Part shown: piece by piece, positions 1 to 64,000 of the stretch
How the letters are laid out: every line of letters begins with the position of its first letter
How positions within the stretch are numbered: position 1 is the first letter of the stretch
Source of the DNA: a virus
Taxonomy: Duplodnaviria; Caudoviricetes
DNA length: 64,000 bases
IMG/VR virus record: IMGVR_UViG_3300027764_000007
Coordinates: 6,515-70,514 of that record
Reading direction: 5' to 3' (one strand)
The notes under the pieces: generated by a model
Database searches by the model: none
Seen by the model: the letters and a program-made list of their open reading frames with translations, nothing else
Told to the model about the DNA's origin: nothing
Program-made: the position numbers and the translations under genes

Positions 1-497
1 TATGGATTGGTTGGCCATTCAACAGACCACGGGAAACCTGTTTGCGCTGTAATGTCGCGCAGCGCTTGACGGTAGGTAGCCCACTGCGCTGATACAGCAG
101 TGGCAGTCTCGAACGCTTTAATGGCTACCCAGTCGCACTCGGCAAGTAGAGTATCTCGGCTGGCTCTAACGCTCTTCGCCTGCTCAGTGGCTTGATGCCG
201 ATTGTAAGCCGCTTCCTTTGATGCGTTGTCGGCGGCAATTATTACTGCGTTTGGTAAATACGCATCATATAAGTCTTGATCTGATATTACCCACCCCCCA
301 TCAAACTTCAAGGCGCGAGCAATCCAGTATAAAGGTGACTCTGGCGCAGCCCCATCAACAATCTTGTGGGTAGATGAATTAATGTCGGTTACCATCAAGT
401 CATTTGACTCCAACCTGTCTTCTAATAGCAAAATCGTCGCATCATCCGAAAACATAAGCACCGCTACGTTTGTTTCTTTTTCAAGAACTAGCTTCAT
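1..497 (-). CDS. Tail fibre assembly chaperone-like protein (stop codon cut by window edge)
   Basis: Not in the ORF track. Manual translation from ATG 497 gives 165 aa ending VRASRDTLLAECDW...WATYRQALRDITAQTGFPWSVEWPTNP, the typical tail assembly chaperone C-terminus; directly downstream of a tail fibre gene. Confidence 0.8.
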   Translation of the reverse strand, partial: MKLVLEKETNVAVLMFSDDATILLLEDRLESNDLMVTDINSSTHKIVDGAAPESPLYWIARALKFDGGWVISDQDLYDAYLPNAVIIAADNASKEAAYNRHQATEQAKSVRASRDTLLAECDWVAIKAFETATAVSAQWATYRQALRDITAQTGFPWSVEWPTNP

Positions 498-505
498 ATT
501 TCACC

Positions 506-2470
506 TTATGGGAATGTGTTAGTGCCTAAAACCAATATAGCTGTGGCCGATAGAGCGCGAGCTACAGCAGGCCCGCTTACAGTAGTGGTTAGGGTCGTCC
601 CGTTAGTGCTGCTCAAGTAATACAAAGTGTTTGGGGTTAATCCTGACTGGCTAGTATTTGTTCCAAACGGCAGGGTTACAGCAACAGGACCACCTTGTAT
701 GGCTGGTGCAGTTGAGAACCCAATAAACTGTGTTCGCTCATCTACCACCGGGGCTGTAGCTGCAACAGCCGTGCCGTTGATAGCCGCAGATGGCAATGGA
801 TTAGGGTTATCAAATGCCCCGGCCAGCACCTGATAGTTACTATTATTCGCGCAAAGAAACGTCATATCAGTTGCTGAAGATTGCCAAGTCGTTTTAGCGC
901 CAAAGCTCAGAGTGCTTGCAGTAGGAATTGCCGAAAAACTTATCTTCCCCACATAAGAGGCATTAATGTCTGGATACGCAATACACAATGCACCAGAGGC
1001 GGCAGAGTAACTAATTGATAAATAATGTTGATATGGAGCGCCGCCCCAACCTGAAGCAGAGTCTATGGCTACAGATGCTGCATGTACAAAATAGCCACTC
1101 GTTCCGTTTGACATAAGCATGCCATACAAGCCGTCAACACCACTGGTTCCGTTCGAGCCAAATATAGCGGCAAGTCTAGCAAGCGACTCAATCCACACAA
1201 GACAGGCATTACCCGCAAAAGGGCCATATCCCGAATTGTAGGACTCAACACCGTAATTACCACTGACTGAGGGCACAAAAGTTGTGGGGTCTATCTTAAT
1301 TTGCTTTATATACCCGCGCCCACTGGTGTTGTATGTCATCGCGTTTGTTGCCAGAGACCCGCAATGTACTACGGCAGCAGTGTAGCCATTACTCCCACTG
1401 GCAACGGTAGTTAGCGGAGTTCCAAACGTAATGCTAGTGCCTGAAACAGTAGCAACTATACATTTCATTGTGTCATTACTGTCTCTCAAGCTTACAAGTG
1501 CCCTATTAACGGATGTGTCATAACACACGCCAATCGGCCCCCAAGAAGATACCCCGGTGGAGGCAGACGTACCAAACGTGATTGCTGCGCCTGTTATTTT
1601 TGCAGTGATCAATCTTGCAAAACCGTCGGCAACCCTACTGTAAGCTACAATAATTTGAGCTGTCACGGGGTCATAGCAAGAGCCAATATTAACCTGCCCA
1701 CTACCATCCACATCAGAATCAAACACTGTAGCGGTCCCATAAGATATTGTGTTGTTTGTCGCAACTGTTGCAAGAATTACCTTGCCTTTATTTGCAGATA
1801 ATACGTCTCTATAAAAGATTGCATATACGGCTGCTACTGGGTCATAGGTAACAGAACAAGCGTTAGTCTCTGACGCGTTGAATGTTGAGACCGTTCCGAC
1901 ACTAGCAGCAGCTATTGTGCTTTCTTTCACTAAGCCCGCGCTATTAATTACCAGCGCTTTCCCTGCCGCAGAAACAGCCTTGCTAGTTGTAAACGTGAAC
2001 TCACTAGCAGGTGACACAACCACCGCAGCACCAGTAGCTTTGATGTAACTCACGCAGTAAACCGTAGTCCCATCACTCTCATAAATAGCCCTGTCACCAG
2101 CCGCCGTTGTTATATTTGCAGCACCCGGCAGGTTATTGGTCGTAGCGTTATGGGTTAGCGTCAGGATGCCGTCAAAGATAACTGTACGAGGCCCACGGGT
2201 AAGAGTGACAGCCGTAATCGTTGTCGTGCCCGTAATGTGTACCCGGTTGCCTGTAGCTGTGTTGAGGTTGATCGTACCGGCAGAGGCTATGGCTGTGCCT
2301 GTATTAATATCCAGAACACCGGTGATGCCATTGATGGTCGGCGCAGTCAGCGTCTTGTTGGTGAGAGTTAACTGCCCCACACTTACCCAATTGCGGAGGG
2401 CATCAAAGCCCTCAACGACTTCAGGTAAATCCGTGGAAGCTGAGCCTCCACAACTGATTAGATAGCTCAT
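506..2470 (-). CDS. Tail fibre / receptor-binding protein
   Basis: 654 aa, Thr/Ala/Ser/Gly-rich beta-type sequence; within the tail module, upstream of the chaperone. Confidence 0.7.
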   Translation of the reverse strand: MSYLISCGGSASTDLPEVVEGFDALRNWVSVGQLTLTNKTLTAPTINGITGVLDINTGTAIASAGTINLNTATGNRVHITGTTTITAVTLTRGPRTVIFDGILTLTHNATTNNLPGAANITTAAGDRAIYESDGTTVYCVSYIKATGAAVVVSPASEFTFTTSKAVSAAGKALVINSAGLVKESTIAAASVGTVSTFNASETNACSVTYDPVAAVYAIFYRDVLSANKGKVILATVATNNTISYGTATVFDSDVDGSGQVNIGSCYDPVTAQIIVAYSRVADGFARLITAKITGAAITFGTSASTGVSSWGPIGVCYDTSVNRALVSLRDSNDTMKCIVATVSGTSITFGTPLTTVASGSNGYTAAVVHCGSLATNAMTYNTSGRGYIKQIKIDPTTFVPSVSGNYGVESYNSGYGPFAGNACLVWIESLARLAAIFGSNGTSGVDGLYGMLMSNGTSGYFVHAASVAIDSASGWGGAPYQHYLSISYSAASGALCIAYPDINASYVGKISFSAIPTASTLSFGAKTTWQSSATDMTFLCANNSNYQVLAGAFDNPNPLPSAAINGTAVAATAPVVDERTQFIGFSTAPAIQGGPVAVTLPFGTNTSQSGLTPNTLYYLSSTNGTTLTTTVSGPAVARALSATAILVLGTNTFP

Positions 2471-3102
2471 GCTACGAAGGCTCCTACGTTAGCTGGTATT
2501 GCTCTTACCGTGTAGAAGCTCCCTCTCAATGGTGTAATCGTACCAGCACTTGAAGTCACTTGTAGGGACACCTTACTCGCTATCGTGGCATGCGTTGTAA
2601 CATTAGCTCGTATACGGAACTGGTGGTTAACCGCTGTGGTCAATGAAGAGGTAACCGGGATTACTGTTGCAAGGGCTACTGAGTTAGCAACTGCAGCCGT
2701 GATCGGCGCACCCACAGCTTGAACACCAGTAACCGGCCCACCCACGTAGTATGCTGCCATGTTCACAGGAGCCTGCGAATTGGTCAGTGTGAAAGTCACC
2801 GTACCCGCAGTAGTCTTCGTGAAGTGTATTCCATACTCCAGGTCAAAACTACTTGCAGCCGGTAACACGATATTTCCAGCTGAGAAGAAGTTTGCAATGG
2901 TCGGACCAACAGCACTACCGTTAGCTGTCAACGCATAATAGTCTGTGCCGACGTACAGCAAGTTATTCCAGCTAGTTACACCATCCCCGATTTTAACTAA
3001 CCCTGTGCCGCTGACATGCCCAAACTCACCTGGTAACAGGATAGGGTTATTGGTAGCCCAATTTGCAGCTGTATCTTTACGCACTTGAATTTGTGTTGGC
3101 AT
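2467..3102 (-). CDS. Tail protein with Mtd_N-like (major tropism determinant / hyaluronidase-type) N-terminal domain
   Basis: N-terminus MPTQIQVRKDTAANWATNNPILLPGEFG...KIGDGVTSWNNL matches that domain; ATG 3102 overlaps the upstream stop (TAATG). Confidence 0.75.
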   Translation of the reverse strand: MPTQIQVRKDTAANWATNNPILLPGEFGHVSGTGLVKIGDGVTSWNNLLYVGTDYYALTANGSAVGPTIANFFSAGNIVLPAASSFDLEYGIHFTKTTAGTVTFTLTNSQAPVNMAAYYVGGPVTGVQAVGAPITAAVANSVALATVIPVTSSLTTAVNHQFRIRANVTTHATIASKVSLQVTSSAGTITPLRGSFYTVRAIPANVGAFVA

Positions 3103-3500
3103 TATATTGAAGCTCCGCAGTTGATAGTTGAATCCCAATAAACGGTGGAAGAGTTCCCGCCATTAAAATCGATAATGTGCGCAGATCTAGCAAACCCAGC
3201 TGCTTGTTCGGCAGTCAACGACATGAACGCAGTGCTACCCGATACCCAACTAACCCCTGTAGTGTTTTCCAGGCCACGAGCGCACTCATACAGTGTGATA
3301 GTCCCGCCGCTTACCTGGGCACGGCTATAGGTAATAATTTCAAAATTAGCCGGGTTAACCAGTGAATCTGTAAGCATCACCCTGCCACCACTTAACGGTG
3401 GGTTATTGAATGGCGCTGTCGCTACATTCAGAATGATCGTAGAAATGCTGGAGTCGATCGCAGTATTTAATGTGGTTTTTACATTGTTTGTAAAACTCAT
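3102..3500 (-). CDS. Tail-associated structural protein
   Basis: 132 aa; NFEIITYS...CARGLENTTGVSW resembles fibre N-terminal modules; coupled to both neighbours. Confidence 0.55.
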   Translation of the reverse strand: MSFTNNVKTTLNTAIDSSISTIILNVATAPFNNPPLSGGRVMLTDSLVNPANFEIITYSRAQVSGGTITLYECARGLENTTGVSWVSGSTAFMSLTAEQAAGFARSAHIIDFNGGNSSTVYWDSTINCGASI

Positions 3501-3817
3501 TTTTCCCTCACTGATACACAGACATCGACTTCTTTACGCCGGCCTTGGTTAGTCACCACAAGAAATGTGATTTTGTAGTCCATATTAATTGTGCCGCTGC
3601 CAAGCCAGACTTTGAAACGGATTGCCGGGGTACCCAGTATCACCGTATCAGGGTGGCTACCTGGCCCCACTACCAGTAATGGACTTTGTTCTTCGGCGCT
3701 TACCAGCACGAATGTTATAGACGTTATAAAATCATCTGGTGCCCAAGCACCAAACCATTTGCCCATATCAATGTCATAATCCAATATGTCATCTGGCTGC
3801 TTCGAGAACGCAATCAT
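3497..3817 (-). CDS. Fibre-tail adaptor-like protein
   Basis: KQPDDILDYDIDMGKW and C-terminal TNQGRRKEVDV are typical of small fibre adaptor proteins; overlapping start/stop with neighbours. Confidence 0.6.
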   Translation of the reverse strand: MIAFSKQPDDILDYDIDMGKWFGAWAPDDFITSITFVLVSAEEQSPLLVVGPGSHPDTVILGTPAIRFKVWLGSGTINMDYKITFLVVTNQGRRKEVDVCVSVREK

Positions 3818-6510
3818 TACGCCACCTTAAGGTTATAAACTTCTGTGAGGCCGCTCTCACGGGTGCCAACAGCAATACAATATTTATGGACATCGCCAGC
3901 CACTTCGTAACACTGGATACCCGCTAACACACCCACCGAGCGGGTACCCGAATCTATCTCGTAAATCGATATCTTAGGCCTTACTATGTAGGAGTGCCCC
4001 AGGGCAGATAACTCAACAAATCTGGCTTCGTCTTCTACATACCCGACTCTATTTATTGTGGGTACAGCGTAAGTTCTGTCTATTGAAGCAGAAGCTAAAC
4101 CATTAATCTGAGAAATCGCGTGGTTTGCTTGTGCAGTTGCGGTCAGGTGAACTTCACCTAAAAACAGTAAACCAACATGCCCGGTTGCTGTTGCACTCGC
4201 GCTTGCTATTGCACTGACCGCACCCAATTCTATTTTTGATACTGACACGGACATTGAAGCGGTTGCCAAAGCACTGCCGGCACCACGAGTAATTACCCTG
4301 GGCGTAGCAGTAGCATTACAAACAACCAACGCATCTACGGAAGCAGCGTAGATCAGCCCTACGCTGCCCTCAGCACTCGCCTGTGCATTTGCTGCAGAGG
4401 CAGCGCTAACCACCATTTGGGCTGTTGCTTGAGCACTGGCTTCGGCTAGTACTTCTGCGTAGGCTTTTACAACGGTACTGACGAGTGAAAAACCGTAGCC
4501 ATACGCATACGCATAAGCGTCTACAGAAACAGTCGCCCAGACTGTTGCATCAGCGATCCCTGTTGCTGTTGCTTGAGCACCTATTGCTGGGTAATCAATC
4601 CAGTGTGAGCCACCAAGGATAGTCGCGCCAAAAATCAGGTTGCTGCTTGGGTAACTGACGATACCTGTAAAGGCGTTACGAACACCCGCCACAATAACTG
4701 TAGCAGTTGCTGTGGCCTCTACTTCTCCAAGAGTGATTGCGCTATCGCCAACAACCACAACGGCAGTAGCGAGCACACTGCCAGACGCTGAACGCTCTAC
4801 GTACCCAGCACCTGTAGCCGCTGCAGTAACCGTACACGTAACCATTACAGGTTCGGTGTTGAACCCGAAAATTTGCGCTGTGGCTGTAGCCAGTAATGAA
4901 GATGCTGCAGATCTTGTAACCGCGGTATCTACGGCACAGACACTTTGGCTTACTGCAGTACTGCCTGCTGCTTTTACAACAGAGGCCCAAATATCCACTT
5001 CTGCAGACGCATCGGTTGAGACGTACCCGATACTAAATACTGTGCTATTTACTAAGACATTTGCTGTGGCGACTGCGCCAGGTGGTAGGTACTCAAGCCA
5101 CTGAGAGCCACCCAATACGGTCATACCAAAGATCAAATTAGTACTTGGGTAAATCTCTGTGTAACGCTCGTATACGTTTCTCTGACCTTCTACGGAGGCC
5201 ATGGCTGAGCTTTCGGCAATACCTCCTGCGTCAGCAAGACGATGCCCTTCAACCGCAACCGTGGCAGATCCAGTTAAGCTGCTTGCCACTCCAAGCGTGC
5301 TTGAGCTGCTTACAACAACAACCGCACTACCTGTGCAGCTGATATTGCCAAGGCATATCCGCACCGCTTCACACGCCGCAGTTGCCACACTGTTCAATGA
5401 ACTGGCAGCAGATCCTGTAGTATTTACAGCAGCTGTCGCAGTAGCCAAACCAGTTAAGCTACTGTCACCAGCTCGGGTTATAGCCCCAGCACCGGTGGCT
5501 ATTGCAGTAACGGTACAACTTAAGATTACTGGCTCAGTGTTGAAGCCATAGGCGGTACACGTAGCACCAGCCGTTAATACTGAGGCTGCGTGTTCCCGCT
5601 TAGAAGCAAAGCTAGTGACAGTAGCTGTACCAGATAACGTACTGGCCCCTGCTGCTGCTATGTAGGCATAGCCTGTCGCCGCAGCATTACTACTTAGAGT
5701 CGATTCTGCTACCGCAACTGTAAGGCTATCTACCAATACAGTAGCAGTACACGCTTCTCCCAATACCGGGCAATCAAACCACTGGGAACCGCCCAGAATT
5801 ACCCCACCGAATACCAAATTTGTACTTGGGTATTGTGGGAAGTAAATTGGGGTTACACGTTCTACGAGTGCTTGTGCATCTGCGCTAGAGCTTAAGTCAG
5901 ACCCAGCTGCACGAGTAATGGCACCACTGCCTGTAGCAGTAGCTGTCGTTGGTAAAGTGCTTGCTACATTGAGTAGCGAATACGGATTAACTGTAACCGT
6001 GCTTGTCGCATTTAGCGTGCTTGCTGCTGGCTCAATTCCAGAGGCGTATGCACTAGCAGTCGCTAAACCAGAAAGAGTAGAGCTACCTTTGTAATCGGCT
6101 TTAGCATTGCAACTGACACTGGCAGAGGCCGTACAAGTTATATCAGTAACTTGTGCATTATTGCTTGTATAGGCCGTACCCACAGCATTAGCAGATAAGC
6201 TGCTTTGACCAGAAGATAGTTTCCATGCTGCGGCTTCCGCCGCTGCGCTGGAAGATAGTGACGTAGCCCCTTTGGTTACCCGAGAGCCATAACCAGTAGA
6301 AATAGATTCAGCCAGGGCTGTTAAAGCACCTGGCTCAATTTTACTGGCGAATATCGATATTGTTCCTGAAGCTGTGGCAGTACCAGCAGATTGCGTGTGC
6401 TTTATTACGAGTGCGTCAGCTTGGGCCGTAGCAGTAGCTGTGCCCTGAGCTTCGATTTGTAAGCCGGCAAGTAAAAAGTACCCTGCAAACAGCGCACGTC
6501 CTAGTAACAA
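3817..6510 (-). CDS. Long Ala/Thr/Ser-rich repetitive virion (fibre-like) protein
   Basis: 897 aa, TTG start, internal repeats (see findings), inside the tail operon. Confidence 0.65.
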   Translation of the reverse strand: MLLGRALFAGYFLLAGLQIEAQGTATATAQADALVIKHTQSAGTATASGTISIFASKIEPGALTALAESISTGYGSRVTKGATSLSSSAAAEAAAWKLSSGQSSLSANAVGTAYTSNNAQVTDITCTASASVSCNAKADYKGSSTLSGLATASAYASGIEPAASTLNATSTVTVNPYSLLNVASTLPTTATATGSGAITRAAGSDLSSSADAQALVERVTPIYFPQYPSTNLVFGGVILGGSQWFDCPVLGEACTATVLVDSLTVAVAESTLSSNAAATGYAYIAAAGASTLSGTATVTSFASKREHAASVLTAGATCTAYGFNTEPVILSCTVTAIATGAGAITRAGDSSLTGLATATAAVNTTGSAASSLNSVATAACEAVRICLGNISCTGSAVVVVSSSSTLGVASSLTGSATVAVEGHRLADAGGIAESSAMASVEGQRNVYERYTEIYPSTNLIFGMTVLGGSQWLEYLPPGAVATANVLVNSTVFSIGYVSTDASAEVDIWASVVKAAGSTAVSQSVCAVDTAVTRSAASSLLATATAQIFGFNTEPVMVTCTVTAAATGAGYVERSASGSVLATAVVVVGDSAITLGEVEATATATVIVAGVRNAFTGIVSYPSSNLIFGATILGGSHWIDYPAIGAQATATGIADATVWATVSVDAYAYAYGYGFSLVSTVVKAYAEVLAEASAQATAQMVVSAASAANAQASAEGSVGLIYAASVDALVVCNATATPRVITRGAGSALATASMSVSVSKIELGAVSAIASASATATGHVGLLFLGEVHLTATAQANHAISQINGLASASIDRTYAVPTINRVGYVEDEARFVELSALGHSYIVRPKISIYEIDSGTRSVGVLAGIQCYEVAGDVHKYCIAVGTRESGLTEVYNLKVA

Positions 6511-6525
6511 TACCGGACACCTTTA

Positions 6526-6927
6526 TTATGCGAGGGTGATACTGATCGAACTGATTGGGAAGTTCAGTACATCGTTTACATCCAGAGTCTTTGAGTTAGT
6601 CAAAGGCGCGTGGAACAGCAAGTTACCCGCCGATACTGCACTAAACAGTGCCCAATGCGTAACCGTAATCGTTGCACCCGCAACAGCAGGGAATGAAACA
6701 GATTTCGCATTTGTGAACGTACCCGCTGAAGCGTTGAAGCCGTCAGATACAACGGTGGTATGCGCCTGTTGGCGTGCATACCCAACATAGGAACATTCAA
6801 CACCGCCACCGGCATCTGAAGGAGCTGATGTAAACAGTGCCAGATAAACCGCACCGCTTGTGTAAGCACCCCCCTTCAATAAGAGTGTACCCAGTGTTGT
6901 TTCAAGATAATCAGAAAAAGCAGACAT
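6526..6927 (-). CDS. Small tail-associated protein (MSAFSDYLE family)
   Basis: 133 aa; VYLALFTSAPSDAGGGVECSYVGYARQ...ITVTHWALF is a common phage tail-module family; first gene of the tail operon. Confidence 0.7.
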   Translation of the reverse strand: MSAFSDYLETTLGTLLLKGGAYTSGAVYLALFTSAPSDAGGGVECSYVGYARQQAHTTVVSDGFNASAGTFTNAKSVSFPAVAGATITVTHWALFSAVSAGNLLFHAPLTNSKTLDVNDVLNFPISSISITLA

Positions 6928-7097
6928 TTCGAGTCCTCTTTGGGGGGAGTAGGTTAAAAGTTTTCAGAGTCTGCCCGAAGAAATAAAAGTTTTCTGGGAT
7001 ATAAATTTGTCAGCATTATTTGAATTATTAATTTAATTTTCGCTCATGTAAGCCTCTCCAGGAGTTTTGTGAGGTAAAACCAATTTAAAGAGGCACT

Positions 7098-7469
7098 ATG
7101 TTTTTAACCGCTGTGTTATGTATGGCAGAGGCAATCTATTTTGAGAGCCGTGATCAAAGCTCCTTGGGACAAATGGCTGTTGGCTATGTTGTCCAGCATC
7201 GAACAAAAGACACCCGATACTCTGATGATTACTGCGAGGTAGTTCATCAATACATGCAGTTTGAGTATTACTGGGATGGGAAGAAGGAATCGATTAATGA
7301 CCAACAGGCTCACATGCAAGCCATGTCAATAAGCATGCTCACCATCTTGGGAGTGATCCCCGATCCAGTAAATGGCGCTACCCATTTTGACTCGCTAGAT
7401 GAAAGACCCAACTGGGCAGTAACAGCGCCCATTCAGATTGAAGACCATTACTTTTACATAGGACGGTAG
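7098..7469 (+). CDS. Cell wall hydrolase, SleB/Hydrolase_2 family
   Basis: CMAEAIYFESRDQSSLGQMAVGYVVQHR...QFEYY...GATHFD...IEDHYFY motifs; RBS GAGG. Confidence 0.85.
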   Translation: MFLTAVLCMAEAIYFESRDQSSLGQMAVGYVVQHRTKDTRYSDDYCEVVHQYMQFEYYWDGKKESINDQQAHMQAMSISMLTILGVIPDPVNGATHFDSLDERPNWAVTAPIQIEDHYFYIGR

Positions 7470-7470
7470 T

Positions 7471-7788
7471 ATGAAATTCCCCCCGATCAGCCTCACCAAG
7501 GTACTCCAGGTTATCAAGATAGCTCGCACAGCCAAGCAGACTGTCAGCACTATCCAGCGCAGACGGCAGACGAATAAAGCGATTGCCGCCCCTACCCTTG
7601 CGCGGATTTCAGAAGACCTGCACAAGTACATCAGCAACCAAGTTAATGAGCTGCATCTGGCCAGTAAAGATGGCACGGAGGCTGAGATGCAGATGTTGCG
7701 TAAGCGCCTGAACAAACTGAAAACCACTGCAGAGAAGATCAAGGAAGTCCTGCTCGAAGATCACTCCGTTTCTCGGAGAGCACGATGA
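7471..7788 (+). CDS. Hypothetical basic/coiled-coil protein
   Basis: 105-aa ORF immediately after the hydrolase. Confidence 0.6.
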   Translation: MKFPPISLTKVLQVIKIARTAKQTVSTIQRRRQTNKAIAAPTLARISEDLHKYISNQVNELHLASKDGTEAEMQMLRKRLNKLKTTAEKIKEVLLEDHSVSRRAR

Positions 7789-7931
7789 AACCACATGAAG
7801 ACGATGACCTGGATGAATATTTCATTAAGCGGGATATGGCTATGCAGCGTAACGCCGGCCTATGTCTGCGTACTCCCTGGTGTAGCTGTGTTCAATGCTC
7901 GCCAGATGAGGGAGATGCGTTAAAGCACTAA
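7785..7931 (+). CDS. Small hypothetical protein (48 aa, Cys-containing)
   Basis: Manual translation MKPHEDDDLDEYFIKRDMAMQRNAGLCLRTPWCSCVQCSPDEGDALKH; ATGA overlap with the upstream stop. Confidence 0.5.
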   Translation: MKPHEDDDLDEYFIKRDMAMQRNAGLCLRTPWCSCVQCSPDEGDALKH

Positions 7932-8006
7932 TCCCACTAAGTTTAGAGGTATAATTATTCTATTACAATGTATACCCTATCTACCCACAAACATAAGGAA
8001 GCTGCC

Positions 8007-8258
8007 ATGCCGAAAGCCGTGTTTATGCCCGCCAACAGTAAGTTCAGTAAAAATGAGCTGCATGCCAAAGCAATCATCAAAAACCTCCGCTTAGGCAGCA
8101 ATCTTTCAATGATCGCAGGTGCCGATTTGCTCAGCATCACTGTCAAGAATCTCGAGGACATCGAAGCCACAAGAAATTACGGGTGCCATCTCAGCTGGGA
8201 TACTATGCTCATGGTTTCCCGCGCCTACTGCGTGCCGCTGACTCACTTTATAGCGTAA
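8007..8258 (+). CDS. XRE/Cro-C1-type HTH protein
   Basis: IKNLRLGSNLSMIAGADLLSITVKNLEDIE...LSWDTMLMVSRAYCVPLTHF follows the HTH_3 pattern; AAGGA RBS before ATG 8007. Confidence 0.6.
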   Translation: MPKAVFMPANSKFSKNELHAKAIIKNLRLGSNLSMIAGADLLSITVKNLEDIEATRNYGCHLSWDTMLMVSRAYCVPLTHFIA

Positions 8259-8269
8259 CAGGAACTCCC

Positions 8270-8629
8270 ATGGCCGCAGCTCGATTAACTGGCTTCGCGT
8301 CAGTAAGCAAGAAAGAAACAATCCTCAAAAACATCACCCTCTACTTCAGCAACAAAATGCCCCGCATAACTTTCAGCAAAGTCATCCTCAAAGAGGCTGG
8401 TTTGTTGGAAGCATGCAGGATTGATGTGTTGCGGAATAAAAACCGATTGGCTATTACCGCAGGAGATACCTATTCCGTAGATCACTCCTACTCTTCAGGT
8501 AAGTCCATGACTTCAATAAGCGGTGGTTTTTTAAAGGCGGATCAGCCATTCAAATGTTTAGAGTTCAAAATCAAAAAGGGTGTAGTTATCCTCACCCTGC
8601 CCCCAGAGCTTTTCGTAAACCAGGAGTAA
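8270..8629 (+). CDS. Hypothetical protein, possible AbrB-like swapped-hairpin fold
   Basis: PRITFSKVILKEAGLLEACRIDVLRNKNRLAIT resembles the AbrB/SpoVT pattern; start inferred at ATG 8270. Confidence 0.4.
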   Translation: MAAARLTGFASVSKKETILKNITLYFSNKMPRITFSKVILKEAGLLEACRIDVLRNKNRLAITAGDTYSVDHSYSSGKSMTSISGGFLKADQPFKCLEFKIKKGVVILTLPPELFVNQE

Positions 8630-8631
8630 AA

Positions 8632-9072
8632 ATGATTAAGCCAGTATTAAAAGTCATGCGCGTCAGCCGTGATGCAGTAATCCCCAAGTATGAGTCGGAG
8701 CACGCAACTTGCTTTGATATCCGCAGCGTAGAGGCTGCTGCAATTCTACCCGGTGAGCACGTTACTGTTCGCACTGGACTCATCTTTGAGCCACCAGAAG
8801 GCTGGTGCATTGATACCTTCAGTCGTAGTGGTCACGGAGCCAAGCATCGCATCTCCCTCAGCAACAGCGTTGGCAAGATCGACAATGATTACCGCGGAGA
8901 GTTGATGGTGACTCTGAAAAACGATCACCCCACTGATCACTTTGTAGTGGCCGTGGGGGATCGTATTGCTCAAGCAGAGCTACGTCCGTATTACCAGTGT
9001 ACCTTTGAAGAGGTTTATACCGTTTCTTCAACAGCGCGTGGCTCAGGCGGCTTGGGCAGTACCGGCAGATGA
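8632..9072 (+). CDS. dut: Trimeric dUTPase
   Basis: Motifs CFDI, FSRSG, GKIDNDYRGEL, DRIAQ, RGSGGLGSTG; RBS CAGGAG before ATG 8632. Confidence 0.95.
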   Translation: MIKPVLKVMRVSRDAVIPKYESEHATCFDIRSVEAAAILPGEHVTVRTGLIFEPPEGWCIDTFSRSGHGAKHRISLSNSVGKIDNDYRGELMVTLKNDHPTDHFVVAVGDRIAQAELRPYYQCTFEEVYTVSSTARGSGGLGSTGR

Positions 9073-9264
9073 TTTTGTGTCTGGGCCAGCATAATATTTA
9101 GGTGTGACTGGCTCAGGCTCAGGTTCTTTCACCAACGCAGCGATGTTTTCTCCCACAGCACGGAGCATCCCCGCAATTAAATCCGGGCTGAGTGAGTTAC
9201 CTGCATTGCGCTCAAGAATAACCCGAGCCATTTGTAATACCTGCCCTGCCTCTATCTTTAACAT
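9043..9264 (-). CDS. Hypothetical protein
   Basis: 73-aa ORF with GGGGAA RBS, converging on dut. Confidence 0.55.
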   Translation of the reverse strand: MLKIEAGQVLQMARVILERNAGNSLSPDLIAGMLRAVGENIAALVKEPEPEPVTPKYYAGPDTKSSAGTAQAA

Positions 9265-9290
9265 CCGTTCCCCCTTTTCAATTATTTGTT

Positions 9291-9599
9291 TTAACTCAGC
9301 TGCTCACTGAACACATCAACGAAGAGGAATATGTCCTCGCCGCGGAATTCATTCTTGGGTTTCTTGTCAGACCAGGCCGGCTTTTCCGCCATAAACTCCT
9401 TGTACAGGTCACCCTCGATAACAATAGTTCTATACTTTTTGGGTGGCGCTACAGTTTCCGGTAGGGGGAGTTCAGTAACCTCGGGACTCTCATCAAGCAC
9501 AACAACAACACTGTGCCCTATTTTGTGGAGTACAGATTTCAACTTCTGCGTAACTTCTTTAGCCGCTCTGGCTGGCGTAGTTACATTTCTACTGTGCAT
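9291..9599 (-). CDS. Hypothetical protein
   Basis: ATG 9599 overlaps the tail gene stop (TAATG); 102 aa. Confidence 0.55.
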   Translation of the reverse strand: MHSRNVTTPARAAKEVTQKLKSVLHKIGHSVVVVLDESPEVTELPLPETVAPPKKYRTIVIEGDLYKEFMAEKPAWSDKKPKNEFRGEDIFLFVDVFSEQLS

Positions 9600-11671
9600 T
9601 ACCAATTGACTCTCCTCAGATAAAAGTTGGTCCACGGGCCTGTATGGGGGTCTACCGTACTGTATTGAAATTTTGCTACATGGGCGTCAGAACCATCGGT
9701 AGCACCGCTGGACTGATATATGCTGTCGATCCAGTGTGTATGGATTAGTGGGGCCAGATCGGCATAGGTGTACCCATCCAGAAAGTCTGCGTTGAGTAGA
9801 TCCACCTTTATGCTATTGTTTATGGTCATTGGCCCATTGACAGTTAAGGCAGTAGCGCCGCCCGTAGCGACCGCTAGAATGGCGGTACCTCCGGTTGCAG
9901 TTGCTTCGCCCCGTACACCAACGTGGACGCCAGTATTGCCATCCACGCCAGCACTACCATATAAACCAGATGAGCCGTATAGACCTACGCCCCCAACTGC
10001 ACCAGCAATGGCGTGCATTGCGGCCAGAACACCTGCATGGGTCTCACCCCCTGTTGCGATGACTCTGCCGGCTGTTTCGATATCATCCTTGAATGTGGCC
10101 TTGCCTGTCGTAGCGTCCAATACAAACGTGTCAGCTCCAGTGACAGAGCTACGCCCAACAATACCTTTTGAGGTAATCGCTACGCCGTAGCCACCAGCTG
10201 CAACAACACCATCAACATCCCAGTCAATTGTGCCGATCTTCAGCCCGCCCTCACCAGCGAGCACGTTCTGTACTGCCAGCCCCATCTTCGTAGCCAAGCC
10301 AGTGGTGCCATGGATTACAGATGCGTAGGCAGAAGCACCTTCGCTTGCCTCCCCCGCTACGGTAGACAAGGCCGTACCGCCGGCACCAATTCTCAGGCTA
10401 TTGGAGACGTAAGCAGTTCCCGTTACCGCATCCACACCAAACGGAATAATCGGGGCGTACAACTCCCAGCCACCGGTACCCGCTGCAGTGGATCTGAAAT
10501 CCTGCTGGGTACTTGGTTTGTACCAAGTCTCTCCGACAGTAGTTGCAGTAGGTGTACTGTCTTGTATGTAGTCAGAAGCAGCCAATAGAGCGAACTTATC
10601 TGCCTGTACAATGAAGGCAGAGGTGGGTGTCCCATCAAAGTCAGTTGCTGCCAGCCCTATACCAGCGATTGCATTGCCTGCGCTTACCTTTAATGTGTAT
10701 TGAGACTCTAGCCCGGTAGCCTTGCTGGCAGTTACGCGCATTACTTGTTCAAGTTGGGCGTACTGCTCAGTGCCTATCAGTGACCAAGTAGTACCATTGG
10801 AGCGGTATAGCACCTCTTCCAGAGCAGCTGCAGGGTCTACGACACGATAGTATTTACGCTTGTCGGCAGCAGCTGCAGAGACAGCAGAGTTTAGCGCAGC
10901 GTAGGTTGCGTAGGCTGCACCAGGGGATACAGGCAGTAGGTCTTCCGGGTCAACCTCAACCAGTAATCTGGCTTCCATGTTGATGATGTCACTGGCCATT
11001 GCTCCGTCTGCATTTGCACGAACTAGCTGCTCAGCTAGGATAGCCCCGGCATTATCGTTATACATGGCGTAGGCCAGATTCACGGAAGCAACCAAGGCAC
11101 TATCAGCGTTTGTTCTGGCAATTACCTCAGCCCCTAGGAATGTATTCAATCCTGCCATATCATCCGACAGAGAGGCGTAGAGGTCTGCCATCGCATCCTC
11201 CCCTGCAGCCCTGTATGCAGCCTCAGCAGCCAAGCCCCCTTCTACAGAGAATATGGTAGCTATCTTGGCACGCAAGGCAGCGCTGAGCGCACTCTCCAGA
11301 ATCGAATCTGTGAACAGATCCAACATGCTGGCAGCACCGGCCCCCACCAAAGCAGAAGCTGGCCCAATGGGGTCTCCCACAGTGCCTTGCATTGATACCA
11401 GCCGGATCCAGTAGTAATAAGTGGTCGCGGTAACAGGTATCACTGGGTCAAAGAAGTAGTTTCCCCCTATAATCTTATGTTGCGCCGCACCAGCAAAAAC
11501 ATTTGCAGTGCTGCGATAGATTATTGTGTGCGCTACCCCGTACCCCAACACAGCCGGGTATGTCCAACTGAGCGCTACCCCATTCAAGACAGTCTGAGCA
11601 GTGAGCACAACAGAGTTTAAGTCTGGATCGCCCGGTAAAGGGAATGATCCGAAACCAGTACCACAAGTCAT
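9599..11671 (-). CDS. Tail protein with DUF1983 (TipJ C-terminal-like) segment
   Basis: SQYTLKVSAGNAIAGIGLAA...SAFIVQADKFAL; N-terminus MTCGTGFGSFPLPGDPD; C-terminal LNADFLDG fibre motif. Confidence 0.75.
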   Translation of the reverse strand: MTCGTGFGSFPLPGDPDLNSVVLTAQTVLNGVALSWTYPAVLGYGVAHTIIYRSTANVFAGAAQHKIIGGNYFFDPVIPVTATTYYYWIRLVSMQGTVGDPIGPASALVGAGAASMLDLFTDSILESALSAALRAKIATIFSVEGGLAAEAAYRAAGEDAMADLYASLSDDMAGLNTFLGAEVIARTNADSALVASVNLAYAMYNDNAGAILAEQLVRANADGAMASDIINMEARLLVEVDPEDLLPVSPGAAYATYAALNSAVSAAAADKRKYYRVVDPAAALEEVLYRSNGTTWSLIGTEQYAQLEQVMRVTASKATGLESQYTLKVSAGNAIAGIGLAATDFDGTPTSAFIVQADKFALLAASDYIQDSTPTATTVGETWYKPSTQQDFRSTAAGTGGWELYAPIIPFGVDAVTGTAYVSNSLRIGAGGTALSTVAGEASEGASAYASVIHGTTGLATKMGLAVQNVLAGEGGLKIGTIDWDVDGVVAAGGYGVAITSKGIVGRSSVTGADTFVLDATTGKATFKDDIETAGRVIATGGETHAGVLAAMHAIAGAVGGVGLYGSSGLYGSAGVDGNTGVHVGVRGEATATGGTAILAVATGGATALTVNGPMTINNSIKVDLLNADFLDGYTYADLAPLIHTHWIDSIYQSSGATDGSDAHVAKFQYSTVDPHTGPWTNFYLRRVNW

Positions 11672-11849
11672 ATGCCGCCCAACCAATTAAAAAAGTTGAG
11701 CTGTTATACAAAACCCCCAAAACTTTTTCTGGGGATATTTCCCAGACATCAATAAGGGATCAGGAATGGAGACCGACGCGCAGCGGCGGAGGGTCCATGA
11801 CGCCAATTCCTTATTGGTGGCGGCAGGAAGATGATCTGCCGGTAATAAT

Positions 11850-11927
11850 CCATAACCTAAACACTCCCGCCTCCTTGCTCGCTCGTCGCTGCGCTCCTCC
11901 TCGCGGGGCTGCGTGTTTAGGTTATGG
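11850..11927. repeat. Long hairpin element, copy 1 (15-bp perfect inverted repeat, TCGCTGCGCTC core)
   Basis: CCATAACCTAAACAC (11850-11864) / GTGTTTAGGTTATGG (11913-11927); core at 11886-11896. Confidence 0.9.
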
Positions 11928-11942
11928 TCACTGGTTTTGAGG

Positions 11943-11961
11943 GGTAACTCCGTTACCTTGG
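11943..11961 (+). promoter_or_regulatory. Putative N4-type vRNAP hairpin promoter
   Basis: GGTAAC-TCC-GTTACC (template loop GGA closed by C:G, as in N4 P2); with loop centre 11950 as -11, +1 falls on G 11961. Confidence 0.55.
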
Positions 11962-12116
11962 TAGAAAGGGCGAAGCCCATCCCGTGCGGGGCGGTCTTCA
12001 GACTCCCTGACCGAGTGGCATGCAGCCGCTTGGAGGGTATATATATAAGCAGCCGTTTTTGCCATTGATTTATAAGGAGTTTCAAGATTCGTGCCAATTA
12101 CTACACGATAGATGAT

Positions 12117-12485
12117 TTGTCGGATTTTACAGAACACTTAGGTAAAGCACGCGCAGACAGGATTCGTTATCACCAAGCCGGGGGCAAGCAGCACAAAGCC
12201 CCTGGCGTCAATATCCCCAACACGGTGATACAGAGAATCCAAAATATTAGCTCTGCGTTTGATGGGCCAATAGAGAACATCCTACACACGGCCTGTATTC
12301 GTGAGGCAAACCGTATTCCCCTCAATACCGGCAGACTTCTTAACGTCCTGCAGTGTATTACGCTGATCAACACCAGAGAAGTACAAACCATGATGAACTT
12401 GGACAAAAGGCAAGCAAGCGAGTATGTCCGTGCCGCCAAATTTGCTATCCCTTTCATCGAGAAGGCTTTCCCAGATGACTCATGA
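12117..12485 (+). CDS. Hypothetical protein with possible C-terminal HTH
   Basis: 122 aa; INTREVQTMMNLDKRQASEYVRAA is HTH-like; start codon uncertain. Confidence 0.5.
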   Translation: MSDFTEHLGKARADRIRYHQAGGKQHKAPGVNIPNTVIQRIQNISSAFDGPIENILHTACIREANRIPLNTGRLLNVLQCITLINTREVQTMMNLDKRQASEYVRAAKFAIPFIEKAFPDDS

Positions 12486-12690
12486 CATTTATACCCAAGG
12501 GGATCTCTTTGATATATCCCATTGCAAGCGGCAGTCAACTCTCAAGAGCTGGCTTCATATCAACGGAATACCCTTCATTCACGATGCCAAAGGACGGGTT
12601 ATTGCCCACAAGACAGCAGTAGAACAAGGCTTTGGGGTAAAGTCCCAGCAACTTCCAGTAACCCCCGCCATCGTGTTATCGTTTGATTAA
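12475..12690 (+). CDS. DUF4224-family small protein, putative excisionase/RDF
   Basis: YTQGDLFDISHCKRQSTLKSWLHINGIPFIHDAKGRVIAH matches the DUF4224 pattern; directly upstream of the integrase. Confidence 0.75.
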   Translation: MTHDIYTQGDLFDISHCKRQSTLKSWLHINGIPFIHDAKGRVIAHKTAVEQGFGVKSQQLPVTPAIVLSFD

Positions 12691-12714
12691 CCCCATTGAA
12701 CCAGGATACCCAAG

Positions 12715-13740
12715 GTGCCAAAACCACGCTTGAAGCAGAACCGTTCCCTGCCAAAGCGCTGGGCACTTAAAAACGGGGCGTATTATTACCTAGTCCCACC
12801 ACCAGAAAAGCCCGACTGGGATAATAAATCTTGGTTCAGGCTGGGCAGCACGCTGTCCGAAGCCCATGAGACCTACTCCAAACGAATCCACAAGAGCATA
12901 GCCACTGTGGTGACCATGCAGGATCTGTTTGATAGGTTTGAGTTCGAGTACCTCTCTACGCTCGCTGTGGCAACGAAACGCTACTATCTTTACGCCTTAC
13001 CAAGGCTACGTAAGATATTCACCACCACGCGCATTCCAGTAGCTGCAGTAGAGCCGTTTCACGCTTACCAGATGTCTGATCACCTGGCTAAGAACGAATC
13101 CAAGAAGATAGCCAAACAGTGTGCTGAGTGTCTCTCTTCTGCCCTGAGCTATGCAGTACGCATTGGAGCCATCAAAGCCAACCCTCTTATTGGGCAGTTC
13201 AAGAAGCCCACCACAGAGGGCAGGAACAACGATGTCACCGATGAGCACCTCATAGCCTTCGTACAGACGCTACCACGCAAATGGCAGCTCTACGTGATGC
13301 TGAAGCTGCATGCCAAAGGACGACGCAAGGGAGAGCTTCTACGCCTTATGCGCAGTGATCTGTTACCCGAAGGGATTAAGTTCACCAACAACAAGCGTAC
13401 CGATGATGTCTTTATCGTGGCTTGGACTGATCAGTTAAGGGCGATCGTACAGGAGCTGCTGGATGATGCTCCCCCAAGAATAGGAGATGCACCCCTGTTC
13501 TTTGGGAAACAGTACAAGGCCTACATCAATGAGTCAGGCAGTACCTCTGGCTTCGACTCTATCTGGCAACGCTACATGACCAAAGCAGTTACAGCGAAGC
13601 TGTGCAACCACTTCACTGAACATGATCTACGCCGCAAAGCAGTAGAGAATGAGACCCTTTCAGGGGCTGCACACCTGCTCCGCCACACGTCTTCAGCGGT
13701 GACGGCCAAGCATTACCGCCCCAAACCAGAGAGAATATGA
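12715..13740 (+). CDS. int: Tyrosine recombinase / phage integrase
   Basis: Catalytic set present: GRRKGE (R), NNK (K), EHDLRRK (HxxR), LLRHTS (H), TAKHY (Y); arm-binding-type N-terminus; next to a tRNA-derived att site. Confidence 0.93.
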   Translation: MPKPRLKQNRSLPKRWALKNGAYYYLVPPPEKPDWDNKSWFRLGSTLSEAHETYSKRIHKSIATVVTMQDLFDRFEFEYLSTLAVATKRYYLYALPRLRKIFTTTRIPVAAVEPFHAYQMSDHLAKNESKKIAKQCAECLSSALSYAVRIGAIKANPLIGQFKKPTTEGRNNDVTDEHLIAFVQTLPRKWQLYVMLKLHAKGRRKGELLRLMRSDLLPEGIKFTNNKRTDDVFIVAWTDQLRAIVQELLDDAPPRIGDAPLFFGKQYKAYINESGSTSGFDSIWQRYMTKAVTAKLCNHFTEHDLRRKAVENETLSGAAHLLRHTSSAVTAKHYRPKPERI

Positions 13741-13791
13741 CCGTTTTTACCGGGCATCTATTAGACAAGCTGGAATCAAATAGACAGAAAC

Positions 13792-13816
13792 AAAAAAGGC
13801 ACCGATCAGGTGCCTT
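13792..13816 (-). terminator. Rho-independent terminator downstream of the tRNA 3' end
   Basis: Minus strand AAGGCACC-TGATC-GGTGCCTT followed by T-tract. Confidence 0.75.
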
Positions 13817-13842
13817 CTAAGTGCTTGATTTACAAGCTTATA

Positions 13843-13892
13843 TGGTGGGCCGTGTGCGACTTGAACGCACGACCAATTGGTTAAAAGCCAAT
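13843..13892 (-). tRNA. Partial tRNA-Lys(TTT), 3' portion only (attP core)
   Basis: Minus strand ATTGG-CTTTTAA-CCAAT anticodon arm, TGGTC, GTGCG-TTCAAGT-CGCAC T arm, ACGGCCC-A-CCA; no 5' acceptor strand or D arm upstream. Confidence 0.9.
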
Positions 13893-14078
13893 AGCCCTCC
13901 ACGCATTAAACCTTTATAAATCATTTAGTTACACTCTCCGTGTGTCTAATAGAATTTTGCCGCCACTGCCTGTAAGTCATTGATTTCCTTGCCCCACATT
14001 ATGATCTATTAGACAGAAAAATCAAATTTTTTCTGCGTAGACTCCTGCCCAAATTACTCACCCCAAAAGGAGAAACCA

Positions 14079-14573
14079 GTGTCACCAAAACCCCACTTAC
14101 TTATCTTGGGCCACACCCAACATGGCAAAGACACCCTGGCAGAGTTGCTCCACACATTGTACGGGCTGTCTTTCATATCATCGAGTCTTGCAGCCTATGA
14201 AATTGCTGTAAAGCCGGCCCTGCAGAACATCGTGCGGTATGCCAACTCTGCTGCCGCACTGGCTGACAGATTCAGCTACCGCCCAGAGTGGAAAGCTGCC
14301 ATCTCAGCGTACAACACCCCAGATAAATCCAGATTGGCCAGAGAGATACTGGAAACCAATCAGATCTACGTTGGCATGCGCTGCAAAGATGAGTATGCCG
14401 CAGCCAAGAAACTGTTTGACCTTGTGCTATGGGTACATCGCCCAGGGCAACCGGCTAATGCCAAAGACCTCACCATCGAATTCAACCCAGCTGAGATGCA
14501 CAGCGTCATCAATGTTGGGGAGCCAACCCAGATGGCTTACCAGGTCAAAAGGCTAATCAACAAAGCCACATAA
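14079..14573 (+). CDS. P-loop protein, deoxynucleoside monophosphate kinase-like
   Basis: LILGHTQHGKDT Walker A variant; IYVGMR; GGAG RBS with GTG start. Confidence 0.6.
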   Translation: MSPKPHLLILGHTQHGKDTLAELLHTLYGLSFISSSLAAYEIAVKPALQNIVRYANSAAALADRFSYRPEWKAAISAYNTPDKSRLAREILETNQIYVGMRCKDEYAAAKKLFDLVLWVHRPGQPANAKDLTIEFNPAEMHSVINVGEPTQMAYQVKRLINKAT

Positions 14574-14637
14574 ATTTCCCAGAAAAGTTTTAACCCTCTC
14601 TATACGCTCCATTTCCCACACAAAAAACGGAATAATC

Positions 14638-15615
14638 ATGGCCTCATATACCAATATGACCGGGGTACCCTTGTCTGTCGCTGTTTACCTTGCAACGGAC
14701 AATTATGACTACGACGCAAGCGCAATATCCGCAACATCCCTAATCAAACCACTACGCCAACTTGTACTGTCTGCCAGAGTTCCCGCTGGAAAAGACGCAG
14801 TAGATATCCTCTCGGTAGTGAAATCCCGGACAGGCTCTGCCATCCATGATGGCATCGAGCGGGCATGGAAAGGTAACTATCATCAAGCAATGGAACTGCT
14901 GGGGTATCCGCAAGAGATCCGTGACCGCATCAAGATCAATCCAGATCCCAAGACATTAACCATGCACGACATTCCTGTGTACATGGAACTCCGTTCATCA
15001 CGGGTAATTGATGGGCAGAAAATCTCAGGTAAGTTTGACTTCGTGGCAGAGGGCCGAGTTGAAGACTTCAAAACTACCACAGTCTTCACTTGGATCAATG
15101 ACACCAAGACCGATGATTACAAACTGCAGGGCAGCATTTATCGCTGGCTTAACCCAGACATCATCACCGAAGACCACATGGCCATTCAGTTTATCTTTAC
15201 CGACTGGTCACCAGGCAGGTCAAGTGAGCCAAGTTATCCCAACAGGATTACTGAACAAAAGCTCATCCCCCTGATGTCCCTACAGGATACTGAAGAGTAC
15301 ATCCGGCACCGTCTTGCGACCATCAGACATATGCGCAATCTTCCTCAAGAGGAGTTGCCACAATGCACAGATGCTGAGCTATGGCGCAGAGAGCCGGCTT
15401 ACAAGTATTACCGCGATCCAACCAAACGTGTACGCAGCACCAGAAACTTTGATGATGCTGCCTCCGCCTATGCCTACAAAGCCAATGAAGGTAAAGGGGA
15501 AGGCATTGTTGTTGAGGTGCCTGGTGAAGCGGTTGCCTGCAGATATTGCAAAGCATTCCCTGTATGCACACAGAAAGATGACCTCATTGCCAATGGCTCC
15601 CTGAAACTTCAATAA
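14638..15615 (+). CDS. PD-(D/E)XK nuclease-like protein (N4 gp42-like)
   Basis: ISGKFDFV...VEDFKTT...YKLQGSIYRWL, C-terminal CRYC..C; synteny with N4 gp42. Confidence 0.85.
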   Translation: MASYTNMTGVPLSVAVYLATDNYDYDASAISATSLIKPLRQLVLSARVPAGKDAVDILSVVKSRTGSAIHDGIERAWKGNYHQAMELLGYPQEIRDRIKINPDPKTLTMHDIPVYMELRSSRVIDGQKISGKFDFVAEGRVEDFKTTTVFTWINDTKTDDYKLQGSIYRWLNPDIITEDHMAIQFIFTDWSPGRSSEPSYPNRITEQKLIPLMSLQDTEEYIRHRLATIRHMRNLPQEELPQCTDAELWRREPAYKYYRDPTKRVRSTRNFDDAASAYAYKANEGKGEGIVVEVPGEAVACRYCKAFPVCTQKDDLIANGSLKLQ

Positions 15616-15624
15616 GGAACTCCG

Positions 15625-17772
15625 ATGAAACCGCTTGATGAAGTCCCTTTCCACCCACTTACAGAAAAGTTGGTGAGTATCCTGTGTACACGAACACAAA
15701 ATACGAACCCCATGTTTTTCCGTGTGCATGTTGCGTATTACTGGGCACTCGTGGCCTCCATGATGCGCTGCAGTTTGCTCACCAAAGACCGCGGGAAACT
15801 CCCAGTAAATCTGTATGCCATTAACCTTTCTACCTCTGGCTCAGGCAAAGGTTACTCAACCAATGTCATGGAAGAACAGGTATTGGTCCAATTTATTGAG
15901 CGCTTCACTGAAGAAACTTTTCCGCTCATGGCAGAAAGGAATCTCCCTATGCTGGCCAATAATCGTGCGATACGCAAAAGCACCGATCCAGATGATGAGT
16001 TGGAGCGTTGCCGCAGAGAGTTTGACTCCCAAGGGCCACTGGTTATCAGCTTCGATTCTGGCACCACTGCTGCAGTCCGGCAGGCACGCCATAAGTTGCT
16101 AATGGCCAATGGTGGCTCCATGAATCTGCAGATTGATGAGATAGGTTCCAACCTCATGGGTAACGTGGAAGTGCTCAACACTTTCCTGGAACTCTATGAC
16201 GTTGGCCGCATCAAAACCAAGCTCATTAAAAATACTGCGGAGAACACCCGACACGAAGAAATCTCCGGCAGAACTCCCACCAATCTGATGCTATTCGGTA
16301 CGCCGAGTAGATTGCTCAATGGGGGCAAAGCAGAGGACGAATTCTACTCCATGCTGGATACAGGCTACGCAAGACGTTGCCTATTCAGCTACAGTAGAAA
16401 TCACACGCGTGCTACCAATAAAACTCCCCAAGAAGTATTGGCTGAACGCATTGACACCACTACGCAAGGCTTCCTCCAACACCTGGCAGATCACTTTGGC
16501 GCTCTCGCAGATATGTCCAACGTGAACAAAGATCTGCCAGTTCAGGATGATGTCACGTTGTTGTTCATTGAGTACCAGCTTGAATGCGAAAAGAAAGCAG
16601 ATCATCTTCCTGATCACGATGAAATGCGTAAAGCAGAACTATCTCACCGACACTTCAAAGCACTCAAGCTGGCCGGTGCCTACGCCTTTGTAGATAACGC
16701 AGCTGAAGTGACTATGGAGCATGCGTACCAAGCCATAAAGCTTGCAGAGGAATCCGGTAAAGCATTTGACATGCTGCTTACCCGAGACCGTCCATATGTG
16801 AAGCTGGCGAAGTATATCGCTGACATTGGAAGAGGGGTGACCCAAGCTGATCTGGTTGAGGACTTACCGTTCTACCGAGGCTCGTTAAGCCAGAAGCAAG
16901 AAATGATGCAGTTGGCCATTGCCTATGGTTATCAGAACAACATCCTGATCAAGAAAATGTTCAGCGATGGTGTTGAGTTCCTGCATGGAGAATCCCTAAA
17001 GCTGCTTGATCTGACCAAGATCATCATCAGCTACAGCGATGATATCGCTACAGGGTACGCCCCAGAGCACGCTCCCTTTGACAAGCTGCACATGCTGACT
17101 CAACTGGAAGATATGCACTGGGTAAACCATCACCTCAAAGGCGGTCATCGTAGCGAAGAGGATGCTATTGCCGGCTTCAACATTATCGTCATTGACGTTG
17201 ATGGGGAGATCAGCATGGAACAGGCACAACTCTACTTGCAAGATTACTCCTGCATGTTCTACACCACCAAGCGGCACACAGAAACAGAGAACCGTTTCCG
17301 TATCATCATGCCAATTGCGTATGAGCTGAAGCTGGATGCCAAGGACTACAAAGAGTTCATGTCCAATATCTTTGCTTGGCTTCCATTTGAAGTTGACGCT
17401 GCCACCAACCAACGTGCTCGTAAGTGGCTGACTCACCCTGGCTACTACAAGTATCAGGACGGTGACATTCTCGACCCACTCCCGTTTATTCCTAAGACTG
17501 CCAAGAATGAGGAGCGCAAACGCACTCTTCAGGATCAGCAAGCATTGGATGCACTGGAGCGTTGGGTACTCAACAACTCTGGTGATGGTAACCGCAACAA
17601 CATGCTTCTCAAGTATGCCATGTTGCTTGTGGACAGTGGTTTCACCTTCAATGATGTTCACGACAAAGTAATGTCGCTGAACGACAAGATGCCCGACAAA
17701 TTGGATCAAGCAGAAATTCTGGGAACCATCCTGAAAACTGCAGCCAAGGCTATTGCTGGGCGCGAAGATTAA
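15625..17772 (+). CDS. DNA primase (N4 gp43/Dns-like)
   Basis: 715 aa; SGSGKG P-loop, VIDVDG primase-polymerase motif, C-terminal GNRNNML; N4 synteny. Confidence 0.88.
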   Translation: MKPLDEVPFHPLTEKLVSILCTRTQNTNPMFFRVHVAYYWALVASMMRCSLLTKDRGKLPVNLYAINLSTSGSGKGYSTNVMEEQVLVQFIERFTEETFPLMAERNLPMLANNRAIRKSTDPDDELERCRREFDSQGPLVISFDSGTTAAVRQARHKLLMANGGSMNLQIDEIGSNLMGNVEVLNTFLELYDVGRIKTKLIKNTAENTRHEEISGRTPTNLMLFGTPSRLLNGGKAEDEFYSMLDTGYARRCLFSYSRNHTRATNKTPQEVLAERIDTTTQGFLQHLADHFGALADMSNVNKDLPVQDDVTLLFIEYQLECEKKADHLPDHDEMRKAELSHRHFKALKLAGAYAFVDNAAEVTMEHAYQAIKLAEESGKAFDMLLTRDRPYVKLAKYIADIGRGVTQADLVEDLPFYRGSLSQKQEMMQLAIAYGYQNNILIKKMFSDGVEFLHGESLKLLDLTKIIISYSDDIATGYAPEHAPFDKLHMLTQLEDMHWVNHHLKGGHRSEEDAIAGFNIIVIDVDGEISMEQAQLYLQDYSCMFYTTKRHTETENRFRIIMPIAYELKLDAKDYKEFMSNIFAWLPFEVDAATNQRARKWLTHPGYYKYQDGDILDPLPFIPKTAKNEERKRTLQDQQALDALERWVLNNSGDGNRNNMLLKYAMLLVDSGFTFNDVHDKVMSLNDKMPDKLDQAEILGTILKTAAKAIAGRED

Positions 17773-17825
17773 CTCGTAACTCAGGGGGGCTTCCTGCCCC
17801 TCTGGGAAAAGTAAAAAGGAGTTAT

Positions 17826-18554
17826 ATGAGTTCAACCGGTAACAAGAATATTGTCTTAGTCATGGGGCCACCCAACACGGGTAAATCCACCTCGCTCATG
17901 AAATTGCGAGATCAGGCCCACATGGTTTACCTCAACACGGATTTGAAGGCTCTGCCCTTTGCAGACAAATTCAAAGCCAATGTTGAAATATCTGACGCAA
18001 AAAATGTGTTGGATTACATCACTCAAATTGAGAGTGAGCCAACGGTGACAGGGGCAGTGCTCGATACAGTGACATTCCTGATGTCGATGTATGAACGCCA
18101 GTACGTGTTGCCTGCGATAGATACACAGAAAGCTTGGGGGGATTACGGGAATTTCTACCGTGAATTCATCCATGCGATCAAAGCAGGCACCAAGAACTAT
18201 TGCATCCTGGCTCACGAAGACCGTCAGCTGGATGAGGTAGCCATGCAGATGGTTTCCAAAGTACCTGTGAAAGGTGCTGTAGGGCGCATCGGCGTAGAGG
18301 CAGATTTCACTACAATCCTCTCTACAAAGCAGATGCCACTGAAGAAACTGGAGGGTTTTGAAAATGACCTCCTTCACATCACCGACGAGGAAAAAGAGGA
18401 CGGTTTCAAGTACGTTTTCTGTACCCGAATTACCAAGGAATCTGTCGGAGAGAAGATGCGATCGGCCATAGGATTGTGGTCACGCAAGGAGTTGTACATT
18501 GACAACGACATGGAGAAAGTCTTCCAACGTCTGAATAAATACTACGGAAAGTGA
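17826..18554 (+). CDS. AAA/Sak4-like ATPase (N4 gp44-like)
   Basis: GPPNTGKST Walker A, VLDTVT, ILAHE; synteny. Confidence 0.85.
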   Translation: MSSTGNKNIVLVMGPPNTGKSTSLMKLRDQAHMVYLNTDLKALPFADKFKANVEISDAKNVLDYITQIESEPTVTGAVLDTVTFLMSMYERQYVLPAIDTQKAWGDYGNFYREFIHAIKAGTKNYCILAHEDRQLDEVAMQMVSKVPVKGAVGRIGVEADFTTILSTKQMPLKKLEGFENDLLHITDEEKEDGFKYVFCTRITKESVGEKMRSAIGLWSRKELYIDNDMEKVFQRLNKYYGK

Positions 18555-18595
18555 GTTACCCGCAACACAACCATTCATAACTAAGGAGACACTTG

Positions 18596-19315
18596 ATGTC
18601 ACTATTAAATGCAGTAAAGACTGATGTAAAAATCGAAGACGATGTAGATGTATTGGGCGGTGGCGGAGCACTGGACTCTGGCCTGTACAACACTCGCGTA
18701 GGCATGGCTTACATGCAGAAATCCAAAGGCGGTGCGCTGGGCGTGTTCCTGACGCTGCTCGATGGCAAGAAGGAAATCCGTGAAGCCATTTACGTTACCT
18801 CTGGTGATGCCAAAGGCAACAAGACCTACTACGAAAAGGATGGCGCGAAGAATCCTCTTCCTGGCTTCACTTTGATCAACAGCCTCTGCCTGCTCACTGT
18901 CGGCAAAGAACTCTCTGACATGGAAGGGGAGATGAAAGTGGTCAACGTGTATAACGCTGATGCCGGCAAAGAAGTGCCAACAGAGGTGGAAGTGCTCACC
19001 GAACTGATGGGCAAAGAGGTGCTTACCGCACTGTTCAAGCAGACGGTCAACAAGACCAAACTGGTTGGTTCAGAGCGCGTTACTCTGCCTGAAACCAAAG
19101 ATGAAAACAGCATCGACAAGTTCTTCCGTACCCGCGATCGCATGACCGCTGCGGAGATCCGTGCTGGTGCTACAACACCGGTCTTTATTGATACCTGGGT
19201 CGAAAAGTGGACAGGCGTTACCAAGGACAAGACCACCACTGCAGTCGGCAAAGCAGCTAATCAGTCTGCAGCTCCGAGTGCAGGTGGCAAGCCTGCCAAG
19301 AGCCTCTTCGCTTAA
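18596..19315 (+). CDS. ssb: Single-stranded DNA-binding protein (N4 gp45-like)
   Basis: LDSGLY, NPLPGF, ENSIDKFF, C-terminal KSLFA; AAGGAG RBS. Confidence 0.85.
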   Translation: MSLLNAVKTDVKIEDDVDVLGGGGALDSGLYNTRVGMAYMQKSKGGALGVFLTLLDGKKEIREAIYVTSGDAKGNKTYYEKDGAKNPLPGFTLINSLCLLTVGKELSDMEGEMKVVNVYNADAGKEVPTEVEVLTELMGKEVLTALFKQTVNKTKLVGSERVTLPETKDENSIDKFFRTRDRMTAAEIRAGATTPVFIDTWVEKWTGVTKDKTTTAVGKAANQSAAPSAGGKPAKSLFA

Positions 19316-19327
19316 CAGGAGAGACGC

Positions 19328-19900
19328 TTGGCCATACTCCAAGTAGTTGGTTTCGATCCCTCGTTACGTCATTGGGGGATCGCCAAAGGTGCTTACGATA
19401 CGGTTGCTGAAACGCTCACCATTTCTGCGTTGACTGTCTCTGAACCTGTTATCCCCAAGGGGAAGCAGATTCGCCAGAACAGCAAGGATTTGGAGGCGGC
19501 TCAGCAACACACGGCAGCAGCAGTTGCAGCTTCCCAGGGAGCCAATGCGATATTCGTAGAGGTTCCTGTGGGAAGCCAGTCAGCCAGAGCCATGGCAGGC
19601 TACGCGCTATGTGTCGGGGTACTGGGCGCATTGCGTGCAGGGGGAATCAACTTTTACGAGGTGACCCCAACAGAGGTGAAAGTCATCGCTACCAGAACCA
19701 AGACAGCCTCCAAAGCTGAAATGATCCTGTGGGCGGTGACCACGCACCCGGAAGCACCATGGCCCTATTACAAAGAAAAAGGGCAACTGATCATGAGTGA
19801 GGCAAAAGCTGAACACATGGCAGACGCCATCGCAGCAATTTACGCGGGGATTGCCAGCAATCCTTTCAAACAAACCATGGCTTTAATGAAAGCCAATTGA
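19328..19900 (+). CDS. RuvC-like Holliday junction resolvase (N4 gp46-like)
   Basis: VGFDPSLRHWG, FVEVP, EHMADAIAA acidic triad. Confidence 0.85.
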   Translation: MAILQVVGFDPSLRHWGIAKGAYDTVAETLTISALTVSEPVIPKGKQIRQNSKDLEAAQQHTAAAVAASQGANAIFVEVPVGSQSARAMAGYALCVGVLGALRAGGINFYEVTPTEVKVIATRTKTASKAEMILWAVTTHPEAPWPYYKEKGQLIMSEAKAEHMADAIAAIYAGIASNPFKQTMALMKAN

Positions 19901-19913
19901 GTGAGGAACTCAT

Positions 19914-20339
19914 ATGCAAATTACGTTGAAACAAACAGAAGTGGAAATCGCCATCCGTGATTACGTGCGGAAAATGGGTATTGTTCGCAATATTGAGAAC
20001 ATGGGCTTTACCACTACCAGACAGCCCCCAGGTGTGCAGGTAGAAATTCAACTGGATGAGCCGAAAGCGACTCATGCCTTGGGCAATATTGCAGACTCTG
20101 GTGTTATTAATATTAGCGCTGCCTCTGGTATGGGTATACTCAGCCACTCGCTGACCAACAATACCTTCACTTTACGCCAGCCTGATGTAACCCCTGTGGT
20201 TGCAGTAGTGCCCACAGAAACGGAAGAGGAAACAACTCCTGTTGAGGCGGTAGCGGAAGAGGAACTGGAAGAAGACCTTGAAGAGGTTGTTGTCCCAGTT
20301 TCACGAAAGCGCTCAACTGAAAAATCATTGTTTGCTTAA
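19914..20339 (+). CDS. Hypothetical protein (N4-like conserved, acidic tail)
   Basis: MQITLKQTEVEIAIRDYV; ends KSLFA like the SSB; GAGG RBS. Confidence 0.7.
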   Translation: MQITLKQTEVEIAIRDYVRKMGIVRNIENMGFTTTRQPPGVQVEIQLDEPKATHALGNIADSGVINISAASGMGILSHSLTNNTFTLRQPDVTPVVAVVPTETEEETTPVEAVAEEELEEDLEEVVVPVSRKRSTEKSLFA

Positions 20340-20342
20340 ACA

Positions 20343-20537
20343 ATGAACACTCTATGGATAGTCCTCAAATCCATAGGCGCACTGTGCTTGGCAGCTCTAA
20401 TAGTAGGGCTGCTAATCGCAGCGGTGTTAGTGGGTAGCCTGGTAATCTCAGCCATTGGCGGAATTATCTGTATATCACTAATTGTTGGATTGGTCTGGGG
20501 CTTACTTACTCATAAGCCCACAGACCTTCCCAAGTAA
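20343..20537 (+). CDS. Small membrane protein
   Basis: 64 aa, nearly all hydrophobic (about two TM segments). Confidence 0.6.
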   Translation: MNTLWIVLKSIGALCLAALIVGLLIAAVLVGSLVISAIGGIICISLIVGLVWGLLTHKPTDLPK

Positions 20538-23500
20538 CTACAACACTGTATCCAGCGCCTTCACTGTCAGTCCTTCCTGTATCGCATCAACATAGTTAAA
20601 TGGGCCTGCTCCTGCAGGGTTACGCAGTAGCCATTCCCATATAACTGGATCGGTGATGCTAGGTACTATTGACGTGACGTTATTCAATGCCGCCAACGCC
20701 AATACTCTACCTGGCTTATCATGGTAGATAGCGAACAACACACTCTGCATTCTCAGATAATACTTAGTGAATGGGATTATCCCCATATCATTGATGTACT
20801 GTACCTTCTGATCAGTAGGTATGTCGTAGTTCACAAAGGATTTATCTGCCAACTCTACCGCTGCAGCATGATCAAGCTTGTCTACAGTTCTTGTTGTAGC
20901 ATGCTTGTACAAGGTGTAGCGGGCCATAAAGTCTCCCGCATGTGTACCACGACTCAACAGCTGATAAAGTGTTGTGTCGTGAGTCATGTACACACCTTCC
21001 CCAATTGCTCTTACCTTATCAGGTAACCTCGCTACCACCTTCTCAGTAAACCGCCCAAGCTTATTCTTGTATGCATCAAGGTCTTCAGAGGTATCAATAT
21101 CTTCAGCAATGGTGTGATACAACCCAGCCTCTACCAATGGCCTTACTGGATTGCGCTTGAGTGAGTCTTCAAGCTCTACAATCCGTGCCTCTATTGCCGC
21201 AGTATCCCCCTGTACATACTTAATACGCAGTATGTTCTTCAGTTTATCAAGCTCTGCCTCATCCATCTGATAGGTGAATATCCCTATGAATGCAGTGATG
21301 TGGTCTCGGATGATGTCTTTAACCGGTACACCCATCGCAGCTAACTGCACCATGTTGAACTTGTTGTTCCCCAGCATGGTAGACAGACTCTTCACTACAA
21401 AGAAGTCCTTAACCTCTCCCATAATTGTTTGCCAACCCTGTTCAACGAACTTGGCACGCATCCCCGTCTTGTCTCCCCAAAGAATGAATGAAGCGATACC
21501 CATTGCTATCTTCTCTGGCGCTGTGCGCAGCGTTTCATCTTTATCAAATACAGCACTTGCCTTGTATTTTCGATAACCAATCATCATGTTGTACGCATCA
21601 GCATTAATCATCATCCGATCGACACCCCAAATTTTATTGATGTGCCTCTTGGCATCCGAAGGCAGTAAGCGGTACGCATTTGCTACTTCAGGGTCTGCGC
21701 TATCTTCACTGAATTCAACGAACGCCTCCGGGTCTTTTGCGAACTCTTGTTTATATTTTGAATGCAGCGTCTCAATAATCAGTTCATTCTGTGGTGCTGA
21801 ATTTATCTTATCGAAGGTGTGCCCAGACATTCTGCCCAACACACGATCAACACGGTTATCTCGCCCCAGCAGATCATCTTTCATGGTTGCGCTCATCAGG
21901 TAACGGTACGCAGTGATAGTCCCAGTAGGACTGAACACAGGCACCATCACAGGCTTTTTACTACGCACTCGGGCAAACCCCTGGCGAGGACTATCCAGCT
22001 CAGCAATATCCTTGCGTTGTGCTCTAGCGATCGCCTGGTTTTTACGCACGTTACCCATGTAGGCGAACTCACCTGTGGCAGAGGTGATGCCGCCATGTGT
22101 GGAGGTACCACGACTGACTTGCCCTGTGATGGATAGCGCTCCACTGACCCTTGGTGCTCCACCACCATCTCTGCGGGTGTAGATGAAGTAATCATCTGGG
22201 CGAGCGTCTGCATCATCTTTTTCAAGCTTGCCTACTTTTATCCATCCGGCCATGAGGAGTTTTTCTCCCCCCTTAAGAGTAGCCACTTCCACTTCAATAT
22301 GGGGGTTGAATATCTCCTTGGTATAGCCCTTCATGTAATGCACCATGCCCTCAGCAAACAGGTTCTCTTTGGCATCGTTCTGCAGGTCAGCATGCAACTT
22401 CAGCACTAGCTCTATGCCGTTATGCTTATCTGCCCTGGCCAGCTCACGGGTAAGCACAGCATGGGCGGGCTTCTTGATGCTGTCTGGCAGGTAATACAGG
22501 GCGTACAGTGAAGCCAATTTATCAATAACCGGGATGTTATCCGCAGCGATCTGTGCGTCCACTTTGCCATATCTTGCTGTACCCAAACGGTGGGCAATGT
22601 TGTATGCGTTGAACTGCAGGTTGGGTGTGCCAGCAATATCCTCTGACAGGAAATCCCCCAAGTCTTGGGCACGATTCTGGTAGTAAACCTTATCCGGCCC
22701 AGTCAACTTTGCAGCTAAGGCGGTGATCGCTTTTTCCAGAGACTTCGGAGATTTCAGGAACTCGGCCAGCTGCTCCATTGAGTATTCTTTTATCAAGCTG
22801 GCTATGTCCGTGCGAACGAATGCCCGAGTAACTGCACTGGATTCAATCTCAGACAAGGGTTCGGCAAATCCCCCACCTACTTGCCCAGAAACAGTCTGAT
22901 CAATTTTTGCTCTGGCTTGCTCAATCTGCTTGGATGCTCGCAGCAGTTTCAGCAGAGAAATGTCTTTATCGGCAACGCCCTGCAGTTCACCCAATAAAGC
23001 TGCAGTAGTGCCATCTCGCTCTTGGAAGTTCTGCTTGTTACGCAGCTTACGAATACCATCCAATATGGTGCCGACAGTTCCCGAGGCAACAGCAGATGTC
23101 AGTTTACCCGCAACACGCACCAGAGCAACGCTGTTGTTCTTGATTGAAGGGGCATTGGCGGTATCGACAATAGCTTTACGCACGCTCTCCCCTGCACGCT
23201 CCAGAGCTTTCTCATAGGCGGCAGGGACAGTGTTCTGCTCCACAATCAACTGAGCTTTACGCTTGGCTTCCAGCTTTGCCAATCTCTCTGCCAGAGCCTT
23301 CAGACGCTGGGCAGAATTCTGTTTATGGCTGGTCAAGGTTCCAACGTAAGCCAGAGATTGCAGCAGCAGTTTCACCAGGATGTCCAGCCTGTCCATCAAG
23401 CTCTTGCCCTTGAACATATCCAAGCCCACTTTGGGACGGATTGTAGCGAGCTTGGCATACATGGGTGGGTAAGCCAGTCCAATAGCGGTGAAGCGGCTCA

Positions 23501-26500
23501 GGTAGTCTGAGGTACCGTCTGCTCCCTGTTGTGGGGTGAATACAAAGGCATAGGTCTTCTCTGCTCGTTGTTTCTCTGCTTGGGTGGCTGTAGCCCAGTC
23601 ACCTACATGGAAATCCTTCGCTGACATGGCTTGCTTGGCTTCACGGTAAATCTTGGCAATCTCTCTCTGAGCCAGCTGGGAATTCCCCAGAGTCTCGCGC
23701 ACGGTTACTTCAATGGATTCCAACGTGAACAGCTCTTTGTCTGACAGCTTCAGTTGACCTGTTGCAGCGGAGGCAAATGGCAGCTTACCGGTACGCAGGG
23801 ACTCCAGGAAGACATCTTCTGCTCCCATTGGTGCCTTACGCTCAGCTGCAGCTTTAAGCGCTCCAAACGGCCCATAGGCAACATTGGAGATGGATGCCAA
23901 CATTGATCGCAGATGCTCATTGAAATCCAGCGATGTGCTGTTAGAGCCAGCCAGGGCATCGAATACCTGCATGGTGGTGTAATGCAGTGGCGCAGGGTCT
24001 TGATGATTCAGTGAGATCGCCATTTTCTTGGTAGCGCCCAGAGTCTTCTTCTGCTCATCCATGAGGAGACTGACATTGCCGATCAGTATGGCCATGCCAT
24101 TTACTTTGCGGGCTGCATCAGTGGCTTTTGAGCCACGGAAGACAATCTCCACCAGCTTCTCAATAAACCGACGCATGCCAGTCTTCTCCAGTGCTTTGGC
24201 ATTACCCGGCTCCATGTTGATCGCCCCCAGAATCTCTGTCTGGAAGGCAATATTGGTCATGCCCCAAGCCACGAACTCTTGGATATCGGTAACAATTTTC
24301 CCGTACTTGTCCTGTGTTCCAGTCTCCTCTACTTTGAGGCGAGCCAGTTCCATCAACTTGACCAGCTCTTTCACCGGAGCAAGGCCAGGACTCTTGGCAA
24401 TAATCTGAGCCACGGCAGCATGCACCAGTTCATGTAGCATGGTTTCAGAAGTAACCCCAGAGGTACTGAATTCAGGGCTTTTTATGTAGATCACTTCTTT
24501 CCCGCCAATCTTTTCTACATAGTAACCACCGCGGGCAGAAGTAAAATTGGACTCTGCTGGCACAGGGATATCGCTGTCTGCTGTGATGTAAATGATAGGG
24601 ATATCGCCATCAACTACCTTGTTCAGTTGCCGCAACAATGCCATCTGGAAGTCACGAGACTGTGGGGGCAAACCAATGTCCTGAATGTGTTTCATCAGCA
24701 CAGGCAGTATGCCCTTCAATGTTGGATTCGTTGCCGTCTTCAGGTACTGGGTCAGCGCCCATGAGCTGTCTACTGCCGGTGTGCCCAATTCTCCCCATGC
24801 AGTGGAGTTGACTCCCGGTTTCTGTTTTGCCCCTCTGGGTGGAGTGAACTTGTATACCCCAAAGCTTGTAGCTTTTTCCTTGAGCTGGGCTATTTTCAAC
24901 AGCAGCATCTTCCGATCGTCTGCGGTAATGGTGTACATCCCGTTGACCATTGCGTATTGGTTGACGTAATCCTGTTGAAGGAGGAAGGTTAATTTATTGT
25001 TTTCCGCATCAACAGCTGTCTGTCCCAACAGTTGCTCAAAAGTACGCTTCTCTTTTTTCATAAGAGTTATGCGGCGTTTGTTCACCTCTACCATCGCCAG
25101 CGAGAATGCTTCAGCCAACGCCGGATCTTCTGCAGCTAACTCATTTGCCGCTGCTACCGTATTCAAGTAGCTGTCCAGAATCTCCATTGGCAGGGAGTAG
25201 TTGGCCAAGTAATGAAAGGTCATTTCATTCATGCGCATGGCACCAGCCATCATGTGCTTTACACCGAAGCCATTGGAATCATGTACGTTCAGCGCAGGGA
25301 TGGTTCCATAGCTATTCATTGAAATGGCGGATTCCATGGAGTGAACCCCCATGATGATGGTACCTACACCGGGGTCAGTATCCTTAATCTTGGTGGAACT
25401 GGACTTGATGGACGTGGTGAGTTTCTTCTTACCCCCCACAATTTCAGCTTCGTACTGCACCCCCATATTTGTGTCTGCACGGTAGGGCAGATCATTTTTT
25501 TCGGTGATGCCACGGCTGAGCTTACCCAACTGCAAGCCAGCTGATTTATCCTTCTCTGCGCTGGACATTGCTGTGTGAATGGTCGGATCAAGGTGCGCTA
25601 TCTTTGCCCGGATCGCATCAATTTCTTCTGGTGTAAGGTCTTGGAGCGCCCGCTTATCCCCTGCTTGGTTGGAGGCATGGGGCAGCTCCAGCAGTTTAAC
25701 TTTCTCCTGAATTCGCTGGTAACGATAATACTCAAACGCTGTGTTATACAGCGTCCAGCCTTCCTGTGCGGCAGAGTTCAGGATGTTGCGTACCTTCATG
25801 AACTCGCCAAAGTTCTGCTTCATTGTAGCTTCTACGTTCTCCCCCACAAGATCAGCGAACATAGCCTTCATGTGATCTCTTTGATCATCACTCAGGTACA
25901 GCCCCATCGCACCTTCTTCCGTCTTTGGTGCGATGAGCTGCATACCTTTGGGCAGCAATAGATTGGCGTTTCTCACCACATCAGCAAGGGAAAACTCCGC
26001 CCCGTTAGCAGCTTTTGTCAGTTGGGCGTAGAACAAATCTACAAAGTGCTCCCCCATGTTGGAGGCAGCTCGTGCAGCCCCGCCACCGAAAACAATACCA
26101 GTGGTGGGTTGCTTGATAAGTTTACGGCCAGGTATAGATACACTCTGTTCATCACCCAGATTACCGGTAAAGAACTTAACTGCGCCCAAGTAATCCAATT
26201 TGCCCTCGTGTGTGCTCTGAGCCAGCCGAGCAATAATAGCCGACATGGTTTCTTCGTAGAGGTCTTGTGTACCGGGGAGACTCTTCCATTCTGGGTAAGA
26301 GGAGACACCAACACTTTCCTTGAAGAAGCCAAACATCTTGCCACGGGCTTCGCTGACCACGCCCATCAGTATGTGGGCAAAGCTGGGGCCATTGGCTACA
26401 CCGTCTACCTCAAAGATTATGGTGGAGGTGAATTTATTATCGCTCTCATGGGATACAGCTTTGGTGTACTTCGCCCAATGCACCAGAGCATCCAAGCTGT

Positions 26501-29500
26501 GCAGCTTTTCCTTACCCTTTTTGACCGCTGCAGCGATCGCATTCTGTTCCTCTGAGGTGAGTAATTTACCATCAGGCAAGGACTCTGCATTGATCAACGC
26601 AGCGACAGCTAAGCCCACTTCTGAGGTCTCCATGAGCAGCTCTAACTTTTCCAGTGCCTTGCTTGGATTCATCTTGTCTACTGGAATGCCCATGCCCTGA
26701 GCAATAGCCAACTTGAATAGCGCTACAGCTTCTTTATCTGCCAACGCATCGATCTCAGTTGCAGAGTTTTCGAGATACATACTGCGTCGGTGAATCGTGC
26801 TGGATTGTGGGTTTACCATATTCTCTTGGTACCCAACTCGCTGGTGTCGCTGGACTGCTGGAGTCAGATAGAACTTGGAATCCATCCCCTCTGGTTGAGC
26901 AGCAACGATACCTTCAAATTCATCCAGGTTATTCAGCTCTCTACGGGAAGCTTCATTACTGGCTTCAACACCCTTGAGGTCATACCCGTGTACGAAGGTA
27001 TTCACTGTGTCGATAATCCCAACAATACTCTCCAGGGTATCCTGGCTGATTGAGCGGCGTACTTTCTGCATGTCAGTGCGAATCTTGTTCGGCTGCTCAT
27101 TGGCAAACTTCATAAGAGGCTGCATTGCTTTGGGGATCAACTTACGAGTCTTCGCAGCAAACTCTTGTTTCCACTTAGTTGGAACAAAGCTCGGTATCTT
27201 CAGCGATGGTTCCACAGAGAACAGCTTATCAAGCACGCTCTGTGTACCCTTACGGCTATTTACCATGCCCTTTACTTGGTTCGACAGTACCCCATCAACC
27301 CGTACAGGCCGGATGAATGGGCTGTAGCGGGGCATCTTGGTCTTTGTTGTTTTGGGGGCTGTGCTGGGAGGAGCTACGTTCTCAGACCCCATCTCGATAT
27401 CAGAATCTCCTGTATCGCCGGATCGATTGGGAAGATCTGCCATGTTAATGGCTTGACGCTCAACGAAACCAGATTGAATCATCATTACCAGTGCGTGGTT
27501 ACCCAGAGCAGACTTGAATTTCTCCACCTCGTTCAACGGGGCATCAGGTCTTACTTTGAAGCCAAGAGCATTGAATATTCTCTGCCCGAGATCAGGGATG
27601 AGCAAGTTTGGCGCTATGCCGGCATCCCACAAAACCGCACGTTCCGTAGGCCACACAGCGATGTCTTTTGATCTGCGCAGGATTCGGTTGATCTGCTTAT
27701 CATCATTGTTGAAACCAACTTTATCCCCATCTTCACTGAGCCAGCTGAATGCTGCGTAGGATATTGCTGTTGCCCAGTTCTCTGGAATGTTGGAGACGAC
27801 AGTAGCCACACCATCCTCATTGAGAATGATGTTCCCTTTATCGTCTTCCAGGTACTCCATCTTGTACTGCACAGGGTCTTTATAGAAATGGGCAGGACTT
27901 GGCTTGGGCATATTTGTGTTGGCAAATATCGCCCCATTCCACTCTCTCGCGTATCGATAGAACAGGCCCAGGAAGTCTCCCTGTTCATCAGAGAGTTTGT
28001 TACCTAACCACTCAGCGACATCCACTTTGCCATTGGTTACTTCTGACAGGAAATTGGCTACGGAAACCAATGGATTAACTGACTTATTACCTTCCTTGGG
28101 TTCTGGTTGGAAGAAGTAATCCAGTAGATTTACCTTCTTCGGGTTCTGGTAATCCCCCTGCTTGGCGTTGCCTTGTACAGTTAACGCGGGGGCTGCTTCA
28201 GTATTTGTTTCCTCTGTAGTCTCGGCTTGCGACTCAGTGGTATCTTCTAAAGCGGTTTCCTGCTCCCGTAGCAGTGCAGCAATCTCTGTATCAACTGGGT
28301 CTATTTCCTGTGCAGGTGGCACCTCAACTTTATTATCAAACAGGTTACCCTGTGTTTTGTTGACCTCTTTGGCGTAGGCTATTGTATCGTTGTACAGTTT
28401 AAGCAAGTCATCGCTTGAGGTATCGTCAGGGGCATATGCAAGTTCGTCTAACCTTTCTTGTAACCTGTTAGGTTCTTCCGCGCCAAATGCTTGCATTCTG
28501 GTAATAAGTCTTTGGATCTCTGCGCGCAGATTATTAAATGCAAGTTCTTCTGCTTTAAAAAGTTCGGGGTGGGTTTTAACATTGGGGTCTATAGAATCGT
28601 CATCCCCCAGTGCTGCCATAGCTTGCTCAAGGGCAGCTACAAGTTTATTCGTCTTACTGGTTTGTGTAACCTCAACAGCAGTTTCAGACTCCACAACTGA
28701 GTTTGTATCAGCTGCAGGCTCTACAACCTTTGGTGTTGTGGTGCTGGTCTTTTTCTCTGCGGCAGGCGGAGCAACTTTTTCTACTGGTGCTTCTACCACT
28801 ACTTCAGCTGTAGCAATCTTCTCTTGCTGCTTAACAGGTGCCTTCACCTGCTCTACTGTCTTGCCATTGAATGTTCTGGCATAGCCTGCATCCATCTGAT
28901 CCAAGGTCAAACCAATGGCCTTCAGCTCCCTATCAACATAGGATTTTACCTTGCTTGCTCCGGCAATCTGGTTGGGGTATGCCCCAAAGGTAAACTCTGG
29001 TTTCGCCTTCACGGTAGAGCCAGCAACAGTAAGCGTATTGGATATCTTCCACCCACCAGGAGCTTCGGTATCCTTCAGCAGATAGAGGCTACTTTTATTC
29101 CCCTTCGCTGCAGCTTGCTCCATCATCGCAATGCCTTTGGCGAAAGCAGCTGCCTTCCCTTCATGGGAGGCTTTGAGCATGCCCAGCATCTCCAGTTGTC
29201 TTTGTGCAACTGATTGCTGTTTACGGAAGAGTGCTTGCCCCATGGACTTCACGTAGGCGGTTAAGCCACGGAAATCTGCATCACCATTGAGCACATTGGC
29301 GTGTACAGATTCAGTGTCCTTCAGCTCATCCACAGCGTACATAGCATCTGCGGTCTTCTGCAGGAGTGTTCTATCTTCCTGAGTCAGCACAGTGGATTCA
29401 GTGTTCAGTATTCTGTCCAGTACCACTGGGGTCAATCGAGTTGGGTCAGCCATAGCCAAGCTGATAATTGATGAATTGGCGGCAGCTCTCTCCGGGGTAT

Positions 29501-31361
29501 CCTCGGGAGATTCCATCTGTGTTACCAGAGCTTCAACATCATCTCCTTGTGGCAGCTCACGCCCGATAACCATTTCATTTTCTTGTCTTGCTATGGTCAG
29601 GAATTGTTCTGCCCTGTTTAATTCCGCTGCCAAGTCAGCAGCAGATTTTGGATCCTCGAGCTTCTTAATAGCTTCGACTAGATTTGCAGCTTTAAGCTTG
29701 AACAACTCCAGTCTTGCTGGTGTCTCCTTACCCGCTGCAATGATCGCTTCTGTAGCAGCCAGGTCAGCTTTCTTGGCTGCGATCGCTTCAGGAGTACCGA
29801 GTAATTGGGCAGCTTTTGCCTCACTTAATTGAGTCTCCAAACCAGAAACAATAGCGTCCATTTTCTGGGTAGCTTCAGTTCTTTGCTCCTCAGTCAGCTC
29901 CATGTTTTGGGCACGAGCACGCAATGCCGCTGCTGCCTTACCAGGATGGTAAACATCAGTATTCTTTGGATCAGTCAACTCCGTGACATCCCCGGCCTCT
30001 TCGGCTTTTTTGACAAGCTCGTTCTGTACTAACCCTACCAATGCTTTTTTGTTTGCCTCTACGGTGCGCAACTGACTGGCATTCCGTAATCCCTGCGCCG
30101 CTTCGCTCGCTTGGGTTACTGCAGCCAGTGGCGTTGCTACCGCCCCACCGACTCCTCCACCGATTACCATGCTTTCGTAAATCTGGGCACCAGTGGCAGG
30201 GTCAAGTTTGGCTTGCCCTTCCATGACGGTCTGCAGCCCTTCAGTGGTGGCCTCGGAAACGGTACCAATTGCTGCTTCTTTGCCTACTCTTGCTGCTCTG
30301 CGAAGAATACTGGCTGGATCTATCAGCTCGGCTGCTTTACCTGCAGCACCCAACAAGGTGACATCGCCGGTCATCTCGAGCGCAGCTGAACCCAGTGCAT
30401 TCATCAGCATCCAGCGCCGGGTACCCTCATCAGGCATGGCACCATTGTTCTCTGTTTTGTAGTTCTCAATACCCGTGCGGTAACTCTCGATACCGTAGCC
30501 AATGTTGCGTACTGCCAATGCAGATTTGCTGGCAGCACCCAGTAAAAGATCAGGCACCATCTCCGCTGTGTACTCGGCAAATGCCATGGGATTTTCCATA
30601 GCAGCTTGCCCAGCGTTCAGGATCAGATCAGCAGCACCGGAGATGAAATCTACCGTGGCATCGAGCTTGTTCTCATCCCAACCAGCACTGGCTTCTTTGA
30701 GCTTAGCCAGCCCTTCCTGGTTGCGGATACCCAGCTCACCAGAGAGCTTGAATCGATTGCGCTGGTCTACAATACTGGAAGTATCGAAAGTATTATTGAG
30801 GTGGGTTGCTGTGTTGCGGGCTGCGTCAGCACGGTGAATCTGATTAAGGTAACTGGGAACAGTTTGTGCCGGGGTAGCAGGTGCGGGCAAACCATATGCC
30901 GCATAGGTGTCTACTGGCTGAGCTTTGGACTCTGGAGAGGAGTGCAGCAATGCCATGTCTTCTGGCGTAGCTGTGCCACCCTCAAATCTTGAGTTGGCTT
31001 CATACACATTCTGGGGAATTCCGGCATCAAGCGTTGCTGCTGCAGCATCGAAACCAACACTGCCAAGGCTACCGATGGCTTCAGTAGTTGCGGCAGCTGC
31101 AGAGGCTGCAATATTGACGACAGTATGGGGAATGCCACCACGTTCAAGTCCTAACTGCCCTGCCCATGATTGCTCAGCAATTCTGTCTCGATCCACTGCA
31201 GCACGCAAAGCAGATATCTTTTCTTCCTGTGCTCGAGCCACTTCAGCTTGTTTGTTGGCAATACCCGCAACAGCATTATTCCACGTAGCTGGATTAAGTC
31301 TTGCTCGGGATTGGTCTACGGAAGCACGGAGAAGAATTTCTGCTGGAGTGGGCTGAGCCAT
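20538..31361 (-). CDS. Virion-encapsidated RNA polymerase (N4 gp50-like)
   Basis: 3607 aa with no Cys seen; motif A FEVDGVANG, motif B RKLIKQPTTGIVFG, motif C LNVHDS; C-terminal RNPVRPLVEAGLYHTI and FVNYD as in N4 vRNAP. Confidence 0.95.
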   Translation of the reverse strand: MAQPTPAEILLRASVDQSRARLNPATWNNAVAGIANKQAEVARAQEEKISALRAAVDRDRIAEQSWAGQLGLERGGIPHTVVNIAASAAAATTEAIGSLGSVGFDAAAATLDAGIPQNVYEANSRFEGGTATPEDMALLHSSPESKAQPVDTYAAYGLPAPATPAQTVPSYLNQIHRADAARNTATHLNNTFDTSSIVDQRNRFKLSGELGIRNQEGLAKLKEASAGWDENKLDATVDFISGAADLILNAGQAAMENPMAFAEYTAEMVPDLLLGAASKSALAVRNIGYGIESYRTGIENYKTENNGAMPDEGTRRWMLMNALGSAALEMTGDVTLLGAAGKAAELIDPASILRRAARVGKEAAIGTVSEATTEGLQTVMEGQAKLDPATGAQIYESMVIGGGVGGAVATPLAAVTQASEAAQGLRNASQLRTVEANKKALVGLVQNELVKKAEEAGDVTELTDPKNTDVYHPGKAAAALRARAQNMELTEEQRTEATQKMDAIVSGLETQLSEAKAAQLLGTPEAIAAKKADLAATEAIIAAGKETPARLELFKLKAANLVEAIKKLEDPKSAADLAAELNRAEQFLTIARQENEMVIGRELPQGDDVEALVTQMESPEDTPERAAANSSIISLAMADPTRLTPVVLDRILNTESTVLTQEDRTLLQKTADAMYAVDELKDTESVHANVLNGDADFRGLTAYVKSMGQALFRKQQSVAQRQLEMLGMLKASHEGKAAAFAKGIAMMEQAAAKGNKSSLYLLKDTEAPGGWKISNTLTVAGSTVKAKPEFTFGAYPNQIAGASKVKSYVDRELKAIGLTLDQMDAGYARTFNGKTVEQVKAPVKQQEKIATAEVVVEAPVEKVAPPAAEKKTSTTTPKVVEPAADTNSVVESETAVEVTQTSKTNKLVAALEQAMAALGDDDSIDPNVKTHPELFKAEELAFNNLRAEIQRLITRMQAFGAEEPNRLQERLDELAYAPDDTSSDDLLKLYNDTIAYAKEVNKTQGNLFDNKVEVPPAQEIDPVDTEIAALLREQETALEDTTESQAETTEETNTEAAPALTVQGNAKQGDYQNPKKVNLLDYFFQPEPKEGNKSVNPLVSVANFLSEVTNGKVDVAEWLGNKLSDEQGDFLGLFYRYAREWNGAIFANTNMPKPSPAHFYKDPVQYKMEYLEDDKGNIILNEDGVATVVSNIPENWATAISYAAFSWLSEDGDKVGFNNDDKQINRILRRSKDIAVWPTERAVLWDAGIAPNLLIPDLGQRIFNALGFKVRPDAPLNEVEKFKSALGNHALVMMIQSGFVERQAINMADLPNRSGDTGDSDIEMGSENVAPPSTAPKTTKTKMPRYSPFIRPVRVDGVLSNQVKGMVNSRKGTQSVLDKLFSVEPSLKIPSFVPTKWKQEFAAKTRKLIPKAMQPLMKFANEQPNKIRTDMQKVRRSISQDTLESIVGIIDTVNTFVHGYDLKGVEASNEASRRELNNLDEFEGIVAAQPEGMDSKFYLTPAVQRHQRVGYQENMVNPQSSTIHRRSMYLENSATEIDALADKEAVALFKLAIAQGMGIPVDKMNPSKALEKLELLMETSEVGLAVAALINAESLPDGKLLTSEEQNAIAAAVKKGKEKLHSLDALVHWAKYTKAVSHESDNKFTSTIIFEVDGVANGPSFAHILMGVVSEARGKMFGFFKESVGVSSYPEWKSLPGTQDLYEETMSAIIARLAQSTHEGKLDYLGAVKFFTGNLGDEQSVSIPGRKLIKQPTTGIVFGGGAARAASNMGEHFVDLFYAQLTKAANGAEFSLADVVRNANLLLPKGMQLIAPKTEEGAMGLYLSDDQRDHMKAMFADLVGENVEATMKQNFGEFMKVRNILNSAAQEGWTLYNTAFEYYRYQRIQEKVKLLELPHASNQAGDKRALQDLTPEEIDAIRAKIAHLDPTIHTAMSSAEKDKSAGLQLGKLSRGITEKNDLPYRADTNMGVQYEAEIVGGKKKLTTSIKSSSTKIKDTDPGVGTIIMGVHSMESAISMNSYGTIPALNVHDSNGFGVKHMMAGAMRMNEMTFHYLANYSLPMEILDSYLNTVAAANELAAEDPALAEAFSLAMVEVNKRRITLMKKEKRTFEQLLGQTAVDAENNKLTFLLQQDYVNQYAMVNGMYTITADDRKMLLLKIAQLKEKATSFGVYKFTPPRGAKQKPGVNSTAWGELGTPAVDSSWALTQYLKTATNPTLKGILPVLMKHIQDIGLPPQSRDFQMALLRQLNKVVDGDIPIIYITADSDIPVPAESNFTSARGGYYVEKIGGKEVIYIKSPEFSTSGVTSETMLHELVHAAVAQIIAKSPGLAPVKELVKLMELARLKVEETGTQDKYGKIVTDIQEFVAWGMTNIAFQTEILGAINMEPGNAKALEKTGMRRFIEKLVEIVFRGSKATDAARKVNGMAILIGNVSLLMDEQKKTLGATKKMAISLNHQDPAPLHYTTMQVFDALAGSNSTSLDFNEHLRSMLASISNVAYGPFGALKAAAERKAPMGAEDVFLESLRTGKLPFASAATGQLKLSDKELFTLESIEVTVRETLGNSQLAQREIAKIYREAKQAMSAKDFHVGDWATATQAEKQRAEKTYAFVFTPQQGADGTSDYLSRFTAIGLAYPPMYAKLATIRPKVGLDMFKGKSLMDRLDILVKLLLQSLAYVGTLTSHKQNSAQRLKALAERLAKLEAKRKAQLIVEQNTVPAAYEKALERAGESVRKAIVDTANAPSIKNNSVALVRVAGKLTSAVASGTVGTILDGIRKLRNKQNFQERDGTTAALLGELQGVADKDISLLKLLRASKQIEQARAKIDQTVSGQVGGGFAEPLSEIESSAVTRAFVRTDIASLIKEYSMEQLAEFLKSPKSLEKAITALAAKLTGPDKVYYQNRAQDLGDFLSEDIAGTPNLQFNAYNIAHRLGTARYGKVDAQIAADNIPVIDKLASLYALYYLPDSIKKPAHAVLTRELARADKHNGIELVLKLHADLQNDAKENLFAEGMVHYMKGYTKEIFNPHIEVEVATLKGGEKLLMAGWIKVGKLEKDDADARPDDYFIYTRRDGGGAPRVSGALSITGQVSRGTSTHGGITSATGEFAYMGNVRKNQAIARAQRKDIAELDSPRQGFARVRSKKPVMVPVFSPTGTITAYRYLMSATMKDDLLGRDNRVDRVLGRMSGHTFDKINSAPQNELIIETLHSKYKQEFAKDPEAFVEFSEDSADPEVANAYRLLPSDAKRHINKIWGVDRMMINADAYNMMIGYRKYKASAVFDKDETLRTAPEKIAMGIASFILWGDKTGMRAKFVEQGWQTIMGEVKDFFVVKSLSTMLGNNKFNMVQLAAMGVPVKDIIRDHITAFIGIFTYQMDEAELDKLKNILRIKYVQGDTAAIEARIVELEDSLKRNPVRPLVEAGLYHTIAEDIDTSEDLDAYKNKLGRFTEKVVARLPDKVRAIGEGVYMTHDTTLYQLLSRGTHAGDFMARYTLYKHATTRTVDKLDHAAAVELADKSFVNYDIPTDQKVQYINDMGIIPFTKYYLRMQSVLFAIYHDKPGRVLALAALNNVTSIVPSITDPVIWEWLLRNPAGAGPFNYVDAIQEGLTVKALDTVL

Positions 31362-31429
31362 TTAATTTCCTGCCTTGGTTACGAAACTTGGCGTAACGTA
31401 ACAAGGCTGGAAATTTTAATCTGACATTC

Positions 31430-33232
31430 TTAACGCGGGGTTTGCCAGCGAGCACCCATAGCGGGAGCAGGTCTATCTTTTAGGCGGTCTTCCATCGTTT
31501 GCTGCCAACGTGATTGCCCGTGTGTGTAAGCGGCTTCTTGGGCAGCAGCTGCTATCGCTGCGGCTTTATCCTCTTCAGCTTTTTTTGCTTCTGCTGCCGT
31601 ATTACTTAAAAGGGCACCTCGTAATGAACGCTCTTGATCTTGCATAGTGCCACCACGACCAAATCTTGATGCGGCACCATTTCGCAGGTCTGTGCTGTAC
31701 TGCTCAAACAAGGCATAACTTTCATCCCTGTCACGAATTTCCGGCCTGTTGGCATACAGCTGCAGAAGCTCTGAAACAGGTTTGTCCTCTTCAAAATAAT
31801 CTGCGCCGTACATCATAAGGATTGCGGTAATATCGCTGGGCACCAGTCGGATTTTCGTGCTGGTACCCTCCAGTTTTACACCAGACTCAAGTGCTTCACT
31901 GACACCATTGATAATGTCTTGTGCAGCATCCTGGTTATTCTGGATGGCTTCTTTAAGTTGTTCATTGTTCTCCATCTCAGCACGTACAGCTTCGGCCACA
32001 GCTGTAGCAGGATTGGCATCCTTTTCCAGGTATAGGGGATTGTTCGCTATGCCCAATGATGATGCGGCCAGCTCTTCTTCTTGCGCTATCGTTGCCATAT
32101 CTGAAGCATTGATGCGGGACTTGTCTGCCAAACCAGACTCAAATTGTGCAACAGCCAACGCTACTTCAGTAGGTGGCATTGTTGGGTATTGCGCCACCAG
32201 CTCTTCTTTAAATTTCTGAGTAGCTTGCGTCTCCGATTGGCCACCAGAAAACATTCCTGCTTCTGCTATTGCAGCGTCAAATCGGGTCAACGTAGCAGCG
32301 TCAGTATTCTCAAAATCAAGCACGCCACCCTTATTGGTTACCCCCATATCTATGGCCAATGTGGTGAAGTCATCCATGTTTTGCGCTTGGCTCTGTGCCC
32401 AAGCATCCGGGCGAGTGTTTATGCTCCGGCTTACGTCTTCTCCACGGGCTTTCAACATATCCGCTTCGTCTTCTCCGCTGATCTGCATAGAGAGATCACC
32501 GTAAAGTGCCAGCGCGCTTAAACCTACTTTGTGCTTCTCAGCCAGTGCCTTGGCGTCAGTATTCCTGCCTGCCCCCAGAAGCCCTCTTACTTCATCCGCA
32601 ATAGGCGTGAATTCGTTAACCAATGCTTCCCGATCCAGTCTAGTTTGCCGGTCAGTTACGCCGTTATCCCAAGTTGTTTGGGCATGAGTGTTTTGCAATG
32701 TTTTTTGCGCGTAGTCAGCTGCGAAAATGGCGAGGTCATCCCCTACGCCTCCACGATCAAACAAACCTTTGTGTTTTGCCATCAACTCCGCTTGCTGCAT
32801 AGCGTCACCAGACACTACAGCTGCTCGGAAAGCGTCAGCCAAGGGATTAACTTCAGTCATCAGCTGACGATCATCGAATGCAGCCTTGGCGTTGGCCCGC
32901 TGCTGTAACTCTGGCAGACGTGCCTCTGTAGCACTACGAACAGCATTCCTGTCGTAGTCATTATTGAGTGAACCTCTGAGCTGTTCGATACTGGCTTGAG
33001 CTGCCTGAAACTCTTCTGGCGTGGTCGGCTTAGCCAGCGCATCCATCATTGTGTTGGTATTGTTGTTGGTCACCGTAGTACGGTTACGATCACGTAAACC
33101 TTGCTGATCCTTGACTACCCCGGTGATGCCTGCAAGAGCAGAACCAAAGCTGGCATTGGCTCCTTTCAATAGGTCCACTGCAGCTGGATCTACTGTGGTA
33201 CTGACGTTTCTCCAAGTGATCGGGGTAGCCAT
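31430..33232 (-). CDS. Internal virion/ejection protein (N4 gp51-like)
   Basis: MATPITWRNV N-terminus; position upstream of vRNAP. Confidence 0.75.
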   Translation of the reverse strand: MATPITWRNVSTTVDPAAVDLLKGANASFGSALAGITGVVKDQQGLRDRNRTTVTNNNTNTMMDALAKPTTPEEFQAAQASIEQLRGSLNNDYDRNAVRSATEARLPELQQRANAKAAFDDRQLMTEVNPLADAFRAAVVSGDAMQQAELMAKHKGLFDRGGVGDDLAIFAADYAQKTLQNTHAQTTWDNGVTDRQTRLDREALVNEFTPIADEVRGLLGAGRNTDAKALAEKHKVGLSALALYGDLSMQISGEDEADMLKARGEDVSRSINTRPDAWAQSQAQNMDDFTTLAIDMGVTNKGGVLDFENTDAATLTRFDAAIAEAGMFSGGQSETQATQKFKEELVAQYPTMPPTEVALAVAQFESGLADKSRINASDMATIAQEEELAASSLGIANNPLYLEKDANPATAVAEAVRAEMENNEQLKEAIQNNQDAAQDIINGVSEALESGVKLEGTSTKIRLVPSDITAILMMYGADYFEEDKPVSELLQLYANRPEIRDRDESYALFEQYSTDLRNGAASRFGRGGTMQDQERSLRGALLSNTAAEAKKAEEDKAAAIAAAAQEAAYTHGQSRWQQTMEDRLKDRPAPAMGARWQTPR

Positions 33233-33234
33233 AA

Positions 33235-33738
33235 TTACTTCACTCCAAACTTGTTCATGTAGTCACTTACGGAGAGATACTCACTGGGATTACCTGAACT
33301 CCTTGCACGATGCTGGTCTTCCAATTGTGCATTGGTCAGCCTGCGCTGGGTGTCGTAGTTCATTTCAAACTCTTTCTTGCTTTGCTTGAAGGAATCTTTG
33401 GCCAAACCATATTGCTTCATGCCCATGAAGCCATCCATCAGTGTGCCGGCTGCTGCTAATGCAGGGATTGCCCAGCCACCTATCTCAGTGCCGTCTGGTC
33501 TTTTGTGTCCAAATGCTTTGCCCATGAAGCCAATTGGAGCAGCACCGAGTAGCCCCTTGCCCATTGTGCCCGCGACACCACCAGGAACAGCAGCACGTAC
33601 CTTGGGAAGTTTACTCAGTATCGGCACATAGTCCGTAGGGGTGTAGTTCATTGTGGGTGGCTGAACCGCGTCAGTTGAACCCCCAAGAGTAAACATGTTC
33701 TTAAGCCCCTGCATGGGGTTAAATGTTCTCTCATCCAC
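33235..33738 (-). CDS. Virion protein (N4 gp52-like)
   Basis: FMGMKQYGLAKDSFKQSKKEFEMNYDTQRRLTNAQLED; synteny. Confidence 0.75.
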   Translation of the reverse strand: MDERTFNPMQGLKNMFTLGGSTDAVQPPTMNYTPTDYVPILSKLPKVRAAVPGGVAGTMGKGLLGAAPIGFMGKAFGHKRPDGTEIGGWAIPALAAAGTLMDGFMGMKQYGLAKDSFKQSKKEFEMNYDTQRRLTNAQLEDQHRARSSGNPSEYLSVSDYMNKFGVK

Positions 33739-36010
33739 GGTAAGAATCTCCTATTGATGTCTGTATGGTAGGCAGTGTGAGCGAAACTTTTACAAAATTC
33801 TGGATAATTTCAAAGGACTTAACTCCTACGTTCCCCGTGTGTGTTGTTCTATTGAAGAACTGTGTAGGAGACTCCCCAAATATGATGATGGGTTCTCTTC
33901 GTATGAAGGTCATTGGGTCGAGTAGTGAGTTGATGTTAAGCAGTGCTTGCGCTGCGTTGAGTTGCTCTAGTTGGGTTTCTCTGAGGGCATTGAAGCTACT
34001 AACTGCATCTCCCAGTTTGGAGAATATGTCGTGCAGCTCTTTCTGTATCCCCTTACCCAACCCGTTGACTACGTTGAGCATCACATCAGCGCCGTAAAGG
34101 GTGATTACCATGTCCTTCTTGAGTATGTTGTAGCCACCATAGACTGCAGCGATTGCTGCAATAAACATTGCCAGGTCAACACCCACAGCCTCTACCACTT
34201 CAATAGCAACTACGCTTATTGCTGCAGGTATTACGAATACTTCCAGAACTATCTTGAGTGTTGCTACATACAGCGCAGTTGCTGTTCCCGCGTCAATGGC
34301 TGCAGCCAGCAACTTATACGATTTCCCTAGGGATTTAATGGTAACTACCACGGCGATTGCAACCAGAATGGCGCGGAAAGCCCCTGTCTGATACCACGCT
34401 GTCTTGGTCACCACCATTGAGTTCACTACCAAGTGTAGCGATCGGTAGTACAACCGTTCCCGGACTATGGGAGACATCTGGCTTGTAATACTGTAATCCA
34501 AGGGGATTAACAGCAGGTCATCCACCCCCGAGCCGATGACTGACTTAGTGCCGTAGATATCGTATCGGGTACGTGGGTTTACTATGCGAACCTCGTCATA
34601 CACCCCAGTGCTTCTTTGCTTGCGCAGAATCCTCACTACGTCAGCACCTTGAATCTGGTACCCACCCGTATCAACCGAAGCCACGGTGTTGGTGAAGAAG
34701 CCAATAGGTCCAATGGAGCCTGCGCGGGATTTGCGTATGATCCTGTCGTAGCTGATCACAATGCTGAAGTCTGCATCTGAAATCTGCACAGCATGGTTTG
34801 GGATTTCCCCATTACTGCGCGTGGCAATATGATTAAGTGCATCATTGATGGTGAAGGTGGTATCCCCCTCCAGCTCAATGAAATGCCGCATCAAGTAATC
34901 AATCTCATCTTGATTCTGTGAGTTGATGGGTACCGCCATCATTAGCACAGCTTGCTCTACATCAGCAATATCCGGGCTGCTATGCACGGAGTCACTGAAT
35001 TGTTGGAAGTCGATATTGATATAGGACAACAGCTTCTTGGTCGTCAGGTATTCTGGCGTGCCAGCCAGTGCCGGCGTTGCCCTGTTTTCCCCCTCTCTGC
35101 GGATTATAGCGAAGGGGAAATAGGTACCCGGTGCGGTATACCCAACATCGAAAATAGCATCCAATGCTGGATGCAATGCGTCCTCTGCATCGTATGTCCA
35201 GTACCCCACATTAAAACCAGCCACACCGGTGAAATGGTATCTGGCTTGGTAATATTCCTTGTCTTCATCGTAAGCGGCTAAGGACACAACGATGTTGTCA
35301 CTCATCACCGCTGGTTGTGTGGTGTATAAGCCTGTTGTTGGGCTTCTTACTCCCGGAACAGTCCACGTATAAACGATTTTGACAGCCTCTGGGCCATCTG
35401 GGTCTACCTCGTAGCTCTGGGCATAGATAATCTCCTGCAGCACCGCTAAGTTCAACGCTGCACGCTCAGGGGTGTATCCCTCTACCCCGCTACGCTCCCA
35501 CGCACCCAGAGCGGTATTCTCCGCCATGGCGAGGTAATCCAGTCTATAGATCGGCACCAGGTCTTCCAGGTGTACAGGATGTCCCACAGTAGTGGTTAAA
35601 TCCTCGATCTCATTCGTAATTATGTTGTACCCATAGTCTTCAACCAATGCCTTCCAGCCCATGTGAATATTATTCAGGGGGCGGAAGTAGGCGTAGTCGA
35701 TTGTCACCGCATGCCCAAGTTCTGTTTCAATTGCTGCTTTGATTGCAGCAGAAGCATCAGTGCTCTTGAGCATAGTGGCATCGGGCAAACCATAGAAATA
35801 ATCCCCGGACTGCGCGTATTTATACATCTTCTCAAAGTTGCGAAAAGGGCTGTTGGCAATGCCTTCGCGGATAGAGTCCACCAATTTACGTTTGGTGAAT
35901 ACGCTGCGTATCGCGCTCTCCACAATTGTATTGGGAAGCTGGTTATCTGCAATGATGCGCACCACTGCAGTGTCTACATTGATCTTACGCTTGGTGCTGA
36001 ATATGCCCAT
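33731..36010 (-). CDS. Structural protein (N4 gp53-like)
   Basis: 759 aa, MGIFSTKRKI, YFPFAIIR, hydrophobic C-terminus; synteny. Confidence 0.75.
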   Translation of the reverse strand: MGIFSTKRKINVDTAVVRIIADNQLPNTIVESAIRSVFTKRKLVDSIREGIANSPFRNFEKMYKYAQSGDYFYGLPDATMLKSTDASAAIKAAIETELGHAVTIDYAYFRPLNNIHMGWKALVEDYGYNIITNEIEDLTTTVGHPVHLEDLVPIYRLDYLAMAENTALGAWERSGVEGYTPERAALNLAVLQEIIYAQSYEVDPDGPEAVKIVYTWTVPGVRSPTTGLYTTQPAVMSDNIVVSLAAYDEDKEYYQARYHFTGVAGFNVGYWTYDAEDALHPALDAIFDVGYTAPGTYFPFAIIRREGENRATPALAGTPEYLTTKKLLSYINIDFQQFSDSVHSSPDIADVEQAVLMMAVPINSQNQDEIDYLMRHFIELEGDTTFTINDALNHIATRSNGEIPNHAVQISDADFSIVISYDRIIRKSRAGSIGPIGFFTNTVASVDTGGYQIQGADVVRILRKQRSTGVYDEVRIVNPRTRYDIYGTKSVIGSGVDDLLLIPLDYSITSQMSPIVRERLYYRSLHLVVNSMVVTKTAWYQTGAFRAILVAIAVVVTIKSLGKSYKLLAAAIDAGTATALYVATLKIVLEVFVIPAAISVVAIEVVEAVGVDLAMFIAAIAAVYGGYNILKKDMVITLYGADVMLNVVNGLGKGIQKELHDIFSKLGDAVSSFNALRETQLEQLNAAQALLNINSLLDPMTFIRREPIIIFGESPTQFFNRTTHTGNVGVKSFEIIQNFVKVSLTLPTIQTSIGDSYRG

Positions 36011-36021
36011 GGTTTCCCCAG

Positions 36022-36045
36022 AAAAAAGGGAGCCGAAGCTCCCCC
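36022..36045 (-). terminator. Rho-independent terminator
   Basis: Minus strand GGGAGC-TTCG-GCTCCC followed by T-tract, after the gp54-like gene. Confidence 0.75.
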
Positions 36046-36068
36046 ATTACACATCATTCCCGTGGGAG

Positions 36069-36920
36069 TTACGGGGTAACCCCTTGGATCAATTTCAATA
36101 TCACCGGACCAATATTCGCGTCATCCAACTTGTTGGTGTTGTTCACCTGAACACTCCCAACAGTTGATTGGCGAACATTAAAGGTGTCCAGCAATATCTG
36201 TGCAGCCTTCTGCTCTGCATCTCTGAGGAAGCCGGCAGCTTGGTTGGTGTACAGCGTGATCTGTTTGCCCAGTACGCTGCCAGCATCGATAGCTGTGCTA
36301 CTGGTTTGAGCTGCTTCAGTGACTTTACGCTGGGTGATCAACAGCTTCTCTTCGCCCACTCTCAGCGTGTTGGCTGCAGTGAAATCGAACTCCGCCTGCA
36401 GCTTACATTTCTGCGCGGTTAGTACGTCGCCTTCAAGAGCAGCATTGGCAACCTGTGCTGTGACCAACAACACTTCCTGATCCAGCTTCAGCCCCTCTTT
36501 AGGGATCAGCAGCAGTTCAGCATCCAGCTTCAAACCTTGTTTAGGAATCAGCAATGCTTCAGCGATCAGGTTTGTTTTTTGCTGCACAGCGACATCTTTC
36601 TGTGCGCTCACCATAAGAATATCACTGGCGACTTTCCCTGTTTCAGCGTCCACCAAAAGCTTTTCAGCGCTCACCTTGGCGGTCTGCGCTACGATCAACA
36701 AATTCTCAAGAGCTACCTTCTCCTGTTGGAGAAGGAACTCAAGGGATTGGGCCATTACCGAATTTAATGCCCCCAGGTACACGGTGGCATACTCTGCCCC
36801 CTTAATACGGTTTGCAGTAACTTCCTCCAGCAAGTGGGCTTTCATAACCTGCATCAGCTTATCGAATACGCCGTTGCCTGCTACGGTGCCACTGGTTAAA
36901 TCTGCTACTACAATTGCCAT
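36069..36920 (-). CDS. Structural protein (N4 gp54-like)
   Basis: GNGVFDKLM...IKGAEYATVYLG, GKQITLYTNQAAGFLRDAEQKAA; synteny. Confidence 0.8.
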   Translation of the reverse strand: MAIVVADLTSGTVAGNGVFDKLMQVMKAHLLEEVTANRIKGAEYATVYLGALNSVMAQSLEFLLQQEKVALENLLIVAQTAKVSAEKLLVDAETGKVASDILMVSAQKDVAVQQKTNLIAEALLIPKQGLKLDAELLLIPKEGLKLDQEVLLVTAQVANAALEGDVLTAQKCKLQAEFDFTAANTLRVGEEKLLITQRKVTEAAQTSSTAIDAGSVLGKQITLYTNQAAGFLRDAEQKAAQILLDTFNVRQSTVGSVQVNNTNKLDDANIGPVILKLIQGVTP

Positions 36921-36941
36921 ATCTGTACCCTCGGGTCTTAC

Positions 36942-37508
36942 TTAAGCGGATGTGCCGTTTGCCATTGCCTGTCGCTGAGCCAAGTCACGAAGCTCTGCAG
37001 GGGTCAGATGCGTAAGAATCTCCACAGCAAACTCATTGCTGAGGTAGCCTTTACGGATTTTGTGGCCGTTCACTGTGATGGTCTTGAACAGCTGACACTT
37101 GCGCTCTTGAATCATACTCAGAATCATGCGCGGTACATGCCAGTCCACGTTGAAAGGCACCATCTTCTTGAAAGTACCAACGACACTGTTACCCACACAG
37201 AAGATTTCACCTTCCCACTCTTTTTTGGCTGGGTTCATGCAAACAACGCGGCAGCGCACCAATTCTGCGGCCTCACGCTTCTTCGCAGCAGCAAGCTGCC
37301 CAGCGGTCAGAGCTGGAGCAGCTGCCTCAATCTCAGCAGGCGGCACAGGCCCATCGTCTGGTTCATCACTCAGACCGGCTTTGATCTTTTCTTTCAGACT
37401 CTCCAAGCCAATGCTTGGATGAAACTTGATCCCCAACAATGTTGCACGAGCTTTTAACGTGGCCAGCTCATCTTGACCCGATAGCTCTTCTTGGTTTTCG
37501 TCAGACAT
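36942..37508 (-). CDS. Structural protein (N4 gp55-like)
   Basis: ELATLKARATLLGIKFHPSIGLESLKEKI; LRDLAQRQAMA. Confidence 0.8.
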   Translation of the reverse strand: MSDENQEELSGQDELATLKARATLLGIKFHPSIGLESLKEKIKAGLSDEPDDGPVPPAEIEAAAPALTAGQLAAAKKREAAELVRCRVVCMNPAKKEWEGEIFCVGNSVVGTFKKMVPFNVDWHVPRMILSMIQERKCQLFKTITVNGHKIRKGYLSNEFAVEILTHLTPAELRDLAQRQAMANGTSA

Positions 37509-37579
37509 TTGATTACTCCGTTAAGTAGTCCAATTAAGAGCTGGAGGGTAGACTCAACAGAATCTACCCCCCGGTCTCA

Positions 37580-38980
37580 TTACAGCGTTGCAGTAGTCTT
37601 GATCAGACCAATGCGCTCAGCACGTTGCAGCAGGAAGCCGTACCACCACTTGATTGACATGAAGCCAATCTCGCCGTAAGGATTCGTGGTATCCGCACTC
37701 TTCTCACCGGGCGGAACGTGGATGATGCTGAACTTCGTGCTCTTACCATCAGTCTGGAAACCAATGGTAGTGTAGGCACCTTCGCCCACTACGAGCATCG
37801 GGAACACGTCATACGCATTGCCGGTTTCGTAATGTGTTGCGGTAGCTGCAGCAGTTGCGCCAGCACCCGCCCACTTCATCATCTCGGGCACAACTACAAT
37901 GCGGAACTGGTCGATAGAACCAATCTCGCCATTGAGCACCGTAGTGCCTGCAGCGTACTTGTGGACAGGGATGAAGGCTTCGTTATTGTGCAGATCTACC
38001 ATTGCACGCAATGTCGGAATCAGCTCAGAGCCGATGTACATCACGCGGCCACCATAGATTGTCTTGGTATCGACCAGGCGGGTACCAGTGATGATCTTGG
38101 TTTGCTTCGGTGTACGGTTGTTGTCCAGTTCAATGGCAAGACGCAGCAGGTCAGCGTAGTCCACCAAATCCGTTGCATCGAGCGTAGTTGCAGATGTTGC
38201 ATCACCTGCATAGCGCAGAACACCAGCACTGTTCAGCAAGTCGATCTGCAGGGCGTCTTCGGTCATTTCGTTGGCACCGGCCAACATCTCACGACGAATG
38301 TGCATCTGCAGGTCGGGATCAGAGTCGAAGTCCAGAGAGTCTCTGGTGTACTCATCGAAGAAGCCGAACTTCTCCATGGTGCCTTCGATTTCCTTACGCT
38401 TAAAGCCAACACGGTTAACGCGGCCACCGGTCTCAGACAGAGCTGGAAGCTTGCCAGAGATGGTACCTACGTCTTTGCTGGAGCCATACAGGTTACCGCT
38501 CAACTGGCTTACCTGGGTACCCAACAGATTGCTGTCGATGGCAATTTTGTTCGCCACCCCTTGTGTGGTCACGACAATGCGGGTAGCCGCAGCTGACAAT
38601 GTGACTGTCCAAGGTGTAACGGTGCCAGACTTGACAGAGCCGGCAACCGCTGCCTGTACTGCAGTGGCATTGGCTTCCAGAGCAAAAGTCATCACAGTAG
38701 TGGAGGCACGGAAGCGCACTTCCCAGTTGTTGGTGATGGTGGCCCCAGCAGCGTCAATACCCTGATCGTTGATGTTTTCATCATCGAGCATTGGCAGGTA
38801 ATGAAACTTCTTGATCTTCTTGCCCATGTTCTTGGGCATGGAAGTCGCGTCAGCAGTCTGAGTGAAATACTGCTCCTTCACCATTTCGATCAAAGCTTTC
38901 TTGTCGTAATGGAAAGTGTTCATCTGTGGACCGATGGTAGAAGCACTACCACCGGCCGGATCATTATAAATTTGTGGCAT
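37580..38980 (-). CDS. Major capsid protein (N4 gp56-like) with about 77-aa insertion
   Basis: NDQGIDAAGAT, GNLYGSSKD, GGRVNRVGF, YDVFPMLVVG, PYGEIGFMSIKWWYG closely follow the N4 MCP. Confidence 0.95.
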   Translation of the reverse strand: MPQIYNDPAGGSASTIGPQMNTFHYDKKALIEMVKEQYFTQTADATSMPKNMGKKIKKFHYLPMLDDENINDQGIDAAGATITNNWEVRFRASTTVMTFALEANATAVQAAVAGSVKSGTVTPWTVTLSAAATRIVVTTQGVANKIAIDSNLLGTQVSQLSGNLYGSSKDVGTISGKLPALSETGGRVNRVGFKRKEIEGTMEKFGFFDEYTRDSLDFDSDPDLQMHIRREMLAGANEMTEDALQIDLLNSAGVLRYAGDATSATTLDATDLVDYADLLRLAIELDNNRTPKQTKIITGTRLVDTKTIYGGRVMYIGSELIPTLRAMVDLHNNEAFIPVHKYAAGTTVLNGEIGSIDQFRIVVVPEMMKWAGAGATAAATATHYETGNAYDVFPMLVVGEGAYTTIGFQTDGKSTKFSIIHVPPGEKSADTTNPYGEIGFMSIKWWYGFLLQRAERIGLIKTTATL

Positions 38981-38988
38981 ATGTCACC

Positions 38989-40086
38989 TTAAAATTGGTT
39001 TCCCATTGTCTTGCTGAACTCCTCGTCCGACATTGCCAATGGATTGAACTGGTCATCAGTTTTCACCACGGACATTGAGCGGGTTGGAGCTGCAGCGCGT
39101 CTGCGATCATTCAAGCCAGTATCGGCAGCTTTGGGAGTGGCGGTCACAACAATGGCAGCAGGCTTTTCCACTTTAGGTTGGAACAAGTGGTTAAAGGCTC
39201 CCTTTGCGTGTAGCTCATCCCCTACCTTTTGGTAGGCTTCGATATCTGTCAGGCCATTCAATGTGCCGAGCATTCGTTGTTTTTCCAGCGCAGTGCTGAT
39301 CAAGGGGTAGACGCCAGTGGCCATATGGCCGTCTATCACTTTCAAGAGTTGCGGGGTATTGGCAACAGTTTTACGGCTTATCGCGTCCCACTTAGTGCTG
39401 ACCAGATCAAGGGTTTTGGTGTAGGTCGGAGAGTCTTTCAACTCCTCCAGTACGCTATCCAAATCCAACTCGACATCGGCCACAGTGTAAGAAGACGCTC
39501 TGTAATCATCTGCTTTTTCCAGATCCAGGTTGAGCGGGTCTAGCCCACTGTCCTTCAACAGTCGGGTAATCGCTGCCGGATCTTTCTTGTTCACGTCAAT
39601 CAAGAATGAGAGCTTGCCCTCATCCAGTAATCCGTTGTTCTCGAGCATCTTCAGCGCTTTCAAACCAGGCTTCAGAGCTGCCATCTTCTTGTTGTAGTTG
39701 GCCCCCAACTGCATCAGTCGAATGGCCTCATCTACGTTTTCTACCTGCATGTCCTTGCCGTTGGCACGGAACGGTGCAGTGAGTTTCTCGTAAGCTTCCT
39801 GATAATTGACTGCAGCAGGTGGTTCAACCACTGGTGCGGCACCCTCTGCAGGTGGGGCTTCCACCGCAGGGGCAGCGACTGGTGTATTAGCCGCCACTGG
39901 GGTAACTACTGGAGGTGTTTCCACAGCCGCAGCAGCTTCAACTACTGGGGCAACTACCGGATTGGTGGTCGCAAAATCCAACGCAAGAAACTCTTCGTCG
40001 GACATCTCCAGGAACTCATTGCTGCCTTCCTCTACAAGAGTGTCGTCATCTTCAATCAACTCGATATCACCGGTTGCCGTAGTCAT
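38989..40086 (-). CDS. N4 gp57-like protein (scaffold/tape-measure annotated)
   Basis: PFRANGKDMQV...LMQLGANYNKKM; C-terminal NPLAMSDEEF. Confidence 0.8.
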   Translation of the reverse strand: MTTATGDIELIEDDDTLVEEGSNEFLEMSDEEFLALDFATTNPVVAPVVEAAAAVETPPVVTPVAANTPVAAPAVEAPPAEGAAPVVEPPAAVNYQEAYEKLTAPFRANGKDMQVENVDEAIRLMQLGANYNKKMAALKPGLKALKMLENNGLLDEGKLSFLIDVNKKDPAAITRLLKDSGLDPLNLDLEKADDYRASSYTVADVELDLDSVLEELKDSPTYTKTLDLVSTKWDAISRKTVANTPQLLKVIDGHMATGVYPLISTALEKQRMLGTLNGLTDIEAYQKVGDELHAKGAFNHLFQPKVEKPAAIVVTATPKAADTGLNDRRRAAAPTRSMSVVKTDDQFNPLAMSDEEFSKTMGNQF

Positions 40087-40439
40087 CAGAGAGTGCCTCC
40101 CTGTGCTTGCTCAGTCTCCAGCTCAAACAGAGTTTCTTTGTCTGCTGTAATAGCCTGTTGAGCCATTACAGATGAGTGTTCAATTGCACGGAAGTAACCA
40201 AGCAGCGAACCAATGCCATCGATCTCCTTCATGATTTCATCTTGCAGCTCTTTACTATTTCTGCTGGGCGATGCCCTCAGATGCACCAGTCTGATCGCCT
40301 CGGTTTCCAGATAACCTTTGCGGATAACCGCAATGAAATCGGGATTCTCAGTCAGACGGCGTAATGTATTCCCCCGTTCAACAAACTCCTCAGCTTGTTG
40401 AATATTCAACTCTACTTGTTGTATTTGTTCTGCGATCAT
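40086..40439 (-). CDS. N4 gp58-like protein
   Basis: RRLTENPDFIAVIRKGYLETEAIRLV; synteny. Confidence 0.75.
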   Translation of the reverse strand: MIAEQIQQVELNIQQAEEFVERGNTLRRLTENPDFIAVIRKGYLETEAIRLVHLRASPSRNSKELQDEIMKEIDGIGSLLGYFRAIEHSSVMAQQAITADKETLFELETEQAQGGTL

Positions 40440-40508
40440 AGTCTTCCCGTATCAGTGCTAGTTAGGTAATAGGTGTAACTGGCGCGAACATACCCAATCA
40501 AAAAACAA

Positions 40509-42665
40509 TTATCTGGGATTTTTTAAGAACGCTTTCAATTGAGTGCGATTGTCACTCTGCATCTTCAACTTGTGGTCTTCCCTCTTCAGCTCAATGTTGG
40601 CTGCAGCTTGAGCACCATGCTGCTGCAACTCACGTTCCTGAGTCACACCGGATTCCTGCTCAACAAAGTCCAGATCAGTCTTGTCTGCATTGCTTGACAG
40701 CTGTCTTGCTTTAGCCCCTTCTGTGCCTACCTTTGCTTGATCCAACTGAGCACCAGCTTGTAGGCTCATAGCTCTGGCGTTTATCTCAGCGACTTCAGCT
40801 TGTAGCTTCTGGATAGTCAGCTGTTGTATCTGCTCTTGCATCGGATCTGGTGTAGGCTGGAACTCTTCCAGCTTCTTGGCCAGGTCAGGCATCTTTCTCA
40901 GGCGGGCAATATCCGCCATGATCATGCGAGTCATCTCAGGGTCAGCGTTTGGCCCCAATGTCTGCAGCATGAAGGACAGTTCTTCTGCCTTGGCGTTGTC
41001 TTCCTCTGCCGTGGTAATGGTCAGGGTAAGGTCAAACTCCCCAACCAACTCGTCTTTGCGCACCTTTACGAACTCTTCGTTCGTGATGCGGATTACTTCC
41101 TCTTCTCCGAGGTACTCGCCGTTCATTGCGATGATCTTTTTACCAATCTCCACAATGCCCGCTGCCAGTCTTCGCAAGATACCCAGCTCACGCTTGGAGG
41201 CTGCATCCAATGCGCCACGCACACCCACAGCCACATCTCCCAGGCCAGCACCAGAGATGCCGCCAGAGAATGACTTCACGCCCGTGAGAGATTCAGCCTC
41301 CATGTTCTGCAGTTGCAACATGAACTGTGCAGAGGCGGGTATCTCCGGGAATTTATGGGTATAAAACGCGGTGTCAGGGTTAACACTGGGGTTGAACTCG
41401 TAGTCCATACCACGTTCAAACTTGCGACGGTTGGTAAGATCAAGTGCATCTTTGCGGGTACCGGTCTGACTGTTGGCGCTCTTGGCCATCAGATCAATCA
41501 TCCCGCGGGTGACCGCACCGGCTACACGTTGGTTGTCCTCAATCAGTAAGCCATCTGGCTCACCGTGAGTCTTGCGACGTACTGGTAAGTATTGAGCAGT
41601 GACGAAAGGATGTTTCTTGTCAGGGAACGGATTTTTTTCCTGACGGATAGTGGTGTTACTCACCCATGAGCATACAAAAGGTTCAGCAATACCAGTATCG
41701 TTATAATCCCTATATCCCCAGTATTCATGAACGACAATCTTTTTACGGGTCTGATCATGAACTGAAAAATCTGAAGGAGTATCGGTGGCATAGTCTGGCT
41801 CCGCTAGTGCGCTGGCTGAACTTACATTGATGTGGTCCAAATTTTTGTACCGCTTATCCTTTCGCAGCGCTGACATGGTGGACTCAAAGCTGTAGATAAT
41901 AAAGGCAGCGTCAGCCAACACACCTTTACAGCTCGGGTCTATCACTAAATTACGGTAATCACACACTTCCAGGCTTGGCTTGTTCGCCACAATACGGGTG
42001 CGGGTTTCATTCTTCGTGCCCGTTACAGTAGGGCGGTGGGGAACACCGGTTTGCAGGGAATAATCCAAAGCAATTTGCAGTTCTTCAGGGACATCCCGCA
42101 TGAAGCCATTGGGATCTGTTTCCTGCAGCTGCTGCAGTTCTTGAAATAGTTCAATGAGGGTTTCATCGGGAGTCAGCGCTACGATCGGAGCGGCATACTC
42201 GTATTGCTCCTCCTCAAATATCCAACACACCTTCACTGTTACAGTGCCTTCATCTACCGCGGTACGGACGTACTCATCGATAAACTTTACCTTGTCTATC
42301 TTGGTATTGAATTGTGAGTTCAGCACCAGCGCATTTTGCTGGGCAGCCTTCTTGTCTTCCCAGCTTACCGGGGCAGCAGTGAACAACACAGGCACACTCA
42401 GGAATGGTTCAGATAGTGCAGCGTAACGCCACTCCGCCTGCTTACGGATAAGCCTGGGCACTATCTTGGATGACCCAGTGGGCGTGTTGACCTTCGCTGC
42501 ACCGGTGACATTCAAGTTATCCAGCCAGCCATTGATCTTAATTACTTGCGCGTCATGTATGGGCTTCGCCGCTCGTAAATCAGCCTGCAGGTCTGACAGC
42601 AAAGGGGCATTTACCCAGTCGTTAAGGGGCACCAGTGCAGGGAGTTCATTTGTCTGTTCGGCCAT
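40509..42665 (-). CDS. Portal protein (N4 gp59-like)
   Basis: IVPRLIRKQAEWRYAALSEPF, EAESLTGVKSF, DFVEQESG; start at MAEQT. Confidence 0.93.
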   Translation of the reverse strand: MAEQTNELPALVPLNDWVNAPLLSDLQADLRAAKPIHDAQVIKINGWLDNLNVTGAAKVNTPTGSSKIVPRLIRKQAEWRYAALSEPFLSVPVLFTAAPVSWEDKKAAQQNALVLNSQFNTKIDKVKFIDEYVRTAVDEGTVTVKVCWIFEEEQYEYAAPIVALTPDETLIELFQELQQLQETDPNGFMRDVPEELQIALDYSLQTGVPHRPTVTGTKNETRTRIVANKPSLEVCDYRNLVIDPSCKGVLADAAFIIYSFESTMSALRKDKRYKNLDHINVSSASALAEPDYATDTPSDFSVHDQTRKKIVVHEYWGYRDYNDTGIAEPFVCSWVSNTTIRQEKNPFPDKKHPFVTAQYLPVRRKTHGEPDGLLIEDNQRVAGAVTRGMIDLMAKSANSQTGTRKDALDLTNRRKFERGMDYEFNPSVNPDTAFYTHKFPEIPASAQFMLQLQNMEAESLTGVKSFSGGISGAGLGDVAVGVRGALDAASKRELGILRRLAAGIVEIGKKIIAMNGEYLGEEEVIRITNEEFVKVRKDELVGEFDLTLTITTAEEDNAKAEELSFMLQTLGPNADPEMTRMIMADIARLRKMPDLAKKLEEFQPTPDPMQEQIQQLTIQKLQAEVAEINARAMSLQAGAQLDQAKVGTEGAKARQLSSNADKTDLDFVEQESGVTQERELQQHGAQAAANIELKREDHKLKMQSDNRTQLKAFLKNPR

Positions 42666-42803
42666 GGGCAGGCTCCAAGAAGATTCTTGGGAACATAGTG
42701 GCAAACGGATTTATAAATTTCTGGGAAAATTTATTTGCGCCCCTTTAAGGTTGTAGGCCAGCTCAATTCAGGGCGTTATAAATAACAAAACAAGGGGAAC
42801 AAT

Positions 42804-43304
42804 ATGCAAGATGGTATGACGATGTATCTGGGCGTGAAGTATGTTGGAGCTGTGCCGATGACTCGGGGAGCGTACAACAGTTACCGTGGTTGGGAACTTC
42901 CGATCGATGAGGACGGAGCAGACGAAGGATTCTTGATAGAGTATCTGGATGGGGGTAAACAAAACCATCCAAACCACACAGGCTACGTCAGTTGGTCCCC
43001 CAAAGAAGTATTCCAGCGGGCCTACAAGATGATTGGTTTGCTGAACTTCAGTGATGCACTGTTGCTGGTGCGCCAAGGGCAAAAGATTGCTCGGCAAGGT
43101 TGGAACGGGAAAGGGATGTTTCTGTTCCTGGTTCCCGGCTCAACCTTCACTGTCAATCGTGCGCCACTGCTGGGGATTTACCCAGAGGGCACACAGGTAG
43201 ACTACTGCCCACACATTGACATGCGTACTGCCGATGGCAAGATAGTTCCTTGGCTTGCCTCACAGACTGACTTGCTGGCAGAGGACTGGGTTGTTGTAAA
43301 GTAA
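42804..43304 (+). CDS. DUF2829 (Tad2-like) protein with an extra N-terminal domain
   Basis: LNFSDALLLVRQGQKIARQGWNGKGMFLFL...PWLASQTDLLAEDW is the DUF2829 signature. Confidence 0.8.
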   Translation: MQDGMTMYLGVKYVGAVPMTRGAYNSYRGWELPIDEDGADEGFLIEYLDGGKQNHPNHTGYVSWSPKEVFQRAYKMIGLLNFSDALLLVRQGQKIARQGWNGKGMFLFLVPGSTFTVNRAPLLGIYPEGTQVDYCPHIDMRTADGKIVPWLASQTDLLAEDWVVVK

Positions 43305-43320
43305 CCCCAAGCCAGAAATG

Positions 43321-43345
43321 AAAAAGGGCCACTCGGCCCTTTTTT
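43321..43345. terminator. Bidirectional terminator
   Basis: AAAAA-GGGCC-ACTC-GGCCC-TTTTTT between convergent genes. Confidence 0.85.
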
Positions 43346-44061
43346 TATACCCAGCCGTTACGCTCCAGCCTGTTATTTATCCCTGCCGTCTCCACCTTGA
43401 AGCCAGTTGCATTGAGCAGCGCACAGCTATTCTCAAATTTCATGGTGTAGTGACTGCCCTCATGAAATTCATTGACCATTCCCACTGGCGTGAGTGCCCG
43501 TGCTGCCACGTAAAACAGCAGGGCTTCCAGATATGATGGCGGCAGCTGAATATCCACCGCAATCGGGGCACCGCTGGCAATCTGGGGCGATATCGCCGGG
43601 TGATCTGCCCGGTAAATCACACGAATCGTGGCGCTTTCGTTGGTTGTTGGGACAATCAGTGAGTTGTATGTCGGGGTACGCAGGGAATCCTCATCCCCCA
43701 CAATGTTGATGCTCAGCTCCGTTCCTTCAGCATCGTATGCCCGCTCAACTTTGATCAGATCATTGACGAAATTCCACTGGGCGTCGTCAATATATTTATT
43801 GGTTTCTGTTGATTGCGTATTACTCTGGGCATACCGCTTATCCAGCACATAACTCTGCTGCCCATCCACCAGATCGAGTGTAAATTCCCCCTCCCGCAAC
43901 AGGAATCTTTTATGCAGCTCAGTCAAACCAAGCTGAATAGACCAGAGCAGGTGCCTGCGCTTGTCCACTGGCAATTCTGCCACTGGCACGCCGGCTGCAT
44001 CCATATACAGGTGGCGCATTTCTCCATTTACTAGCTGGGAGTAGACATCATCTAAAGTCAT
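43345..44061 (-). CDS. Head-tail adaptor (N4 gp67-like)
   Basis: IQLGLTELHKRFLLRE, DLIKVERAYD, ALLFYVAARA, NNRLERNGWV. Confidence 0.85.
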   Translation of the reverse strand: MTLDDVYSQLVNGEMRHLYMDAAGVPVAELPVDKRRHLLWSIQLGLTELHKRFLLREGEFTLDLVDGQQSYVLDKRYAQSNTQSTETNKYIDDAQWNFVNDLIKVERAYDAEGTELSINIVGDEDSLRTPTYNSLIVPTTNESATIRVIYRADHPAISPQIASGAPIAVDIQLPPSYLEALLFYVAARALTPVGMVNEFHEGSHYTMKFENSCALLNATGFKVETAGINNRLERNGWV

Positions 44062-44073
44062 AGGGGTAAATCC

Positions 44074-45678
44074 TCATACCACGTAGGAACTGAGTGAGCG
44101 GTTGGTGTTGTCTTCCATCTCTTCGCCCCATACACCGGAGTCATCTTGGGTCAACTCAATGACTTGTGATGGCCTCCAGGTTTGCAGCAAGGGCAGCATA
44201 GAGATGGTATCGATAAAGTCATCGTGCTTGCTGCGAAATCCACCAGGGGAAGCCAATGAAAGCTCGTTCAATCCTTCAGATAACTCCGTGCTGCCACGTT
44301 TCTCAGAGGGGAAGAACATCTTGTGGCTCTTAAACCACGGCACCACCACGTTGAATCTCACCATCTTGTTGGTGGTCGGGCGTATTCCGGGCCTACCTTC
44401 GTTGTTATCTGAAGCCAGGGTGAAATAGATATTGCGGGTGAGCATTTCTCGCTGAATCCAGGGAATGAAGCCGCCCTGTTGTCCACTGACTTCAATGCCT
44501 ACCTGTTGTGGGTTGTACGTCTGGGCCAGCCTGAACAAATCATCCACGTTTTTATCCATCAGCTGTCGCTTGCACACCCCATCTGCCCAGTACCAATCAC
44601 CATTATGGTTCAGTGCCCATACGTTGATCACCGAGAAGTCACTGGACTGTTTCTCACTGGTGGCAAAGTCAGTGGTGATATAGAAATTAAACCTGGGCTT
44701 GAACTTGAGTACCGCGCTGTGCTGGTACCAACAGATGTCATTGTCCAGAATCAGACGATCTTCATCGGACATGATGCGCAGCATCAGCTCCTGGTTGAAG
44801 CCAGAGATCTTGCCGGCCTTCATCGCTATCTCGTAGGCTTTCTTCACGTAGTCGTAATTGAACCGGTCTTCCCATGAACCCTTGAAGTCCTCTCGAGAAC
44901 AGGGGAAATGCTCGCATACGGGGAACACGTTCACTGCCCATGCCCCTGACTCGACTGCTTTGTACAGTGGATCGCGGGAATTGAAGGGAGTACCTGACCA
45001 GATAATCATGTTGCGGTTGGGGTGCAGCGCATAGGTGATGGCGTTGTACACCGTGTCCTCTACTGAGGAGATAATCGTAGGGGAGCGTGCATCTTCATCG
45101 GAGAACAGGTCATCGAGTAGCGCCAGTTGGGGTCTGGAGTTTAGTTCGACTGTACCCCGTACTCCCGTCTTTGCACCGTGACCGGTCACCACAAACTCAC
45201 GTCCATCCGCATTCTTGAAATACCACCGTACATCAGTGAACTTCGTGATGGGCAGGAACTCTTGGAGGAAGGGACTCTGATCCCACATTTGCTCCAGTCG
45301 CAGGCGCATCTTCTTCACCCCGTTCTCCATACTGTCGGAGACATACAGGGTGTACTTGATATCAGCCAGGTTGGGCAACTCACCATACACCGCGATATAG
45401 AGAATCAGGTACTGCGCCATCACCGTGGTCTTTGCGGAACCGCGGTGACACAGGTTCGCTATCCTGGTTTCCCCGTGGGTAACAGTATCCAGCATTTTAA
45501 AGTGCATGACCGGAGTCTTGTTCTCTGCTCCGCCTACGCCGTGAATCAGCTTCACGAAGGTGATGAACTGCAGGGAGAAACCAGATGGAACATAGTCAGG
45601 GTCATCGACATAGCTGACCTGATTCAGGTAATCCTCTACCTTCAGGGTAGCCAGCACATCGAAGGCGTCATTACTCAA
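44074..45678 (-). CDS. terL: Terminase large subunit (N4 gp68-like)
   Basis: CHRGSAKT, GAKTGVRG, ALLDDL, TTDFATSEKQSSDFS, KHDDFIDTISML. Confidence 0.95.
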   Translation of the reverse strand: MSNDAFDVLATLKVEDYLNQVSYVDDPDYVPSGFSLQFITFVKLIHGVGGAENKTPVMHFKMLDTVTHGETRIANLCHRGSAKTTVMAQYLILYIAVYGELPNLADIKYTLYVSDSMENGVKKMRLRLEQMWDQSPFLQEFLPITKFTDVRWYFKNADGREFVVTGHGAKTGVRGTVELNSRPQLALLDDLFSDEDARSPTIISSVEDTVYNAITYALHPNRNMIIWSGTPFNSRDPLYKAVESGAWAVNVFPVCEHFPCSREDFKGSWEDRFNYDYVKKAYEIAMKAGKISGFNQELMLRIMSDEDRLILDNDICWYQHSAVLKFKPRFNFYITTDFATSEKQSSDFSVINVWALNHNGDWYWADGVCKRQLMDKNVDDLFRLAQTYNPQQVGIEVSGQQGGFIPWIQREMLTRNIYFTLASDNNEGRPGIRPTTNKMVRFNVVVPWFKSHKMFFPSEKRGSTELSEGLNELSLASPGGFRSKHDDFIDTISMLPLLQTWRPSQVIELTQDDSGVWGEEMEDNTNRSLSSYVV

Positions 45679-46361
45679 TCAACGCGCTCCCCTTCGATGA
45701 TGATGGCGCTCTGGGCTATCGTGTGTGCGCTGGATATCCCGGTGACAATCTGCTGACGTTGCTGTTCAGCCAGGGCAAAGGTTGCTTGGCGTAGCGCATC
45801 AATACTGCTGTCCTTCTTGATGCCGATGTCCAGCTCAACCTTCTGTGTCTCTGGCATCTTCAGGTGAGTCAGCAATGAGTTGGCTGCATCGGTGCGTACC
45901 TTCTCACTGTTGGCTGTCATCATCAGATCCGCCTGCACATTGAGTGCCTTCTGGTACAGATCCTGGTTGAGTACCCAACTGGGTATCAGGCTCTGCTCCA
46001 TGATCAGACAAACCATCTTGGATTTAGCAAAGGCTGATACATAGCTGGCAATGTCTTTGCCCACTACGCCGCGGGTAGTCCAGTCTGTAATCTTCTCGGG
46101 GAAGGTCACCGTGAATGCAGCAAGGTCTGTCTTGCCCATCAGCTTATGGCTTACAAACTTCACTGCAGAGATGTAGCCAGTGATCTTGAATCGCCCATCT
46201 GCCATGACATTCGCATAGCTCAGCAGATTCTCCCGGTAGGTCTCGTACATATCAGGGTCAGCAAGTGTTGCCGTGATCTGCGCGATGACCGCTGGGTTGA
46301 TTGATTTCTTAACCTGATCCGGCAGTGCCTGCCTGAATTGGTCTATTGTCATTAAGTCCAT
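45675..46361 (-). CDS. Terminase small subunit (N4 gp69-like)
   Basis: SAVKFVSHKLMG, NSEKVRTDAANSLLTHLK; upstream of terL. Confidence 0.85.
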   Translation of the reverse strand: MDLMTIDQFRQALPDQVKKSINPAVIAQITATLADPDMYETYRENLLSYANVMADGRFKITGYISAVKFVSHKLMGKTDLAAFTVTFPEKITDWTTRGVVGKDIASYVSAFAKSKMVCLIMEQSLIPSWVLNQDLYQKALNVQADLMMTANSEKVRTDAANSLLTHLKMPETQKVELDIGIKKDSSIDALRQATFALAEQQRQQIVTGISSAHTIAQSAIIIEGERVD

Positions 46362-46423
46362 CGTTACCCCCGTGGTGCAGTTGGGCCTACTGTAGGGAGA
46401 CTTAAATTATTTTTCTGGGAAAT

Positions 46424-46447
46424 AAAAAGTCCCCACCGAAGTGGGGC
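46424..46447 (-). terminator. Rho-independent terminator
   Basis: Minus strand CCCCAC-TTCG-GTGGGG then ACTTTTT. Confidence 0.75.
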
Positions 46448-46608
46448 AAGGGGGTGCGGTGAAACCATATTGCAGGAGCAAGGACTACGTGCGGAATTAC
46501 TTACAGGTGGGCAGAGATGTCTTACCTTCTACAGCGGGCAGGATCGCAATAACCTCCGTGATCAGTGGCAAGATTATCCAACCACCGTCAGGAGATTGCT
46601 GGGATATT

Positions 46609-47175
46609 TCAGTGACAGTAAACGTAATCGTTATCCCCAAAGATACATTGCACCAAACCATCACCATCAGGGGTACGGATCAATGCACTGGAAGGGGTAG
46701 ATTGTTGGGGGGCAGGAGCAGGAGTAGATCGAGTGTAAACAGGGGGAGTGAAATCAGGAATAGTTAACCTGGGCACCGGCACATACGTGCTACCAGAGGA
46801 AGCCAAGAAAGATGATGCCCGCTGGTAGTTATCCTGAAGATGGGCAATCTTCTCCGGGAGGAGGGCTTCCATCTGTCTGCATAGGCTTACCATTTCATCA
46901 TGCGGGTATGCCCCAAATTCTGCAGCGACCACATCGATACTCTGGCGTACCTCGTCTACGCTGAAGACGGCTACATCACTGAGCGCATCCAATGAGGTCA
47001 CGTATTCTACTGCCAACTCTCTGTCCATATACCCAGCAGGGCCACATACATTCATTATCCCTACGGTAATCCCAGCAACCTCAGCGAAGTCTGCATCCAT
47101 CTTGTAGTGCGGGAGCATGGTGGAACATCCCCCTGCCATTGAAGCCAGTAACATAGAACATAATATCTTACGCAT
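46609..47175 (-). CDS. Predicted lipoprotein
   Basis: Signal MRKILCSMLLASMAGG-C, Pro/Thr/Ser linker, C-terminal CIFGDNDYVYC. Confidence 0.7.
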   Translation of the reverse strand: MRKILCSMLLASMAGGCSTMLPHYKMDADFAEVAGITVGIMNVCGPAGYMDRELAVEYVTSLDALSDVAVFSVDEVRQSIDVVAAEFGAYPHDEMVSLCRQMEALLPEKIAHLQDNYQRASSFLASSGSTYVPVPRLTIPDFTPPVYTRSTPAPAPQQSTPSSALIRTPDGDGLVQCIFGDNDYVYCH

Positions 47176-47273
47176 GGGGTATCCCTATATTGACGAGTGA
47201 GGTTGGACCTTACGCGCTTATATCTATTATTGCCAATCCTTCGCCTCAGCCTGTTCCGCTTCCGTGCTCATCG

Positions 47274-55207: not shown

Positions 55208-55580
55208 GCACCGGTATCGCTGTGAGGAGTCTGCCTGCAGACACCGCTTCACCCTTCGTAAGCACCCCACCAAGTTCAGCCGACCCATCGCATGTCCTAA
55301 GTGCCGATCATTGCGTGTGCGCTCTGTGGAGGCCGAACGAAAGCGTGAGATGGTAAAGCAACAGACTTGCCTGTGCTCCCCTTACCCATTCCCCCATCGT
55401 CAAGGTTCCCTACCGGCATGCCTGTTCAATATCAGGCGACTGCAGGGTATCCCCATGACCGAGGAGGAAGAACAAAAGCATGACGCCACACTCAGTACTC
55501 CACGCTCCGCTTGGTTCGGAGGGAGCTGTTCTCCCACTGACCAAGACAGATGGAACTCTCTCCCACCTGCCCCATTTTAA
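55173..55580 (+). CDS. Cys/His-rich zinc-binding protein
   Basis: RCEESACRH, CPKC, CLCSPYPFPHR; GGAGG RBS before ATG 55173. Confidence 0.65.
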   Translation: MQRPSRSTTRFRHRYRCEESACRHRFTLRKHPTKFSRPIACPKCRSLRVRSVEAERKREMVKQQTCLCSPYPFPHRQGSLPACLFNIRRLQGIPMTEEEEQKHDATLSTPRSAWFGGSCSPTDQDRWNSLPPAPF

Positions 55581-55595
55581 TTTTAAGGACTTCCC

Positions 55596-55790
55596 ATGAA
55601 AACGACCCAACAACCAGAAGATTCACAGCCTGTAACTTCAGTTCCTTGTAGAGTTTGTAATGCAAGGCTGCGGGTGGAGTATGAAGATGACGAGCCGCGT
55701 ATACCCCCAGGAACCAAACAGGAAGTAGTAATACCCTGTTGCGTTTGCGGGTCACCGCAAACTTTCACGATTGCTGAATTACCAGAATAA
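55596..55790 (+). CDS. Zinc-ribbon protein
   Basis: CRVC...CCVC; AAGGA RBS. Confidence 0.6.
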   Translation: MKTTQQPEDSQPVTSVPCRVCNARLRVEYEDDEPRIPPGTKQEVVIPCCVCGSPQTFTIAELPE

Positions 55791-55919
55791 AATAAGTACC
55801 CCAGCTACATTTCCATCAAGGGAGACGCCCCAGAATTTGGTGGGCCTGCAGAGTAAAAGTCTCCTTGATCTTATGCCCTCCGGGCAATATTTAGTTTTCC
55901 TGTATTCACTGGAGGGCAT

Positions 55920-56372
55920 ATGTCCCACAACTCAATCAAAGAACTGCAGTGCGTTATCTGTGCTGGCCCCATGATGGGCCGGCAGTACCACAATATAGAT
56001 ACCGGGAAAGGTATCTGCACCCCCTGTGTACCAGCACGCCAAAGACAGATTGGCGCTTCAGGCATGGAAGCATCCTATGGCTTGGCTGGCTTCCATTACA
56101 AGATTGCAGCAGAGAGAACTACCCCTCTGGTGTTTACAGCCTTCTGCCAGGAAGCTTCCGGTACCGGCACTATTTGGATAGATGAAATAGGGCCATTCAC
56201 TCATGCGCTCACCACAGAGAAGCTGCGTACCGCCGCAAGAGAAAAGTGTGCCCGAGAGTGGGGCTACTACGAAGATGAGGAGGAAACCACCCCAAGAATC
56301 ACCGACATTCATTGCCTTGGCTTAGCTGAAGGCTCAATCAAAATCACCCACTGGGAAGATATCCCGGAGTAA
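55920..56372 (+). CDS. Hypothetical protein with N-terminal zinc ribbon
   Basis: CVIC...CTPC; GGAGG RBS. Confidence 0.65.
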   Translation: MSHNSIKELQCVICAGPMMGRQYHNIDTGKGICTPCVPARQRQIGASGMEASYGLAGFHYKIAAERTTPLVFTAFCQEASGTGTIWIDEIGPFTHALTTEKLRTAAREKCAREWGYYEDEEETTPRITDIHCLGLAEGSIKITHWEDIPE

Positions 56373-56377
56373 TTACC

Positions 56378-57403
56378 ATGACTATCACCATTCACACCGG
56401 GCAGTTTATCAAGGCCATGTCCACCTCCATTCGTGCTGGTGCTGTGCCAATGTTCTGGGGTTCTCCAGGTATCGGTAAAAGCGCTTTGGCTGCTGCATTT
56501 GCAAAGGAGTACAACCTCTTCCTGATTGACCTTCGATTGGCCAACTCAGATCCAGTGGACCTGGTTGGTTTCCCCAACGTCAACAAGGCAACTCAGCGAG
56601 CAGGATACCTACCGTTCGATACATTCCCGCTGGAAAATGACCCCATACCAGAGGGCTATGACGGCTGGTTGCTGTTCCTGGATGAGCTGCCATTGGCAGA
56701 TCGCCCTGTGCAGAAAGGCGCATACAAGCTGATCTACGATCGCATGGTGGGGCAGGCTAAGCTTCACCCTCGCCTGATGATGGCAGCGGCAGGTAACCTG
56801 ATTACCGACAACGCATTCGTAGAGGATATGTCCACTGCCATGCAATCGCGCCTGACGCACTACGAGGTGACCATGGATAACAACACATGGGTCGAGTGGG
56901 CAGAAGCCAATGGCATTCACCACTGGATTACGTCATTCATCAAAACTTTCCCTCAGATGCTGTTCACCTTCAAACCAGATCATCCTGATCGCACGTTTGG
57001 TTCTGGGCGTACCTGGGAGTCTGCCAGCAAGCATCTGCATATCCTGGGTATCGATGATGATCTTACCTTGGCAGCATTGGCAGGAACGATCTCAGAAGGC
57101 ATAGCACGAGAGTTTATCGGCTACACCAAGATCTACGCAGACTTGCCACAGATGGTTCAGATTCTGGGCCAGCCGCACACAACCCCAGTGCCACAAGAGC
57201 CTGGGACTGTGTACGCACTGACAGGCACATTGGCCCATCAAGCCACAGTGGCAAACATCGATCGCATGATTGTGTATATCCGCAGACTCCCAAAAGAGTT
57301 CCAGGTAATCACCATGCGCGAGATGCTCGCACGTAACCCAGAGTTGAAGTCTACCCCGGCAGTCATTAAGTGGCGTTCTGACTTCGCCTCAGCTGTCTAT
57401 TAA
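56378..57403 (+). CDS. MoxR-like AAA+ ATPase (N4 gp24-like)
   Basis: GSPGIGKS, LFLDELP, AAGN, RTWE. Confidence 0.9.
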   Translation: MTITIHTGQFIKAMSTSIRAGAVPMFWGSPGIGKSALAAAFAKEYNLFLIDLRLANSDPVDLVGFPNVNKATQRAGYLPFDTFPLENDPIPEGYDGWLLFLDELPLADRPVQKGAYKLIYDRMVGQAKLHPRLMMAAAGNLITDNAFVEDMSTAMQSRLTHYEVTMDNNTWVEWAEANGIHHWITSFIKTFPQMLFTFKPDHPDRTFGSGRTWESASKHLHILGIDDDLTLAALAGTISEGIAREFIGYTKIYADLPQMVQILGQPHTTPVPQEPGTVYALTGTLAHQATVANIDRMIVYIRRLPKEFQVITMREMLARNPELKSTPAVIKWRSDFASAVY

Positions 57404-57412
57404 GGAGCCTGT

Positions 57413-57889
57413 ATGGGCGATCGTGTTTCAGTAACCCTCACTGTGCCGACTGAATATGCAGAGGCAATAAAGCGTATTTACCGAGATGAAAGGTTTGAAG
57501 ACGACTTTTCGCAGAGCGATGAATTATGTTGTTTTGAGTTTGAAGAGGTGAACTACGGTGATTTGCCTAAATTGGACCAGCTGAAAGATCTCGGTATTGC
57601 CTACGATAGTGAGTGGGGAAAGGGGGGGAATTTCGCTGAGGGAAGCAAACACCTTCGCTTCGATATCCATGGCGTTTACATAGAGGCAGAAACTGACGCA
57701 TTCTCTGACTATATCTGGGCAGAGAGCATCGGGAAGATACTCAAGGGAGCTAGCTCTATGGTATTCAAATTTACAGCCATCTCTGAGATTTACACCAAAC
57801 ACATGGAACGAGAAAAGAATCTCTCTTGGGAAAACCAAGTGGAGTTCGGAAAGCTGTACCGTGTCAACAAACTGATCAGCCCCACTTAG
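57413..57889 (+). CDS. Hypothetical protein
   Basis: 158 aa; AAGGAG RBS; between the ATPase and VWA genes. Confidence 0.7.
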   Translation: MGDRVSVTLTVPTEYAEAIKRIYRDERFEDDFSQSDELCCFEFEEVNYGDLPKLDQLKDLGIAYDSEWGKGGNFAEGSKHLRFDIHGVYIEAETDAFSDYIWAESIGKILKGASSMVFKFTAISEIYTKHMEREKNLSWENQVEFGKLYRVNKLISPT

Positions 57890-57897
57890 GAGGGCGT

Positions 57898-58995
57898 ATG
57901 CAAGCTGCCATTCAAGCCCTCGATAAAACCAAGATACAAATGCTCGAGGATCGTAAGTTTACGTTCTTCACCTCTGTTGCCTTGTCGCTGAGGCACCGCT
58001 TCACTGATGAGGTACCTACCGCAGCAGTCAATGGGGTTGAGGTGATGTACAACCCCGACTACTTCATGGCGCAGTCACCTGCTGTGCGTAAAAGCATTTC
58101 CCTCCACGAAGTCTCCCATGTGGTCTTGCGCCATATTGGGAGAGAGGGGGAACGTGATCACCAGAAATGGAACCGCGCCGGGGATTACTGCATCAATGAC
58201 ATGCTTTACTTGGCAGGCTGTACCCTTGGTGATCGTTGGTTATGGGACAGGAAATACCGTGGCCTATCCACAGATGAAATCTATGACCTTCTGCCAGATG
58301 AACCAGAACCTGGGTTCGTCATGGATATCCTCCCCAGCCCCATGACCAAAGAGAAGGCCGACAAGTTTCTTGATGGTGTCTTGGTTAAAGCTGCAATCCT
58401 TGCCAAAGCTACCGCAGAAGGCTGGGGCATGGTGCCACAGGATATACAGAACTATGTCACCAACCTGACCAATCCCAAATTGCCCTGGCATGCCCTTGTA
58501 CGCCGGTATTACCGATCTGTAGGGAAAACGGAACACACTTTCCGCAGACCCAACAGACGCTATTTCCCTGAGTACGTTCTGTCTACCCAGCACGCAGAAA
58601 AGTTGGGTACCGCTGCAGTATTCACCGATGTCTCCTTGTCTGTTACCCAAAAACAAACTGAGCATTTCATCAGTGAAACCCTTGGCTTAATCAAAAGTCT
58701 TCACCCAGATTGTATTAAATTTGGGCAGTTCGATACCCGCATTATTTGTATCGATGACGTGAAAACTGAGCAAGAACTCAAGGAGATCAAATTCATTAAA
58801 GGGGGCGGAACGTACATCACCCCCGTTATTGACTGGATCAACGAAAACAAACCAGCAGTTGCCATCATATTTACTGATGGTGATTTTGCCTCTTACCCAG
58901 GCACCTGCAAGGTTCCAATCATTTGGATAATCGATAAGAACCCGACCTTCACTTGCAAATTTGGCAGAATCGTTCACTTCGACGCGCCAGAATAA
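57898..58995 (+). CDS. Metallopeptidase-like/VWA domain protein (N4 gp25-like)
   Basis: LHEVSHVVLRH (HExxH), WNRAGDYCIN, DVSLS MIDAS-like, GGGT, IFTDG. Confidence 0.9.
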   Translation: MQAAIQALDKTKIQMLEDRKFTFFTSVALSLRHRFTDEVPTAAVNGVEVMYNPDYFMAQSPAVRKSISLHEVSHVVLRHIGREGERDHQKWNRAGDYCINDMLYLAGCTLGDRWLWDRKYRGLSTDEIYDLLPDEPEPGFVMDILPSPMTKEKADKFLDGVLVKAAILAKATAEGWGMVPQDIQNYVTNLTNPKLPWHALVRRYYRSVGKTEHTFRRPNRRYFPEYVLSTQHAEKLGTAAVFTDVSLSVTQKQTEHFISETLGLIKSLHPDCIKFGQFDTRIICIDDVKTEQELKEIKFIKGGGTYITPVIDWINENKPAVAIIFTDGDFASYPGTCKVPIIWIIDKNPTFTCKFGRIVHFDAPE

Positions 58996-59058
58996 CCCAC
59001 AGCACTCTATGAAATTAAGTTCGTAGGGCTACCTATTCACTTAATTTCTGGAGTTGCC

Positions 59059-60306
59059 ATGAAACAAGTTACCTTTTCCGCAGGACAGCAAAAAGCTTAC
59101 GATCAAGTCATCGAATTCATTCTACATCCCAGCAAGAAAGTGTTTGTGCTTGAGGGCTACTCTGGCACAGGCAAGAGCACTCTGGTTGAGCGTGTTATCG
59201 ACATGCTCCCCAAGCTGATCAAGACAGAAGCATTGATCAGTGCCAATCCCATGAGTGCTTGGCCTCTGCAGCTCACCGCGACCACTAACAAGGCAGCAGA
59301 AGCACTGCGCCAGATAACAGGGGCTGATGTAGTAACCATCCACAAATTTCTTAACCTACGTGTCAGTAAAAATTACAAGACTCAAGAGACAATGCTAGTT
59401 CGCCGTAATGATGTTCCTAACATAGTAAACACAATCATCGTTATCGATGAAGCCAGTTTTATTGACCGCATACTGATAAGGAAAATCTTTGAGCACACCT
59501 CCAATTGCAAAATCCTTTTCATTGGAGACCCCGCTCAAATCGTCGATTTCAGGGCGAAGGATGCCCCTGTATTTAACTCTGGTTTCGAGACGGCAAAGCT
59601 CACCGAGGTTGTCAGACAAGCGGAAGGAAACCCCATAATAGAATTGTCTACTGAATTCAGGAAGACAGTTACATCGGGGAAATTCTTCAACTTTAAGCCA
59701 GATGGAGTGCATATTAAGCACCTGAAAGGCGACGAGTTTGAGGCCGCTGTACTGGCGGAATTCACTCGAAAAGATTGGAAGAACAACGACTCCAAGGTGT
59801 TGGCGTGGACGAATCAAACTGTCATTGATTACAACCACGCCATCCGTGAAAGAATACAAGGAGAACCAAGATTGCAAGTAGATGACTACGCAATCTGTAA
59901 CAAGCACGTCTCCCACAAGAAATTCACTTTCAAGACAGATCAACTTGTGCAGATCACGGCTATCTCCCCCGCAATAGAAATGGATCTCCCTGGTTACCAC
60001 GTAGAGCTGGATAAACTCACTTATTTCTTCATGCCTGAATCCAGAGATGAGATGAAGGCCAAGCTGAAATGGGCTAGAGCCAAAGATTTTCTCTCCATGG
60101 TACGCACTATTGAGGATACCTGGATTGATCTGCGGGCAGCTTACGCGTGCACTATCAACAAATCCCAAGGCAGCACCTATGACCGAGTATTCATCGACTT
60201 AGATGATGTCAGCCAGTGCAATCTTGGTAACACGATCGCTCGAATGATGTACGTCGCAGTCAGCCGAGCACGCCATGAAGTAATCCTCACCGGAGACTTT
60301 GTATGA
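59059..60306 (+). CDS. Dda/RecD-like SF1 helicase (N4 gp37-like)
   Basis: GYSGTGKST, IDEASF, GDPAQ, TINKSQGSTY, YVAVSRAR. Confidence 0.92.
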   Translation: MKQVTFSAGQQKAYDQVIEFILHPSKKVFVLEGYSGTGKSTLVERVIDMLPKLIKTEALISANPMSAWPLQLTATTNKAAEALRQITGADVVTIHKFLNLRVSKNYKTQETMLVRRNDVPNIVNTIIVIDEASFIDRILIRKIFEHTSNCKILFIGDPAQIVDFRAKDAPVFNSGFETAKLTEVVRQAEGNPIIELSTEFRKTVTSGKFFNFKPDGVHIKHLKGDEFEAAVLAEFTRKDWKNNDSKVLAWTNQTVIDYNHAIRERIQGEPRLQVDDYAICNKHVSHKKFTFKTDQLVQITAISPAIEMDLPGYHVELDKLTYFFMPESRDEMKAKLKWARAKDFLSMVRTIEDTWIDLRAAYACTINKSQGSTYDRVFIDLDDVSQCNLGNTIARMMYVAVSRARHEVILTGDFV

Positions 60307-60824
60307 GCCTCAGTCCACAAGTAAAGCAGCACTGCATAGATAGCCTCTACAACAGCATCTGTCACCCTGAAAGAGAAGCCGAGACTACTTTGCTGTGGGA
60401 CATGGTGCGGTTAAACGCCAGTGCTTATGGGCTGGATTACCGCTACTTCTCCTTCCGAAACCAGGTGTATTACCGCCCGGATACTCAGAAGAAAGTGGAT
60501 CGTGGAATCCGAGTCCCTGCGCTGCATATCAATCTGCATCCAAGGATGGCTGGGTTCCTGCAACAGAAAAAGGAATTCGATATCTCTATGGGGCTGTGCA
60601 TCAAGAACTACTTGATAGCACTGTTCGCCAGCACAGAGGATCTTTCTCAGATAGCGCACCTGCTACCTGAGAAATATACCAATGATGTTTACGCATTGGA
60701 TTTTGACACCCCTGACAGAGAAAAGGTGATGTCTCTTTCAGAGCTGGCAGCTTTTAAAGAAGCCAATGAAAAATACCTCATCAAAATAAAGATACGCCAG
60801 GTGGATGATCTCCTGGGAATCTAG
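60303..60824 (+). CDS. Hypothetical protein (N4 gp38 position)
   Basis: 173 aa, ATGA overlap with the helicase. Confidence 0.7.
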   Translation: MSLSPQVKQHCIDSLYNSICHPEREAETTLLWDMVRLNASAYGLDYRYFSFRNQVYYRPDTQKKVDRGIRVPALHINLHPRMAGFLQQKKEFDISMGLCIKNYLIALFASTEDLSQIAHLLPEKYTNDVYALDFDTPDREKVMSLSELAAFKEANEKYLIKIKIRQVDDLLGI

Positions 60825-60833
60825 GAGAGCCAC

Positions 60834-61247
60834 ATGGCTTATTTATCTGATGCAATCATCGCTATCAGTAATGAAATCAAAGTAGATGCCTTACTGGGAC
60901 TGGAGTTGCCTACGCTGCTCCAAGCTCCAGCAGATCATGTATCCCCGCAAGGTCACTATTGGATTTTTATACAAGAATCCATCTATGACGGGTCAGTTCA
61001 GACCCAGGAACTATTTCAGTTCTTTGGCTGGCTGGATAAACAACAAAACGCATTTGATCTCACCAAATATGCGTATCTGCGGGTAGGGAACAACCGCAAT
61101 GATATTGTTCAACGTGGAAGTCCTGCAAATTTTTCAATTTCTGTGAACACTACGATCATCTCCCCTGCTCACACTTCAAGGACAGAACCACTGTGCATTC
61201 CTTCGCCTTCAGTCAATCAGACAATTATCCCATCGCGCTTCTTGTAA
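60834..61247 (+). CDS. Hypothetical protein
   Basis: 137 aa; AGGAG RBS; overlaps the polymerase start. Confidence 0.6.
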   Translation: MAYLSDAIIAISNEIKVDALLGLELPTLLQAPADHVSPQGHYWIFIQESIYDGSVQTQELFQFFGWLDKQQNAFDLTKYAYLRVGNNRNDIVQRGSPANFSISVNTTIISPAHTSRTEPLCIPSPSVNQTIIPSRFL

Positions 61248-63823
61248 AAGACAGCGCATTCAACAAACAAGAGATTCAGCATACCTACGAGACATACTTT
61301 ACTAAACATGGTTTGGATAGTGCAGACATCATCGTAGGTGCGCTCTCTTATGGTGGTAAGAAGAAGGCAGCAGTACCGTTCATCAAAGATGAGCTGGTTA
61401 CTGTCTTGTCTGAACTGAGAAGTGTGGCAGTACAGTACATCTACTGTGCTGATGCAGAATACTTCAAGGTATTAACTAACAGTAGGAAAGCAGATGTACA
61501 CCTGGGCTATGTACTCCCATGTACTGTAGTAGGGTATACAGATATGCATGTAGTGCTGGGAGTTAACCATAAGTCCCTGTTCTACAATCCAGCCAATGAG
61601 CCTAAGCTCATTATGTCAATGGATACACTCATTGATCTGGTGAAGAACACTTACACTGCACTGGGTACAGATGTTATTCAGTATGCTGAGTATCCCTATA
61701 CATCAGTTGAGATTGCTGCAGCACTTGGTAAGCTGCATCAGTACCCAGCACTGAGCTGTGATATTGAAACAGCATCACTGAAGTTTAACAAAGCAGGCAT
61801 TGGTACCATTACTTTTGCTTGGTCTAAGCATGAAGGCATAGCCTTTGCTGTGGACTACGTATCTCTACCCTCCCCTATCAATGGGGTATACGGAGAGATG
61901 GTACATAACGGCCCTGTTAAAACAGCTCTGAAGCATTTCTTTGAAACATACAAAGGAGAGCTGAGATTCCATAAAGCTTCCTTCGATGTAAAAATCTTGA
62001 TCTACGAACTGTGGATGGATGATTACTTCGACAATGAAAATCTGCTCATTGGCTTGGAAGTTCTTACCCGTGATTTTGCTGACACGCTCATCATTGCGTA
62101 CCTGGCAACAAACTCTGCAGCAGGGAACTCACTCAGTCTGAAAGATCTGGCGCATGCGCACTCAGGTAACTGGGCCAATTCAGAGATCAAGAATATTCTG
62201 AAGATCCCGTTGCATGAGTTGCTCAAGTACAACCTGATCGATGGTATCTCTACCAATTACGTGTATGAGAAGTTTTACCCTCTCATGGTGCAGGATCAGC
62301 AACTAGAGCTGTATACCGGTCTGATGCTCCCAAGCCAGCAAGTCATCATTCAGATGGAACTCACAGGCATGCCTTTGATTCCAGAGAATGTGGCTGCTGC
62401 ACGTAAAGAGCTGGAAGGAATCATTGCCGGCTATGAACAGGTATTTGCTCAGCAGCCTACTGGTTTTGGGGAATCCATTATCCAGAAGCTGGAGTACCGT
62501 TTACAGACTGAAGCCATGGTAGCTGCCAATGCCAAGCTGAAGAAGAAGCAACATCCGCTCTCTCATTTTGCTGGCTTACGCTTTAATCCCAACAGCAATC
62601 CACAGAAGCAGCTCCTGCTCTATGAGTTGATGGGGTTACCTGTCATTGATCTGACAGATACCAAGCAGCCTGCATGCGGTGGGGAGACCTTGGAGAAGCT
62701 CGTAAACCATGCGGTCAATCCAGAGTATCTGGATCTTCTGCATGCTCTGATTGGTTACGCTACAGCCGACAAGATTCTCAGCTCTTTTATCCCTGCCTTT
62801 GAAGCGGCAGTGCGTAAAGGTGATGGAATCATGTGGCTGCACGGGTGTTTTAACCTGGGGGGCACCAAGTCTGGTCGGCTCAGTAGTTCAGATCCAAATA
62901 TGCAGAATATTCCTGCAGGGTCTACCTACGGCAAACTGATCAAGAAGTGTTTCGGTACTCCTGCTGGTTGGATATTCGGTGGGGCAGATTTTAATTCTCT
63001 CGAGGATTATATCTCTGCACTGACTACCAGAGATCCCAACAAAATGCGGGTGTACCTGGAAGGATACGATGGGCATTGCCTACGAGCGTTCAGTTACTTC
63101 CCGGACAGATTGCCCGGTATTGTTGATACCGTAGAGTCGATCAACAGTATCAAGAAGCTCTATGAGGCTATCCGGCAACTGTCAAAGGCTCCCACCTTTG
63201 CACTTACTTACAGGGGTACCTGGCGAACTCTGATGGCCAACTGTGGCTTTACTGAAGCAGTAGCCAAACAGATCGAGCGTAACTACCACGAACTGTATGC
63301 CGCCTCAGACCAATGGGTTCAAGACCGCCTTACAGAGGCCGCATCCTGCGGCTATGTCAAGATCGCCTTTGGACTGAGGCTTCGTACACCCTTGATAGCC
63401 AAAACTGTCCTAGGGCTTCGGAGCACGCCATTTGAAGCTGAAGCTGAAGGACGTACTGCCGGCAATGCACTGGGCCAGTCCTATGGATTGCTCAACAATC
63501 GTGCTGCTAACGCTTTCATGAAGAAAGTCTGGAAGTCTCCCTATCGCAATTCAATTCTCCCGGTAGCGCTCATTCATGACGCTATTTACCTAGTTTTCGA
63601 GGATTCCCCTGAAATCATTCATTGGGTCAACGAAAATCTGATTGAGGAAATGCGGTGGCAAGAGCTACCAGAAATTCAGCATGACAAGGTAAAGATTGGG
63701 GCGGAGTTATCACTATTCTGGCCTACCTGGGCAGATGAACTGACCCTACCCAACAATGCTTCTATCGAGCAAATCACCCAACAGTGCTTGGAGTACCAAG
63801 CTAAATTAAAGGAGAAACCGTGA
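61193..63823 (+). CDS. polA: Family A DNA polymerase (N4 gp39-like)
   Basis: Exo motifs CDIET, HKASFD, YNLID; polymerase motifs ADFNSLE, RQLSKAPTFALTY, IHDA. Confidence 0.95.
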   Translation: MHSFAFSQSDNYPIALLVKDSAFNKQEIQHTYETYFTKHGLDSADIIVGALSYGGKKKAAVPFIKDELVTVLSELRSVAVQYIYCADAEYFKVLTNSRKADVHLGYVLPCTVVGYTDMHVVLGVNHKSLFYNPANEPKLIMSMDTLIDLVKNTYTALGTDVIQYAEYPYTSVEIAAALGKLHQYPALSCDIETASLKFNKAGIGTITFAWSKHEGIAFAVDYVSLPSPINGVYGEMVHNGPVKTALKHFFETYKGELRFHKASFDVKILIYELWMDDYFDNENLLIGLEVLTRDFADTLIIAYLATNSAAGNSLSLKDLAHAHSGNWANSEIKNILKIPLHELLKYNLIDGISTNYVYEKFYPLMVQDQQLELYTGLMLPSQQVIIQMELTGMPLIPENVAAARKELEGIIAGYEQVFAQQPTGFGESIIQKLEYRLQTEAMVAANAKLKKKQHPLSHFAGLRFNPNSNPQKQLLLYELMGLPVIDLTDTKQPACGGETLEKLVNHAVNPEYLDLLHALIGYATADKILSSFIPAFEAAVRKGDGIMWLHGCFNLGGTKSGRLSSSDPNMQNIPAGSTYGKLIKKCFGTPAGWIFGGADFNSLEDYISALTTRDPNKMRVYLEGYDGHCLRAFSYFPDRLPGIVDTVESINSIKKLYEAIRQLSKAPTFALTYRGTWRTLMANCGFTEAVAKQIERNYHELYAASDQWVQDRLTEAASCGYVKIAFGLRLRTPLIAKTVLGLRSTPFEAEAEGRTAGNALGQSYGLLNNRAANAFMKKVWKSPYRNSILPVALIHDAIYLVFEDSPEIIHWVNENLIEEMRWQELPEIQHDKVKIGAELSLFWPTWADELTLPNNASIEQITQQCLEYQAKLKEKP

Positions 63824-63966
63824 GAAATATTTTATCAAATACCACTCGTGCCAATTGGGCTGAAGAAGCTGTTGAGGCTTACCTGATTAAAAAAGAAACC
63901 GTGAGAAATATTTTATCATATACCACTCGTGCCAATTGGGCTGAAGAAGCTGTTGAGGCTTACCTG
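63805..63966 (+). repeat. Tandem duplication, 2 x 81 bp
   Basis: 63805-63885 and 63886-63966 differ at 3 positions. Confidence 0.95.
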
Positions 63967-64000
63967 GATGAAGCTGAACCAGATAGTGAAGCGGTGATAA
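63820..64000 (+). CDS. Hypothetical protein (partial, runs off window)
   Basis: GGAG RBS, GTG 63820; VRNILSNTTRANWAEEAVEAYL occurs twice in frame. Confidence 0.55.
   Translation, partial: MRNILSNTTRANWAEEAVEAYLIKKETVRNILSYTTRANWAEEAVEAYLDEAEPDSEAVI

Follow-up and report, generated by a model that had tools for sequence, protein, structure and literature searches.

N4-like phages in culture are regarded as strictly lytic, which is part of the reason why phage-therapy work favours them; lysogeny in the N4 family is, to our knowledge, known only from sequence mining. In the portions of their article considered here, Zheng et al. 2023 (mSystems 8:e00197-23, PMC10654107) describe 54 N4-like genomes or proviruses that carry lysogeny genes, marine IMG/VR records included; these genes cluster in particular subfamilies, marine genomes form the largest group, and the named integrated examples are mainly Moraxella. 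The phage genome presented here resembles that set in joining an N4-like backbone to a lysogeny hallmark gene and in having been mined from IMG/VR. It differs in what can be read around the gene, as the same portions of the article deal with genes only, with no attP, target tRNA, arm sites or directionality factor, and mention tRNA solely for host prediction. The general claim that there are integrase-bearing N4-like phages is thus already published, in agreement with the remark in the preliminary description of this DNA that it was probably not the first case. Given also that the phage is known from an uncultured genome and not from an isolate, the practical weight of the finding is limited, and the added value lies in the anatomy of the attP.

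With the Int/Xis/IHF/attP system of lambda, the locus shares a three-domain integrase, arm-type repeats to either side of the core and IHF-consensus sites, although the two integrases are only 17-20% identical in sequence, the core lies in a tRNA gene and not in an intergenic site like the attB of lambda, and the helper belongs to DUF4224, a family that Pfam does not assign to lambda Xis. The same integrase family (41-64% identity), again with an upstream DUF4224 gene, is found in tRNA-Lys elements of marine gammaproteobacteria, for example in Haliea salexigens DSM 19537, Alcanivorax sp. DSM 26293 and MAG NORP290. These elements span 3-45 kb, are integrated and have no N4-like genes within reach, whereas the present genome is seen free. 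Finally, HTVC019P-type T7-like pelagiphages integrate into tRNA genes while propagating lytically, with no lysogens isolated, and their integration has been shown by PCR and by metagenome junction reads (bioRxiv 10.1101/410191). Like the phage described here, they are podoviruses with an RNA polymerase of their own, traditionally considered lytic, that carry an integrase and an adjoining attP whose core falls within a host tRNA gene. Their polymerase, however, is the single-subunit T7 enzyme and is not injected, their target tRNAs are Cys, Leu and Arg, and their integration is experimental, whereas that of the present phage is predicted. We consider it likely that the locus is a functional lambda-style site-specific integration module in a complete, free N4-like genome, and that the phage is able to integrate and is probably temperate.

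The window, that is, the whole 64-kb stretch of DNA analysed, is part of a 70.5-kb (70,514-bp) IMG/VR record whose two ends overlap, which indicates that the N4-like genome is closed and without host flanks. As judged from its genes, the window is N4-like (Schitoviridae). It encodes the hallmark of the family, a virion RNA polymerase (vRNAP) of 3607 aa (20538-31361, - strand; phrog_2206 'virion RNA polymerase', E=0 over residues 173-3596), the subunits of the two-subunit RNAPII (52443-54718), an N4 gp56-type capsid protein (37580-38980), whose homologues carry the source name 'N4-gp56 family', and a gp59-type portal (40509-42704) that is 51-53% identical to the portals of isolate N4-like phages. 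RNAPII, capsid, portal and N4-type replication genes are matched by phrog_2166/2051, phrog_1357, phrog_1216 and phrog_2135 with E<=1e-93. TerL (44074-45678), the primase (15625-17772) and the DNA polymerase (61193-63823) complete this backbone. The attP is bordered by phage genes in both directions, which, together with the overlapping record ends, bears out the earlier proposal that the unintegrated form is represented. The record is metagenomic and is labelled 'linear' in IMG/VR, and it could therefore be argued that positions 12-14 kb are an assembly chimera, a case that the preliminary description had named as refuting, or a separate integrative element inserted into the phage. This is very improbable, because the junctions on both sides of the cassette are repeated in three syntenic contigs from other metagenomes, an independent 70,466-bp ENA assembly and three JGI contigs carry the same integrase, and the record ends overlap. 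An inserted element would, in addition, leave an attL/attR pair, whereas a single att copy is present; insertion of such an element into a phage-borne tRNA gene was likewise rejected, there being one att copy only and no complete tRNA.

The gene int (12715..13740, + strand) encodes a lambda-type (heterobivalent) tyrosine integrase of 341 aa, recognised by its catalytic set, a family profile and a structure model. The complete R-K-HxxR-H-Y enzyme announced in the preliminary description is indeed intact, with R204, K227, H303-x-x-R306, H324 and Y334 all there in alignments of 24 and 60 sequences. In the larger alignment K227, R306, H324 and Y334 do not vary and R204 is conserved in at least 90%, while H303 varies, being N in some homologues. 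The score against Pfam PF00589 is low (20 bits, below the 27.1 cut-off), which is taken to reflect a divergent subfamily still within the tyrosine recombinase superfamily, because the profile and structure matches outweigh it. In the family profile, residues 2-228 align to lambda Int 1-239 (E=3e-16), and the AlphaFold model (pLDDT 91.9) has full-length lambda Int structures (1z1b/1z1g/5j0n) as its top Foldseek matches. Ahead of the core-binding (CB) domain, the model places strands at residues 16-19, 22-26 and 40-44 and one helix. On profile and model together, the protein has all three domains of lambda Int, including the N-terminal arm-binding domain. Several of the closest Int homologues lie on long contigs: one of 66% identity is on a 54.6-kb JGI contig, a contig of equal length carrying a capsid homologue of 76%, another is on a 75.6-kb JGI contig, and homologues of 58-61% are found on ENA contigs of 131 kb and 1.15 Mb. 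An IMG/VR scan with the single Int protein found nothing, and an alignment-based IMG/VR scan recovered relatives of at most 45% identity, none of them N4-like.

Directly upstream of int, separated from its start by 24 nt, lies a gene for a 71-aa DUF4224 protein (12475..12690, + strand), a candidate Xis-like recombination directionality factor according to its Pfam and PHROG matches and its position. The gene noted earlier is real, with 25.2 bits against Pfam PF13986 (cut-off 22) and a match to phrog_1266 'excisionase' at 1.5e-7; its start, however, is most likely ATG 12475 and not 12424. The association is recurrent, as the small ORF directly upstream of integrase homologues is a DUF4224 gene in eight of ten other elements, and in the N4-like record L121 such a gene (53.5 bits) again precedes int. 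A literature search found no experimental or functional study of DUF4224, and the protein would act as the directionality factor for excision if these sequence-based clues are read correctly. The first ORF of the operon (12117..12485, + strand; 122 aa), whose stop overlaps the DUF4224 start, matches phrog_3360 (function unassigned; E=7.8e-15). Since its homologues lie directly upstream of the exonuclease gene in L080 and L081, both of which have no integrase at this locus, this ORF belongs to the backbone, outside the mobile cassette. The integration module had been drawn from 12117; the cassette as such holds, and its span becomes 12475-14026. NCBIfam gave no match for Int, the DUF4224 protein or the phrog_3360 ORF. 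Upstream of the operon there is a long hairpin whose tip, TCGCTGCGCTC, is not conserved in related N4-like loci.

The full attP, as deduced from repeats and IHF-consensus sites, occupies about 270 bp (13756..14026) and comprises arms, IHF sites and core. The core (13843..13891, - strand) reproduces the 3'-terminal 49 nt of tRNA-Lys(UUU): it begins with the 5' strand of the anticodon stem, includes the anticodon loop at 13881-13887 (- strand) and ends in CCA. Aligned to 13 bacterial tRNA-Lys genes, it shows unbroken identity over 22 nt (13870-13891, tRNA position 28 to 49), and its 3' acceptor strand and CCA are again identical to the host tRNA-Lys genes, so that the match of the att core to the 3' part of tRNA-Lys(TTT) stands. 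Between these segments the phage has a T-arm of its own, in which three of the five stem pairs differ from Halieaceae tRNA-Lys, all of them compensated, and whose T-loop has the canonical form. ARAGORN detects no complete tRNA anywhere in the window, and Infernal reports a partial match at 13854-13912 (- strand; 28.2 bits). When the 5' part of a host tRNA is joined in silico to the 3' part from the phage, ARAGORN calls the hybrid an intact tRNA-Lys(ttt), as expected from the earlier claim that integration would restore the tRNA. Downstream of the tRNA fragment, also facing the int end, there is an intrinsic terminator, a hairpin followed by a T-run, with dG -8.7 kcal/mol and z=-5.4. A terminator scan agrees with this assignment and places at 13794..13818 (- strand) the terminator reported before at 13792-13816.

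The core is flanked on both sides by an 11-mer, TCTATTAGACA, present in three exact copies and one degenerate copy, which are candidate arm-type sites. The first copy (13757..13767, + strand) and the degenerate second one (13776-13786) lie on the int side, and an inverted copy (13943..13953, - strand) and a distal direct copy (14005..14015, + strand) on the other; no further copy with up to one mismatch occurs in the 64 kb outside the attP. Two of the four IHF-consensus sites of the window also fall within it, namely the candidate WATCAANNNNTTR on the int side of the core (13818..13830, - strand) and a candidate on the far side (13973..13985, - strand), the 14-mer of which recurs beside the tRNA-Arg attP of L121. 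Read from these motifs, the attP is complex, with a lambda-like arrangement of core, candidate arm-type Int sites and IHF-consensus sites. The first gene across the attP from int is a kinase-like ORF of 164 aa (14079..14573, + strand), which has weak PHROG matches only, including a dNMP kinase at 3.6e-6, has no Pfam or NCBIfam match, and is not present in the relatives.

In the mechanism that we propose, the genome would circularise, and Int together with host IHF would assemble on the attP. The core would then pair with the tRNA-Lys gene in the chromosome of a marine gammaproteobacterium, and strands would be exchanged within or close to the anticodon stem-loop (13870-13891). The phage 3' part, consisting of the 3' strand of the anticodon stem, the phage's own T-arm, the 3' acceptor strand and CCA, would rebuild the tRNA-Lys beside int together with the terminator, while the displaced host 3' part would stay at the end carrying the kinase-like, exonuclease and primase genes. 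The point at which integration opens the circle would fall between int and the kinase-like gene, and the latter would come to lie at the opposite end of the prophage; this geometry, with the terminator behind the tRNA, is the one first suggested. The DUF4224 protein, translationally coupled upstream of int, may serve as the directionality factor for excision.

The cassette is found at the same locus in three N4-like contigs from other metagenomes (L050, L062 and L063), with the shared order tail fibre(-), DUF4224, int, attP, exonuclease and primase, followed further on by vRNAP(-). Compared with the window, the integrases are 60-63%, the primases 59% and the exonucleases 49-54% identical. None of the three contigs has a complete tRNA, and from the anticodon stem through CCA their cores are an exact match to the tRNA-Lys of the Halieaceae loci. 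The spacings between repeats (19 / 229-230 / 155 nt) are common to the window and L050, whereas the arm repeat itself differs, being TGTGAGACA in L050. Maintenance of spacing with turnover of the repeat sequence is the pattern expected of sites that coevolve with the arm-binding domain of Int. The pair of IHF sites is also conserved in L050 and L063, 153-155 nt apart.

These comparisons bear on the idea that the cassette was acquired recently and horizontally from a conventional temperate phage and is now unused and bound to decay, the phage being simply virulent. In its favour, the closest bacterial homologues of Int (L009, 64%; L010, 59%) belong to integrated elements that are not N4-like, most relatives lack an integrase (nine of 13 near-complete ones have no tyrosine recombinase of any kind), and this integrase is absent from all 485 N4-like records of the phage collection. 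Nevertheless, the cassette occupies one locus in contigs whose core genes have diverged to 49-59% identity, with Int diverged alike, and in these divergent contigs Int shows neither stops nor loss of catalytic residues. The attP retains intact all four of its arm repeats, both of its IHF sites and the tRNA-like folding of its core, and the GC content of the cassette is the same as that of the genome. We therefore regard a decaying cassette as improbable and retain the functional module as the preferred reading.

In a tree of primases, the window groups with L050 and L095 (support 97/94). In L095 the same slot is taken by a different tyrosine integrase, beside which Rfam detects no tRNA-like fragment. 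The related record G808 has DUF4224, Int and a tRNA-Arg(ACG) attP elsewhere in its genome, and IMG/VR assigns G811, the sister-lineage record behind L080, to the class 'provirus'; its sequence stops precisely at a P4-type integrase. It may be, although we put this forward tentatively, that a marine N4-like group has long been temperate, with interchangeable integration modules held in the slot between tail block and exonuclease within one small clade, and with tRNA-Arg or P4-type modules elsewhere in its neighbours. If this is true, such phages must silence the cascade of the injected polymerase in the lysogen and restart it without that polymerase.

Bacterial homologues of Int with 41-64% identity all have a complete, convergent tRNA-Lys(UUU) at a distance of about 100-400 nt, the one larger gap being that of L018 (about 1.9 kb), and more distant homologues adjoin tRNA-Arg, -Val or -Ser. 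Five genomes carry, 3-45 kb away on the side of the element, a second, partial tRNA-Lys that starts at tRNA position 28-30; these partial copies represent an attL/attR signature, the boundary of which coincides with that of the core of the window. The host search drew on 97 genomes of the order of MAG NORP290, which holds the closest bacterial integrase, and on 401 sampled gammaproteobacteria. The bacterial tRNA-Lys gene matching the core that the preliminary description called for exists in near-identical form: over the 32-nt 3' part searched, none of the 97 + 401 genomes matches exactly, and the best matches have one mismatch in four of the 401 gammaproteobacteria and two mismatches in 22 of the 97. 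The prophage of this lineage bounded by attL and attR, also proposed as a check, did not appear. By portal search, no integrated N4-like copy was found in 306 Halieaceae genomes or in the five genomes with Int homologues, and the 97 genomes of the MAG NORP290 order gave one weak match (23%, E=6e-7) that is not N4-like. Likewise, among the 120 closest capsid homologues none lies on a contig longer than 93 kb.

That no integrated copy of the lineage was seen in about 400 candidate-host genomes is compatible with a module that works in a phage that is in practice lytic, which would integrate occasionally and form no stable repressed lysogens, as in the T7-like pelagiphages, a published precedent (bioRxiv 10.1101/410191). 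Early transcription from the injected vRNAP has no obvious off-switch, and no region for repression or immunity was recognised. When 64 small ORFs were scanned with Pfam, neither a CI family nor a LexA-type peptidase match came up. The only clear DNA-binding protein among them is a 74-aa MarR-type winged-helix protein encoded elsewhere in the record (L101:2807-3031), and an XRE gene that follows int in L050 and L062 is absent from the window. These two, with a 140-aa ORF at 47761-48183, are the candidate regulators of the early-region promoters. Against this stand the provirus class of G811 with an integrase at its boundary, the integrated N4-like proviruses that figure in the portions of Zheng et al. 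2023 (PMC10654107) considered here, and the conserved candidate directionality factor beside int, which would point to selection for excision from a stable integrated state. We regard a phage that is lytic in practice as unlikely, yet as a more serious contender than a decaying cassette. Of the temperate N4-like phage originally claimed, the integration module is upheld, while no integrated copy of the lineage and no repressor were identified; 'temperate' is a probable description of this lineage.

The attP is unusually readable: the core, the arm repeats, the IHF sites, the terminator and the helper gene can all be made out and are backed by conservation in divergent relatives. Owing to this, the integration step could be tested with synthetic DNA and does not need the uncultured host. 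As early transcription in N4 requires the polymerase delivered from the capsid, a prophage of this kind must start its lytic programme in another way. A DGR link (compare the published subfamily SF8) was considered and rejected, no reverse-transcriptase family being among the Pfam matches shown. As a separate observation, an Mtd_N domain is present in a tail protein.

By its gene content, the genome is that of an N4-like phage: it encodes a virion RNA polymerase of 3607 aa (phrog_2206 match, E=0), both RNAPII subunits, N4-type capsid, portal and terminase proteins, and a DNA polymerase, a primase and an exonuclease, the portal being 51-53% identical to those of cultured N4-like phages (Pseudomonas, Salmonella, Klebsiella and others). 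GC content is even along the genome (0.44-0.52), with 0.48 in the integrase region. The IMG/VR record measures 70,514 bp, of which the window spans bases 6515-70514, and its completeness is 95% (CheckV). Its first 30 nt are found again at position 70245 and its last 30 nt at position 160; the assembly is therefore closed, except that its junction carries an 81-bp tandem duplication (96% identical), directly after the DNA polymerase gene (window 63805-63966). About 190 nt at the start of the record (positions 1-189) repeat its end. The 'linear' record is in truth a closed assembly broken at the 81-bp repeat, and no host DNA was found anywhere in it, in agreement with the unintegrated form proposed in the preliminary description.

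The first ORF of the region, of unknown function (phrog_3360, 12117-12485), belongs to the phage backbone rather than to the integration cassette, because its homologues lie directly upstream of the exonuclease gene in L080 and L081, two relatives without an integrase at this locus. The stop of this ORF is overlapped by a 71-aa DUF4224 gene, whose start is most likely the ATG at 12475; it scores 25.2 bits in Pfam (cut-off 22), and the family is labelled 'excisionase' in PHROGs. The integrase (12715-13740) presents the full R-K-HxxR-H-Y set (R204, K227, H303-x-x-R306, H324 and Y334), conserved in alignments of 24 and of 60 sequences. Both the intact enzyme and the upstream DUF4224 gene had been described beforehand, and both are real by these measures. 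As a single sequence, the integrase scores below the Pfam cut-off; as a family profile, its residues 2-228 align with residues 1-239 of lambda Int (E=3e-16), and the best structural matches of its AlphaFold model (pLDDT 91.9) are full-length lambda Int chains. On the basis of this alignment and this model, the integrase is a three-domain, arm-binding protein of the lambda type.

Regarding the attachment site, ARAGORN detects no complete tRNA in the window, and Infernal reports a partial one at 13854-13912 on the minus strand (28.2 bits versus a gathering score of 29). When the attP core is aligned to the tRNA-Lys(UUU) genes adjoining homologous bacterial integrases, both are identical at tRNA positions 28-49 (window 13891 down to 13870, with the anticodon loop at 13881-13887) and again in the acceptor 3' strand and CCA, whereas the T-arm differs (GTGCG-TTCAAGT-CGCAC in the phage versus GCTGG-TTCGAAT-CCAGC in bacteria), all stem changes being compensated. 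A hybrid of the 5' part of a Haliea tRNA and the 3' part from the phage is called by ARAGORN as a 76-nt tRNA-Lys(ttt); the phage part alone gives no call. The tRNA fragment is followed, beyond its CCA and in its own orientation, by a terminator hairpin at 13794-13818 (dG -8.7, z -5.4), so that the tRNA-Lys core and the downstream terminator of the preliminary description are both recovered. Around the core, the 11-mer TCTATTAGACA is repeated exactly at 13757 (+), 13943 (-) and 14005 (+) and in degenerate form at 13776 (+), with no other copy in the 64 kb, even at one mismatch. The core is also flanked by two predicted IHF-consensus sites (13818-13830 and 13973-13985), which are two of the four perfect ones in the window. 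These two share one orientation, with a spacing of 155 nt.

The same arrangement is found in bacteria. Within a species-representative genome collection, every Int homologue of 41-64% identity has a complete tRNA-Lys(UUU) at a distance of about 100-400 nt (about 1.9 kb at one locus, L018), with the tRNA and int convergent as in the window, in Haliea, Halioglobus, other Halieaceae, Porticoccaceae, Alcanivorax and the gammaproteobacterial MAG NORP290, while more distant homologues adjoin tRNA-Arg, -Val or -Ser. In five of these genomes the core occurs exactly twice, as the complete tRNA and as a partial copy 3-45 kb off on the element side, in which identity begins at tRNA position 28-30; such pairs are the attL/attR signature, with the boundary of the window's attP. 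DUF4224 accounts for eight of the ten small ORFs directly upstream of the homologous bacterial integrases. The integrated elements themselves are not N4-like, and the nearest Int homologues occur on contigs of 54.6 kb, 75.6 kb, 131 kb and 1.15 Mb.

A metagenome scan with the integrase alignment as query yielded three more, divergent N4-like contigs from other samples (L050, of 17.4 kb, L062 and L063), which share the order tail fibre (minus strand), DUF4224, int, attP, exonuclease and primase, L050 also carrying the vRNAP gene (minus strand). Their identity to the window is 60-63% for Int, 59% for the primase and 49-54% for the exonuclease. None contains a complete tRNA, and from the anticodon stem through CCA their cores are identical to the tRNA-Lys of the Halieaceae loci. 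The layout and spacing of attP are kept (19, 229-230 and 155 nt in L050), with an arm repeat that reads TGTGAGACA versus TCTATTAGACA in the window. Kept positions with altered sequence resemble co-evolving protein-binding sites, and the repeats look like candidate arm sites. A chimeric assembly, the reservation attached to the preliminary description, is ruled out by this common cassette order and by the Int cluster of the window's own phage, in which Logan contigs and an independently assembled ENA contig of 70,466 bp also occur.

Integration modules vary among the relatives. None of 34 IMG/VR relatives collected with the primase (51-66% identity) has a window-type Int near this gene. A tree of the primase places the window with L050 and L095 (support 97/94). 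In L095, the record nearest to L050 by its primase, another tyrosine integrase (344 aa; PF00589, 57.8 bits) and an 85-aa upstream ORF, both within 2472-4021, occupy the same slot, from the tail genes to the exonuclease gene; beside this integrase no tRNA-like fragment was detected. When 20 relatives were searched for PF00589 along their entire records, integrases appeared in four of the 13 near-complete ones (G808, G817, G811 and G812). G808 and G817 have a DUF4224 and Int pair, with Int 33% identical to the window's. The cassette of G808 (70,377 bp; L121:480-2786; DUF4224 53.5 bits; primase 66% identical) adjoins a 3' fragment of tRNA-Arg(ACG) and the window's IHF-type 14-mer TAAGTCATTGATTT, about 22 kb upstream of the primase and not by the exonuclease gene. 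In G817 (L124:895-2948) less than 1 kb separates the DUF4224-type Int from a complete tRNA-Arg(ACG) behind it, which could be either a full tRNA borne by the phage in its attP or an attL-type junction. G811 and G812 encode longer tyrosine integrases, that of G811 (L126:5855-7087; 410 aa) being P4-type (Arm-DNA-bind_3, Phage_int_M, PF00589). Therefore, at least three kinds of integration module are scattered through the N4-like group. At least one relative, G811 (73,086 bp), is recorded as integrated: its IMG/VR class is 'provirus', and the record of this sister lineage terminates exactly at the integrase start codon, with no host flank.

The integration module of the window is, from its sequence, very probably functional, and stable lysogeny in its lineage is plausible. 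Searched with the portal, the five genomes that encode Int homologues, 306 Halieaceae genomes and 97 genomes of the NORP290 order gave no N4-like prophage, the last set returning a single weak match (23% identity) that is not N4-like; no contig above 93 kb occurs among the 120 closest capsid homologues. The prophage search suggested earlier thus returned attL/attR pairs in five non-N4-like elements and no integrated N4-like member of the lineage. Among 64 small ORFs scanned against Pfam, no repressor was recognised, and the only clear DNA-binding protein is a 74-aa MarR/LexA-type winged helix (MarR_2, 3.5e-7; record 2807-3031), encoded upstream of the window in a group of small genes that follow the DNA polymerase gene. 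For this lineage, the designation 'temperate' is an inference. In L050 (3086-3343) and L062 (552-809), int and the attP core are separated by an 85-aa XRE/Cro-type HTH gene (HTH_26, 7.9e-6), a candidate lysogeny regulator with no counterpart after int in the window.

The tRNA-Lys search proposed for naming the host gave near-matches and narrowed it, most likely, to a marine gammaproteobacterium. No exact match to the phage core exists among 97 genomes of the GTDB order of NORP290, which holds the closest bacterial Int (64%), or among 401 sampled gammaproteobacteria. In 22 of the 97, the 3' part of tRNA-Lys has the unusual TTCAAGT T-loop of the phage and differs from it by one compensated base pair only; the phage's T-stem is present in four of the 401, with one loop difference.

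The cassette belongs to a kind already published from sequence mining. According to Zheng et al. 2023 (PMC10654107), a survey of IMG/VR and bacterial genomes gave 54 N4-like genomes or proviruses that carry an integrase, transposase or DGR; the integrated copies were mainly from Moraxella, and some N4-like viruses were concluded to be lysogenic. Their text describes no att site. Among the 485 N4-like records of the phage collection, none has the window's integrase. Experimental support exists for the nearest parallel, the T7-like pelagiphages of the HTVC019P group, which integrate into tRNA genes while growing lytically (bioRxiv 10.1101/410191); integration of the present phage is predicted from its DNA. 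The window adds to this the anatomy of attP and evidence that modules are exchanged at a fixed slot.

Other features of the genome include two related long hairpins (11850-11927 and 47533-47607; z-scores -4.3 and -6.2), whose outer stems measure 15-17 bp; the integrase operon lies downstream of one, the early region downstream of the other. They have a common tip motif, TCGCTGCGCTC, that shows no conservation in related loci, and the hairpin at 11850-11927 is followed by another with a 6-bp stem and 3-nt loop (11943-11957). The tail block (1-11686, minus strand) is separated from the remaining structural genes, with the DNA polymerase block on one side and the exonuclease/primase block on the other, and encodes homologues of the podophage GP4 fibre proteins gp77 and gp80 and a tail protein with an Mtd_N domain, with no reverse-transcriptase family among the Pfam matches listed. 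Within it, a plus-strand island (7098-9072) encodes a cell-wall hydrolase and a dUTPase. Finally, an ORF on the opposite strand within the structural block (42804-43304) encodes a Tad2-like (Thoeris anti-defence 2) domain protein (PF11195, 1.7e-25) with about 80 extra aa at the N-terminus.
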